This document shows, one piece after another, positions 1 through 64,000 of a stretch of 64,000 nt of DNA. Each line of letters starts with the position of its first letter. The first letter of the stretch is position 1. Source of the DNA: Macrostomum lignano (lineage: Eukaryota); contig NIVC01000296.1 in NCBI GenBank assembly GCA_002269645.1, forward strand, positions 639,015-703,014, given 5' to 3'. The translations under genes and the position numbers were made by a program. The notes under the pieces are model-generated. The model searched no databases and was not told the DNA's origin. It saw only the letters and a list, made by a program, of their open reading frames with translations.

Positions 1-365
1 GCGCCAGAATCCTTCATCATTCAGTCTGCCCCAGCATCCTTCATCATTCAATCTGCTACAGCATCCTTCATCATTTAATCTGCTACAGCATCCTTCATCA
101 CTCAATCTGCGCCAGAATCCTTCATCATTCAGTCTGCCCCAGCATCCTTCATCATTCAATCTGCTACAGCATCCTTCATCATTTAATCTGCTACAGCATC
201 CTTCATCATTCATCTGCTACAGCATCCTTCATCACTCAATCTGCGCCAGCATCCTTCATCATTCAATCTGCTACAGCATCCTTCATCATTTAATCTGCTA
301 TAGCATCCTTCATCATTCATCTGCTACAGCATCCTTCATCACTCAATCTGCGCCAGCATCCTTCA
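1..365. repeat. Degenerate minisatellite, unit about 25-27 bp (cagcatccttcatcattcaatctgcta)
   Basis: Repeated cagcatccttcatca core from the window start. Probably lies in a KICS2 intron. Confidence 0.9.
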
Positions 366-749
366 TCATGGCCGGACATTGCGTTCTAAGGCCGCATAAA
401 GGATTACAAGGTGCAGTGCGACACTACACAGGAGCGCTGTCTGATGGTGCAAGTTTGCCAAATTTTAAATTCACAACTTCGTACATTGAGATTTCAAACT
501 GAAAAAAAAATAAATTAACAAAAAAGCTAACGCAAACCTTTGGCTTGTCCATTATTGTGTCCAGACAATTTTTAACAAAGAACACATCTTGGGCGTGCAT
601 TCAATTATGCAATTGCAGGGCAGGTCAGTGTGAATGTGAAAGAAGATTTTCTGCATAATGACAAAAGCAAATAATGTTAAATATTAATTGCATTTACTTG
701 TTAACTACAGTTTAGGGAAAAACTAGAGAATTTCCGCAGTGGGAAAAGG

Positions 750-1198
750 ACTCAGTGAGTAGATGAAGAGGACTCAGTGAGGGATGAAAAGGACTCAGTG
801 AGTGGATGAAGGGGCCTCAGTGAGTGTGATGAAGGTGACTCAGTGGGGGATGAAGGTGACTCAGTGAGTTGATGAAGGTGACTCAGTGAGTTGATGAAGG
901 TGACTCAGTGAGTGTGATGAAGGTGACTCTGTGGGGGATGAAGGTGACTCAGTGAGTGGATGAAGGTGACTCAGTGAGTGGATGAGGTAATTCAGTGAGT
1001 TGATGAAGGTGACTCAGTGAGTTGATGAAGGTTACTCAGTGAGTTGATGAAGGTGACTCAGTGAGTGGATGAGGTAATTCAGTGAGTTGATGAAGGTGAC
1101 TCAGTGAGTTGATGAAGGTTACTCAGTGAGTTGATGAAGGTGACTCAGTGAGTTGATGAAGGTGACTCAGTGAGTGGATGAGGTAACTCAGTGAGTGG
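750..1198. repeat. Minisatellite, unit about 21-22 bp (gatgaaggtgactcagtgagtt)
   Basis: About 20 tandem copies. Many contain TGACTCA and the inverted repeat ACTCA-G-TGAGT. Confidence 0.9.
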
Positions 1199-1510
1199 TG
1201 ACAGGGGCTCATAGACTGGAGCTTCATGGAAAGGAAGCAGACTGAAGACAGTCTTCTCTAACTGCATTCTATTTAATTCGCCAGAAAACCAAACAAGGTA
1301 AGAACAACACACAGTGAGCAGGCAGTGACGACAGCAAATCTACTTAGCGGTTAAAGCGACAAACTGAAGGGTAAGGCAAACATTTGAAAGGAATTAAACT
1401 AGCTTAAGGACACAATCTAGCTAGAATAAGTGAAAACAAATAGCACTACAAATCTAGTGTTAAAAAGTTTCAAGAGTCAAGAGTCGGTGCTAACAAATAA
1501 TTATTCTCAC

Positions 1511-3695
1511 CTGAGACTCCGCCTCAGTGGGAGTCTGATGGGACAAAACCATAAAATTATCGAGAGATAAAATAATAGTCGGGAAGTCAATAACCATATC
1601 TGGATTATTTCAAATGCAAACAATAAAGCAAGAGTTCTGAACTCACGTATTTAGCGGCCTGGTCCTGCCACACCACCAGCCTATTGCTGACCTCGTGCAG
1701 GCTGAGCATGGACTCAAGAAAGTACAAATTGTTGATGCGGCCGCTGGCATTCAGCAGGTGAAACAGGATTTCCGTCTCGTCTCTTGATTGAAGGGACGCG
1801 AGGGCTTGGATTGAAATCTCAAATCTTAATTATGATCACGTGACCTAAATCTGAATCCCACAGTCCTTCAGAAACTGAATCCCACAGTCCCGAATCTGAA
1901 TCCCACAGTCCAGAATCTGAATCCCATAGTCCCGAATCTGAGTCCCACAATCTCGAACCTGAATCCCCTAGTCCCGAAGCTGAATCCCCTAGTCCCGAAT
2001 CTGAGTCCCACAATCTCGAATCTGAATCCCCTAGTCTTCTCGAATCTGAATCCCCTAGTCCCGAATTTGAATCCCAGAGTTCCGAATCTGAATCCCACAG
2101 TCCCGAATCTGAATCCCACAGTCCAGAATCTGAATCCCATAGTCCCGAATCTGAGTCCCACAATCTCGAACCTGAATCCCCTAGTCTTCTCGAATCTGAA
2201 TCCCCTAGTCCTGAATCTTAATCCCATAGTCCCGAATCTGAATCCCAGAGTTCCGAATCTGAATCCCACAGTCCCGAATCTGAATATCATAGTTCCGAAT
2301 GTAGATCCCACAGTCCCCGATATAGATCCCACAGTCCCGGGTGCAGATCCCAAGTTTCATACTCTTAACCCCACAATACTAGCAAAAAACATAAGCAATT
2401 AAAAATATCCTCCACGGGGGGATCTCGCACACTCACTCAAAACAGGTGGAAATTCCCGCCAGCTTGGGGTGGTGAAATTTCCCCCGATACCGCTGCATCA
2501 GGCATTCGACATCGCGTATAACAAAGTCGCGCGATTTCAATTGCAGCTGGTGTGGCGCCTGCTGGGCGGCTTGCGATTGCTGCTGCTGGTTCGGCGCCAA
2601 GGACTGCGAAGCCAGAGCTGCGTAGACGTCCATGAGATCCAAGCGGGCCTGAACGAACTCCACAAGTTGGTCGCTGACGTGGCTGACCAGCTTGGCCGAG
2701 GAGGCCCGAGAGACTCGCTGCAGCTCGGCGGACAGGCACCGGTAGGACTCGCGAAGGTTCTCCTTGCGAACGGTGAAGATCGGCGCCCGGGACTGCAGGT
2801 AGGAGAGGCTGTAGTAGGACTTTTCGTGTGAGCACAGCTCCGAGCAGGCGTTAAGGAAGGCGCGCCAGTTCGGCGACAGCACGGATTTGTTCTGGTCCAG
2901 CTCTTTGTCCTGCGGGTCAGTGAGTTAGTGAGTGAGTGAGTGAGTGAGTGAGTGAGTGAGTGAGTGAGTGAAGGGGGCCGTAGCCCAGCGGTAGCGCAGC
3001 TGCTCTGGTGTGCCAGCGACCCAGGCTCGATTCCAAGTGCAGTCACATTAATTTGGGGCTGAATTGGAATCTCGGCTTGGCTCTGCTCGTGCAATTAACG
3101 GCCTCGAGAGCCAACCCCCCAAGGCACAGTGAAGTGTACATGCCTAACGATAATATAAAGTTAGGGCCGCTGTACACTCCTGTGTGAGTGTGTGCCTGCG
3201 TACGTATCCGCGCGCTTGTATGCCTGCTCAGGGGAGTCGGCGGAATGGGCAGTAATGCCTCTCGCCGGTTGTGTGCCTATGTCGCTTAAAGTGCGACAGG
3301 GTGCACACAACCCCTCTGCCTCTAAAAAAAGAGTGAGTCAGTCAGTCAGTCGGTGAGTCAGTCAGTGAGCCAGTGAGTCAGACAGTCAGTCAGTGAGTTG
3401 GTGCATTTTTTTATGCATTTCTATTAAGTCTACATCTACATATCTACAGTCTCTTCATCCCACAACAATGTCCATCCTAGGCTAATTTAGCTTTGCTACA
3501 TGTAAATGGGGGTTTTATGCCAACTTGAGGCTTTAGACTATAGCAAAGAACAGGTATCCCTGGTCACCTGAGCCAGGCTGCTGGACTTACAATGATCTCC
3601 TTTGCTTTGTCAAAATGAAGAAATCGCAATGCTTCACTGAAAGAGTCCAAACTGGACCTTTCCACAAACTTTAAGTTGCCAGAGCCAAATTCTGC
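1511..3695 (-). CDS. KICS2: KICSTOR subunit 2 (C12orf66) orthologue, partial. Exons 3695-3591, 2909-2437, 1782-1647 and 1534-1511. The 3' exons lie left of the window and the first exon is unresolved.
   Basis: GT-AG exons join in phase (0,2,0). Translation VERSSLDSFSEALRFLHFDKAKEII / NWRAFLNACSELCSHEKSYYSLSYL...VSHVSDQLVEFVQARLDLMDVY...KFHHPKLAGISTCFE / DETEILFHLLNASGRINNLYFLESMLSLH is collinear with human C12orf66 as I recall it ([64 protein letters not shown]). Confidence 0.85.
1849..2350. repeat. Intronic 21-bp minisatellite (ctgaatcccacagtcccgaat)
   Basis: Tandem copies filling the KICS2 intron 1783-2436. Source of three low-complexity ORFs. Confidence 0.9.
2973..3330 (+). mobile_element. 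tRNA-derived SINE (family A, copy 1) within a (GAGT/CAGT)n microsatellite
   Basis: A-box-like tagcccagcgg (2981-2991), B-box-like ggctcgattcc (3024-3034) and an A7 tail at 3324-3330. Homologous blocks recur at 26680-27040. Confidence 0.75.
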
Positions 3696-4365
3696 CTGTA
3701 AGAAAATTTAATGCAATGGTTAATTGGCATGTATTGCAAGTTTGGGATTTCTTCTAGTAGGCTTTATGCAAGCAAGATTACTAAAGGAAGCTAAAAACAA
3801 AAAGGATATAAGGCTAGTTGTATAGGTAATCAAAGCTCTACTAATTTTTTTATTATCTAAGCTTTTGTTTTTAACTAAATAACAAACTACACAATTTTTG
3901 CATGTCAAATGTTTGACATTATTACCTAGGCTATAGTAAGGAACTCTAATGTCATAAAAATGATAATAATTTTAAAGTAAGCTTTTGGTACCTAGTGCCT
4001 TAATGGCTTTTTAAACATTAAAAAAACATTTAATTTCTAAATAATATTGATTTTTTCTAGACTACATTATTAAAAATTCTTTTTTTTAATTTTCAAGTTC
4101 ATAGTTTATTTATTAATTTAAAAATTCCAAATAGGTTAAGCTTAAGTTAGTTACTTATAATAATTAAATAGGTCTTTATAGACAAGCTTTTTATTGTCTA
4201 TAAACAATTAATTGGCTTTAAGTAGAGATAATTAATATTTTAATATTTTAGATAAAAAATAGGCCTAAGCCTAATAATATTAATATAATTGATAAATAAA
4301 GTATAAATGAAAAGTCACTAGTAGGCCTAATAACTAAAAGTTGTATATATATATTCTGAATGCAA

Positions 4366-4598
4366 ATAACTTTGGCCAATCAGTTTTTACCAATGTTAAA
4401 CCTAAATGTTAAAATGTGCATAGCCAATGTATATAACAAACTAAGTAAATAGCATGATTCTGCATCTATATTATGATGACTTATCTACCCTTCATCCATT
4501 GGTTAGCTATCCATTCTGATTATTGTCTAGTATGCAACTATCCTACTCATGTTAAATGTACATTTTAATGTCAGTAAAAACTGATTGGCCAAAGTTAT
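4366..4598. mobile_element. MITE-like element with 25-bp perfect terminal inverted repeats
   Basis: ataactttggccaatcagtttttac (4366-4390) is the exact reverse complement of 4574-4598. The interior is AT-rich and non-coding. Confidence 0.6.
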
Positions 4599-5678
4599 AT
4601 ACATTATTCTAATATTCATAAATATGAGCTAATCATTAGAAATATAAAACTTCAATAGTATCTAGCTAATAAATTCAAAGATACAATATGACAATTTAGC
4701 ATCTTAGCCTAAGACTTAGGGTCAAAATTAAGGGTGCCAAAATTAAATTTGATAGGGCTTTTGTCATATGGGGGCATAACTATCACAAAAAACTAACTAA
4801 CCCAGTACCAATACTGCCTATAGTAGGCCAAATATGACTATGGCCATGGGTGAGCAGGGTGACTAGGGCCTACTAGTGGCTAGTATCCATATCCACACTA
4901 CAGAAGCAAAAAGTCTCATCTGATTTAAGCTGATCAAAAAATATTTATAGGCCTAAGCTGAGAAAAAAAACTTTTTCTGACTGGTCTTCTAGGCATACAT
5001 ACTATTCAGTAATTCACATACTGGCCTATGCAAGTTCAACATTGACGAACGAACGAGCACGAAGAAGTTATATTAAAACTCGTTTACTGATCCCGTGTCA
5101 ACTTGGCGCCAAATGCTTTTCATAGACATTAACAAATATGTTGTTGTCTATGTTGTTGTTGTTGTTGTTGTTATCATGTGCAAAGGCACTTGAGGACTAA
5201 ATTTGGTGAGGATTAAAAACTTATTACAATCTACACTGTAGCAGTCTGAGTAGTAGATTATATTATAAATTATACAGTGTACACTGTTATGCATACATGT
5301 ATGTACCACCGATACTGCAAGCACCGATCACGGGCGATCAATAGGGATAAAAGAATAAAAATAGACATATTATGTGCATATGTACATGTACTCGAGCTTT
5401 AAATATTATTGATGTGTACAAAAATACCCATAGAGCCACCGCAAAGCAAAAACATGTGTGGCACGTCTATGGCAGATAGTCCCAGAATAGCTTAACCTAA
5501 GCTTAACCCACTGAGTTAAGTAAATACATACCGACGTCGGGAACCAGAAGTAGCTTAATGAAGTTTTTGAGCCGCTGTTCAATTAATACTACAGGGCCCA
5601 TATCGATCGATTAATTAACTTTTTCATTCGGCCCATGACAGTTCGAGGTTGATAAAGTTCTCCTTTGGTGCTTTCGAG

Positions 5679-8600
5679 ATGCGAAATCCGGCTGCTGTCC
5701 TGCTGATCGTCAGTGTCCTGGCTGGGTCTGTGTGCTTAGTCAGCTCTGATGAAGCCAAACCTACCGAGTTCTATAGTGAGTATATGTAGTGAGTACTATA
5801 TACACACATATTTTGCAGCGCACGAAAATGTTGATTGAGTTTTGTCAATAACTACAACGATGAACAGGTCCCATCTATCGTACTGTAACACACTGATCGA
5901 ATAGTGACTACACAATCGTGCTGTACAATGTACACGCAAATCTAAAACCTTTGCGAACATCATATGTAGCAACAATTTTCTCATAATAATAATGCATTCT
6001 TTTATTTTGAGCTTGATGCAACTGACTCAGTCTTGGGGTGGTTTTGTATCTCACATCACGTAGGCGATCCAAGAGTTATGTGTAAGATTTTTATTGTCAT
6101 TGACTCATGGAGTTTAATATCTATACGCTTCATTGTCCCTATAATTGCAGCAGAAGCCGATAGCTGTGGCGAAATAGTGGCTACACGAACTGGTGGCTAT
6201 CTAACCTCTCACAAATATTTTAACCGCTGCACCTACCCGATCGACCTCAAATGCACCTGGAAGCTGGTCAGCGTCCCAGAGGTCAACGACACTCGATTGG
6301 ACTTCAGTTTCGACGCTTACGAGATGCCGAGAGAAAATCAGCCGTGCAACGACATCTACTTGAGGTTCCATGATGGACACCGCCCGACTGGGAAAGTGAG
6401 TACAGCTATGAACTTAAAACATGGTTTGTCCAATTTAAGGCAGGGGTTGCAGGACAAGGGGTTGTCCACCTTGAAAGAGTAGGGGTTGTTCACTCTAAAA
6501 CAGTGATGCAAGAATCTCAATTTAAGACAGTGTGGATGTCGTTTCAACATATTTTAACTAGCTTATTGTACTCCAGAGCAACGCAGTTACTCCCTTTAAA
6601 CTGAGCAGGTCATCAAGGCTCTGTGCGAAGGGCGCAAGATTCCTAAGCCGTTTCGGTCATTCAGCAACAAGGTGTTCGTGGAATTCAATAGCGGACGGTT
6701 CAGCGCCAGAGGCTTCTTATTAAAATGGCAGCGCGTTCGTAAGTTGTTGCAGATTCGTCTCTGCTTTGTAGCAGAGGGTCCGTAAGTTGTTGCAGATTCG
6801 TCTCTGCTTTGTAGCAGAGAGTCCGTACTCTGTTGCAGATTCGTCTCTGCTTTGTAGCAGAGAGTCCGTATTCTGTTGCAGATTCGTCTCTGCTTTGTAG
6901 CAGAGAGTCCGTATTCTGTTGCAGATTCGTCTCTGCTTTGTAGCAGAGGGTCCGTAAGTTGTTGCAGATTCGTCTCTGCTTTGTAGCAGAGAGTCCGTAC
7001 TCTGTTGCAGATTCGTCTCTGCTTTGTAGCAGAGAGTCCGTATTCTGTTGCAGATTCGTCTCTGCTTTGTAGCAGAGGGTCCGTAAGTTGTTGCAGACTC
7101 GTCTCTGCTTTGTAGCAGAGAGTCCGTACTCTGTTGCAGATTCGTCTCTGCTTTGTAGCAGAGAGTCCGTATTCTGTTGCAGATTCGTCTCTGCTTTGTA
7201 GCAGAGGGTCCGTAATCTGTTGCAGATTCGTCTCTGCTTTGTAGCAGAGGGTCCGTAATCTGTTGCAGATTCGTCTCTGCTTTGTAGCAGAGGGTCCGTA
7301 AGTTGTTGCAGATTCGTCTCTGCTTTGTAGCAGAGAGTCCGTACTCTGTTGCAGATTCGTCTCTGCTTTGTAGCAGAGAGTCCGTATTCTGTTGCAGATT
7401 CGTCTCTGCTTTGTAGCAGAGAGTCCGTATTCTGTTGCAGATTCGTCTCTGCTTTGTAGCAGAGAGTCCGTATTCTGTTGCAGATTCGTCTCTGCTTTGT
7501 AGCAGAGAGTCCGTATTCTGTTGCAGATTCGTCTCTGCTTTGTAGCAGAGAGTCCGTATTCTGTTGCAGATTCGTCTCTGCTTTGTAGCAGAGAGTCCGT
7601 ATTCTGTTGCAGATTCGTCTCTGCTTTGTAGCAGAGGGTCCGTAAGTTGTTGCAGATTCGTCTCTGCTTTGTAGCAGAGGGTCCGTAAGTTGTTGCAGAT
7701 TCGTCTCAGACCAGATGACTAAGATTGACTCAATTTTCGCGCATAATCTTGCAGGAGACTGCCGAAAAGACGACTTCACGTGCAGCAACGGCGAATGCGT
7801 CCCCAAGGAGTCTCGCTGCGACGGCGGCAAAGGAGAGCACTTGCGAGACTGCTCTGACGGCTCCGATGAGATTAACTGTGAGCTGCGTGTTGATGAGTCG
7901 CATTGATCTGAAACTGTCTAAAAGACTTATTTTGCACCCCATTCACCGGAAATTCGTACCAGGCCCCATCCTGACGCGCTGCCCAGCGGGAGAGCTGCTC
8001 TGCGGTCACAAGCTCCAGTGCTACAAAGCGGAGCACAAATGCGACGGCTCTAGTAACTGCCGAGACGGCTCTGACGAGCAAGGCTGTGAGATCCAAGCAT
8101 AAAAGGTTATAAAGCTACCACAAATATCAAATAATTAGTCATTTCTATCCATTGCTACTTACAAAATCGAGCAAAATTGTAAAAAAATGCCGGTGTATTG
8201 GAGTGATCGCTTTTGAGGATCGGCGCTAGCGTTTTGAGTTATATTGAGCATAGAAGTCGTCACTATGAGAGCCTTGGTGTCTGACTATTCGCCTTAGCGT
8301 TCATCTGTTAGTCTATAAAAATTATCCAAAGCATCACTACATCAACTGGTTCATGAGCAGGCAAGAACCTTCAGGCCTGCAGCGAGGGCAAGACGCTGTG
8401 CGGGCACCAGCACAGCTGCGTGTCCACCACAAAGGTCTGCGACGGAGTTTCCGACTGCAAGGACAACAGCGACGAGGCCAACTGTAAGAAGAGATTTGTT
8501 TGATAAAATATTTTTCAGTCTTTTTTATTGTAAGCAATTTCGCCCTTGGGGAACTTTCAATGTGGGATAGCCAGCTGGCGTCAGTTGTAACGATTATGCA

Positions 8601-9295
8601 AATATGAGTAAATGAAGAGGTCAGAGGTCAAGGAGGAGAAATCAATTTTCATGGGGCAAATAATGATCATTAAAGACCATACACATACCTTTTTTACTCA
8701 CTATGACTTCAGTCCATCCAACTCATCATATTAGTCATAGTTAGGAGGTTGTAGGTGGACTGATCGAGGTCGGGGTTTCGATTCTTGACCTACTCGAAGC
8801 AATCGAAGCAAGACACTTAACTCTGCATTGCTTTAGTTCACCAAGCTGTAAAATGGGTACCAGCATTAGCTGGGGTTTTTGAGTGTGTGTAGCGACCCCC
8901 CCTTAGTCCTTGGACTGAACAGCCGTTCGCAGCCTTCAGGATGCGCCGCGCAATAGCTGCGGCTGAGCTGTCGGTTGTACATCTGCCCACTAGGGCAGGT
9001 GTAATCAATTATTAATACTATTAGTATTTTAATTGTTATTATTATTACCATCGTAGTCCAGCAATAAATCAAATAATTTATCAATCCATCAATCCCGCAA
9101 TCAAATAAAAAATCAATGAATTGCACCCGATAGGCTCGAGCTCAACCGTGTGCTCGAGCAGCCAGTTCCAGTGCAGACGGCAGGGGATCTGCATTGACAA
9201 GGCCAAGCGCTGCGACATGCGCCAGGACTGCATGGACAACACGGACGAGGAGGACTGTAAGAAATAAGCCGAAAGACAGACACTAAGACAGAAAG

Positions 9296-9362
<67 letters not shown>

Positions 9363-9363
9363 C

Positions 9364-9445
<82 letters not shown>

Positions 9446-11082
9446 TTTGCACCACCCTGTTTGGTTGCCAGGCTTGTACATCACGGGCACAGGCCCGCCC
9501 TGCGCACTGAACTACATATGGTGCCCAAAGCGGGCGACATGCCTGAAGTCCACTCTGGCCTGCAACGGCATCGACGACTGCGGCGACAACTCCGACGAAG
9601 CCAATTGTGAGTTTTGGCTTTGAGTTGCTGCTTCAGCTGAAAGAGCTCTCGGGTAGATAACGCGTAAATTAAAAAATCAATGAATAAAAAAATTAGCCAG
9701 CGCATGCATAAACTGCTTCGCAGGTCCAGCTGGCATAGACGATGTCTGCACAATCAACTGGATCAGCTGCGGCAACCAGCAGTACATCAACCTGGCGAAG
9801 CGGTGCGAGCCGTCAGCCTGGTGTTTCGATGGCAGTCACACAGCATTGCCCAGCCAGTGTGAGCTGTTTGTACACCTGGGGTACACATGGGTAGACAGTT
9901 GGTCAATAACAAAGTACTCAGAAGAAGAAAACCAATTCCTAGGGGACGGGTCGCAGATCGGGAGTTGACGCGTCTCACTCACGACCCACGACCCCTGATT
10001 CGAATCCGGGCTTGTGTGCCGTTCTCGCCTGTCCAATACAGAGAGTGATACAGAGCATACAGAGAGTGATACAGAGGATACAGAGAGTGATACAGAGCAT
10101 ACAGAGAGTGATACAGAGGATACAGAGAGTGATACAGAGGATACAGAGAGTGATACAGAGGATACAGAGAGTGATGCAGAGGATACAGAGAGTGATACAG
10201 AGGATACAGAGAGTGATGCAGAAGATACAGAGAGTGATGCAGAGGATACAGAGAATGATACAGAGGATACAGAGAGTGATACAAAGGATACAGAGAGTGA
10301 TACAGAGGATACAGAGAGTGATACAGAGGACACAGAGAGTGATGCAGAGGATACAGAGAGTGATACAGAAGATACAGAGAGTGATACAGAGGATACAGAG
10401 AGTGATGCAGAGGATACAGAGAGTGATACAGAGGATACAGAGAGTGATACAGAGGATACAGAGAGTGATGCAGAGGATGCAGAGAGTGATACAGAGGATA
10501 CAGAGTGTGATACAGAGGATGCAGAGTGACACAGAGGATACAGAGTGTGATACAGAGGATACAGAGAGTGATACAAAGGATACAGAGAGTGATACAGAGG
10601 ATACAGAGAGTGATACAGAGGACACAGAGAGTGATACAGAGGATACAGAGAGTGATGCAGAGGATACAGAGAGTGATACAGAGGATACAGAGAGTGATGC
10701 AGAGGATACAGAGAGTGATACAGAGGATGCAGAGTGACACAGAGGATACAGAGTGTGATACAGAGGATACAGAGAGTGATACAGAGGATACAGAGTGTGA
10801 TACAGAGCATACAGAGAGTGATACAGAGGACCCAGAGAGTGATACAGAGGATACAGAGAGTGATACAGAGGATACAGAGAGTGATGCAGAGGATACAGAG
10901 AGTGATACAGAGGATGCAGAGTGACACAGAGGATACAGAGTGTGATACAGAGGATACAGAGAGTGATACAGAGGATACAGAGTGTGATACAGAGCATACA
11001 GAGAGTGATACAGAGGATACAAATTCAACCTAAGCCAACTCGTATTTTTTATTTTCACTTTTCAGGTGCGCCAACTTCTTGA
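5679..11082 (+). CDS. Secreted protein, signal peptide + CUB + six LDL-receptor class A repeats (about 409 aa). Exons 5679-5775, 6151-6395, 6609-6738, 7755-7877, 7963-8085, 8361-8483, 9134-9256, 9493-9606, 9724-9858 and 11066-11082.
   Basis: All introns are GT-AG and the exons total 1230 nt in frame. N-terminus [23 protein letters not shown] is hydrophobic. CUB motifs [19 protein letters not shown] and [17 protein letters not shown]. Phase-1 exons each encode a C..F.C..G.C..CDG..DC.D.SDE..C unit; the sixth is divergent. No transmembrane segment. Confidence 0.85.
6739..7706. repeat. 43-bp intronic tandem repeat starting exactly at the splice donor
   Basis: Unit gtaagttgttgcagattcgtctctgctttgtagcagagggtcc and variants, about 22 copies. 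Confidence 0.95.
8732..8998 (+). mobile_element. tRNA-derived SINE with a CORE-like central domain
   Basis: Degenerate A and B boxes (8732-8745, 8775-8786). They are followed by gcaagacacttaactctgcattgctttagttcaccaagctgtaaaatggg (8808-8857), which resembles the MIR/AFC CORE consensus gcaagtcacttaacctctctgtgcctcagtttcctcatctgtaaaatggg. Confidence 0.6.
9270..9445. repeat. (GACA)n microsatellite
   Basis: Directly visible in the intron between LDLa exons. Confidence 0.95.
9943..10030 (+). mobile_element. Possible decayed tRNA-like SINE head
   Basis: gtcgcagatcgg followed by B-box-like gattcgaatccggg at tRNA-like spacing. Confidence 0.35.
10037..11020. repeat. 21-bp intronic minisatellite (gatacagaggatacagagagt)
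   Basis: About 45 copies with periodic 19-bp variants. Source of many repeat ORFs. Confidence 0.95.
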
Positions 11083-11933
11083 TTCCAAAATTCTGGCTCA
11101 CTACGCTTTAACCCTAAAGATTAGGCTGATAATGCTTACAGAGATTCATTTATTCAAACAAACAATTGAAAGATTTAATTTATAACGCATGAAACATTGC
11201 TTTTTTTATGATCCATGTGATCGACTAAATTTCAATGCAGAATTCTGTAATTTTCTCTTTCGGTGCAAGTGTCACAACATTATTTAATATTTTCATACGA
11301 TTTTTACTTTGAATTAAAAGTGACATTCTGTCAGTAAAATTATCAGTAAAATTGCGTAATTTATCTTTATGAGTAGTATATTGAGTGTAAAGGTAGAACT
11401 GATAGCTCGTAATGTCTAAACTGTACATGAAAATCCGAGTGTTGAGTGCTAATAAATGCTGTCCATTATAACAGATTTAAACGCTAAAATATTATTTTTT
11501 ATTGCGTAACGAGCTGGAACGTTCGTTTTGTCAGCTTTGTGTCAGAGGGTCAGTTTGGTCAGAGCATCCTGAAGCATCCCTTGTCGTCCACCTGAAGCAT
11601 GGGCAGCTCAAGCGTCTGGCATAAGAACATGAGCTGGCTAGCCTCAAGGGCCTTGGGCGGTGCTTCTCCTTCCCTCTCTCTCGTCCCTCCCCGCTCTGAG
11701 TTTGGCTCACAAGACAGTCCCTTACTGCCAGACCCACCACGGCCAGACGGGTTTTGTAAAGTTAATAAACCATCAGCAAGGCCATCAGTCAGTTACCACC
11801 GGCCGGGCGTCAGCCTCTGCCGCAAAAAACCAATTGTAAGTGCGTTGTACCGTCTTCTGTCATTCGTTTGCCAGGGCGGGGGGGAATTGAAGGTCCGAGT
11901 GTGACCTGTCCTTTCCTAAAGTACGTTCGTAAC

Positions 11934-12336
11934 AGACAGCACTGTGTGTTAGCAAGGCATCAAACTCAATAATTAACAGACAGCATTCTGTGTCAGCAAG
12001 GCATCAAACTCAATAATTAACAGACAGCATTCTGTGTCAGCAAGGCATCAAACTCAATAATTAACAGACAGCATTCTGTGTCAGCAAGGCATCAAACTCA
12101 ATAATTAACAGACAGCATTCTGTGTCAGCAGGGCATCAAACTCAATAATTAACAGACAGCATTCTGTGTTAGCAAGGCATCAAACTCAATAATTAACAGA
12201 CAGCATTCTGTGTTAGCAAGGCATCAAACTCAATAATTAACAGACAGCATTCTGTGTCAGCAAGGCATCAAACTCAATAATTAACAGACAGCATTCTGTG
12301 TCAGCAAGGCATCAAACTCAATAATTAACAGACAGC
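11934..12336. repeat. 44-bp tandem repeat, left part of an array interrupted by a LINE
   Basis: Unit ttaacagacagcattctgtgtcagcaaggcatcaaactcaataa, about 9 copies. The array resumes at 15402-15562. Confidence 0.95.
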
Positions 12337-15300
12337 TTTGACTCAGCTGCAGGGTGGTCCGTAGACAGCGGGGAGGCGAGGGTCGCCCATTCCGCTAGCC
12401 CCTGAAGGCCCGCAGACAGGCAGAGGCGTGGGGCCGGTCAGGGTGGTCCGCCGGTCCGTCCTGCAGCGTGATCTTGCGTGGGGAAGAAAGTGGCTCGTCT
12501 TGTCGCCCGAAGGAACTGGATGAGCCGTGGGGTGCTGTCGGGCTGGCAGACCTCGTCAATGGACGGGTTCGGCTCGAGGTAGCGTAGCCAGTCTCTGGTA
12601 AAGAAAGGGCAGTGACAAACAAAGTGCTGAGCATCTTCATTGTCGTACTCGCAAAAAGGGTAAAGTTCACTTTCGAGGTCGCCTCGGAGGAAGCGTTGCC
12701 TGGCGAGGTAGCCATGACCGGTAAAGGTAATGACGAGGGCTCGGATATCCTTCCGATTTTGGTTCAGAAGGACGTTTCTGAGCCTGTGAGAGGGGCACGG
12801 AACCCCGGCACGAGATTGCCGGCAGTTTTGGGTGCCCGCCCATCTGTCTCTGTGGAGGGAGTCAGCCCAGTCATCGTTCTGACGATTGATGACTGTCGAA
12901 GGGATAGGGACCAGGGGAGCAGGGCCAAAGCAAGAGCCAGAGCCGCCCCTCTTGGCGAGGGTGTCTGCCAGCTCGTTCCCCGGAAACCCTGCGTGCCCTG
13001 GGATCCACTTCAGCCTGACAGTATTGCTACTGGCCAGGAGGTTGAGCTGCCGGACGCAGTCGGCGACTGTCCGGGAGTTCGTTGTGGTGTGGCACAGGGC
13101 CTGTAAGGCCGCTTGGCTATCAGAGTGGATGACAATAGTCTCTCCTGCAGCGCAGGAGCTGATGGCAAGGACTTCGTTCTGGAAGACTGTGGAGAGTCTG
13201 CGAGTGCGCTGGGCATGCGTGGCAATGACGCGGCCGTTGATGATGATGCAGACCCCAAAGCCGGAATGGCCGTCTTTGATGGATCCGTCCGTGTAGCAAT
13301 GGACCTCCTGGAAATTCCAGTGGTCATTAGCAGCATCCCTAGAGGGGATGGTGACCTTGTAGCGCTGAAAGAGGTTGAGAGTGCGGGGTTCGCCGTCAGG
13401 TAAGACGTGGAGCCCGCCGCTTTCTCTCAAGTCTTTTAGGCAGAGATCGGCGTGAGGCAGGAGCTTGCGCTTAGCCATGGCCCTATGGAGCAGGATACGA
13501 ATGCCAGAGTCAATCAGACGGCGGGCAGTCTTGGCCGCTTCCCTGCGAACGAAGATGTCCAGCGGGGGAATGTTGAGGAAGGCGTTGAGGCCATCGTAAG
13601 GAGCAGACGGGGGGCGCTCATGATCATGCGGCATGCGCACCCTTGCGCTCTCCTGAGAGCCTCCAGGCAGGTCTTCATCTGTAGGGCGCTAGCCCAGATC
13701 AGGCCGCCATACGAGATAGCAGGCCTAACCATTGCAGTGTAGATCCACCAGAAGCGCTTGGGGGTGAGCCCCCAGGTGGTGCCGACAACCCTGCGCAGTT
13801 GCACGAGGACTGCGAGGGCCCTCTTGGCTTTTGCTTAAACGTGGGGTGACCAGTTCAGCCTGTGGTCCAGGGTAATACCCAGACATTTAGTCTGCTTGCA
13901 GAAGGGGATTTCCCTTCCGTAAAGCGTGAGCAGCCGAATCTGCCACTTGGTCCTGCTGGTGAACATGATCGCTGCGGTCTTAGTCTCAGAGAGCTTTAGA
14001 CCACAGCGATCCGCCCATTGCTCAGCGGCATAGATAAAATTCTGAAGAAGGTCCCTGAGGGTGTCATGGGACGGACCAGATGCCACCGCGGTGACATCGT
14101 CCGCATATCCTACTTTCAGAATGGGGTCAGGCCTTGCGGGAAGTGGCGTGGTGCAGGAGCCCGTTGACTTCGAGGTCAGGGTGCAGCTTTAGCAGGATCT
14201 GCCTAAGCTGATCTCCGGACTTAATGGCACTGCCGGCCGGGATCCAGACGCGAAAGCGCTGGGTCTTTTGTCGCTCGCCCTCACTGGCGAAGACGAGCTT
14301 GCCGAGCTTCTTGGGCCAGTTCAACTTTGGCAGAAGCTCGCGTAGACTGCGGCTGCTCTCCTCCGAGTTGCACCATCTGAAGATGCAGCCGTCGGTCTTG
14401 GCAGATTTGACCACGCTCACAGGGCGGCCTGCCTGGAGCTGGTCAATGAGCGCAATGGTGCGCCAGGCACTGTCGAGCTCGTCAGCCGTGAGGTCTTGCT
14501 CTTCACCGAAGACGATGACCGCCGGTTGGAGCTTGACCTTTGAGGCGTAGTTGTTGACGGCGGTTCCCGAAGGCCCTGCCGCGCTGGTAGCAGGTTTACT
14601 GGGTGGCTCACCAGCGGGGGTTGTATCCTAAGGGGCAGGGGTTGCTGTGGTTCCTTTCGGCCCAACAGCAGCCTCGCCCTCCCTAGGTTCCCCCTCCGCC
14701 GGTGGCCGGCCCGCAGTACCCCGTAGTCGCCGTCGCCGCTCGTTGCGGCGCTGGTTGCGGGCACGTCGGGCCTCCGCGGAGGGCCCGGGTGCGCGTGCGG
14801 GCATGTCACCGGACGAGCCGGCGGCGGCCCATCTGCCCCCGGTGGGGCGGCGCTGGCGCCAGAGTCACCGGCCGGAGTTGCCGGGGTCCCGGCTTCAGCG
14901 GGATTTTTAGAGGCGGAGGATGCCATAGCTGAAAGCGGGAAGGAGTGAGCTGAGTCACAAAAGAAAGGGTGAAAAAGAAAAAGAAAAGGACCACTAGCGA
15001 CCGGACAACCCCCCGGCCTTCCAGCCCATCGGCACGGTCAACACCTTAGGCATTAAGGGGTACATTAAGCAGTACCACGGCCTGCAGGCTGGCAAGCCAG
15101 ACCCGCATACCCAAATTCGGCCGAAGCCACTGGATGGGTCGCCAGCGTCGGAGCCCAGTCTGTCCAGCAGCCCTAGGGTCTGCCTTGAACACACGCGGGG
15201 ACGAGTACCCCTGGGTCGACTTGCGAGACAGCGTGGGGGGGGGGTGGGGGTCTGCGGCTGCCAGCGGCAAATAGAGGGTGCAGACCTCCCACCAGCCTTT

Positions 15301-15401
15301 ACCTGCTGAAGATGGGGGCAGGCGTGAGGCATCGCAGACCGTAGCCCATAGGCCTGGTCTGTCTCATACTTCACAGGCGTGCTGAATACACCTTCGCGTG
15401 C
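12337..15401 (-). mobile_element. LOA-clade (I group) non-LTR retrotransposon, internally deleted and with frameshifts. It retains the 5' UTR, ORF1 remnants, the C-terminal half of RT and RNase H.
   Basis: RT motif KVGYADDV near 14090-14115. LOA-like TWGLTPKRFWWIYTAMVRPAISYG. RNase H CYTDGS..VFQNEVLAI..IHSDSQAAL..WIPGHAGFPGNELADTLAK. The 13-bp direct repeat attaacagacagc at 12324-12336 and 15402-15414 is consistent with a TSD. ORF1 abuts YADD, so the APE domain and RT N-terminus are missing. Confidence 0.85.
15154..15401 (-). ncRNA. Putative HDV-like self-cleaving ribozyme at the LINE 5' end
   Basis: Hand fold: P1 GCACGCG/CGCGUGU with a G1-U wobble; P2 CCCAG/CUGGG; P3 GGG/CCC around L3 UACUCGU; P1.1 AC/GU; P4 hairpin at 15188-15163; J4/2 CAGA with the putative catalytic C at 15162; J1/2 of 179 nt. 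G1 coincides with the TSD-defined element boundary. Confidence 0.8.
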
Positions 15402-15562
15402 ATTAACAGACAGCATTCTGTGTCAGCAAGGCATCAAACTCAATAATTAACAGACAGCATTCTGTGTCAGCAAGGCATCAAACTCAATAATTAACAGACA
15501 GCATTCTGTGTCAGCAAGGCATCAAACTCAATAATTAACAGACAGCATTCTGTGTCAGCAAG
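15402..15562. repeat. 44-bp tandem repeat, right part
   Basis: Same unit as 11934-12336, about 3.5 copies. Confidence 0.95.
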
Positions 15563-16329
15563 CGAATCCGACTGCTTCAAGAGCCGCTCCGCTCCCCCAC
15601 AGCCCATCGCTCTCGCAGTCACGATGAGGCACTCAGGAAGCTGTGCAGCATCAGCTCCGCGGTGCCCGCTCGTTTCCTCGAGCAGATCCATGAGCAGATC
15701 TGCAGGTGGAGCAGTTAGTTTTAGCGTGTTGAAAATGTACATGTATCTACTATCCTTGCTTGATATGTCTCGACAATAATGTAGATAATATTTTAATTGC
15801 ATATGCAGGTTAAAGCGTTTTCTTTAAGGTCTGCCAAGAAGACTGGCTCGGTCGGGGCCACCTCAATTTGTTGGATATCTTTAAAGTGAGTTGGAGTTGC
15901 CCTTGTGCGAAGGCTCATGAAGCGAGACCTGATTACACTTGCATCCTCGAATTCCTGGTGAGTCACACTGCTAGGGTACGAAGTTCTGGGGTTATATGAT
16001 GCTTTCCTTGTCGTCTACCTGAAACATGGGCAGCTCGAGCGTCTGGCATAAGAACTGGCTAGCCTCAAGGTCCACACTTGCACCCGCCGGGCACAATGCA
16101 CCCATGATCAAAGAGACCGTCTTTACGGCTAGTCTACATGTAGTTAGCAGACCTTCAATAGGAGTTGAACACCACGAATTCGGCAACCACCAATAAATCA
16201 GTAGGCGGAATGGCAAGGGGGAGCTCACACTTGAAACCATGTCCGCGGGCCACATGCGGCCCACAAAGCATCTCTATCCGGCCCTCGGGTCCATTTGAAA
16301 CTTCTCAGTAACAATCCGGCCCGCTCAAA

Positions 16330-16590
16330 GTTTGTTTCTCTTCTTAGCTCTCTTCCATCACCTCTCTTCTATCACCTTCCCTCTCCTCTCCTCTCCTCTC
16401 CTCTCCTCTCCTCTCCCTTTTCCTCTTCCTTCCCTTCTCTCTCCTCTCCTCTCCTCTCCTCTCCTCTCCTCTCCATTTTCCTCTTCCTTCCCTCCTCTCT
16501 CCTCTCCTCTCCTCTCTTCTCCTTTATTTCTTTGCCTCTCCTTTCTCTTTTTTCATTTCTCTATTCCCTCTCGATCCTCTCTCCCCTCCT
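16330..16590. repeat. (CTCCT)n-rich polypyrimidine low-complexity tract
   Basis: Directly visible. Confidence 0.85.
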
Positions 16591-16857
16591 CTGGCCCGCA
16601 GTCATGCGCTGGGTTCTCTACCTGGCCCTGGATGTAAAAAGGTTGTCGACCCATGCTTTAAACGGCTGATTCGTGGAGCTGCCGTGGAGGACAGAGTGCC
16701 GTTGTACTGCAACGGAAATACCAATTTATAGGCTCGTACATCCTTGGTCTAAATCGAATTGAGTTGTCTATGGCAATCCTGAGGCTTCGAATCGCGAACA
16801 GAGCGCTGCCTCAACCCAAGCAACTGCCGCATCTTAGAAAATTTCTTCTTTAACCAG

Positions 16858-18206
16858 TCAAGTTGCAGTTCATCCGCACCTCTGCACTGCTCAAGCTCAT
16901 GCTGAAGCGCCTCTGGTTCCGGCTGCGTCGGCGCGACGGAAATTCTCGCCGATTATCCACGGCGTCATTTTGTCGACCTCTCCGGAATCGCAGCAACCAG
17001 AAAGCCGGCAAGGGCGAAGATGCCAAGGACGTCGATCCGGCTTTGGAGACTGAAGTGGATGATGAGGGAAAACCGGGTAGCCAGCCGCTGCCGCACCCCG
17101 CCTATCAGCCAATGCGAGTCGAGCCCGTGCTGGAGCTGCCAGTGCACTACTGGTTCCACGTCTACCTGCACAGCTACGACAGCGACCGGCTGCTCACCCC
17201 GTTTGTCAGATCAATGATGGAGGACTTTCCTACAGACAGGCGCCTGCTCAGCATCATGAATAGGTGTCTGGTGAGCGTTGCCTCTGATAACAAGAATTGC
17301 GATAAAACACTCAGCATCCTCAGACATCAGTCAGAATCTCCAAAAACTACTCAGCATCTCCACAAATGACTCAGAATATCCACACATCACTCAGCATCTC
17401 CACAAACCACTCAGAATCTCCAAAAACTACTCAGAATCTCCACAAATCACTCAGCATTTCCACAAATCATTTAGCATCCCCAGAAGTCACTCAGCATCTC
17501 CACAAATCATTCAGCATTCCTAGAAATCACTCAGCATCTCCACAAATCATTCAGCATTCCTAGAAATCACTCAGAATCCCCACAAATCATTCAGCATCCC
17601 AGAAATCACTCAGCATTCCCAGAAATCACTCAGCATTCCCAGAAATCACTCAGCATTCCCAGAAATCAATCAGCATTCCCAGAAATCACTCAGCATCCCC
17701 AGAAATCACTCAGCATTCCCAGAAATCACTCAGCATTCCCAGAAATCACTCAGCATCCCCAGAAATCACTCAGCATCCCCAGAAATCACTCAGCATCCCC
17801 AGAAATCACTCAGCATCCCCAGAAATCACTCAGCATCCCCAGAAATCACTCAGCATCCCCAGAAATCACTCAGCATCCCCAGAAATCACTCAGCATCCCC
17901 AGAAATCACTCAGCATCCCCAGAAATCACTCAGCACTCACACCCATCAACTTGAGTTTATTGCTCACTGCTTCAGGTGAGAGTGTCCCTGGGACAGCTGG
18001 AGATGTACAAATCGCTACCACGCTACGTATTCATTCTAAACGGAGCCAACTGGGACTCAATAATTGGTGCCCTGGTCGAGATGGAGGCGGCCTTCCCCGA
18101 GCTGTTGCGGTTCGCCAGTCACCCGCTGCTGGTGGACACTCCGACGCAGCGGTTCTCGACGTCATACTGGCGCCAGACGGCCTTGCAGACTCGCATGACG
18201 AGATGA
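16858..18206 (+). CDS. Last two coding exons (16858-17270, 17976-18206) of an unidentified gene. Upstream exons are unresolved; 15828-15958 is a candidate.
   Basis: Acceptor ttctttaaccag, donor ctg/gtgagc and acceptor tgcttcag join in phase 0. The translation is complex and protein-like (ELPVHYWFHVYLHSYDSDRLL...YVFILNGANWDSIIGALVEMEAAFPELL) and ends in TGA. No family recognised. Confidence 0.55.
17300..17935. repeat. 20-bp intronic minisatellite (cagaaatcactcagcatccc)
   Basis: Degenerate on the left, homogeneous on the right. Confidence 0.9.
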
Positions 18207-18652
18207 GTGAGACGTTGAAGTCTCACCTATACGTGTCCTACAAAAGCTTTCTCGTTGCGAAAGGGCCAGAGTTGCAAAAACACAATAATATGTTTATTGC
18301 ACGATGTTGTTTTTTTCGTTGGCTAAGGCCTGTGTTGGAGCTGGTGCGCAGCGCAGAAAGCTAGAAGCATCTTACTTTGTACTAGTATATAATTAGTATT
18401 TTATTTAGGTAAGAGTTACAAAAACTGCAAGCTAGCAACTGCCCACCCTTTGCACGCATAGAATGTATATGCTTATCTTACTGGTGTTGTTTTAACTACG
18501 AGACTATTTTTCAACTATAATAAACATTATAACTCACAACAGCTAGTACTGCACAATTATAAGTGTCGTGTTTGAATGGAGTCTGTGTATAGCTTTGAGT
18601 CTCAATTATGTTCTATGTTACGCTCGTAGCTGTGTGCTTCATCTTATGCTTT

Positions 18653-18724
18653 TACTCCCCGCCAACAATGCTACTGACCCCTGCCAACAATGCTACTGAC
18701 CCCTGCCAACAATGCTACTGACCC
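18653..18724. repeat. 22-bp tandem repeat (ctactgacccctgccaacaatg), left part of an array split by Copia
   Basis: About 3 copies. The array continues at 23331-24045. Confidence 0.9.
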
Positions 18725-21700
18725 TGTTGAAAAAGCAATGTAAATTGTATCTATGCTAATTATAGTAACTCGTTAGATTCCCCAAGTCTTAGAACTTTCT
18801 AGAACGATACTGTATAAGTTTGTCTATGCCTAAAACTAAAGCTATTAAATCAGCCTCTGGCTTCATCCTCTCTTAACTTTTCCCTTTTGCTCGTTGACTA
18901 AGAAATATACTCGATCAGCTACACTACTGCGTTTGAAAAGCCAACAGGTTATGGGCCCAGCACGCTTCCACTGCGCATAAGTGGTAGCTGATTCAGAGGC
19001 CTCGCTCAGACGGAAAATAGGCTTGTTCTCGACACGAACTTTCCGAAGAAATGGCGGATGATAAGTTTCAAGTCGACAAGCTGGGAAGCGGAAACTGGAC
19101 TACCTGGAAGATCCAGATTAAGTTCTGTCTTATAGCGAGGAAGCTCTGGGGAGTCGTCGACGGTTCTGTAATTCTCGCAGAGGATGCCACTCAGGAGCAA
19201 GAAAACGATTTTCGAGAGCAGCAACAGAGAGCTGCTGCAGTGATCGTTCTTTCAATCAAGAAAGAGTTAATCTATCTAATAACTTCGTGTGGCGAAGATC
19301 CACATCGTATGTGGCAAGCTCTCCAACAGCACTTCGAACGAGAATCAACTGCGAATAAGATCTATTTGAAGAAACAGCTTTTCCGGCTGCAGATGAGTGA
19401 AGGGACCCGCGTACAGGATCATATACGCCATATGAAGGAGCTGACCGACAAACTAGCCTCTATCAACGCACCCGTCAGTGAAGAGGACCAAGTGGTCATG
19501 CTGCTCAGCAGCCTGCCTGAGAGCTACTCTACCTTGGTTACTGCCTTGGAAGCTCGCGGTGATGATCTTACACTGCAGATGGTTCACCAAGCACTCATCA
19601 ACGAGGAGCAAAAGCGGAGTGAATTAAGTGAGCGAGGGTCTGGTGGTACACAGGGTGGAGAGTCTGCACTGAAGACCCAAAAAGGCCAAGGTCTGCCACG
19701 TCGTGCTATCAAATGTTTTAATTGCGGAAAGATGGGTCACTTTGCCCGAGACTGTCGTTCAGGAGGAGCGAAAAAGTTCGTCAAGGACCAAGGACCTGCA
19801 CGGTATGTCGCCAAAACAGCCGATGGTGCCGCGACCCGGGACATCGCTGAAACCTCGCTTGATGACTACGGACCTAAAAGTAGCTGCAACGAGACATTCT
19901 TTGTGTCGCCCGCGAAGACCAGCTCTGACATATCCACCTGGATAATTGACTCTGGAGCGTCCTGCCACATGACATACTCTAGAGAGCTACTAGTCAACTA
20001 TAAGCAGTTTGGACGACCTGAACGGGTCAGCCTAGGTGATGGTCGAACAGTCGAGGCCTGCGGCAGTGGTCAGGTAAAACTCATTATGCTCCTGCCACAT
20101 GGCAAGCGTTTCAAGACAGCTGTAACAGATGTACTTCTAGTGCCTCAGCTGTCGTGCAATCTGTTTAGTGTTCGAGCAGCAGCAGCAAAGGATAAAGTGA
20201 TACAGTTCGGTCACTCTAAATGCTGGATTCGCAACAAGGATGGACTCCTTGTTGGAAAGGGATCTGTTGTTAACAGAATGTACCAGCTTGACTGTGAAGT
20301 AAAATTGCCGGCGAACACTGCGGCAGTAGCAAATTCTGATTCACCAGACACAAGTGCAACTTTATGGCACCAGCGCCTTGGTCATGTCAATGAACACCAG
20401 CTAAATCAAATGAGCAAAGACCAACTCGTGAGTGGCATCCCCAAGTTGCAGACTGCATGTGTAGACTTCTGTGAAGGATGTATCGAGGGCAAAATGCACT
20501 GCAAGCCTCATAGGTCGATTTCCGAAATCCGCTCTACCGAAAGGCTACAACTAATTCACAGCGACATATGCGGTCCTATGCAAACAGAGTCATTTGGTGG
20601 AAACAAGTACTTCGTCACCTTTATTGATGACTACTCACGCTGCGTTAAGGTTTTCTTCATGCGACAAAGGTCAGAAGTGCTTGATAAGTTTAAGAAGTTT
20701 GAGGCCATGGTTACAACAGAAACAGGACTCAATATCAAAGCACTGCGAACTGACGGCGGCGGAGAGTATGCATCAAGCCAATTTACAAAATTCCTGGAGC
20801 AGAAGGGCATTCGGCATGAGACTACCGTGGCTCATACACCTCAGCAAAATGGCGTTGCTGAACGGATGAATCGCACTCTCGTTGAATCAGCCCGCACAAT
20901 GATGGCCCATGCTGGAGTAAGCAACCAGTTCTGGGCAGAAGCAGTAAACACCGCAGCTTATGTGCGAAATAGAGTCGTGACGACTGCTCTTACTCCGCAA
21001 ATGACGCCGTACCAGCGTTGGTATGGGCGCAAACCTAACGTTGGGCACTTTCGTGTTTTCGGCTGCGTAGCCTATGCCCACATACCAGATGTGAAGCGAA
21101 AGAAGCTAGACAAGAAGGCCGAAAAGCTACGGTTCGTTGGCTACAATACGGATGGAAGAAGCTACAGACTGTTTGATGAAAGGTTGAGAAAGACAGTCAT
21201 CCGCTACGATGTGGTGTTCAACGAGACTGATTTTGGAACCTCAAAGAATAGAGCAAGAGACAAGGACGCGAGCTGGTTCAACTTGGAACTTGATGAGCCC
21301 AATATGACAGAAGAGACACCAGGTCAAGAACAGGAACAGTCGACAGAAACTGATCAGAAGCGATATCCTCAACGTGAAAGGAGAGCCCCTGACCGTCTCA
21401 AATATGAAGGTGCAAAAGTGGCATCTGAAACCGAACACTTTGCGTTCAGAATGACCGAAATTGTCGAACCGAAAACGATCGACGAAGCCATGAAAGGTGA
21501 CTATGCGAAGCAGTGGAAAGCTGCCGCTGACTCAGAATATAATTCTTTGATGGAGAATGAAACCTGGGATCTGGTACGACTACCTGAAGGACGCAAGGCA
21601 ATCGGATGTAAATGGATCTTCAAGGTCAAGTATGACGGTGATGGCAAGGTAGATCGTTTTAAGGGAAGACTTGTTGCCAAGGGCTATTCACAAAAGTTCG

Positions 21701-23330
21701 GCATTGATTATGAAGAGACTTTCGCGCCAGTTGTAAAATTCCCATCAGTTCGTGCAATGTTGGCATTAGCGGCTAAACATGGATTACACGTTCACCAGAT
21801 GGACGTTGTAACTGCCTTTTTGAACGGCGAATTGTGCGAAGAAATTTACATGGAGCAGCCACCCGGTTTCGTCAAGCCAGGAGAGGAAGAGCTGGTCTGC
21901 AAGTTAAAGAAGTCGCTTTATGGACTTAAGCAAGCGCCCCGCTGTTGGAACAAAGCCTTTTGCGACTACCTAGCCAGAATTAACTTCGAGGAAAGCTCAG
22001 CCGACAGCTGTGTCTTCATTAGGAAAAGGGAGGATCTCACGGCCCTAGCTGTGTACGTTGACGACCTAATACTAATTGTGAAGAGTCTGGTGGAAATGCA
22101 ACAAATCAAGGATGAACTTTCCAAAAGGTTCAAGATGAAAGACATGGGCGAGTTGCACTACTGTCTAGGTGTCAACATCCAAGCAAACAAGGAGGACCGC
22201 TGTATCAAGCTTAATCAGAAGCAGTACATAACCAAACTGCTTGAACGCTATGGACTTGCAGAGGCGAACCCAGCCTTAACTCCGATGGATCCCAACGTAA
22301 AACTAGCCAAATACGACGAGGGCAGCAAGCCAGTTGACTCTACAGTTTACCAGTCAATGGTTGGAAGCTTGCTCTATGCAGCAACTGCTACACGTCCAGA
22401 CATCTCGTATGCAGTGGGAGTTGTCTCCAAGTTCAACAACAAACCACGAGAAATACATCTAACCGCAGTAAAACGCATCTTCCGATACCTAAAGGGAACA
22501 ATCGACTTTGGCCTAGAGTACAAATCTAGTGTAGAGAACTTGATCGGCTATTCTGATGCAGACTGGGCGAGTGACGTAGATGATCGACATTCCACCTCTG
22601 GCATCGTGTTTAAGCTATCTGGTGGCGCTATCAGCTGGCTTAGCAAGAAGCAATCAACTGTCTCACTCTCGACAACGGAAGCTGAGTACGTTGCGCTGAG
22701 CTCTGCAGCACAAGAAGCCATGTGGCTACGGCGGCTACTAAGTGATCTTGAAAGATCAGGATCTGAGCGACCCACTGTGATCTACGAGGACAACCAAGGA
22801 ACCATTGCTCTTTCTGAGAATTCTGCTGGAAGTCGACGGACAAAGCACATTGATATCAGACATCACTTCATTCGTGAAGCCGTCAGCAATGGGACTATTC
22901 GGGTGGTCTACTGTCCAACTGGCGATATGGTTGCAGATGCGCTTACTAAGCCGTTACCGAAGGACAAGTTCATGCAACTGCGAACAATGCTTGGAGTTGT
23001 TAAAATGTAACAGAGGAGTTTGAATTTACTGACATCTTAATCAGAATTTTGTGAAGACTGGACAAATTTTTGTAACCGCATAGATAGACAATTTTCATTA
23101 AGTGGGAGTGTTGAAAAAGTAATGTAAATTGTATCTATGCTAATTATAGTAACTCGTTAGATTCCCCAAGTCTTAGAACTTTCTAGAACGATACTGTATA
23201 AGTTTGTCTATGCCTAAAACTAAAGCTATTAAATCAGCCTCTGGCTTCATCCTCTCTTAACTTTTCCCTTTTGCTCGTTGACTAAGAAATATACTCGATC
23301 AGCTACACTACTGCGTTTGAAAAGCCAACA
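18725..23330 (+). mobile_element. Full-length Ty1/Copia LTR retrotransposon
   Basis: 222-bp TG...CA LTRs at 18725-18946 and 23109-23330 with one mismatch seen. 5-bp TSD GACCC. PBS GGTTATGGGCCCAG at 18947-18960. Polypurine tract just before the 3' LTR. Confidence 0.97.
19051..23010 (+). CDS. Copia gag-pol polyprotein (gag, CCHC knuckle, protease, integrase, RT, RNase H), 1319 aa, uninterrupted
   Basis: CFNCGKMGHFARDC, WIIDSGASCHM, GAG-pre-integrase WHQRLGH, integrase HSDICGP...QQNGVAERMNR, RT YVDDL and RNase H YSDADWA. Integrase precedes RT, as in Copia. Confidence 0.97.
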   Translation: MADDKFQVDKLGSGNWTTWKIQIKFCLIARKLWGVVDGSVILAEDATQEQENDFREQQQRAAAVIVLSIKKELIYLITSCGEDPHRMWQALQQHFERESTANKIYLKKQLFRLQMSEGTRVQDHIRHMKELTDKLASINAPVSEEDQVVMLLSSLPESYSTLVTALEARGDDLTLQMVHQALINEEQKRSELSERGSGGTQGGESALKTQKGQGLPRRAIKCFNCGKMGHFARDCRSGGAKKFVKDQGPARYVAKTADGAATRDIAETSLDDYGPKSSCNETFFVSPAKTSSDISTWIIDSGASCHMTYSRELLVNYKQFGRPERVSLGDGRTVEACGSGQVKLIMLLPHGKRFKTAVTDVLLVPQLSCNLFSVRAAAAKDKVIQFGHSKCWIRNKDGLLVGKGSVVNRMYQLDCEVKLPANTAAVANSDSPDTSATLWHQRLGHVNEHQLNQMSKDQLVSGIPKLQTACVDFCEGCIEGKMHCKPHRSISEIRSTERLQLIHSDICGPMQTESFGGNKYFVTFIDDYSRCVKVFFMRQRSEVLDKFKKFEAMVTTETGLNIKALRTDGGGEYASSQFTKFLEQKGIRHETTVAHTPQQNGVAERMNRTLVESARTMMAHAGVSNQFWAEAVNTAAYVRNRVVTTALTPQMTPYQRWYGRKPNVGHFRVFGCVAYAHIPDVKRKKLDKKAEKLRFVGYNTDGRSYRLFDERLRKTVIRYDVVFNETDFGTSKNRARDKDASWFNLELDEPNMTEETPGQEQEQSTETDQKRYPQRERRAPDRLKYEGAKVASETEHFAFRMTEIVEPKTIDEAMKGDYAKQWKAAADSEYNSLMENETWDLVRLPEGRKAIGCKWIFKVKYDGDGKVDRFKGRLVAKGYSQKFGIDYEETFAPVVKFPSVRAMLALAAKHGLHVHQMDVVTAFLNGELCEEIYMEQPPGFVKPGEEELVCKLKKSLYGLKQAPRCWNKAFCDYLARINFEESSADSCVFIRKREDLTALAVYVDDLILIVKSLVEMQQIKDELSKRFKMKDMGELHYCLGVNIQANKEDRCIKLNQKQYITKLLERYGLAEANPALTPMDPNVKLAKYDEGSKPVDSTVYQSMVGSLLYAATATRPDISYAVGVVSKFNNKPREIHLTAVKRIFRYLKGTIDFGLEYKSSVENLIGYSDADWASDVDDRHSTSGIVFKLSGGAISWLSKKQSTVSLSTTEAEYVALSSAAQEAMWLRRLLSDLERSGSERPTVIYEDNQGTIALSENSAGSRRTKHIDIRHHFIREAVSNGTIRVVYCPTGDMVADALTKPLPKDKFMQLRTMLGVVKM

Positions 23331-24045
23331 GACCCCTGCCAACAATGCTACTGACCCCTGCCAACAATGCTACTGACCCCTGCCAACAATGCTACTGACC
23401 CCTGTCAACAATGCTACTGACCCCTGTCAACAATGCTACTGACCCCTGCCAACAATGCTACTGACCCCTGCCAACAATGCTACTGACCCCTGCCAACAAT
23501 GCTACTGACCCCTGCCAACAATGCTACTGACCCCTGCCAACAATGCTACTGACCCCTGCCAACAATGCTACTGACCCCTGCCAACAATGCTACTGACCCC
23601 TGCCAACAATGCTACTGACCCCTGTCAACAATGCTACTGACCCCTGTCAACAATGCTACTGACCCCTGCCAACAATGCTACTGACCCCTGCCAACAATGC
23701 TACTGACCCCTGCCAACAATGCTACAGACCCCTGCCAACAATGCTACTGACCCCTGCCAACAATGCTACTGACCCCTGCCAACAATGCTACTGACCCCTG
23801 CCAACAATGCTACTGACCCCTGCCAACAATGCTACTGACCCCTGTCAACAATGCTACTGACCCCTGCCAACAATGCTACTGACCCCTGCCAACAATGCTA
23901 CTGACCCCTGTCAACAATGCTACTGACCCCTGCCAACAATGCTACTGACCCCTGTCAACAATGCTACTAACCCCTGCCAACAATGCTACTGACCCCTGCC
24001 AACAATGCTACTCATGACCCCTGCCAACAATGCTACTGACCCCTG
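23331..24045. repeat. 22-bp tandem repeat, right part (about 32 copies)
   Basis: Same unit as 18653-18724. Confidence 0.95.
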
Positions 24046-24081
24046 ACTTGCTACGATGTCAAGGCTCACGGGGGAATTGTG

Positions 24082-24192
24082 ACAGCAGATGATCCAATGC
24101 AAGGACATGACGAGAGTGATGCGATGGCTTGAAGATGGACGCGATATCGAGTGCCCAACGCACTGCATTGGCTATACTCTGCTGCACGCCGC
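24082..24192 (+). pseudogene. 111-bp copy of ankyrin-cGLR coding sequence (24881-24991) embedded between gatgtcaaggctcacg motifs
   Basis: Two mismatches over 111 bp by eye, same orientation. Confidence 0.85.
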
Positions 24193-24773
24193 GTTGAGAT
24201 GTCAAGGCTCACGAGCGGGGATTGTGGATATGTCAAGGCTCACGGGGCGGAATAGCTGAGATTTCAAGGCGTATACAAGGGGAATTGCTGAGGTTATTGC
24301 AAGAAGAAGCTACATGTAGTTTATTCAAAAATTTGTATTCCATTCTTTGTTGGCTCCCCAACGGGGGACGCTGATGGCTAGTACAAGGTACTATATCTAA
24401 TATGATCCAAGAAGTATATAGCTTAGGGCTTGATCAATTTTTACGCTTTTTACTGTACATACAGTTTGTCATTGTTTGTACTTTTTTATGCATTGTACGC
24501 GCCCTGTTTTCGCGCAGTCTAGTTCAACCGTTTTTTTACTACCAATTCTCTTTCCAAACACCCATGGACGAGCGATAGTGTACGCGCTTTGTACCTGGTA
24601 CCTTGTACAGTAATTCTATATTTAATTACATAGCCCAAGCAGCATGCTTTACAGTCACAACAGTTTGTGTGTAATGAGAGACGTACAATATTAGGAAAGG
24701 CTATAACATTATGCCAACCCACAACTAGTCGAGCTAATATACTCGGATCGGCTTAAGTTTGGCCGAAGTTGCA

Positions 24774-27700
24774 ATGCTAAATCCGATAAAACGCTTGCTC
24801 ACAACAGTGAGTGCGATAGCGCGCTGCACTCGGCGGATCAGCACCGGCAGTTGCCAAGCCCACAGAGCCAGCCGCCTTCTACAGCAGATGATCCAATGCA
24901 AGGACATGACGAGAGTGATGCGATGGCTTGAAGATGGGCGCGATATCGAGTGCCCAACGCACAGCATTGGCTATACTCTGCTGCACGCCGCCGCCAGGTA
25001 CAACCGAGTCGGGCTGGTTGAACGCCTCATCGAGGGCAAAGCCAACGTCAACGCGCAGAGCCTGTGGGGCGCTGCGCCGCTACACTTTGCCGTCCAGAAG
25101 AACTCGCTGTTGTCTTTGAAACGCCTGCTGGCAGTGCCCGAAATACAGGTTGGCATCAGGACCAGGAACGGGCTCTCACCGCTGCACTACGCGGCCGATC
25201 ATGGCCACTTGGAGGCGGCCGAGCTGCTCGTGGAGGCCGGCGTCGACATGAACGAGCAGACAGCGGACGGCAGAGCTCCGCTACACTTTGCCTGCTTGAA
25301 GGGCCACAAAGAGTTTGCTCTGTGGCTAATCGACTCAGGAATGGCGAACTGCAGTCTAATAAAGAAGGACGGTAAGACTGCGCTTCACCTGGCGAACTTC
25401 GAAGACATTGCTAGACGATTGATTGAAAAAGGCGTCGGACTGAACACGAAGGATGTGAATGGCCGTACAGCTCTGTTCTTGGCTGCTGCCAGCAACAATG
25501 CAGAAGTTGTGGCTTCGCTATTGAAGGCCGGAGCACTTATTAACTTCGCAAACAATAAAGGACAGACCCCGTTTCACATTGCATGCAAAAATAATTGCGA
25601 AGAAGTCGTGCGCATGCTGCAACAGGAACGGCTCAATCCTAATGCTAGCGACAAGCTGGGCTGCAGCGCACTTCACTTGGCCACTGATAATGGCCACTCT
25701 GAAATAGTTAAGCGGCTTCTCGAGAAAAAGAAGATTCGAGTCAACTCGCGTGACTGTCAGGGCCGGACGCCTTTATACTTTGCTGCTTATCGTGGGCAGA
25801 TCAAAGCTGTAAAACTGCTGTCATAGTGCAATCGAACGGAGTTAAACATACAGGGCAACGACGGCAATACACCACTGCACGCGGCTGCGGATTGTGGCCA
25901 CACGGAGGTTGTTGAAGCTCTATTGAAGGCAGGCTGCAATGTCAACCTGCACAACAGCACTAGGAGCGGGGTGCCTCTTCACTTTGCCGCTGACAGGGGC
26001 TTCGTCAAGATTGTGCAACTGCTCCTGGACTACGAAGCTGAAGTTGACGCTAAATCCAGCGAAGGCTGGACGGCGCTGCAATTCGCATCGAGACTAGGCC
26101 GCACCGAGGTCGCTCGGATACTAGTGGTGCGCGGAGCGTGCGTCAATAGTTCTGGCCGCCATGGCTGGACGCCGCTGCACGTGGCCACGCGCAAGGGTCA
26201 CGGGGAAATTGTCAAGCTGCTTATTGGAAAGTCGGCCAATGTTGGCATCGAGCTTGAAGACGGGAATGCGCCGCTGCATTTTGCGGCCCAAAATGGGCAT
26301 CCAGAAATTATTACAATGCTTTTAGATGCGGGAGCTTCTCCGACACAAAAGGCGCACCGCACTTCCTCGACGCCAATTGATCTCGCAGCAGTGTTTAACC
26401 GACATTTGTCATTAAAGCTGATGCTAAAGTCCCTTTGCCGAAAAGGCGTTGATCTGCTCAACGAAGAAAGCTTGGAAAGTCTTGATAGAACCAAGCTAAA
26501 GGAGGCTCAAGAACTTCTGTCGACAGATAGACCACAGCGTGACACTAAGATACGGTACGTTCTAACGTGTGCCTTGTTGATAAATTCATTGCAGGAGTTG
26601 CATCATTGACCTTGAAACGCAAAAATATGAACGTGTAGAATAAAACAATGTTAAAAAAATTATTGATAAATATGATAACCCCGTCACCAGCTCAGCGGTA
26701 AACGCGCCCGACTTTCACGCAACAGCCCCTGGTTCGATTCCGTGCACAGTCACATTAATTTTGGGGCTTGCGCACAAAGATTAGCCGGCGCTTGTCGTGC
26801 AATTCACAACCCATGAGGGCCAACCCCCAAGGCACAGAGTGTACATTGTACATTCCTATCGATTAGAAAGTCATGGCCGCTGTACAGCTTGTGCATGAGT
26901 GCATGTCTGCGTACAGTGCCTGCGTATGCGCATGTACGAGTATGCGCTCAGGAGTCAGCAGAGTGGGCAGAATTGCCTGAGAGCTGATTGGGGCGATGTC
27001 GCCGAAGGTATAACGCCAGGCTGCCCACAGCCTTCCTGCAATTAATTAATATAAACATTATAAACCCCCGTCCTTACAACTTGCAGCAGCCAGGAACTGC
27101 ACGAGGCAGTGAACGAGGCAGGCTTCATTCGAGAGAGATGCGTGACCCAGACAGCGATGAGTCATGTGTTAGAAGAAATTATTCAGTCACACTCAGGGCA
27201 GACCATGTGCCTGACAGGCAGCTTCTCCGAAGGCTGGGGCTGCTCCCTTACTCGATTGGATGGCATTGTGGATCTTAACTCTGATTTGGACATGACTGTC
27301 TTCATCAAGGGCCTTCGGTACCACCTGAAAGGATTTTGCAAGTGTACAAAGCTGAAAGAGTCTCCCGAAGACGATAACAGAAGACGAGAAATTGCTGAAC
27401 GACAGCGTAACACCTTGGAATACAGCAAGGGACACGTAAAGTTCAGCGGACATTGTGAGTTTGCAGTAGGCGAATTAGTTTTTGCATTGTAAGCAGTCAA
27501 CAGATGTACTTAAACTAATAAATGCGACCCAAATTTTAGCCTCCAATCCAGTTCGCAACTTCTACGGATCCATAAAGCGTCCGGCCATGGACGAAGCGGT
27601 CGCCTACAACTGCTGCTCCTATCCGGACATGCCGATCCTAGATGCCAAAACCACTAACATAAACAAGGTCTGCATGGATAAGCTCAAACGAGAGTCGCTC

Positions 27701-28951
27701 AGGCACAACTCCTGTCACTTGGTTTCCGCCGCCCCTCCCGGAATGGAGGGTCTCTACATAAGAGTTAGTACGGCCCTTCTCGAGAAGAAGATGACTAGGC
27801 ATCTTAATATTGTCCAGGGTCAGGTTTTAACTATACTTAAATATCTCACCAAAAGTGTTGTCAATAAGAACAAACGAGCACTAAAGTCGTATCACGTTAA
27901 GACTTTAATTTACAGGTTGGTGAATGAGGTGGCAGAAGAGGAGTGGATGCCCAATAATCTCATTTCTCTTGTTGAAAAGGCTCTAAACAAGCTAGCCGAA
28001 GATTTGGAAAAAGATTACGAGGGTGTTAAGCCGCATGACGTCATGCCTCATTTCTTTCTGCCTGACACAATGCTTCAACTGCATAGAGATGGACCCCACC
28101 GAGGTGAAGTGGCAAAAACGGTGCGCAATGTTTTTAGTAATTTGAATCGACATCTAATTGAATACAAGCGGCTGCTGCGACCCTTGGGACCTGACAAGCT
28201 GATGAATTTTCATCCATTTATGTACATTCCTCGAAGCCCAGTAAGTTCAAGTGGCCTCTCATCAGACTCGACTGAATATTTTGCGTTATTTGACCATATG
28301 AAGCGTCTGCTACTCTGTTTGACTAATGACATACAATCGGATAAATGCAGCCTGCTCAAGGATATCGATGCCATTCCGGTATTTGCCAAGACGGCGCGCG
28401 AATGCATGAAAGCGCTGGCACAGTTGAAATACGGTGAAGTCGATGCAGCTAAAGACACGGTGGAAGCTTTCGTCAACAGCGGCCATCAGGTCTCTCGAGG
28501 AATTGAGGTTCGAGAGAACGCCAAAGCAGTTGACAATGAAATCGAACATGTTTGGCGGCAGCTGACAGAGACAGACTCGGCATATAAGTTCTGCTTCTAT
28601 ATTCCTCCACCTACGGATCCTAACCTTGACTTTGTGAGCCCGAGAATTAGCGATTGGGTTCCGCTCAAGCTTCTAGACTTTGATAGCTACTACGGCATAA
28701 ATTTCGACGTTCTGATTAAGAGTTTCTACATGGAGTTCTTTCCTGACCACAAAGCGACGAAAATGAAGTGGTTTCGCGAACTCATCGATGGAGACCTCGA
28801 CGTCAAAGGAATGCTGATGCTAATTGAGTTCTGCAACGAGTCAGTTTTGCTGCTCGATATGATTCACAAGCACAAGGCGTTGGTGGCTGCTTCGAAAATC
28901 CTACAAGATAAACTGGTTTTAAAAATTCAAGACATGGTAGGTCTGCTTTAA
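24774..28951 (+). CDS. Ankyrin-repeat / Mab-21 (cGAS-like receptor, cGLR) fusion, about 1198 codons. Exons 24774-26554, 27087-27454 and 27504-28951, with an in-frame TAG at 25824-25826.
   Basis: About 15 TPLH-type ankyrin repeats that continue in frame through the TAG. Introns are phase-compatible (2,1) and the exons total 3597 nt. NTase signature TGSFSEG...SDLD (27214-27291) and third acidic residue MDEAV (27590). Mab-21 motifs SCHLV, RVSTALLEK, LTILKYL, LKSYHVKTL, W..NNLISL and MPHFFLP. A further 3' exon after 28970 is possible. Confidence 0.8.
26680..27040 (+). mobile_element. tRNA-derived SINE (family A, copy 2) in intron 1 of the ankyrin-cGLR gene
   Basis: A-box agctcagcgg and B-box ggttcgattcc (26731-26741). 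Shares cagtcacattaattt..ggggct, cgtgcaatt, ccaacccccaaggcacag and ggccgctgtaca with 2973-3330. Confidence 0.75.
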
Positions 28952-29749
28952 TTTGTATTGTCAAATTACTTAGCGTCTACTCCGAAGGCTAAATACTCGT
29001 ACGTGCAAACACGTCCCTTGCAGGAAGAACTGCAGAAGCAGTCAAAGACTAGGACTCTAAGAAAACTTATTCAGGAAGAGTTACTCGATCTGGACAGCTT
29101 CGGTCGGTGACATGCCATCGGCTTGCGCATTTTTATCGTTTAAGCCACCGTTTTTGGTTTGACGTGCGTTCTGAGAGATACCTACTTGACAGCGTAGGTG
29201 TTATTCTCATGTATATTACTCGTAGTTTAGTTTCCATAAGGACTTGCACAACAGTTCCTTTTTAAGGAAGCTACATTTTAGATGAGGAGCTTTGCAAGGT
29301 ATAATCTTTTTTGATTGGAATGTGCGCTGCATGAAGGTAGCAGATGCATTTGCTGTGCATAGCAATATAACATTAACATTTATTCTTGCGGGAAACAATG
29401 TAGAATTTTGAGGGCGCGTAAGCGCCTGACAAAATTCTACATTGTTGCCCAGCAAAAATAAATGTTTATAATATTGTCATAATGTGAGAAAATTCCGGGC
29501 GTCAATGTCGAAAATTCCGGGCTCTGTGTTGTAACATACAATAAGTTTTAAGTGTCTAAGATCATTCTTTCTCCTCATTTGTCAATTTAGGACCATAGAC
29601 AAATAGGCATAGGTATTTATGGGCTTAGATTCACTATAAAAGGAAAAAGAACGTCAGGATAAATTTTAATTTGTTAGCATGTACCACGCTTCAAACATGA
29701 TCAATCATTTGATCAATTATTCAAATTTGCCTGGAAAAGTTGTATCTGG

Positions 29750-30030
29750 TATGTCGACCGAAGAGCTGGCCTGGATTTCAGCGGAGCCAAACAGCCGGTA
29801 ATTGGAGGAATTGAGCAAGGAATTCGCGGACAAGATCGAGTCAGAAGAGATTCTCGACATTCCAGACGACGTGATTGAAGAGCTAAATGAGCTAGAACGC
29901 GATGGTATACCCGATTCTTCTGTTCGGCAGATGGAGGACAATATAAACCGTTTAAAGAGATTTCTGGAAGATAACAAGCTGTCAACTGATCTATTACTAA
30001 TTCCAAAGTCTATTTTGGCTAATTGATGCC
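29750..30030 (+). pseudogene. Decayed coding fragment, possibly the N-terminal part of a Crypton/DUF3504-type element
   Basis: Interrupted ORF IPDSSVRQMEDNINRLKRFLEDNKLSTDLLLIPKSILAN loosely resembles this region from memory. No catalytic motif seen. Confidence 0.3.
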
Positions 30031-31325
30031 CTGAAAATGCAGGCATAGGTAGTTGGAGACCGATCTATTAATAACTTAGTCCCTGAAAAGCATTTAGACT
30101 TACTTGGATAGGATTATACCACAGACAAAAACTCACTGACTGGGTCAAATCCAGCTGAAATGAGCTGAAATTCAATGATATCAAATTAGCTCGCTACAAC
30201 CATGGACCATTTCATGCATGTCGTAGTAATATCAGGTGCTCATTTTTTAACTGAATTTATCTTTTCATCCCGTCAGCTTGGGGGGGGGTCATTACAAGAT
30301 TTGTGGGCACCCTGTTTTTATTCATTTCTATAACGTACCGAATTTCTGGCTTTCGTGGACGGATGGCGCAATCATATAAAAATTACACTATGTACAGGCA
30401 GCTACTTATAAATCAAGGCTATAAATCGTGCTCCTACTATTTTTATTCAATATTTATTCAGCTTCTGTAATATAAAAATAATCAATTTGTACAGCGGGAC
30501 GTCTATGGCTTTAAATGATCAGCTTAATTGTGCCAAATGCAATTGGCCTAAAATCATGTTTTTGTCTGCTTACGAATTTTATATTGTCTTGCAGCTAATA
30601 AGCGCGTACTTATTTTGTAGGACATCTTAAAAAGTTATTTTAAATCATTTTTTTCTGAATCTGATTAATGTAACTAATAAAATGTTATCTCTGTTGTTCA
30701 GCACACGTCTCCAACTTACTCGTTTTATTTACTCAATATACATGTACTGATCGCGATGTAAAGAAATTGCTGTCTAATTTACATGTATAGAATTTAAAAG
30801 ACATGGCCTAATGGTCAACAAGTGGCGACTCGATCAGAGCGGGAAGACTATAGATCCAGCCAAACAAACGAATTAAAAGCACAAATAGATCCGATCGTAA
30901 TATGTTGTAATGTACGAGCCTCGAGCAAGTACAAGTGTTGTCCTTTGGCCTCGAGTTAAGAAGCAGCTTGTAAGTTTTGTATGTAGCGGTTTTGTGCATG
31001 TCTGGAATATTTGGGGACAGGGGCGTCGCCATGGATTCTATGGTGGGGGGGGGGGGACAAAGCCTACATGTACATGCCAAAATTCCTACATGTACATTTT
31101 TTTCAGAATCGGTATTGTCAGCACTCATTTTTTCGCCGCAGGCACGATCATTTTAGCGCCGCAGGCACTCATTTTTGCGCCGCGGGCCACTCATTTTAGC
31201 TCCGCAAGCACTCATTTTGGCGCCGCAGGCACTCATTTTGTCGCCCTGCAACAATTAGTATTGATTCCCTCCAAAAGGTAAGGTGTGGGGGGAACAGAGC
31301 ATTGGCATGTCCCCCCAGATCTTTT

Positions 31326-34300
31326 TGTGAATTGGCTATCTTATACCGATTTGAACTGTACTGCTTTGTGCGTTTGGCTGCTCAATTTTAGCTTACCATT
31401 TTAGACTCTCCTCCTCCATTGAAATGATCGATTTCTATTTATACGTACAGTACTTCTTCGCAATGTACATCGTTCGTCCTAACTACATGTACTCAGTTCT
31501 ATAATACAATATAAAGGACCAACGCGTCAGTTTAGAAACGCTGTCTACAACTTGCGGCTCAAGCCAATTCAATCGCTTCGTCTCAATCTCAATTCATCAC
31601 AATGGCGACGAGGACTTTTGGCCAAATTCCAGAACTTTCAGCTGAATCAGACCTTGAAATCTACGCTGAGCGCATGAACCAATATTTCATATGCAACAAA
31701 GTTGAGACTGCCGAGGCCAAGCGTGCTATCTTTCTTACTGCCATTGGTGAGGAGTACTACAAATTGCTTCGTGACTTGTGTCAGCCACAGAAACTGACTC
31801 AAAAATTCTACGAAGAGCTGCAGGACATACTAAAGAAGCATTGCTCGCCCGAACCTTCGGAGATCGCCGCACGTTTCAAATTTCAGCAACGTCTTCAGCA
31901 AGATGGTGAATCTTTCGCTAACTTCTTGGCAGGACTGAAAAACGCTGCAAACCATTGCAAGTTTGGCGAATCCCTTCAGGAGCGACTTCGAGATCAGTTT
32001 TTGTTCGGAATGAGAAGCGACAATTTCCGCTCTAAGCTACTCGAGAGTTCGGATCATTCGTACGCTGGGCTGATCAAACTGGCCTTGGACCTCGAAGCTG
32101 CTCACAAATCTTCAAGCGAGATGGCGCACACTTCAGCAACCAATCGAGTCAGCGCGAATCCATCAGTGGCACGCCCGAGAGCACAGTACAACATCAGCCA
32201 ACATTCTGGTCCCGCTGGATCAGCATCCAAGCCAGGCACCTGCGACAGCTGTGGAGGTCCACATTCGCGTCAGAACTGTAAATTCCGTAACTCGAAATGC
32301 CATGCTTGCGGGAAGGTTGGCCACATTAAGAAGGTTTGCAGGTCAGCAAAATCTGTGAAACTCCTGGAGGAGAATGAAACCGGGTCTCAGTACGACGAAG
32401 AAAACTACGAGGAAGAGCCAATATTTCATGTCTCAATGACTTCCAAGTCCCCGATTCTGGTGCCTCTGCAAATCGAGGAAGTGCAATCTCATTTTGAGCT
32501 GGACACAGGATCTGCTGTAAGTCTCGTTCCTAAGGCATTCTATGATAGCCATCTGTCTCATCTGCGACTGCATCCGTCCAAGACGACTCTGCGAACCTAC
32601 ACGGACCAGGAGTTCTCTCCGATCGGAGAAGTAACAGTGAAGGTCACTTACGAAGGGCAGGTAGCTTCTCTGCCGCTACTGGTGGTGTCTGAAGGCAGCG
32701 CTCGACTCCTGGGACGCAACTGGCTAACCGTCATCCGCCTAGACTGGCCTCGCTTGACAGCACCCGTCAACTAGTTGATCGCAGCACCTAACGATATGGC
32801 TACTGAGCTGGTCCGTCAGTTTCCGGATGTCTTCGCCGAGGGTCTCGGTAAGTATCGCCTCAGTGAAGTCGATCTTCATTTACAAGAAAATGCTACACCA
32901 AGGTTTTACAAGGCGCGACCGATTCCCTATGCTCTGCGTGAGACCGTCGATTTAGAGCTTCAGCGCATGGAATCAGAAGGGGTCATCACTCCAATAGCGA
33001 CTTCTCGATGGGCTGCCCCGATTGTGCCAGTAGTAAAGAAGGACGGTTCTGTACGAATCTGCGGAGATTACAAGTGCACATTCAACCAGGTCGCAAAGCA
33101 AGAGCACTACCCGCTGCCGAGGATCGAAGATTTATTTGCGAGACTGGGTGGCGGCCACAAATGGAGCAAACTCGACCTGGCAAAGGCATTTCTGCAGCTC
33201 CCAATATCAGAAGACAGCAAACAGTACCTCGTTATCAACACTCAACGTGGACTGTTCAAGGTGAACCGCCTGCCATTCAGTATCTGCTCGGCCAGTGCAA
33301 TTTTTCAACGCATCCTTGACAGTCTGCTCGGGCATCTCAACGGCGTCCAGGTTTATCAGGACGACATCCTGGTTACCGGGTCTTCACTGGCGGCTCACAA
33401 AGAAAATCTGCTGCAAGTCCTGCACAAGCTTCAAGAGGCCGGACTGCGTCTCAACGTCGCCAAGTGTGCTTTCTTCCAAGACTCCATCGACTATTTGGGC
33501 CACCGAATTGACCAACACGGGCTGCGGCCGCTCGAGAGCAAGGTCGACGCAGTTCAGAACGCACCGGCTCCGAAAGACGTATCTCAGCTGCGATCCTATT
33601 TGGGAATGCTGACGCATTACGCCAAGTTTCTTCCCAATCTGGCATCAGTCGTGGCGCCGCTTAATCAGCTCTTGTCGAAGGGCGTCAGCTGGCTTTGGAG
33701 CGACCGCGAGAACGAAGCCTTCCAAGCATCGAAGCGAATGCTGCTCGAATCAAAAGCTCTGATGCACTTTGATCCAAATCTGCCGATTCGTCTCGAGTGC
33801 GACGCTTCCGCGTACGGCATTGGCGTGGTTCTCAGTCACCGGGTGGGCGGTCAGGATCACGCGATCGCATTTGCTAGCAAGTCGCTAACTTCAGCCCAGC
33901 GAAACTATTCTCAGCTGGATAAGGAGGCACTAGCCATAATCTACGGTGTCCAACGCTTCCATCAATTCCTCTATGGTCGGCACTTTACGATTGTCACTGA
34001 CCATCAGCCTCTGCTGGGACTGCTGGGCCCAGACAAAGAGATTCCGACACGTGCAGCTGCCAGGATGCAGCGATGGGCCATCCGTCTATCTGGTTATCGG
34101 TACGCCATGGAGTTCAGGCCCACCCAGAAGCACAGCAATTGCGACTCTCTTTCTCGATTGCCTCTAAAAGGAAACTTTATTGAAGAAGAGGCGGTGCACT
34201 CGCTCACGCTCAAGGAGGACTCTTCCATTGCTGTGACTGCGGCTTTGGTCGCCAAAGCAACTCTGGCTGACCCTATACTGTCCAAGCTGCTTCGCCTTCT

Positions 34301-36163
34301 GCAATCCGGAGAGCGACTATCCGGCAAAGAATTTCCAGAGTTCGCTCATCAGCAAAACGAGATGACCATCGAAGCCGGCTGCTTACTCTGGGGGACTCGC
34401 GTTATAATCCCGGAGGCCCTGCGCAAGGCCGTTCTACAGGAACTCCATTTGGCTCACACCGGTGCCAGTCGCATGAAAGCCCTGACACGCAGTTTTGTTT
34501 GGTGGCCAGGGCTGGACAAGGACTTGGAGCAGTTGGCTAGAACATGCGAAACCTGCAAGGCTCACCAGTCTGATCCAGCCAAAGCTCCGGTGCATCCTTG
34601 GATATTTCCCAGCGAACCTTGGAGAAGAATTCACTTGGACTTTGCTGGTCCTGTTAATGGGCGAGTCTACCTGGTCATCATGGACGCTCACAGCAAATGG
34701 CCCGAGGTTCGTCTAGTCAAAGATACTTCAGCAGACAGCACCATCGCACATCTCTGTGAAATCTTCAGCCGTCTGGGCCTACCAAGAATTATTGTCTCCG
34801 ACAACGGGCCTCAGTTCATTTCCAGGGAATTCGCAAGCTACACGCAGCAACGGCATTCGGCATGTCACGTCAGCGCCTTACCATCCTGCTACGAACGGTC
34901 AAGCTGAAAGATTTGTACAAACACTGAAGCTGCACATCAGGAAATCCGGTCACTCCGCCACTGCTTTGCAACGCTTTCTCTTCGCCTACAGGGTAACGCC
35001 GCATTCGACTACAGGCACCTCTCCCAGCGAACTGCTTCTGGGACGTCGGCTGCGCTCCAGACTGGACCTTCTGCGGCCATCTCTAGTAGACCAAGTGCGC
35101 GATCGGCAAGAGGCTGCCGCTGAGTCCCAGCGCTGCACCCGCTTCTTCGGGATCGGCGACAATGTTCGAGTGAAAGGATTCGGCAAGGAATCCGGCTGGC
35201 TGCCTGGAGTGGTCGTCGCGGCGTCGCAACGGAACTACGATGTTCGAGTTGGCACCAGCATCGTCCGGCGGCACGTTGACTAGATGCTGCCTGATTCGGC
35301 GCAGCCTCCGCCATCCGCCGCTGACTCTCAGCACCTCGGCACCAGCATCTCGACTCCATCGTCGGCGCCTCCGGCTCTAGATGTTCTGAGCCCCGCGGCT
35401 GTCTCCGAGTCCGCTATCCAGCCACCATCGGAGGAAAGAGCCGCGGTCCCCGCAGGCCCGGCAGACAAGGCGGCAGCCGCGGACGCGGACGTACCTGACC
35501 AGTTGCCAGAGGGTGCGACCCGCCGATACCCGCCTCGAATTCGGTCATGTCCAGAGCGACTTCAAGTGAGGGTGTGATAGTGACTGTGCGGGAGCTGACT
35601 ATGATCTTGAACTGACTTTTCGCAAATTCTCCTGTCCTCATGCAACCCATTATTACGTATGTTTCTCCAATACAAATTATTGATTCACTACTAATTCTAG
35701 TTTTCGACAATGCAATATTTCGCTATTTTGTTCGACACAATTTTATTTCCTTACTTTTCATCTGCTCTGCAATTGTGTTTGCTAATTCGATTGTTTTCCA
35801 ATACTACAATACTACATGTACGCTATCGTCGATTCGCTTTTCGTAAAAATTCATCTCATTGATCCCACTTCCCCTTGGGGAGGGAAGTGTGAATTGGCTA
35901 TCTTATACCGATTTGAACTGTACTGCTTTGTGCGTTTGGCTGCTCAATTTTAGCTTACCATTTTAGACTCCCCTCCTACATTGAAATGATCGATTTCTAT
36001 TTATACGTACAGTACTTCTTCGCAATGTACATCGTTCGTCCTAACTACATGTACTCAGTTCTATTATACAATATAAAGGACCAACGCGTCAGTTTAGAAA
36101 CGCTGTCTACAACTTGCGGCTCAAGCCAATTCAATCGCTTCGTCTCAATCTCAATTCATCACA
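31326..36163 (+). mobile_element. Ty3/Gypsy LTR retrotransposon, full length but mutated
   Basis: 276-bp TG...CA LTRs at 31326-31601 and 35888-36163 with 3 differences seen. TSD CTTTT. PBS tggcgacgagg overlaps the gag ATG. PPT ggggagggaag. Confidence 0.95.
31602..35577 (+). pseudogene. Gypsy gag-pol (CCHC, protease, RT, RNase H, integrase) with TAG at 32772-32774, a frameshift near 34848 and TAG at 35281-35283
   Basis: CHACGKVGHIKKVC, FELDTGSAVS, VYQDDIL, LECDASAYGIG, HLAHTG..CETC, RIHLDFAGP, VSDNGPQF and YHPATNGQAERFVQT. Confidence 0.92.
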
Positions 36164-36171
36164 CTTTTACT

Positions 36172-39100
36172 TTTACTCGATGGGGGACATCTGTATAGAA
36201 TCTCTGTTCTCTACAAGTAACAAAAAGACAGCCAAATAAAGCCTTCACAAAGACAACAGACAAACTGCTCAAATAAAGTGTAATGCAAAAAGAAATCATG
36301 CCAAGACAGCAAGCATCCCCCAGATAGCAAGCATCCCCCAGATTGCAAGCATCCCCCAGATAGCAAGCATCCCCCAGATAGCAAGCATCCCCCAGATTGC
36401 AAGCATCCCTCAGATAGCAAGCATCCCCCAAATAGCAAGCATCCCCCAGATAGCAAGCATCCCCAAATAGCAAGCATCCACCAGACAATAAGTAGCTAGT
36501 GCAACAATTTCCTTAGCTCTATAGTGGCTCCTTTAAAATTGGCATGACGCTTACTTTTACGTTTGAAATTGTGTATCTTTTATGTTTGACATGGTGGCTC
36601 TTTTATGTTTGACATGGTGGCTCTTTTATGTTTGACCTGGTGGCACCTCAATGTAATGATGGCTCTTTAATGTTTGACCTGGTGGCACCTCAATGTAATG
36701 ATGGCTCTTTAATGTTTGAAATGGTGGCTCTTTAATGTTCGACATGGTGGCTCTATAATCTTCGACATGGTGGCTTTTTAATGTTCGACATGGTGGCTCT
36801 TTAATGTTCGACATGGTGGCTCTATAATCTTCGACATGGTGGCTCTTTAATGTTAGACATGGTGGCTCTTTAATGTTCGACATGGTGGTCCTTTTATGCT
36901 TGACATTGTGGCTCTTTAATGTTTGACATGTTGGTTCTTTTATGTTTGACATGGTGGCTCTTTAATGTTTGGCATGGTGGCTCTTTGATGTTTGACATGG
37001 TGGCTCTTTAATGTTAGACATGGTGGCTCTTTAATTTTTAACGTTTGTTAAACGTTTTTGACGTTTGTAACGCAAGAATTTTTTGTATTTTTCGCGAATA
37101 AACTTGAAAAGTACAAAGTGAAACTTATGAACATGGCATTAAAAGTACAACCGATATGTCTCGTATACATAGCGTGTGCAATGGCTGCATGTGACCAGAT
37201 GAGTTCCTTTATTACTCTACGTTAGTCTATAGTCGCAGCCCTCGGATTCGCTCATTCCTGCCCTCAAATCCATAGTCAGAACAATCAGTTCGGCTCTATT
37301 TCCTTAGCCTTTGCGCTTTGCCAGACTATTCAAATTTGTTTCGCCAAAGATTAAGAAATGAAGTAAGACAAAAGCTTCATTCAGGGCCTTCGCCTTAGTT
37401 AAAATTGACATCTTGTGAGTTTCGTATATTATTCAACTTTCAATATATGGAAGACGAAGGCCCCGTCGCAAGTTGATGCAAATCGTTTTTTATGAGCTTA
37501 CAGTCCACGTTACAGGTGACTTGAGATATTTTTGATTTTTGAAAAAAGACTGTCACTCGTAGTTTGCCTAAAAATCCATATACTAAAATTCACTCTAGCT
37601 AATGTTAAGTTTTTGCGAACCTTGGAAAACTAAAAACGAAATTGTTTCGTCTTTTGCATAAATTTGCGATATAAAATAAGTAAAGTTTTTACACGAATTA
37701 TAATGAAATTTCAGGTGAAAAATAAAAGACAAAATTAACTGCTCATCAAAGATTGAATTCATTAAAAGCAGTGCAAAAGAAGGTTTGTTTCAAAAGTTAC
37801 TTTCGGCTAATATGAAATTGCCTTAAAATACAAATTAACTGTAAAGTGCAAATTGACTGTAAAAATTAATACAATGAATAAAATAAGCCTAATTGAGCTT
37901 CAACATAAAGTTCATCAGCTATTAGCTCGTACTCACTGCCATGCAATATCTACGCTTCGTTAGAAATGAGGCTGGGGCAATAAGTTTCCTGCGATTCTTT
38001 TAGGAATGAGAGCTATTGACAGCTATTGCTTTAGAGAATGTGAGCTATTACTTAAAAGATATGGGGAAATAATTATTCTATTTTTCCTAAAAAATAAATG
38101 AATATACTTTCTAGCCTTTTGCAATAATAAGGAAAATTATTGCTCACCCCTCATTTTTTACGATAAATAAATTAGTCTTCAGTGAGAACTTCTGGAAACA
38201 CAACGTTTCTGGTCCTTGTTCCCGGAATCCGGACGCGAACATTTGCCGCGTTCTTTGCTCGTGACAGCGCCGTGTACAGCTGGCCATGCGTGAAGCAACC
38301 GACTGACAGGTCAATGCCAACTGTGTCCAGAGACTGTCCCTGCGACTTGTGAATCGTCAGGCAGAAACTCGGCTTCACAGGGAACTGCAGCCGCTTAAAA
38401 CTGACGGGGAGGTCCGCATTGCTAGGAATCAGCGGTATTCGCGGCAGAAGAATCTCGTCTCCCGTGAACTGGCCGGCGGCAATCTTGCATCTAAGCACGT
38501 TCTCGCCCATTGCGAGTATGATCAGCCGCGTACCATTGCACAATCGTGGCGGGTTGATGTTTCTGAGAAGAACTACTGGCATACCCACTTTTAGCCTCAG
38601 CAAGTGAATCGGAAAGTTCGGGGCATCCAGCTGGTTGAGCAACTCAGGCGGGAAGTGCATAGCGGCATCCTCATGGGCCACACTGTCTATTGAGCGGTAC
38701 TCCCGCAGGCTGCCGGGGAACATGCCCAGGCACGTCTCGTTGATGGCATCCACTGAGTCATTGTACGGCGCCAGGATCGCTCGGCTTGCAAAGTAGCCGT
38801 CCCTCTCCACTGACGCCTCAAACGATGGGTACACAAAATTTATCAGATCATTGAGCGGCGCCTCCGCAGAAATGATGATCTCAGCAGGAAGAGACACTTT
38901 CTCCTCTGCATCCTGCTCAATTGTTCCGGATCCGATCTGGGGGAGTTAAAAGTCAAATATTTAAAACGCTAGACAGACTTTAAGCTAGGCATTCTTGAAT
39001 AAGCCACAATTTTTAAAATGGAGCTCTCAACACGAAAGAAACCGAATATCCTTAAATCTTCCAATATTTAAACTGATGAAAACAAACTTACCTGCTTGAG

Positions 39101-42100
39101 TAGCTCGTTGTATCTCAAATACGTTGCAGAATCGGAACTGCTCAGCAATCGGATGTTTCTTGTAAGGCGATGCCGCCGGAAAAATTTCCACAGTGGGGAT
39201 CTGCTGACACACGCCATGACGCTGTTGGCTCGAGTCCTATGCACCACAACGGGCAGCAGCTGGCGAAAGTCCCCAGCGCAAACGAAAACCACTCCGCCGA
39301 ATGGCACGTCCTGCTTCCGCACGTCTCGCAAGCACCGGTCGACGGCCTCCAAATCCTTCCGGTTTGTCATAGAAATCTCGTCCCAGACAATTAGACGCAC
39401 TGTCCGAAATACAGCGGCCTGTTTGGACTGCGCTCCAACAGCGCACACGTCTTTGCTCGAACGGATCGCCCGAATTGGTATCTTGAACCTGGCATAGACA
39501 AATAGTTTCACCATGCCGAACATATTTACAGCACACGAAATATTTACAACTGCTTTTTGAAATATTGACAATAAATTACTCACGTTGAATGCGCCGTCTG
39601 TCCACCTGGCAAAAGAGTCGCTGCGATTCCAGAAGCCGCAACGGCGAGGGCGACTTCACCCCGGCTGCGCACGAAGGCTAGCAGAACCTCTAGCAGGAAG
39701 GTCTTGCCAGTGCCAGCAGGTGCGTCCAGGAAGTGCAAGCCGCTGGTGCCGTCCACAAGATTCTGAGTCACGGACTCGTACACCGCTTTCTGCTCATCTG
39801 TCAGCATTGGTAAGCGCGCCTCAGTAATCAGTGCTTGCTCAACCGTATCAAACTGCATTGGTCCATCTTGAGGTGTCACGGAGGCCGCAGGCAGGCCGTA
39901 CTCTGGCAGGCTTCTCCCGCCCATGGAGATCAGCATGCTCTGAAGCTCACGCAGCGCCAGGTCAGTAATCTCCTCGGTGCTCAAGTCTCGGTGGTGAAAC
40001 CGCAGGTCCTCGCTGAGATCCTCGGCAAAACTGCACCAGAGGTCGCTGCCATCCTCAGGCTCACCCCATATGAGAATTACGGCCAGAAGATGTCTCAGGG
40101 CTCTTGGCATTCTTGACTGAACGGCCTCAGCTAGACACCGCCGCCAGTGATCATCTCGCTGCAGCAGGCCAAGGGCCATGCAAGCAGCCTTGGCGCTCGG
40201 ATGCACAACGCCGTCCACGGTCTGCAGCGCCTCGAAGCTAGTCGGTCCCCTAACATTCAAAAGGAGCATTCGAACATAAAATAAATCACCTGCTCTTGGA
40301 CTCACCGTGTACATGCGTGCAACGTTTTTGTTCCGCACTACACCCGGATGGCCATCGACTCGCACACCCTGCTTGGCCCGCCGCCACTCTCTTTCGCTGG
40401 AGTGCCACACAAAGTAGGACGGCACCTCCGTGTAGAGCAAGGACCCAGCAAATTCGTCAGTACGGCACAGCTTGAAAAATGCCGTCAACGTCGAATCCTT
40501 CGGCGTTCTCGCTTTTGCTCTTGCGGTCCCCTCGTTGAAATACACGAGCTGCTCTTCCGACTTGTGAACGCAGAGTCGGATGACCGCCGGAAACCTGTTG
40601 TGCACCTGATCAGAAAGGGAAAGGAAAATATACAGCCTTTAAGTTTCGATGGAAATTCAATTTATACTATGACGAGGTTTCACAGCTCTGGTTAAAATGA
40701 GCCAATAATAATTAGAACGCGAATTACTTCAAAGCCCAAGATGGTATTCACGGCTTCCATTGGACCAATGTAGCGCGCGGACAGGTACTCCTTAATCTCA
40801 TCACGCGGCTCATTTCGTGTCGTTTGCGTCGACCGCTGGTTACCCACTGCCTGCTCTCTCGGTTCAGTAGAATTCCTATTGGCATCGACTTTGAACGTCG
40901 CCATGTCGCCACCCTTTAGCAGGTACTTGATCACGTACTTGACCGACTTCACAGTGGCGCAAACTTCGACGTTCAAGTGGCACGCAAACTGGAGCAACAG
41001 GTCAGGGCTGTACGGAACGACCCACCTGTTTTAATGAAAAAATAATATCATTAACTTTCAGAAACAAAAGCTGCAATGCACAACTAAGCAATATATTAGC
41101 GTTTGAACTTCCCTGTTGTCCATGCGAATGCTCCGGCCTTTGAACAGTTTGTCCACTGTAAATCCGCCCATCTCAGGCGATAGTCTGCGGTACAGTGGGT
41201 AGCCAGTATCGCTGGTCAGCGTCACCTGCTGGAACTCTTTCGGAAAGCCCTTGCTGCATTCGCCATTCTCCATGCAAGGACACGCCGGATTCTCCTTGCC
41301 GCAGGGGCCATGGATCATGTGCGTCTTCACCAGCTCATACAGCACAGGCTGCTGCTCTGGGTCCGGAATCTCGGCAGACACGATGTCATCGTATCGGTCC
41401 GGAGTCACTCGCTGACCGCTCACGAGCCACAGTAGAAAGTGCACATGGGGAAGACCTGGAGCGTCAAAAAAAGTATTAAAAAATATCACAAAACCTTTGT
41501 AAATCTAAATTTTAATAAATCTTAAAACTTTGATTCTTGCAAGTCAGAATTTTTACTCACCACGCTTCTGGTACTCCAGTGAGCAAACGTTAGCGGCCTC
41601 TTTCCCATAGCGCTTGGTCAACTGGGCCAGAAGAGCTTTCCTCTTCATTTCAAAGACTCGGCTAACAATGTCCGGCCGGTCTTCTGCCCGCTGTCCAGGC
41701 AGCAGCTGAGCGCTGATCTCCGGCCATTTCGGATTGCACGTTGCGGTGACAAACAGGTCCGGCTTACCGAACTTGTGAACATAGGTCATAGCGTCCTGTA
41801 GCCTCTCCATCAGGTACCTTGGCCCGCCAACGAAGCTCGAAGACAGAAGCACATGCGCGGGCTTGCCTATGTCACTCGGATCTCTGTCGGTAGACCTGCC
41901 ATCAGCTGCAAACAGAGCGTCCCGCAGACCGCTGTATGTCTCGCTGCGCAGGTCCTGCTGATGGGTCCGCAAATACAGCAGCCTCTCTGCCTCAATCTTG
42001 GCACACATGTCCACCAAGTACTGCTGAAATAATCTTCGGCCATAGTGCAGCACACTGAACTGGCCCGCTCGCACCATGATTTCGCTCGCATAGTATTTCA

Positions 42101-45100
42101 TGGGCGTCAATTTCTTGCCATTACTCATCAGCAACTCCGGGTGCCAGCCATCTTCGCCATTCGGGAACAGCAGCACATACTCCAGCGGGTCATATGAGCG
42201 GTGCGTCTCGCTGATTCTCTGGGAACCGCCACCACGCAGTTGAATCACGACGTCCCGACTGGCCGGTGTGTTCTCATTGTCCTCCACAATCAGGATACCG
42301 ACCTCGTTCGCCGTAGGCAAGTTGTAGCGCCTGATTTTGAACGGAGTTTGTGGGATACAGAGTCTGTACAAATTGGATAATTGGATAATTTATTACGCAA
42401 AATATCTTATTAGAATGTCTTGCAGACATACCGAATGTGTTCCCCAGATGGTCGACGGTCAGGGTGAATTACGATTCGCGCATCTCCCAACTCCGGATCT
42501 TGACTGATTCGATGAGCGACTGCCCTCAGGCTGCGGACATAGCCGTTGCACTCGTGAAGCAGCGTCTGCAAAAGCTCCAGTAGCTCCGGCTTCACCTTCT
42601 GGCTGAGACTCTGGCGGCTTTCAAGTTCGCGATCATTGAAATACACCTGCCAGCCATGGGGCTCAGCTGAATCCTCTGCAAACAGCGGCGCCGTGTTGTG
42701 ATGCAACTGGCCGCTGATGATGAAGCTGGGACACCAGCCTGGCACCAACCGCAGTTTGGCACCCAGCGATGTCAGGTGCAGCGCCGAGTTGTAACTCCGA
42801 ATGGTGGTAAGGAACTCGGCACTCATTCTGTGCCGCCCCAGGTACAGATCTGCCAGCACTTGAGGCACGGTGCGGCTGGGCAGCTGCACCTTGCCTTTGG
42901 CGCAGCAGAAATTCCTCGTCTCAGAGCACCAAAGTAATGCACCGCATTGGTCGCATGCTCTGTCCATTGGGCCACAGTTATGGGCTGGCGCTTCAGGCCT
43001 GATAATCCGTTCTGGCCTGTGATTGGAAGGATTAGGATTAGGAAGGATTAATGGCAAACAGTTTTCCCAGTTAATCTTTCAGCTTACAAAAAAATTTATT
43101 GGAATAAAACAACTTGAGTTCGATGACAAATAAATTATGATGACCAGTCACACCAATGACCTACCTCTCTTGAGCAGGTCTTGCGCCACAATGACCTGCA
43201 CTCTGCTGAGTTAGTCTTGGCTCCTCTGCATCTACAATGGGCTCAGAAACTGGAATCGGATTAGCAAATCGCAATGACTCATAATGCTCATGACGCAAAA
43301 GAATTCGGACGATTGCAATCGGTGGCTGCAAAGGGGACATACAGTACTGCAATACAGTGCCGTTTTCTTGATAAATCACCAGATCAACATTAAAACAACG
43401 GCTTAAAAGCGGAACAACTTCATCAGGCACATATGTGCCTTCAGAAAAAGAGGAATCAACAATGAAATCAGCATTTTCTGGCAAAACAAAGCCTTGTTCA
43501 ATCAATTCTGGCATAATCTGCACTACACGGCTCGTCAGCTCGTGTCTTAAAGATGCCGCATCGGTCTCAAATGGAGTGCCCTGCAACTGGTCACAGACTG
43601 CATAAAAAAAACAGTTCCCATCACCAGGAATGCGAATTATGCGCAACGCATCAAAAGGTACCACAGACGGTGTGGCCAACTCACTACTATCAAACCTGGA
43701 ATATAGGAAAAAAATTATACACAACTTCATTTGCCGGTAATTAAAGTAGTGACGAATAAATTTTATGCTATTCTATACTGATCTCTTAAATAAAACTCTT
43801 GGAAAGCAATCGACTTGAAAAGATGAGAAAAAATGCACGAAACAGATTCCAGTTTTTAATTATATGCCCAAGTACCAATAAAACATCAGCTAAGATAGAA
43901 AATACCCCGAATTAGGCACAATGGGCACTTGGATTTTATATAGCTATAAAATATATAGCTCCAATTAAAATGTCATCCTACCTGCCAGCCGACACTCCTC
44001 GACGGCGAATTTGCTCGGCTTCCACTCGAGCTCTTCGTTGCTCTTCGGTTTCTGAAGCGCGTCGCTTCTCCGCACGAGTTCTGTCTCCACATTTACGCTC
44101 TTCTCGCTGAGCGTCGGTTTCAGTTGCCCTTCGCTCAGCCTCCTGCTGCCGGTGTCCAGCCAGCCGCTCTTCTCGCTGCGCGTCAGTCTCCATGGCCGTT
44201 CGCTCATTCTTCTGCTGCCGCAGTCCAGCCAGCCGCTCCTCTCGCTTAACGGCACTCTGTTGCTGACGCTTCTTCTTGGCATCTCTGCTCTTCTTCAATG
44301 CGCTGGTGCCACGTCGAGCCATATTGGAATTCAAATTGAAAGATAAGAATTTTGAGTTATAATGAAAAGAAAGGATAGTAGGGGTTGTGTGCGAGAAAAG
44401 AGAAAGGTATGAAGTCTATAATGTCACGCGTTTTAAACTCAGCAACCACCCAATCCCAAAAAGCTGGACACCATTTGTACACTGTTAGACTGTCAGTGTG
44501 TACAGCAAGCCTAAATTCACTCCAATACCCGCCTGCTAATTGGTCAGGACTTTTTTATTATTCAATACTCTATCTCAAACACCTAACTCTAACTCTCCTA
44601 TGTGAAAGGATTCAGATAAATTTTCTGAACTGGAGGCGCAAGCCTCAGTAGCCAATGTACATCTATCTCTGTGGCACTTTTGGACTTTTTTATAATCAGA
44701 CGGTTTTATTACATTTTGGAGGGTCAGTCTCAACATGGTTCGTATATTGTGAATCAATTAGATACTGTATATATGTGCATGTATTTCACTCTCTCACTAT
44801 CCCTCTCTCCAGCATTTAAAGTTAGTATGTCAATTGTGCACGGGGACATTTTATAATGTACAATCTTTTCTCGCAGTCTACATTTATAGTTCTCTAGCCT
44901 GGCGACAAAAAATACTACTTTACTGGGCGCTGCAAAGTTCAATTCCAATAAGAATGGCTCACAGTAGGAAGTTCTGCTTGACCCTTGCAGAAAGTGTTTT
45001 CAACACTGTGACGCAATTCAAGGCGGAGATACAATTCAGCTGTTATGCAATCTTTATCACAATCAGAATTCAGTCAGTCAGTTTTTTCTCTAGCATTTTT

Positions 45101-45319
45101 ACAATGCATTTCAGGTCGAAAGAGCTGCTTGACCTTTGCAAAAAAGCATGTTTTTCGAATATTTAATACCTTTAACATTGAGCAATTTCTTAGCCAAGAT
45201 GCATGTACCGTCCCAGGAAAATTTCTGATCGAATGGTGCAAGTTTGAAGAAAATCGATTGAGCCAATTTTTCTGAAATCTATCGCATACCCACAGACAAC
45301 TCATTTTTAGTATATAGGA
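36172..45319 (-). mobile_element. Helitron C: autonomous-type, 5' TC at 45319, 3' end truncated inside the terminal hairpin
   Basis: Carries a RepHel gene. Its 5' 270 bp match 48590-48867 and its 3' 860 bp match 45338 onward (18-bp and 21-bp satellites). It lacks the last 18 nt, including CTAG. Confidence 0.85.
38172..44322 (-). CDS. Helitron Rep-helicase with N-terminal STPR-like repeats and an OTU protease domain. Exons 44322-43982, 43695-43165, 43016-42432, 42330-41561, 41455-41113, 41025-40728, 40605-39584, 39488-39092 and 38936-38172.
   Basis: ETDAQREERL repeats. OTU PGDGNCFF...HEHYES. Zn-finger CDQCGALLW..CCAKG. HUH motifs PDLFVTATCNP, EYQKRGLPHVH and YVIKYLLKG. PIF1 helicase DAPAGTGKT, VWDEISM, GDFRQLLPV and TIHKSQGQS. 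Exon phases are consistent, but one donor reads GGAAGT instead of GTAAGT (41112-41107). Confidence 0.88.
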
Positions 45320-45459
45320 CTAGCAATCTTCGCCCCCCGATGGGGGACATCTGGATAGAATCTCTGTTCTCTACAAGTAACAAAAAAACAGCCAAAAATC
45401 CTTCAAAAAGACAACAGACAAACTGCTCAAATGAAGTGCATTGCAAAAAGAAATCATCC

Positions 45460-45780
45460 CAAGACCGCAAGCATCCCCCAGATAGCAAGCGTCCCCCAGA
45501 TAGCAAGCATCCCCCAGATAGCAAGCATCCCCGGATAGCAAGCATCCCCCAGATAGCAAGCATCCCCCAGATAGCAAGCATCCCCCAGATAGCAAGCATC
45601 CCTCAGATAGCAAGCATCCCCAAGATAGCAAGCATCCCCCAGATTGCAAGCATCCCCCAGATAGCAAGCATCCCCCGGATAGCAAGCATCCCCAGATAGC
45701 AAGCGTCCCCCAGATAGAAGCATCCCCAAGATAGCAAGCATCCCCAAGATAGATAGCATCCCCAAATAGTAAGCATCCAC
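45460..45780. repeat. 18-bp satellite (agatagcaagcatccccc) inside Helitron B; shorter copy at 36305-36485
   Basis: Directly visible. Confidence 0.9.
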
Positions 45781-45869
45781 CAGACAATAAGTAGCTAGTG
45801 CGACAATTTCCTTAGCATTATAGCGGCTCCTTTAAAATTCGCTTACTTTTACGTTTGAAATTGTGTATC

Positions 45870-48290
45870 TTTTATGTTTAACAGGGTGGCTCTTTTATGT
45901 TATACATTGTGGCTCTTTTTTGTTCTACGCTCGTACATGGTAACTCTTTTATGTTTGATACGGTGGCTTTTCAATGTCTGACATGGTGGCTCTTCTATGT
46001 TTGACATGGGGGCTCTTCTATGTTTGACATGGGGGCTCTTCTATGTTTGACAAAGTGGCTTTTTAATGTTTGACATGGTGGCTCTATTATGTTTGACATG
46101 GTGGCTCTATTATGTTTGACATGGTGGCTCTATTATGTTTGACATGGTGGCTCTTAAATGTTCAAAAAGGTGGCTCTTTACTTTTTGACATGGTGGCTCT
46201 TTAATGTTGGACATGGTGGCTTTTTAATGTTAGACATGGTGGCTCTTTAATGTTTGACATGGTAGCTCTTTTATGTTCGACATGGTGGCTCTTTTATGTT
46301 CGGCATGGTGTCGCTTCAATGTTTGACATGGAGTTACGTATATGTTTTACATGGTGGCTCGTTAATGTTTTACATGGTGGAACTTTCATGTTTGACCTGG
46401 TGGCTCTTTAATATTGAACATGGTGGCTCTTTTATGTTTGACATGGTGGCTCTTTTATCTTTGACATGGTGGCTCTGTAATGTTCGACATGGAGTCATGT
46501 ATATGTTTGACATGGTGGCTCTTAAATGTTCGACATGGTGGCTCTTTAATGTTTGACATAGTGTCTCTTTAATGTTTGACATGGAGTCATGTATATGTTT
46601 GACATGGTGGCTCTTTAATGTTAGACATGGTGGCTCTTTTTTGTTTGCATGGTGGCTCTTTTATGTTCGACATGGTGTCTCTTCAATGTTTGACATGGAG
46701 TCATGTATATGTTTGACATGGATGCTCTTGTATTTTTAACATGTTGACTCTTTAATGTTCGAAATGGTAGCTCTTAATTGTCTAACATGGAGTCACGTTA
46801 TATGTTTGACATGGAGTCATGCATATGCCTGATATGGTAGCTCTTTAATGTTTTACATGGAATCACGTATATGTTTCACATGTTGGCTATTTTATGTTTG
46901 ACATGGTGGTTCTTAAATGTTCGACATGGTGGCTCTTTAATGTTTTACATGGTGGCACTTTCATGTTTGACCTGGTGGCTCTTTAATGTTTAACATGGTG
47001 GCTCTTTAATATTTGACATGGTGGCCCTTTTATGTTCGACATGGTGGCTCTTCAATGTTTGACATGGAGTCATGTATATGTTTGACATGGTAGCTCTTGA
47101 ATGTTCAACATGGAGTCATGTATATGTTTGACATGGTAGCTCTTGAATGTTCAACATGGAGTCATGTATATGTTTGACATGGTGGCTCTTTAATGTTTGA
47201 CATAGTGTCTCTTTAATGTTTGACATGGAGTCATGTATATGTTTAACATGGTGGCTCTTCAATGTTTGACATGGAGTCATGTATATGTTTGCCATGGTGG
47301 CTCTTTAATGTTAGACATGGTGGCTCTTTTATGTTTTGCATGGTGGCTCTTTTATGTTCGACATGGTGTCTCTTCAATGTTTGACATGGAGTCATGTATA
47401 TGTTTGACATGGTGGCTCTTGTATTTTTAACATGTTGGCTCTTTAATGTTCGACATGGTGGCTCTTTAATGTCTAACATGGAGTCACGTATATGTTTGAC
47501 ATGGAGTCATGTATATGTCTGAAATGGTAGCTCTTTAATGTTTTACATGGAGTCACGTATATGTTTCACATGGTGGCTATTTTATGTTTGACATGGTGGT
47601 TCTTAAATGTTCGACATGGTGGCTCTTTAATGTGTTAAATGGTGGCACTTTCATGTTTGACCTGGTGGCTCTTTAATGTTTGACATAGTGTCTCTTTAAT
47701 GTTTGACATGGAGTCATGTATATGTTTGACATGGTAGCTCTTGAATGTTCGACATAGAGTCATGTATATTTTTGCCATGGTGGCTCTTTAATGTTAGACA
47801 TGGTGGCACTTTCATGTTTGACCTGGTGGCTCTTTAATGTTTGACATGGTGGCCCTTTAATATTTGACATGGTGGCCCTTTAATGTTCGACATGGTGGCT
47901 CTTCAATGTTCGACATGGAGTCATGTATATGTTTGACCTGGTTGCTCTTTAATGTTTGACATGGTGGCTCTTTAATGTTCGACATGGTGGCTCTTTTAGG
48001 TTTGAAATGGTGGCTCTTTAATGTTTGACATGGTGGCTTTTTAATGTTCGACATGGTGGCTCTTTTATGTTCGACATGGCGTCATGTATATGTTTGACAT
48101 GGTGGCTCTTTAATGTTCGACATGGTGGCTCTTCAATGTTCGACATGGAGTCATGTATATGTTTGACCTGGTTGCTCTTTAATGTTTGACATGGTGGCTC
48201 TTTAATGTTCGACATGGTGGCTCTTTTAGGTTTGAAATGGTGGCTCTTTAATGTTTGACATGGTGGCTCTTTAATGTTTGACATTGTGCT
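45870..48290. repeat. 21/22-bp satellite (tttaatgtttgacatggtggctc) inside Helitron B; shorter copy at 36570-37040
   Basis: On the order of 100 degenerate copies with higher-order patterning. Confidence 0.92.
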
Positions 48291-48867
48291 TTTTTGTGTT
48301 TAGCATTTTGTGTTTTTAAGGTTTTTGAATAAAAAAATCTTTTTGCACTACTAAGATTCGAACCCAGGTCGCAGCATTAGCAGTCCAGTCTGTTCGCATC
48401 TATGCTATCTCTTGTCTTGAATTGTGGCCCTTATAATTTAATTCTTATAGCAAATCGGTTAGAGTAAAAAGTTATGACATAATCAATTTCTCAGTCAGCC
48501 AGTATCAGTCTCAATTTAAGTTAGCAATATGGTTACGCAATTTAAATCAAGTCGTGTGTGCATTTGTTCGGCACTGTTTTCAACTTGTTGTGATGCAATC
48601 TTTATCACAATCGGAATTCAGTCAGTCAGTTTTTTCTCTAGCATTCTTACAATGCATTTCAGGTCGAAAGAGCTGCTTGACCTTTGCAAAAAAGCATGTT
48701 TTTCGAATATTTAATCCCTTTAACATTGAGCAATTTCTTAGCCAAGATGCATGTACCGTCCCAGGAAAATTTCTGATCGAATGGTGCAAGTTTGAAGAAA
48801 ATCGGTTGAGCCAATTTTTCTGAAATCTATCGCATACCCACAGACAACTCATTTTTAGTATATAGGA

Positions 48868-51277
48868 CTAGCCATTTAGCCCCCCTCCGGGTGGCTTCTT
48901 AGCAGTTTAGCGCTTGTCTATAAGCAGTTTTGCACAGTCGCTGAGCATATCTCACTAATCTCCGCGCAGTTCTGCAGTAGCAAATCTCTAAGCAGTTGTA
49001 CACGAATTTTACTGAGACTAAAAAGTTCTAAAAAGTTACATTTCTTAATGTTTGAAACTTTGCAATGTCAATTCATTTTTAGTTCTTTTATGATTATTCG
49101 TTATTTTCAAATTCTCATCAGATTACCACTATTCTCCCACATTAGCCCTACACCCCCAGATTAGCCCCACTTCCCCCAGATTAGCACTACTCCCCCCATA
49201 TTAGCCGCACACCCCCAGATTAGCCCCACTTCCCCCAGATTAGCACTCAGCCCAGATTAGCACTCAGCCCAGATTAGCACTCAGCCCAGATTAGCACTCA
49301 GCCCAGATTAGCACTCAGCCCAGATTAGCACTCAGCCCAGATTAGCACTCAGCCCAGATTAGCACTCAGCCCAGATTAGCACTCAGCCTAGATTAGTACT
49401 CAGCCCAGATTAGCACTCAGCCTAGATTAGTACTCAGCCCAGATTAGCACTCAGCCTAGATTAGCACCGCTCCACAGATTACCGCCGCTTCCCAGATATA
49501 GTTTCACCTTCCCAGATTAGCACCACTCTGCAAAAATTCGCACCGCTACTTCCTCCAGATTAGCCCCCCCACTCCTTTATATTAGCCCCACTCCCTTAGA
49601 TTAGCACCGCTCCCCAGATTAGCACCACTCCCAAACTGCTAAAAGGCGACTACTATTATCGCCTCAGAAGTTTAAAGTTAAACCCTCCCCAGAAATTGGC
49701 AGTTATCCCCACAACAACCTGAAATTATCCCTTCTAATTCCGCAAAACAGACATGCAGTCATACAACTCATTTGCACTCTACAACTTTTATTATTATTAT
49801 TCATTTATCCCTCAGGGACCCAGAATTGTCCCTTCTGCAAGCTACAATTATTCACAGTTAGATATCCTCCTCAGAAGTCTGCCATTATTATCCTAGCAGT
49901 CTGCAGCTATCCCCTCGGCAGTTTGCAGCTTATACGCTCATAAGTCTCGAGAAACTAACTAACGTCAGCAGTTTGCAGTTTGTCCCCTTTGCAGTCTGCA
50001 ATGATCCTTTCAACAATCTGCAGTTCCCCTCAGTAGTCTGCAGTCAATTCATTTGCAGTCAGCAAGTGTTTCCTTAATAATTCTCATTTATCCCCTCAGC
50101 AGTCTGCAGTTCTCTCAGCTGGCCCCTTAGTATTCTCAGCAAACTGCAATGATCTTTTCAATGATTTAAAAATTTTCTCAGCATTTACGACGGCGCACTA
50201 ATCAATTTTCGATATATATTGGCAGTCTTGCGCAACTCAGCATTTAGCAGCATCGTCTACTGCAATGATGCTTTCAACAATGTTGAAATAAGCTCAGCAT
50301 TTTATGGCTCACTAATCGATTTTCGATACATATCGGCAATCTTTTGCACCACTCAGCATTTAGCAATACCTCAGCAGTTTAGCAGCATCGTCTGCAGTTT
50401 AGTAATTTAATCCCCTGCAGTTTAGTCCTATATACTAAAAATCTACTTCTATAGACCTAGATAATAACAATTAATGGGATCTTAGGATTTTACAAATCAA
50501 ATCAAATTGCTTAGTGGCTTGTGCGAGTAGCAAAAATAAATTATTGTAATTAATAAAAAATTTTTACAATTAATCAAAAATGTTCAAAATAGTCGAGGCA
50601 GAAGCTACTAATGAATGAATTTATTTAATTTTACTTATCCGCTGGGGAGGCGGACTCGAACCTTGGACCTTATGCCTAGCCTAAACCTAGTCCTAGTGCC
50701 TACACTGCGGCTATTCCGCCTACTGATCGGAGGGCGCAAAAATCAGCGATATATTCTTCGGCACTGCAGTCAAATACATATATATGTATTATACATCAAT
50801 TGTACATAGCAGTGATAGGCTGCTCAGTTCATTAAGCTTATAAGCAGTTATGTGCAGGCAGAGCCAATGCACAATTGAGTGAAATCTATAAATAGCAATT
50901 GTCTATGCAGTCCGCCAGTCAGCCAGGGTCAGAATGTACACACGCAGCCACTGAGCATTATTTTCCTCTCCCTTATTGCAGCCAGTATTGAGGCCTACAC
51001 AGTGAACAGAGAAAAGTTGTGGCGCAATCTTAATTGGAATTGAAATTCAGTCAGTGAGATTTTGACCTTTTCTAGCCTCCCATTGAAAGCATTAAAAAAA
51101 CTCGTTTTTCGAATATTTAACCAACTTCTCATTCGTATTTTTCAATGCAATTACACCCACACAATCTCACAAGAATTTGCAATTGAATAAAGCAAGTTTG
51201 AAAAAAATCGGTTCAGGCATTCAGGCTGTGGACTGAAATACCGGTCAGACAGACCTTAGAGATTTAGTATATTGTGA
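48868..51277 (-). mobile_element. Helitron A: non-autonomous, more divergent; contains a 17-bp satellite (agattagcactcagccc, about 49130-49620)
   Basis: A/TC 5' junction at 51278/51277 inside LTR sequence. 3' hairpin gccacccggaggggggc followed by CTAG at 48871-48868. The 5' region is loosely similar to Helitrons B and C. Confidence 0.65.
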
Positions 51278-51488
51278 TTTTAGACTCCCCTCCTCCATTG
51301 AAATGATCGATTTCTATTTATACGTACAGTACTTCTTCGCAATGTACATCGTTCGTCCTAACTACATGTACTCAGTTCTATTATACAATATAAAGGACCA
51401 ACGCGTCAGTTTAGAAACGCTGTCTACAACTTGCGGCTCAAGCCAATTCAATCGCTTCGTCTCAATCTCAATTCATCACACTTTTACT
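51278..51488 (+). repeat. 211-bp direct duplication of 35961-36171 (3' part of the Gypsy 3' LTR plus flank)
   Basis: One mismatch to the 3' LTR, and it carries both 3'-LTR-specific alleles rather than the 5'-LTR alleles. Confidence 0.92.
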
Positions 51489-53899
51489 GGGGGCACATGT
51501 CCCCCCTGTCCCCCCCGTTGGCGACGCCTCTGTTCGGGGAAGTTTGCGTGGCAGCGGGATGGGTACAGTTGGAATGCTAAAATTAAGTAGCAGTTAGTTC
51601 CAGTGGTCCTTGGATGCATGGGTATTAACTAGGCAACTGTGGGCTCGGCGAACCTTAAGGCGTGTGGAATATTTGAGGACTACATGTAGGTGATGAAGGA
51701 GAGTTAGTTTATCACAAATTGCAATTTTAGACATCCCGATCAGCTACATGTAAATTGGGGTGGACCGCGGCGTTTGTTGCACTATATGAAAAGGTCGGGC
51801 TGTGGTCACTTACATCATGTACGTAGATGCTCACGCCATCACGCGTTTTTATATATTTCCTCATAATATTCCTCTTCATATCTTCATAGCTTAACCTAAC
51901 TTGACTTACTTGACTTAGCTGCAGGGGGCGTCCGGCGGATGCAGCGAGGTCAAACGGAGGAGACGCCCAAATTTCGCTAGCCCCTGGCGACCCAATGGCT
52001 CGCCGTAGCTTAACCTAAAGTTTCCTAAAGTTTCGGGTATATTTATGATGATATTAAGAATATGGTATACTAATGGACTACTGGCAGCAAGGATGAATTT
52101 CAATTAAGCAAACTTAAGTAATCCCTATCGATAGGCATCTACATGTAGCTAACTTCAGTAAGTTCCTGTACACCAACTACGTCTTCATGCGGCCGTCCAA
52201 CGCGCTGGATGTTGTGGCTGCGGCAGTTAAGTTCGCCTGGACGACCTGCAGAGGGTGAGCTCGATTTCATGGAAGCACTTACAGTGGTCCTTGCACCTCG
52301 TCCGATAGAAGAGTACAAAGCGTAGGGAGTACAGTAAATGCATGGATCGTACATAAATTTCCGCAGAAAAATTTAAAATCAGAGTCTACTATGTCGTATT
52401 TTAAGCTAATTAGTTGCACTCTAAGTTATAAAACCTCTCGAAAAGAACTGCGAAGTTTCCGTTTTTGTTAATGTGCTAATAAATTTTCAACTATTTTAAT
52501 ATCCTTTAACTGAACTATACAGCCGTGTCACAAACACGTAGCAGAATAGGACACGTTTTTTTCGGCTTCAGAAGCGGTCAATACATGTTTTGTGTACGAA
52601 AATGTATTAGTAAGATGTATCACCCGTGACACAACGTAAGGCTCAAAAATACCTCTTCACAAGAGCCTTAACCTTTTTTTTTAGCCTTTTCCTTGAGAGC
52701 ATTTTCCTTAAAGGCAGATAATACCCGTCGATAGGTATTTGTACCCATATTTTTATGCATTTTAAGGCTTCCGTGTACTCGCGTGTAGAAGTTGTCACGG
52801 GTGATGTTGGTAAACTGTATAATTCAAATTCCATTCTAGCTAGCTATTAAAATAATTAGCCTGCGTCAGGATTAGCAAAAATTTAAAGGGCTAGTGACCA
52901 ATGTAGCTAGTTCTAGTCTAGGAAGTTGCGCATCTTACCTAGCTATCTTATTCTTGGTCTAATCGGCTAGGCCTATGCTATGCTGTTCGACCTAAATATT
53001 AAATTTTACTACTATTGCCATTTTGTTACAGATTTATTTAGGACCTACTGTTCTACCAATGTCAATGGCAATAGATTAAATTTAAAACTACCTAGGCAGC
53101 TAGGCCTAGTAATTTTGCATTTAGTAATACAAAGCCTACTGTTTCACTGATTATTTTCTTCTATTGACTAGTAGCCCTAAATCTAAAATATTTTCTTTTC
53201 TTTTGTGTTATAAGGCCTAGCCTTTACCTTTATGTTATATTATTAAAATGTTCTTTTGACTTAATAATAGTATTAATAAGCATCTTTTTTCTTTCTTGGA
53301 TGTAAAGTTAATTTGGTCCTTCTTTGATTTAATTTAATTAGCTTATATTTTATACAATTTACTAAGGCTATAGGAATGGAAGTATTATAATATTTATATT
53401 AATTTTTTCTAACAAATATTATAAATCTGTTTTATAAGCATCAAAAATGGAAATATAAAACAAGATAATATAGAGCACATTCTATATTGAAATATTATGC
53501 ACATTTTTTAAATATTTTGATAAATAAGATTTCTCCACAAAATTAAAAAATATTTTAGAAATTAGATTATAAACTTAAAGCCATAAACCATAGACTGGCA
53601 ACTAGTTATTTACTACCATTATAAAGTAAGTCATGATATCTATCTAGTAGTCATGACCTTTTCTTCCTCTCTAACCTCTATCTATATCCTGTTCTTCTTT
53701 CTAGACCTATTTTCTTTTTGAAAAATTTACCTCCTCTTCCTTCCAATATTACTCCTTTCTTTATTTTAGCCCCATCATGTCTTCCCCTTGAATCCTTATT
53801 CTCTCCTCTTCACTACCTACCTTCTCTTTTCTAGTTCTTACTTTCCTCATTTCTAGCCCTTACTCTCTTCTCCTCTCCAGCCTAACCCTCCTAGCCTCA

Positions 53900-55720
53900 C
53901 CTCTTCCTCCAGCCCCACCTAAACCTCTTTGAACCTCTAGCCCCATCTTTTTTTCTTTCCAGCCCTATCCTCCTCCACTCTAGTCTCATCCTACCTTCCA
54001 GTCTTATCCTTCTTTCTAGCCTCACCCTCCTCCCTTTCAAGCCCTACCCTCCTTCCCTGCACCACCACCCTCCTTCTCTCCAGCCCTACCCTCCCTCCCT
54101 GCAACACTACCCTCCTTCCCTCCAGCCCTATCCTCCCTCCCTGCTACCCTGCTTTCCTTCTAGCCCTACCTTTTTCCCCTACTACCCCGCATTCCCCTCC
54201 AGCTTCCATCTTCTATCCTCTAGCCCAACCCTTCAGCCCTATCCTTCCCTCTAACCCTACCCCCTTTCCCTCCAGCCCTACCCTCCTTCTCTGCAGCACC
54301 ACCCTCCTACCCTCTAGCCCCACCCTCCTTCTCTCTAGCCCACCCTCCTTCCCTCTAGCCCACCCTCCTTCCCTCTAGCCCTACCCTCCTTCCCTCTAGC
54401 CCTACCCTCCTTTCCTCCAGCCCCACTCTCCTTCCCTCCAGCCCCACTCTCCTTCCCTCCAGCCCCACCCTCCTTCCCTCCAGCCCGACTCTCCTTCCCT
54501 CAAGCCCTGCCCTCTTCCCCTACTGCCCCACGCTCCCCTCCAGCTTCCATCCTCTTCTACCCTCTAGCCCCACCCTCTTACCCTTCAGCCCCATCCTTCC
54601 CTCTAACCCTACCCCCTTTCCCTCCAGCCCTACCCTCCTTCCCTCCAGCCCTACCCTCCTTCCCTCCAGCCCCACTCTCCTTCCCTCCATCCCCACCCTC
54701 CTTCCCTCTAGCCCTGCCCTCCTCCTCGACTTTCCACCCTCCCTTCCAGCTTCCACCCTCTCCTCCCTCCAGGACCCACCCTCCCTCCTTCTAGCCCTAC
54801 CCTCCTTCCCTCCAGCCCCACTCGCCTTCCCTCTAGCCCACCCTCCTTCCCTCTAGCCCTACCCTCCTTCCCTCCAGCCCCACTCTCCTTCCCTCCAGCC
54901 CCACCCTCCTTCCCTCCAGCCCGACACTCCTTCCCTCCAGCCCCACTCTCCTTCCCTCAAGCCCCGCCCTCTTCCTTTACTGCCCCACGCTCCCCTCCAG
55001 CTTCCATCCTCTTCCACCCTCTAGCCCCACCCTCTTACCCTTCCACCCCATCCTTCCCTCTAACCCTACCCCCTTTCCCTCCAGCCCCACTCGCCTTAGC
55101 TCCAGCCCCACCCTCCCTCCCTCTAGCCCTACCCTCCTTCCCTCCAGCCACACCCTCCTTCCCTCCAGCCCTGCTCTCCTTTCCTCTAGCCCCACTCTCC
55201 TTCCCTCCAGCCCCACTCTCCTTCCCTCCAGCCCCACCCTCCTTCCCTCCAGCCACACCCTCCTTCCCTCCAGCCCTGCTCTCCTTTCCTCTAGCCCCAC
55301 TCTCCTTCCCTCCAGCCCCACTCTCCTTCCCTCCAGCCCCACCCTCCTTCCCTCCAGCCCTACCCTCCTTCTCTGCAGCACCACCCTCCTTCCCTCCAGC
55401 CCGACTCTCCTTCCCTCAAGCCCCGCCCTCTTCCCCTACTGCCCCACGCTCCCCTCCAGCTTCCATCCTCTTCTACCCTCTAGCCCCACCCTCTTACCCT
55501 TTAGCCCCATCCTTCCTTCCAGCACCACCGCCTTCTTTCCCCAACCCCAACCTCTCCTCCCCTCGAGTGCTCAGCCTCTCCTCCCCTCAGTGCTCAGCCT
55601 CTCCTCCCCTCAAGTGCTCAGCCTCTCCTCCTCCAGCCTCACCCTCTCCTCCCCCAGCATGAACATCTTCGCCCCTACTGGCCCACCCTTCGCCCCTGCA
55701 GTCCCCACCCTATTCTCCTT
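53900..55720. repeat. CT-rich degenerate minisatellite of about 21 bp (ccctccagccccactctcctt) with larger internal duplications
   Basis: Directly visible; blocks near 54510, 54970 and 55430 repeat one another. Confidence 0.88.
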
Positions 55721-55879
55721 TTCAGCCTCACCCTTTTTTCGTAGCTTTGTTAATTAAATTTAATTATCCGTTTTAGAAGTAAAAACGAATATTTCTCCTT
55801 CCTCTCTTCTGAATCTCCTCGATGGGGAGAAAAAGATAAGGCCAAGGCAAAACCTAACAATAGCAAACCAAGCAATGGA

Positions 55880-56390
55880 GACAATGCTACGGAGGGCCCT
55901 GCCAACAGGATGAGTACGGCTTTCTACTTCCTACCGAACAAACAGCCGCCAATCGGAGAAGCGGCTGTCACTCCTGGGTTACGCCGACGACCTGGCGCTG
56001 CCCGCCTCTACGGCTGAGGGAGCCCCAGCGCATGCTAGACAGCCTGGTGGCAGCTGCGGCATCGGTCGGGCATCAACACCGAGAAGACGAGGTGATGACT
56101 GTACCCGCGGAGCTGCCTATCAAAATCACCTGCTGGGACGCCCGACGGTTGTGCAGCAGCTCTACCTCGTTGCACCCTCGCTGCGACTACCCAGCGAGAC
56201 CTTCCGCAGGCGAAGACTTCAGCTGGTGGGCCACACCATCCGCGTGGAGGCCTACTGTTCTCAACCATTGAACCAGTGCAGGACGTCCTGCTGCTCACGA
56301 TGCAGGGCCCCTGGCGCCGGGATTACGGCCGGGCGGGTCGCTACGCGGATTGCCTGCTGGATGACGCTGGGTGATCGGCCAGGCGCACGC
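55880..56390 (+). pseudogene. Decayed RTE-like non-LTR retrotransposon fragment (RT C-terminal half)
   Basis: LLGYADDLAL..AEG..MLDSLVAAAASVG..INTEK, then RRRRLQLVGH, with frameshifts. Confidence 0.7.
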
Positions 56391-57368
56391 TGTTGTCGCT
56401 TTCAGAGAGTTAGCACTGAAAGAACTGATCTGACACTGCCTCCCATTGTGAACTGTTACTCTTAACTCAACCTTGCCTTGTTGTTTTCTCTTCAGAATAA
56501 TTTGCCCAGCTGCAAACTGTGATGGTGCATATCTCGTACTCGCGATTAAAAAATCTTATACTTCTTACTGTTTCACTGATTTAATTCCGAACCAACCAGG
56601 AAAACAAATTTATTTTTAATTCCGTGCATTTTTCTTGTGCTTTACTTTTACTGATCGGTGTTAGTGCTATTTATTGTGTGTAATATTATCGAAAAATTCA
56701 ATTTCCGATGTCATTATTTAGGAACTTCCGCTGTGCTGTATTAAAACTATATAGTACTTCCGCATGCACTGACGTAGCATTGCGCCAATAATTTTACATT
56801 GCGTGACGCAGGCGCCTAAACCAATCTTTTGTTGAATGCTACTAGCATAATAATCCTTTGAAATACATTGTATTGCTATACTGCATTGCTTTTGATGATC
56901 TAAACGAGACTAGCTAGACTCCTCACTGATCCATACGAGTATGCTCCTCAGTCCTCAAGCGAACTACGAGTATATGGAAACGAGAGCAGATTGAGCTAGC
57001 AGCAAACTTAGTATTTGATCTTCGGATCACGGATAGAATCAAGAAAATGTAGATCTGGCACTTATTCAAAAGTCCTTGATTTAATGGAATACAGCAATTT
57101 TCAATCTGTCACTTTTTCAACTTCAACTTTTTTAAATTTGGATTGGCGCAAGTCTCCTTTACATCGTCAAAAGCAATACTGGTTCCAATCCAAGAGAATG
57201 ATTTGTTGATAACTGTATTTCACTCTTTGAGCTGAACGCTGTGTTTGACCATTATTTTGTTGGTGTACAGCGTGCAACAGATCGCATGAATTGGTAAATT
57301 TCCTTTCATGCGCTCCTTTCATCCTATAATTCTGGTAGGGGGCGCTGCTGTTGCAAAGAGCGGCGGTG

Positions 57369-60300
57369 GATAGCGGAGCTGTTGCAGGAGCTGCGGCAGA
57401 TAGCGGAGCTGTTGCAGGAGCTGCGGCAGATAGCGGAGCTGTTGCAGGAGCTGCGGCAGATAGCGGAGCTGTTGCAGGAGCTGCGGCAGATAGCGGAGCT
57501 GTTGCAGGAGCTGCGGCAGATAGCGGAGCTGTTGCAGGAGCTGCGGCAGATAGCGGAGCTGTTGCAGGAGCTGCGGCAGATAGCGGAGCTGTTGCAGGAG
57601 CTGCGGCAGATAGCGGAGCTGTTGCAGGAGCTGCGGCAGATAGCGGAGCTGTTGCAGGAGCTGCGGCAGATAGCGGAGCTGTTGCAGGAGCTGCGGCAGA
57701 TAGCGGAGCTGTTGCAGGAGCTGCGGCAGATAGCGGAGCTGTTGCAGGAGCTGCGGCAGATAGCGGAGCTGTTGCAGGAGCTGCGGCAGATAGCGGAGCT
57801 GTTGCAGGAGCTGCGGCAGATAGCGGAGCTGTTGCAGGAGCTGCGGCAGATAGCGGAGCTGTTGCAGGAGCTGCGGCAGATAGCGGAGCTGTTGCAGGAG
57901 CTGCGGCAGATAGCGGAGCTGTTGCAGGAGCTGCGGCAGATAGCGGAGCTGTTGCAGGAGCTGCGGCAGATAGCGGAGCTGTTGCAGGAGCTGCGGCAGA
58001 TAGCGGAGCTGTTGCAGGAGCTGCGGCAGATAGCGGAGCTGTTGCAGGAGCTGCGGCAGATAGCGGAGCTGTTGCAGGAGCTGCGGCAGATAGCGGAGCT
58101 GTTGCAGGAGCTGCGGCAGATAGCGGAGCTGTTGCAGGAGCTGCGGCAGATAGCGGAGCTGTTGCAGGAGCTGCGGCAGATAGCGGAGCTGTTGCAGGAG
58201 CTGCGGCAGATAGCGGAGCTGTTGCAGGAGCTGCGGCAGATAGCGGAGCTGTTGCAGGAGCTGCGGCAGATAGCGGAGCTGTTGCAGGAGCTGCGGCAGA
58301 TAGCGGAGCTGTTGCAGGAGCTGCGGCAGATAGCGGAGCTGTTGCAGGAGCTGCGGCAGATAGCGGAGCTGTTGCAGGAGCTGCGGCAGATAGCGGAGCT
58401 GTTGCAGGAGCTGCGGCAGATAGCGGAGCTGTTGCAGGAGCTGCGGCAGATAGCGGAGCTGTTGCAGGAGCTGCGGCAGATAGCGGAGCTGTTGCAGGAG
58501 CTGCGGCAGATAGCGGAGCTGTTGCAGGAGCTGCGGCAGATAGCGGAGCTGTTGCAGGAGCTGCGGCAGATAGCGGAGCTGTTGCAGGAGCTGCGGCAGA
58601 TAGCGGAGCTGTTGCAGGAGCTGCGGCAGATAGCGGAGCTGTTGCAGGAGCTGCGGCAGATAGCGGAGCTGTTGCAGGAGCTGCGGCAGATAGCGGAGCT
58701 GTTGCAGGAGCTGCGGCAGATAGCGGAGCTGTTGCAGGAGCTGCGGCAGATAGCGGAGCTGTTGCAGGAGCTGCGGCAGATAGCGGAGCTGTTGCAGGAG
58801 CTGCGGCAGATAGCGGAGCTGTTGCAGGAGCTGCGGCAGATAGCGGAGCTGTTGCAGGAGCTGCGGCAGATAGCGGAGCTGTTGCAGGAGCTGCGGCAGA
58901 TAGCGGAGCTGTTGCAGGAGCTGCGGCAGATAGCGGAGCTGTTGCAGGAGCTGCGGCAGATAGCGGAGCTGTTGCAGGAGCTGCGGCAGATAGCGGAGCT
59001 GTTGCAGGAGCTGCGGCAGATAGCGGAGCTGTTGCAGGAGCTGCGGCAGATAGCGGAGCTGTTGCAGGAGCTGCGGCAGATAGCGGAGCTGTTGCAGGAG
59101 CTGCGGCAGATAGCGGAGCTGTTGCAGGAGCTGCGGCAGATAGCGGAGCTGTTGCAGGAGCTGCGGCAGATAGCGGAGCTGTTGCAGGAGCTGCGGCAGA
59201 TAGCGGAGCTGTTGCAGGAGCTGCGGCAGATAGCGGAGCTGTTGCAGGAGCTGCGGCAGATAGCGGAGCTGTTGCAGGAGCTGCGGCAGATAGCGGAGCT
59301 GTTGCAGGAGCTGCGGCAGATAGCGGAGCTGTTGCAGGAGCTGCGGCAGATAGCGGAGCTGTTGCAGGAGCTGCGGCAGATAGCGGAGCTGTTGCAGGAG
59401 CTGCGGCAGATAGCGGAGCTGTTGCAGGAGCTGCGGCAGATAGCGGAGCTGTTGCAGGAGCTGCGGCAGATAGCGGAGCTGTTGCAGGAGCTGCGGCAGA
59501 TAGCGGAGCTGTTGCAGGAGCTGCGGCAGATAGCGGAGCTGTTGCAGGAGCTGCGGCAGATAGCGGAGCTGTTGCAGGAGCTGCGGCAGATAGCGGAGCT
59601 GTTGCAGGAGCTGCGGCAGATAGCGGAGCTGTTGCAGGAGCTGCGGCAGATAGCGGAGCTGTTGCAGGAGCTGCGGCAGATAGCGGAGCTGTTGCAGGAG
59701 CTGCGGCAGATAGCGGAGCTGTTGCAGGAGCTGCGGCAGATAGCGAGCTGTTGCAGGAGCTGCGGCAGATAGCGAGCTGTTGCAGGAGCTGCGGCAGATA
59801 GCGGAGCTGTTGCAGGAGCTGCGGCAGATAGCGGAGCTGTTGCAGGAGCTGCGGCAGATAGCGGAGCTGTTGCAGGAGCTGCGGCAGATAGCGGAGCTGT
59901 TGCAGGAGCTGCGGCAGATAGCGGAGCTGTTGCAGGAGCTGCGGCAGATAGCGGAGCTGTTGCAGGAGCTGCGGCAGATAGCGGAGCTGTTGCAGGAGCT
60001 GCGGCAGATAGCGGAGCTGTTGCAGGAGCTGCGGCAGATAGCGGAGCTGTTGCAGGAGCTGCGGCAGATAGCGGAGCTGTTGCAGGAGCTGCGGCAGATA
60101 GCGGAGCTGTTGCAGGAGCTGCGGCAGATAGCGGAGCTGTTGCAGGAGCTGCGGCAGATAGCGGAGCTGTTGCAGGAGCTGCGGCAGATAGCGGAGCTGT
60201 TGCAGGAGCTGCGGCAGATAGCGGAGCTGTTGCAGGAGCTGCGGCAGATAGCGGAGCTGTTACAGGAGCTGCGGCAGATAGCGGAGCTGTTGCAGGAGCT

Positions 60301-60399
60301 GCGGCAGATAGCGGAGCTGTTACAGGAGCTGCGGCAGGCGGAGCTGTTGCAGGAGCTGCGGCAGATAGCGGAGCTGTTACAGGAGCTGCGGCAGATAGC
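57369..60399. repeat. 30-bp tandem array (gcagatagcggagctgttgcaggagctgcg), about 100 copies
   Basis: Almost invariant; variants appear only toward the inner end. Confidence 0.97.
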
Positions 60400-60644
60400 A
60401 GATTTACTCGTATCCCAAAAATATTCGCCTTTAAAATTGCATACAGTGTTTGAAAAAATCAATTGTGGAGTTTTAGATGCTTGAATCAATTTTGCTTAAG
60501 CCAGTGGCGTTTGCCGTACATGCCGTTCAATCTTTTTGTACATAAGGCCAAGCATAATTCTCAAATGGTAGATTTATCGCTTGGTTTCAAGTGCGTTAAG
60601 TCCTGTCACGAGTGCGCATAGCCGAGCATAGCTGAGAACAACAT

Positions 60645-60785
60645 TCGCACCATGGACTGGCCAGCACAGTCACCAGACCTCAATCCGATATAGAATATAT
60701 GGAACTGGGTCGAGTGGGACATCCAGAGGCAGCAGCCAGCTTCCCTTGATCAGCTGTACCGTATCCTTGAGGACTTGTGGTCTGG
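60645..60785 (+). pseudogene. Tc1-type transposase fragment
   Basis: MDWPAQSPDLNPI*NIWNWV matches the WPxQSPDLNPIENxW motif, with the catalytic Glu codon changed to TAG. Confidence 0.8.
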
Positions 60786-61149
60786 AGACTAAAAAATTAA
60801 AAAAATGGCACATCGTCGTGACTCGAACGCCGGACTCGTTTGAGTCAAAATGTTATTGAACTACAATATATATGTATGCTAATTAGCTGTACTGTACATA
60901 CTGCATACCGTTTATGGCTAATAAAAAGCACATCTCACACGCACATGTACTCAATTTATCATAATTAACTTCAGCATTTACATGTTTAGCAGCCATGCAA
61001 AACAACAAAAAGCTTCTGCAGCCTGCCACTTCTACTCTTCGCTCCCGCCCTGCGGCCATGCTCCACTATCTACCACCGCTGCAGCTCCTTGCAACAGCTC
61101 TGCTATCTTCCACCGCTCCTGCACATGCCCCGGAACCCAGTGAAGAGTA

Positions 61150-62160
61150 AATTCGTTGGTGGAACCCAACATGTCAAGGAATGTTTTAGAATTGACGCTG
61201 CAGCCACAGATGCCATGCCAAGTCTACAAGGCCGGTTTCGGTTATGCTCTTACCGGTTACGCCAGTGGCGAGAAGCTCTGCAGTGCAGGAGCTGATGGCG
61301 AGAACTAATTCATTTTGGAAAAACACTGGAGTTGACCTCAGTGTACTGAGCGTTGGTTGCGAAACCCTCCCGTTCAGAAAGATCCCAACATCAAAGCCGG
61401 TGTTGATTGACTGCTTTGAACCGTCAGTGCAGGTAGCAGTGGAGCTCACCAGGGTTCCAGCAGTGGTCATTGAGGATATATCGCGTGATACGATAGCTAC
61501 GGGAGTGTAGCGTTATCTCAGATTGGCAATTCCTTCGGTGGAGACGCGATTGGACTGGCACTCATTGAGAATGTTGGGGCACAGGTCATTATCTGGAACA
61601 AGTTCCGTTGGTGCTGTTATGTAGAGAAATTTGACGCCGGCATCTAAATGTAGCTAGTAGACCTTTCTTACATCTTGTCAGGTCCTTCAGGTCAGGTCAT
61701 GGCTGTATGTGCGCAGAAGCAAGCTTCCAAAAGAGGCCCAAATAAAGAACGATCTTCTCGCTTTGTCCTTCAATTCAGCTGGTCTTCTCGAGTTACTGAG
61801 CGCATATTCTTGTCAACTCCACCAGTACAGCTTCTTCTTAGCCAGCTCCATCAATCTCGGTAATCCAAAAGTCTATTTGAATTGTTTGCCTGTGATCTTC
61901 GTCAAAAAATCGCCGGAGACAGCCAGTGCTCATCAACCAGCGCCGTCACTCCATGCAGTCTAAAGCTTAGTCGATCTGTAGTGGTTAGAGACATTTTCAG
62001 CTCTTGTCGTCCTTCTCGTCACCTCTTCTTCCTGGACCAACTCAAAATTTTAGTCCCACTCTTCGTCTTTACATGTATATCTCTTATAGTCTTTATGGCT
62101 AAAACTCCAGCTTCCTGTGAGAACTCCATGCAGACAAGCTGTTTTCCCTTTCCTTAGCAG
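61150..62160 (-). pseudogene. Decayed LOA-like RT/RNase H fragment
   Basis: CTDGSK...PVFFQNELVLAISSCTAELL parallels TDGS...VFQNEVLAISSCAAG of the LINE at 12337-15401. Many stops. Confidence 0.6.
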
Positions 62161-62574
62161 TATGGTAAGTTCCAATTCCTCTAAATGTCTATACGCTTGT
62201 CTAAATCAGAAAAACAGCTTCGCAAATAAATTTCTTAATTGGTTATTCGTTTTTAAGATTCCTTAATTCGTGCGTAAAGATTACTGGATCAAGTGCGCTA
62301 CTGGTCATGGAGCCTCATCAATGGCTAATAAAACTCCACACAGGCGAGGAGGCTATGCGCACTCGTGACAGGACTTAACGCACTTGAAACCAAGCGATAA
62401 ATCTACCATTTGAGAATTATGCTTGGCCTTATGTACAAAAAGATTGAACGGCATGTACGGCAAACGCCACTGGCTTAAGCAAAATTGATTCAAGCATCTA
62501 AAACTCCACAATTGATTTTTTCAAACACTGTATGCAATTTTAAAGGCGAATATTTTTGGGATACGAGTAAATCT

Positions 62575-64000
62575 GCTATCTGCCGCCGCTCCTGTAACAG
62601 CTCCGCTATCTGCCGCAGCTCCTGTAACAGCTCCGCTATCTGCCGCAGCTCCTGTAACAGCTCCGCTATCTGCCGCAGCTCCTGTAACAGCTCCGCTATC
62701 TGCCGCAGCTCCTGCAACAGCTCCGCTATCTGCCGAGCTCCTGCAACAGCTCCGCTATCTGCCGCAGCTCCTGCAACAGCTCCGCTATCTGCCGCAGCTC
62801 CTGCAACAGCTCCGCTATCTGCCGCAGCTCCTGCAACAGCTCCGCTATCTGCCGCAGCTCCTGCAACAGCTCCGCTATCTGCCGCAGCTCCTGCAACAGC
62901 TCCGCTATCTGCCGCAGCTCCTGTAACAGCTCCGCTATCTGCCGCAGCCTCCTGCAACAGCTCCGCTATCTGCCGCAGCTCCTGCAACAGCTCCGCTATC
63001 TGCCGCAGCTCCTGCAACAGCTCCGCTATCTCCGCAGCTCCTGCAACAGCTCCGCTATCTGCCGCAGCTCCTGCAACAGCTCCGCTATCTGCCGCAAGCT
63101 CCTGTAACAGCTCCGCTATCTGCCGCAGCTCCTGTAACAGCTCCGCTATCTGCCGCAGCTCCTGTAACAGCTCCGCTATCTGCCGCAAGCTCCTGCAACA
63201 GCTCCGCTATCTGCCGCAGCTCCTGCAACAGCTCCGCTATCTGCCGCAGCTCCTGCAACAGCTCCGCTATCTGCCGCAGCTCCTGTAACAGCTCCGCTAT
63301 CTGCCGCAGCTCCTGTAACAGCTCCGCTATCTGCCGCAGCTCCTGTAACAGCTCCGCTATCTGCCGCAGCTCCTGTAACAGCTCCGCTATCTGCCGCAGC
63401 TCCTGTAACAGCTCCGCTATCTGCCGCAGCTCCTGTAACAGCTCCGCTATCTGCGCAGCTCCTGCAACAGCTCCGCTATCTGCCGCAGCTCCTGCAACAG
63501 CTCCGCTATCTGCCGCAGCTCCTGTAACAGCTCCGCTATCTGCCGCAGCTCCTGTAACAGCTCCGCTATCTGCCGCAGCTCCTGCAACAGCTCCGCTATC
63601 TGCCGCAGCTCCTGTAACAGCTCCGCTATCTGCCGCAGCTCCTGTAACAGGCTCCGCTATCTGCCGCAGCTCCTGTAACAGCTCCGCTATCTGCCGCAGC
63701 TCCTGCAACAGCTCCGCTATCTGCCGCCAGCTCCTGCAACAGCTCCGCTATCTGCCGCAGCTCCTGCACAACAGCTCCGCTATCTGCCGCAGCTCCTGTA
63801 ACAGCTCCGCTATCTGCCGCAGCTCCTGTAACAGCCTCCGCTATCTGCCGCAGCTCCTGCAACAGCTCCGCTATCTGCCGCAGCTCCTGCAACAGCTCCG
63901 CTATCTGCCGCAGCTCTGCAACAGCTCCGCTATCTGCCGGCTCCTGCAACAGCTCCGCTATCTGCCGCAGCTCCTGCAACAGCTCCGCTATCTGCCGCAG
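62575..64000. repeat. Inverted copy of the 30-bp array, more heterogeneous
   Basis: Unit cagctccgctatctgccgcagctcctg(c/t)aa with scattered indels. Confidence 0.97.

What the first reader, a model, noticed from the sequence alone, without database searches (positions are those of the whole stretch)
15154..15401. HDV-like ribozyme with a 179-nt structured J1/2 defines the LINE 5' end
Seen on the minus strand: a complete nested double pseudoknot. P1 is 7 bp with a G-U wobble at position 1; P2 is 5 bp; P3 is 3 bp; L3 is UACUCGU; P4 is a hairpin; J4/2 is CAGA. P1.1 is an unusual A-U/C-G pair set instead of YC/GG. The predicted cleavage G (15401) is exactly the first base inside the 13-bp TSD, an independent coincidence. 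J1/2 is itself folded (gagacag/ctgtctc closing helix and ggtgggaggtctgc/gcagacccccacc). Known: HDV-like ribozymes process the 5' ends of R2, RTE, L1Tc and some other LINEs. Inference: this is a flatworm LOA-clade example whose large insertion would evade length-limited motif searches.
Basis: partly seen in the sequence, partly recalled or inferred. Interest (0 to 1): 0.85.

Follow-up and report, generated by a model that had tools for sequence, protein, structure and literature searches.

The report
HDV-like ribozyme at LINE 5' end
The first 255 bases of a broken flatworm-type LINE retrotransposon fold into a hepatitis-delta-like self-cleaving RNA with a large conserved inserted domain; it is a well-supported new example of a known way for such elements to cut their own 5' end.

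Summary
Observation confirmed.

G15401 is the first base of a 3065-bp LINE copy. That copy is bounded by a perfect 13-bp target-site duplication inside a 44-bp satellite.

The motif fits the published RNArobo HDV descriptor after three relaxations:
- L3 position 2 is A.
- Contiguous P2 is 5 bp.
- J1/2 is 179 nt.

It is the only hit in the window. Chance gives about 0.03-0.4 hits per window and about 1e-6 per fixed position.

The decisive evidence is comparative. I recovered three related 5' ends through ORF1 homologues (81%, about 34% and about 34% identical). They keep the fold with compensatory changes in P1, P1.1, P2, extended P2 and the J1/2 domain. One contig starts exactly at G1 of its own P1.

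The nearest named relatives are Macrostomum lignano proteins, so "flatworm" is indirectly supported. "LOA clade" was not tested.

Long and structured J1/2 regions are already known in R2 and drz-Agam-2 ribozymes. This is a new member of a known kind. Self-cleavage itself is untested.

The parts
15402..15414 (-). 5' copy of the 13-bp target-site duplication GCTGTCTGTTAAT, inside the 44-bp satellite
12337..15401 (-). The whole LINE insertion, 3065 bp. It is internally deleted and degenerate.
   Evidence: The duplication fixes the boundaries and empty-site periodicity is restored. It lacks 2544 nt relative to L012.
15395..15401 (-). P1 5' strand GCACGCG. Predicted cleavage is immediately 5' of G15401.
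   Evidence: Covaries with L013 at two pairs, A-U to C-G and C-G to U-A.
15216..15394 (-). J1/2, 179 nt: a conserved multi-helix peripheral domain of the P1.2 type
   Evidence: Folds. The same architecture is seen in L013. Helices are 75-100% paired across relatives, with both-side changes.
15381..15391 (-). 5' strand of the J1/2 closing helix (element positions 11-13 and 18-21). It contains part of the second GCACGC copy (15382-15377).
   Evidence: helices 2 and 3, with three both-side changes
15223..15232 (-). 3' strand of the J1/2 closing helix (element positions 170-173 and 177-179)
15324..15374 (-). Conserved J1/2 hairpin (element positions 28-78).
   Evidence: helix 5: 19 pairs, 100% paired, 2 both-side changes. 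85% identity to L013.
15243..15293 (-). Long J1/2 hairpin, GGUGGGAGGUCUGC with GCAGACCCCCACC
   Evidence: Equivalent hairpins occur in L011, L013 and L014.
15217..15220 (-). Extended P2, 5' strand GUCG
   Evidence: Covaries: GCCG/CGGC in L011 and L013.
15211..15215 (-). P2 5' strand CCCAG
15208..15210 (-). P3 5' strand GGG
   Evidence: Invariant in all four sequences.
15201..15207 (-). L3 UACUCGU. U15207 and G15202 sit at the positions of the reverse-wobble U and G. C15205 and A15206 form P1.1.
   Evidence: Role of the U.G pair: PMC4836649.
15198..15200 (-). P3 3' strand CCC
15191..15197 (-). P1 3' strand CGCGUGU
15189..15190 (-). J1/4 GU, the partners of P1.1
   Evidence: both P1.1 pairs change on both sides in L013
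15163..15188 (-). P4 hairpin: UC/GA, then GGCAG(A)CC with GGCUGCU
   Evidence: L011 has a perfect 8-bp version and L013 an 11-bp stem.
15159..15162 (-). J4/2 CAGA. C15162 is the candidate catalytic cytosine.
   Evidence: The C is invariant in four sequences and the rest varies.
15154..15158 (-). P2 3' strand CUGGG
15147..15150 (-). Extended P2, 3' strand CGAC
14127..14926 (-). ORF1 remnant. ATG at 14926, then a frameshift, an in-frame TAG at 14630-14628, and truncation by the internal deletion near 14132.
   Evidence: 81% identical to P0085 and 53% to an M. lignano protein.
12438..14131 (-). ORF2 remnant: RT from just before YADD (14107) onward, RNase H and a C-terminal CCHC-like motif. It has one in-frame stop and one frameshift.
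12324..12336 (-). 3' copy of the target-site duplication

Best explanation
Window 15401-15147 (minus strand) is an HDV-like self-cleaving ribozyme at the extreme 5' end of an RNase H-bearing non-LTR retrotransposon of a lineage found in macrostomid flatworms.

Inferred mechanism:
1. The element is transcribed as part of a longer read-through transcript.
2. P1 (5' end) pairs across a folded 179-nt peripheral domain with the strand just 3' of P3/L3.
3. P2 with its extension, P3, P1.1 and P4 complete the nested double pseudoknot.
4. C15162 in J4/2 and a Mg2+ ion bound at the L3 U.G pair catalyse cleavage 5' of G15401.
5. The released RNA begins at G1 and serves as mRNA and as the template for target-primed reverse transcription. 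A full-length cDNA therefore ends at G1. That is why the insertion's 5' junction coincides with the first base of P1.
6. The J1/2 domain has very short linkers (AAG and AA) and sits next to an extended P2. It probably 'pinches' P1 and P2 together, as shown for drz-Agam-2-1.

This copy is a dead, internally deleted insertion.

What is shown: the helices, the insertion boundary, the rarity of the motif, and conservation with covariation in relatives.

What is inferred: catalysis, the role of J1/2, and co-transcription.
For: - All helices and junctions are present.
- The published descriptor is matched except for three relaxations. Each has precedent in natural ribozymes: P2 at least 5 bp, P1 and P1' 23 to over 700 nt apart, and few conserved nucleotides (PMC3774820).
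- It is the only hit in the window. Chance gives about 1e-6 per fixed position. Real-sequence controls gave 0 hits in 158 kb plus 300 kb.
- The duplication puts the insertion's first base at G1 of P1.
- The 5' segment really belongs to the LINE. An ORF1 homologue follows it, and L011, L013 and L014 show the same 5'UTR-ORF1-ORF2 order.
- Comparative test: the structure was derived from the window alone. It is 88.6% paired over three sequences, against 35-46% when partners are slid.
- 18 pairs change on both sides, against 1-5 when slid: P1 2, P1.1 2, P2 2, extended P2 1 and the J1/2 closing helix 3.
- A manual parse of four sequences shows P3, L3 positions U1, C5, G6 and U7, and the C of J4/2 all invariant.
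- The L013 contig starts exactly at G1 of GCCUGC, which pairs with its GCAGGC.
- With the catalytic strands held open, the nested remainder folds as P2ext, P2, P3 and P4. Nested energy plus P1 is about equal to the unconstrained minimum energy.
Against: - No cleavage assay has been done.
- Only three relatives were found, and only one of them includes the P1 5' strand.
- J4/2 departs from CNRA in L011 (CGUG) and L013 (CUGC).
- Rfam models do not match, even on the 3' core alone.
- L3 position 2 is A in this copy. That lies outside the published descriptor, although it makes a Watson-Crick P1.1 pair.
- A second GCACGC at +20 could form a 6-bp alternative P1.
- This copy is degenerate, so its own ribozyme may carry disabling changes, for example a bulged P4 and a P2 one pair shorter than in relatives.
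- More distant relatives (L002, L003) show no motif upstream of ORF1.
Confidence: 0.85

Rival explanations
1. A conserved, structured 5' UTR that has HDV-like topology but does not cleave, for example an internal promoter, a protein-binding platform or a translation element. In this reading the 5' end at G15401 is set by transcription initiation.
For: - Conservation and covariation prove structure, not catalysis.
- J4/2 is not canonical in two relatives.
- There is no Rfam hit.
- Some LINE 5' ends combine a promoter with a ribozyme, as in L1Tc Pr77 (PMC3383444, abstract).
Against: - The conserved positions are exactly those that define the HDV active site: the first P1 pair G.U or G-C, L3 U...CGU, a P1.1 that covaries, and a C four nucleotides before P2'.
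- A 6-7-bp long-range P1 starting at nucleotide 1, with two compensatory changes, has no obvious role in a promoter.
Confidence: 0.08
2. The family has a working ribozyme, but this particular copy is a catalytically impaired relic. This concerns the copy only and is compatible with the main explanation for the family.
For: - The copy has a 2.5-kb internal deletion, a frameshift and stop codons.
- Relative to L011, its P4 has lost a base, giving a bulge and a G.U pair.
- Its P2 is one pair shorter than in relatives.
- L3 position 2 is A where relatives have U or C.
Against: - P1 is perfect at 7 bp.
- J4/2 is canonical CAGA.
- P1.1 has two Watson-Crick pairs.
- All invariant positions are intact.
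- The 13/13 duplication and near-identical flanking repeats suggest the insertion is not very old.
Confidence: 0.2
3. A chance match: a GC-rich 5' UTR that happens to satisfy a loose motif.
For: With the loosest descriptor, Markov sequence gives up to about 10 hits per Mb, or about 1 per window.
Against: - It coincides exactly with the boundary set by the duplication.
- It is the sole hit in the window, and decoys gave no hits.
- The fold is conserved with compensatory changes in three independent relatives.
Confidence: 0.01

Closest known systems
R2 retrotransposon HDV-like ribozymes, especially silkmoth and honeybee R2
   Same: - A nested double pseudoknot at the 5' end of a non-LTR element.
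- P1 and P1' are separated by a long J1/2. Silkmoth loops are 216-498 nt, and P1 and P1' are over 700 nt apart in honeybee.
- P3, L3 and P1.1 are the conserved block.
- P2 is at least 5 bp and P4 is variable.
- In silkmoth, J1/2 is needed for activity (PMC3774820).
   Different: - R2 is specific to the 28S rDNA site and has a single ORF. It often cleaves upstream, at -28 in the 28S sequence.
- Here the host element has two ORFs and an RNase H domain and is not in rDNA. Cleavage is predicted at the element's first base.
- Here the J1/2 fold is itself conserved with covariation. Silkmoth J1/2 loops share only small regions of identity.
drz-Agam-2-1, a 'large' HDV-like ribozyme with a P1.2 domain and extended P2
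   Same: A structured J1/2 domain joined by very short linkers, plus an extended P2. This is the 'pinch' architecture shown to speed cleavage by almost 1000-fold (PMC4908430).
   Different: - Agam-2 has a single P1.2 helix and a 12-bp P2.
- Here the domain is a multi-branch junction of about 160-180 nt with three hairpins, and P2 is 5+4 bp with an internal loop.
- No kinetic data exist for this one.
Baggins, R4, Dong and L1Tc ribozymes, which cleave at the element's own 5' end
   Same: Cleavage lies precisely at the first nucleotide of the retrotransposon, so full-length insertions start at G1 (PMC3774820). From my own knowledge, Baggins is an RNase H-bearing LINE classed in the LOA clade.
   Different: - Different host phyla (arthropods, nematodes, trypanosomes) and compact ribozymes.
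- No sequence homology was shown.
- The clade relationship to this element was not tested.
CPEB3 and sea-urchin (S. purpuratus) HDV-like ribozymes
   Same: - The core is almost superimposable: L3 is UUCACGU there and UACUCGU here.
- J1/4 is GU in both.
- J4/2 is CGAA, CUGA or CUAA there and CAGA here.
- P3 is 3 bp and P1 begins with a G.U pair.
   Different: - Those have a 1-2-nt J1/2 and a U.U mismatch in P1.1.
- Here J1/2 is 179 nt, and the A at L3 position 2 turns that mismatch into an A-U pair.
R2 SIDEs (short internally deleted elements)
   Same: A 5' ribozyme joined to the 3' end of a LINE after an internal deletion. This is the minimal RNA needed for trans-mobilisation (PMC3414825).
   Different: Only one copy was seen here. 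It is not known whether the deletion came before the insertion.
Twister-variant ribozymes of Schistosoma mansoni non-LTR retrotransposons
   Same: Flatworm LINEs that use a self-cleaving ribozyme (PMC8501958, abstract).
   Different: A different ribozyme class (twister) and a different flatworm group.

Membership tests
HDV-like self-cleaving ribozymes | Nested double-pseudoknot order: P1-J1/2-P2-P3-L3-P3'-P1'-J1/4-P4-J4/2-P2' | tested here: met
   The same order is seen in L011, L013 and L014.
HDV-like self-cleaving ribozymes | P1 of 6-7 bp starting with G paired to Y, with the cleavage site at its first nucleotide | tested here: met
   G15401.U15191 and 7 bp. L013 has G1-C and 6 bp. Two compensatory pairs.
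HDV-like self-cleaving ribozymes | 3-bp Watson-Crick P3 closing a 7-8-nt L3 that matches UYYHCG(N)Y | tested here: inconclusive
   P3 is met. L3 UACUCGU matches 6 of 7 positions (A instead of Y at position 2; descriptor). Relatives are canonical: UUCUCGU, UCUCCGU, UUCCCGU. The U and G at the positions of the metal-binding reverse wobble are present.
HDV-like self-cleaving ribozymes | P1.1 between L3 positions 2-3 and J1/4 | tested here: met
   C15205-G15190 and A15206-U15189. L013 has U-A and C-G, a change on both sides at both pairs.
HDV-like self-cleaving ribozymes | Catalytic C in a J4/2 of form CNRA immediately 5' of P2' | tested here: met
   CAGA with C15162. The C is invariant in four sequences. 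L011 (CGUG) and L013 (CUGC) depart from NRA.
HDV-like self-cleaving ribozymes | P2 of at least 5-6 bp | tested here: met
   5 contiguous bp plus 4 more after an internal loop. The published descriptor asks for 6. Natural R2 ribozymes have at least 5. It covaries.
HDV-like self-cleaving ribozymes | Match to curated covariance models (Rfam HDV, CPEB3 and drz families) | tested here: not met
   No hit at E <= 10, even on the 86-nt 3' core. This is a detection criterion, not a defining property. The family has only about 5-6 conserved nucleotides.
HDV-like self-cleaving ribozymes | Mg2+-dependent site-specific self-scission abolished by a C-to-U change in J4/2 | not testable with these tools
   Needs an in vitro assay.
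Ribozyme-terminated non-LTR retrotransposons | The ribozyme sits at the element's 5' terminus, upstream of ORF1, and full-length insertions begin at the cleavage site | tested here: met
   The duplication-defined first base is G1. The ORF1 homologue starts 475 nt downstream. The L013 contig starts at G1.
LOA clade of LINEs | Phylogenetic placement of the RT within LOA; APE-RT-RNase H ORF2 | not tested
   RNase H is present. L013's ORF2 has APE, RT and RNase H. No clade reference sequences were available, and in this copy the RT upstream of motif C is deleted.
Flatworm (Platyhelminthes) origin | Closest named relatives of the element's proteins are flatworm sequences | tested here: met
   M. 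lignano A0A1I8FVG9 is 67% identical to the ORF2 C-terminus and 53% to ORF1. Ten further M. lignano proteins match. This is indirect, because the source organism of the window itself is unknown.

The most novel reading that the evidence does not exclude
The 160-180-nt J1/2 region is not a passive insertion. It would be a conserved multi-helix domain: a closing helix, three hairpins and 2-4-nt linkers. That would define a distinct structural subclass of large HDV-like ribozymes in macrostomid flatworm LINEs. It would be required for catalysis, or would couple cleavage to something else such as ORF1 translation, protein binding, or a choice between alternative P1 strands.
Probability: 0.3. Interest if true: 0.6.

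Novelty: new member of a known kind. Interest (0 to 1): 0.45.

Why it matters
- It adds a flatworm, non-R2, two-ORF LINE lineage to the retrotransposons that appear to make their own 5' ends with an HDV-like ribozyme.
- Standard tools miss such cases. Rfam and the published descriptor with J1/2 capped at 50 nt both fail here. LINE boundaries plus comparative folding recover them.
- The conserved, covarying J1/2 domain is a natural test case for the 'pinch' model of peripheral-domain activation.
- In practice, the ribozyme marks the true 5' end of this family when annotating repeat-rich Macrostomum-like genomes. In M. lignano gene models, these LINE ORFs are currently fused into host proteins.

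Tried and rejected
- **Rfam.** Searched at gathering threshold on the whole window, and at E <= 10 on 15100-15450 and on the 3' core alone. No HDV-type hit.
- **Self-BLAST of the window.** No second copy.
- **The search for homologous proteins.**
  - With ORF1: nothing. This was a sensitivity miss, later overturned.
  - With the ORF2 C-terminus: best hit 54% identical, on a short contig.
  - With the Mab-21-like ORF, to identify the organism: nothing.
- **Exact look-ups of window ORFs.** All absent from the collection.
- **Metagenome scan** with the 20-mer core. One hit, a chance match inside a GC-rich bacterial coding region.
- **Genome contigs protein scan.** Nothing.
- **Distant ORF2 relatives** (L002-L010, about 30% identical). 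No HDV motif, and most lack 5' ends.
- **Custom covariance model** from published sea-urchin ribozymes. Abandoned because MAFFT misaligned P4, J4/2 and P2'.
- **Four-way MAFFT alignment of the 3' core.** Also shifted by one column in L3, so I parsed the four sequences by hand instead.
Rejected as the J1/2 closure.
- **'P4 closed hairpin' as an extra chance filter.** Dropped because the candidate itself fails my simple test.
- **ORF1 against Pfam DUF4780 and against L002 ORF1.** No detectable match. One M. lignano relative is, however, named DUF4780.
Full report
**1. What is at the site**

- P1 GCACGCG/CGCGUGU, 7 bp, opening with a G.U pair
- a 179-nt J1/2
- P2 CCCAG/CUGGG
- P3 GGG/CCC
- L3 UACUCGU
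- J1/4 GU
- a P4 hairpin
- J4/2 CAGA

A script parse reproduces this. It also shows that P2 continues after a 1x3 internal loop as GUCG/CGAC (15220-15217 with 15150-15147). The duplex energy is -11.4 kcal/mol, against -6.7 for the 5-bp core.

I then held the P1 strands, L3, J1/4 and J4/2 single-stranded. ViennaRNA folds the remainder exactly as P2ext+P2, P3 and P4, plus a folded J1/2. That nested energy (-92.4) plus P1 (about -10.4) is about equal to the unconstrained minimum energy of -103.9.

**2. The insertion boundary**

The element sits inside a 44-bp tandem repeat, at 11930-12336 and 15402-15562. GCTGTCTGTTAAT flanks it on both sides. Deleting the element plus one copy restores uninterrupted 44-bp periodicity.

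The insertion is therefore 15401-12337 (3065 bp), and its first base is G1 of P1.

This is not an ordinary 5'-truncated copy. After a 475-nt leader comes an ORF1 remnant. Its ATG is at 14926, followed by one frameshift and an in-frame TAG at 14630. Then comes an internal deletion, and then ORF2 from just before the YADD box through RNase H. Compared with the intact relative L012, 2544 nt are missing.

**3. Is the motif more than chance?**

I took the published RNArobo HDV descriptors from the supplement of PMC4870747:
- P1 GNNNNN*:NNNNNY
- J1/2 up to 50 nt
- P2 at least 6 bp
- P3 of 3 Watson-Crick pairs
- L3 TYYHCG*Y
- J1/4 RN
- J4/2 CNRA*

The candidate needs three relaxations: A at L3 position 2, a 5-bp contiguous P2, and a 179-nt J1/2.

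Results from my re-implementation:

| Test set | Result |
|---|---|
| Window, both strands, loosest settings | Candidate is the only hit |
| 79 kb of other LINE loci | 0 hits |
| 300 kb of reversed or complemented decoys | 0 hits |
| Markov sequence, only the needed relaxations | 0.25-0.5 hits per Mb |
| Markov sequence, any one L3 mismatch | 2-3 hits per Mb |
| Markov sequence, loosest settings | 7-10 hits per Mb |

Only about one in eight chance hits has a two-pair P1.1. Chance therefore gives about 0.03-0.4 hits per window (up to about 1 under the loosest descriptor), and about 1e-6 at one pre-specified base.

Rfam finds nothing, even on the 3' core alone. That is expected for a family with only five or six conserved nucleotides and a 179-nt insertion.

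**4. Relatives and covariation**

Early searches found no family copies.

A phmmer search of cluster representatives with the ORF1 C-terminal domain did find relatives:
- an 81%-identical protein on JGI contig L011. Logan contig L012 is the same element at 99.9% identity.
- about 34%-identical proteins on Logan contigs L013 and L014.
- a dozen Macrostomum lignano UniRef proteins.

All three new 5' regions carry the same core. In the table below, "n/a" means the contig is cut inside J1/2, so the P1 5' strand is missing.

| Sequence | P2 | Extended P2 | L3 | J1/4 | J4/2 | P1 |
|---|---|---|---|---|---|---|
| Window | CCCAG/CUGGG | GUCG/CGAC | UACUCGU | GU | CAGA | GCACGCG/CGCGUGU |
| L011 | CCCAAA/UUUGGG | GCCG/CGGC | UUCUCGU | GU | CGUG | n/a |
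| L013 | CUCAGA/UCUGAG | GCCG/CGGC | UCUCCGU | AG | CUGC | GCCUGC/GCAGGC |
| L014 | CCUCAGA/UCUGAGG | GUCG/CGGC | UUCCCGU | GU | CUGA | n/a |

P3 is GGG/CCC in all four.

L013 is complete at its 5' end. The contig begins with GCCUGC, the exact complement of the GCAGGC that follows its P3.

Relative to the window:
- P1 changes A-U to C-G and C-G to U-A.
- P1.1 changes A-U/C-G to C-G/U-A.

I then counted the window-derived structure, including both pseudoknots, on the three-way alignment:
- 88.6% of cells are paired, against 35-46% when partners are slid by 1-3 columns.
- 18 pairs change on both sides, against 1-5 when slid.
- No shuffle out of 500 reaches the observed values.
- By helix, the both-side changes are P1 2, P1.1 2, P2 2, extended P2 1 and the J1/2 closing helix 3.
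- The 19-pair J1/2 hairpin is 100% paired.

L013 folds into the same overall architecture. A 4-nt linker is followed by a 9-bp closing helix around three hairpins, then AA, then extended P2.

**5.

- The gagacag/ctgtctc helix is not in the minimum-energy fold (+2.4 kcal/mol). It is also not maintained in L013.
- GAGACAG belongs to the conserved hairpin at element positions 28-78.
- CUGUCUC belongs to the closing helix that pairs with element positions 11-21. That leaves linkers of only 3 and 2 nt.
- A second GCACGC at 15382-15377 could form a 6-bp alternative P1. It is not conserved in L013 and lies in the closing helix.
- The 'unusual' P1.1 is best seen as follows. CPEB3, L011 and L014 have one G-C pair plus a U.U mismatch. 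The window's A turns the mismatch into an A-U pair.

**6. Mechanism**

The most likely mechanism is the one established for R2, R4, Dong, Baggins and L1Tc (PMC3774820):
1. The element is co-transcribed with upstream sequence.
2. The ribozyme cleaves itself 5' of G1.
3. The RNA that now starts at G1 is used for translation and for target-primed reverse transcription.
4. Full-length insertions therefore start at G1.

[quoted passage not shown] In silkmoth R2, removing the long J1/2 abolishes cleavage.

Catalysis, the role of J1/2 and co-transcription are inferences here.

One caveat remains. J4/2 fits CNRA in the window and in L014 but not in L011 or L013, and only the C is invariant. Silkmoth R2 likewise conserves only the catalytic C and one A in that region.

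**7. Organism and clade**

The window's own genome is not in the searchable collections.

The best named relative is M. lignano A0A1I8FVG9. It is 67% identical to the ORF2 C-terminus and 53% to ORF1. All other named ORF1 relatives are also from M. lignano, a macrostomorph platyhelminth. One of them is annotated as DUF4780-containing. 'Flatworm' is therefore indirectly supported.

LOA-clade membership could not be tested, because no clade references were available and most of the RT is deleted in this copy.

**8. Novelty**

The following are all published:
- HDV-like ribozymes at LINE 5' ends
- P1 and P1' lying 23 to over 700 nt apart, and J1/2 loops of hundreds of nucleotides
- structured P1.2 domains
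- internally deleted ribozyme-bearing derivatives, the R2 SIDEs (PMC3414825)

A full-text search for Macrostomum plus ribozyme found nothing relevant. For Schistosoma LINEs, only twister variants have been reported (PMC8501958).

This is therefore a new, well-supported member of a known kind. Its mildly distinctive feature is a J1/2 domain whose fold is itself conserved.

Noticed in passing
window 19051-23010 (+): An uninterrupted 1319-aa Ty1/copia-type polyprotein ORF. It has gag, a zinc knuckle, a protease-like barrel, integrase and RVT_2 (Pfam). It may be a young LTR retrotransposon.
   Followed up: partly
window 31602-34907 (+): A Gypsy/Ty3-like element: a gag-like ORF (390 aa, no Pfam hit) followed by a pol ORF with RVT_1, RNase H and integrase. 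The pol ORF ends inside the integrase.
   Followed up: partly
window 38172-43730 (-): A Helitron-like element in pieces: Helitron_like_N, PIF1 helicase, the Pif1 2B domain and a UvrD C-terminal domain. There is also an upstream 189-aa ORF with no Pfam hit.
   Followed up: partly
window 24759-28951 (+): Two long intronless ankyrin-repeat ORFs, followed by a 489-aa ORF with a Mab-21 C-terminal domain. The last has no homologue in the 5.8-billion-protein search.
   Followed up: partly
window 11930-12336 and 15402-15562: A 44-bp satellite, 98-100% identical between units, split by the LINE insertion.
   Followed up: yes
window 9274-9445; 10036-11021; 17304-17935; 57319-60489; 62485-63708: Several further tandem arrays: an AGAC microsatellite, 21-bp and 20-bp minisatellites, and kilobase-scale arrays near the 3' end of the window that create very long spurious ORFs.
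   Followed up: no
window 8000-8100 (+): The end of ORF 7725-8102 reads like an LDL-receptor class A module (CxxxxxCDGxxDCxDGSDE). It may be a host exon. This was read by eye only.
   Followed up: no
window 15377-15382 (-): A second copy of GCACGC lies 19 nt downstream of the first. It could pair with the P1 3' strand as a 6-bp alternative. It is not conserved in L013.
   Followed up: partly
L013 1-6 and 5930-6492: This Logan contig starts exactly at G1 of the ribozyme, yet runs about 560 nt beyond the element's 3' end (...GUCAAA). It could be a read-through transcript beginning at the cleavage site, or an assembly break at the repeat boundary.
   Followed up: partly
L011 143-146; L013 228-231: J4/2 is CGUG in L011 and CUGC in L013, not CNRA. 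Both elements nevertheless have long open ORFs.
   Followed up: partly
proteins P0086, P0089, P0091-P0101 (Macrostomum lignano UniRef): ORF1 and ORF2 of this LINE lineage are embedded in very long M. lignano gene models. These carry names such as protocadherin-16-like, fibrinogen C-terminal domain and protein kinase domain. The likely cause is annotation that fused transposon ORFs to host genes.
   Followed up: no
L001 3989-4010: A 22-nt exact match to the ribozyme core (P3-L3-P3'-P1') lies inside a GC-rich, apparently bacterial coding region. There is no flanking similarity, so it is a chance hit.
   Followed up: yes
tool behaviour: The word-indexed protein search returned nothing for ORF1. 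Full phmmer on cluster representatives found an 81%-identical relative. Negative results from the indexed search should not be taken as absence.
   Followed up: yes
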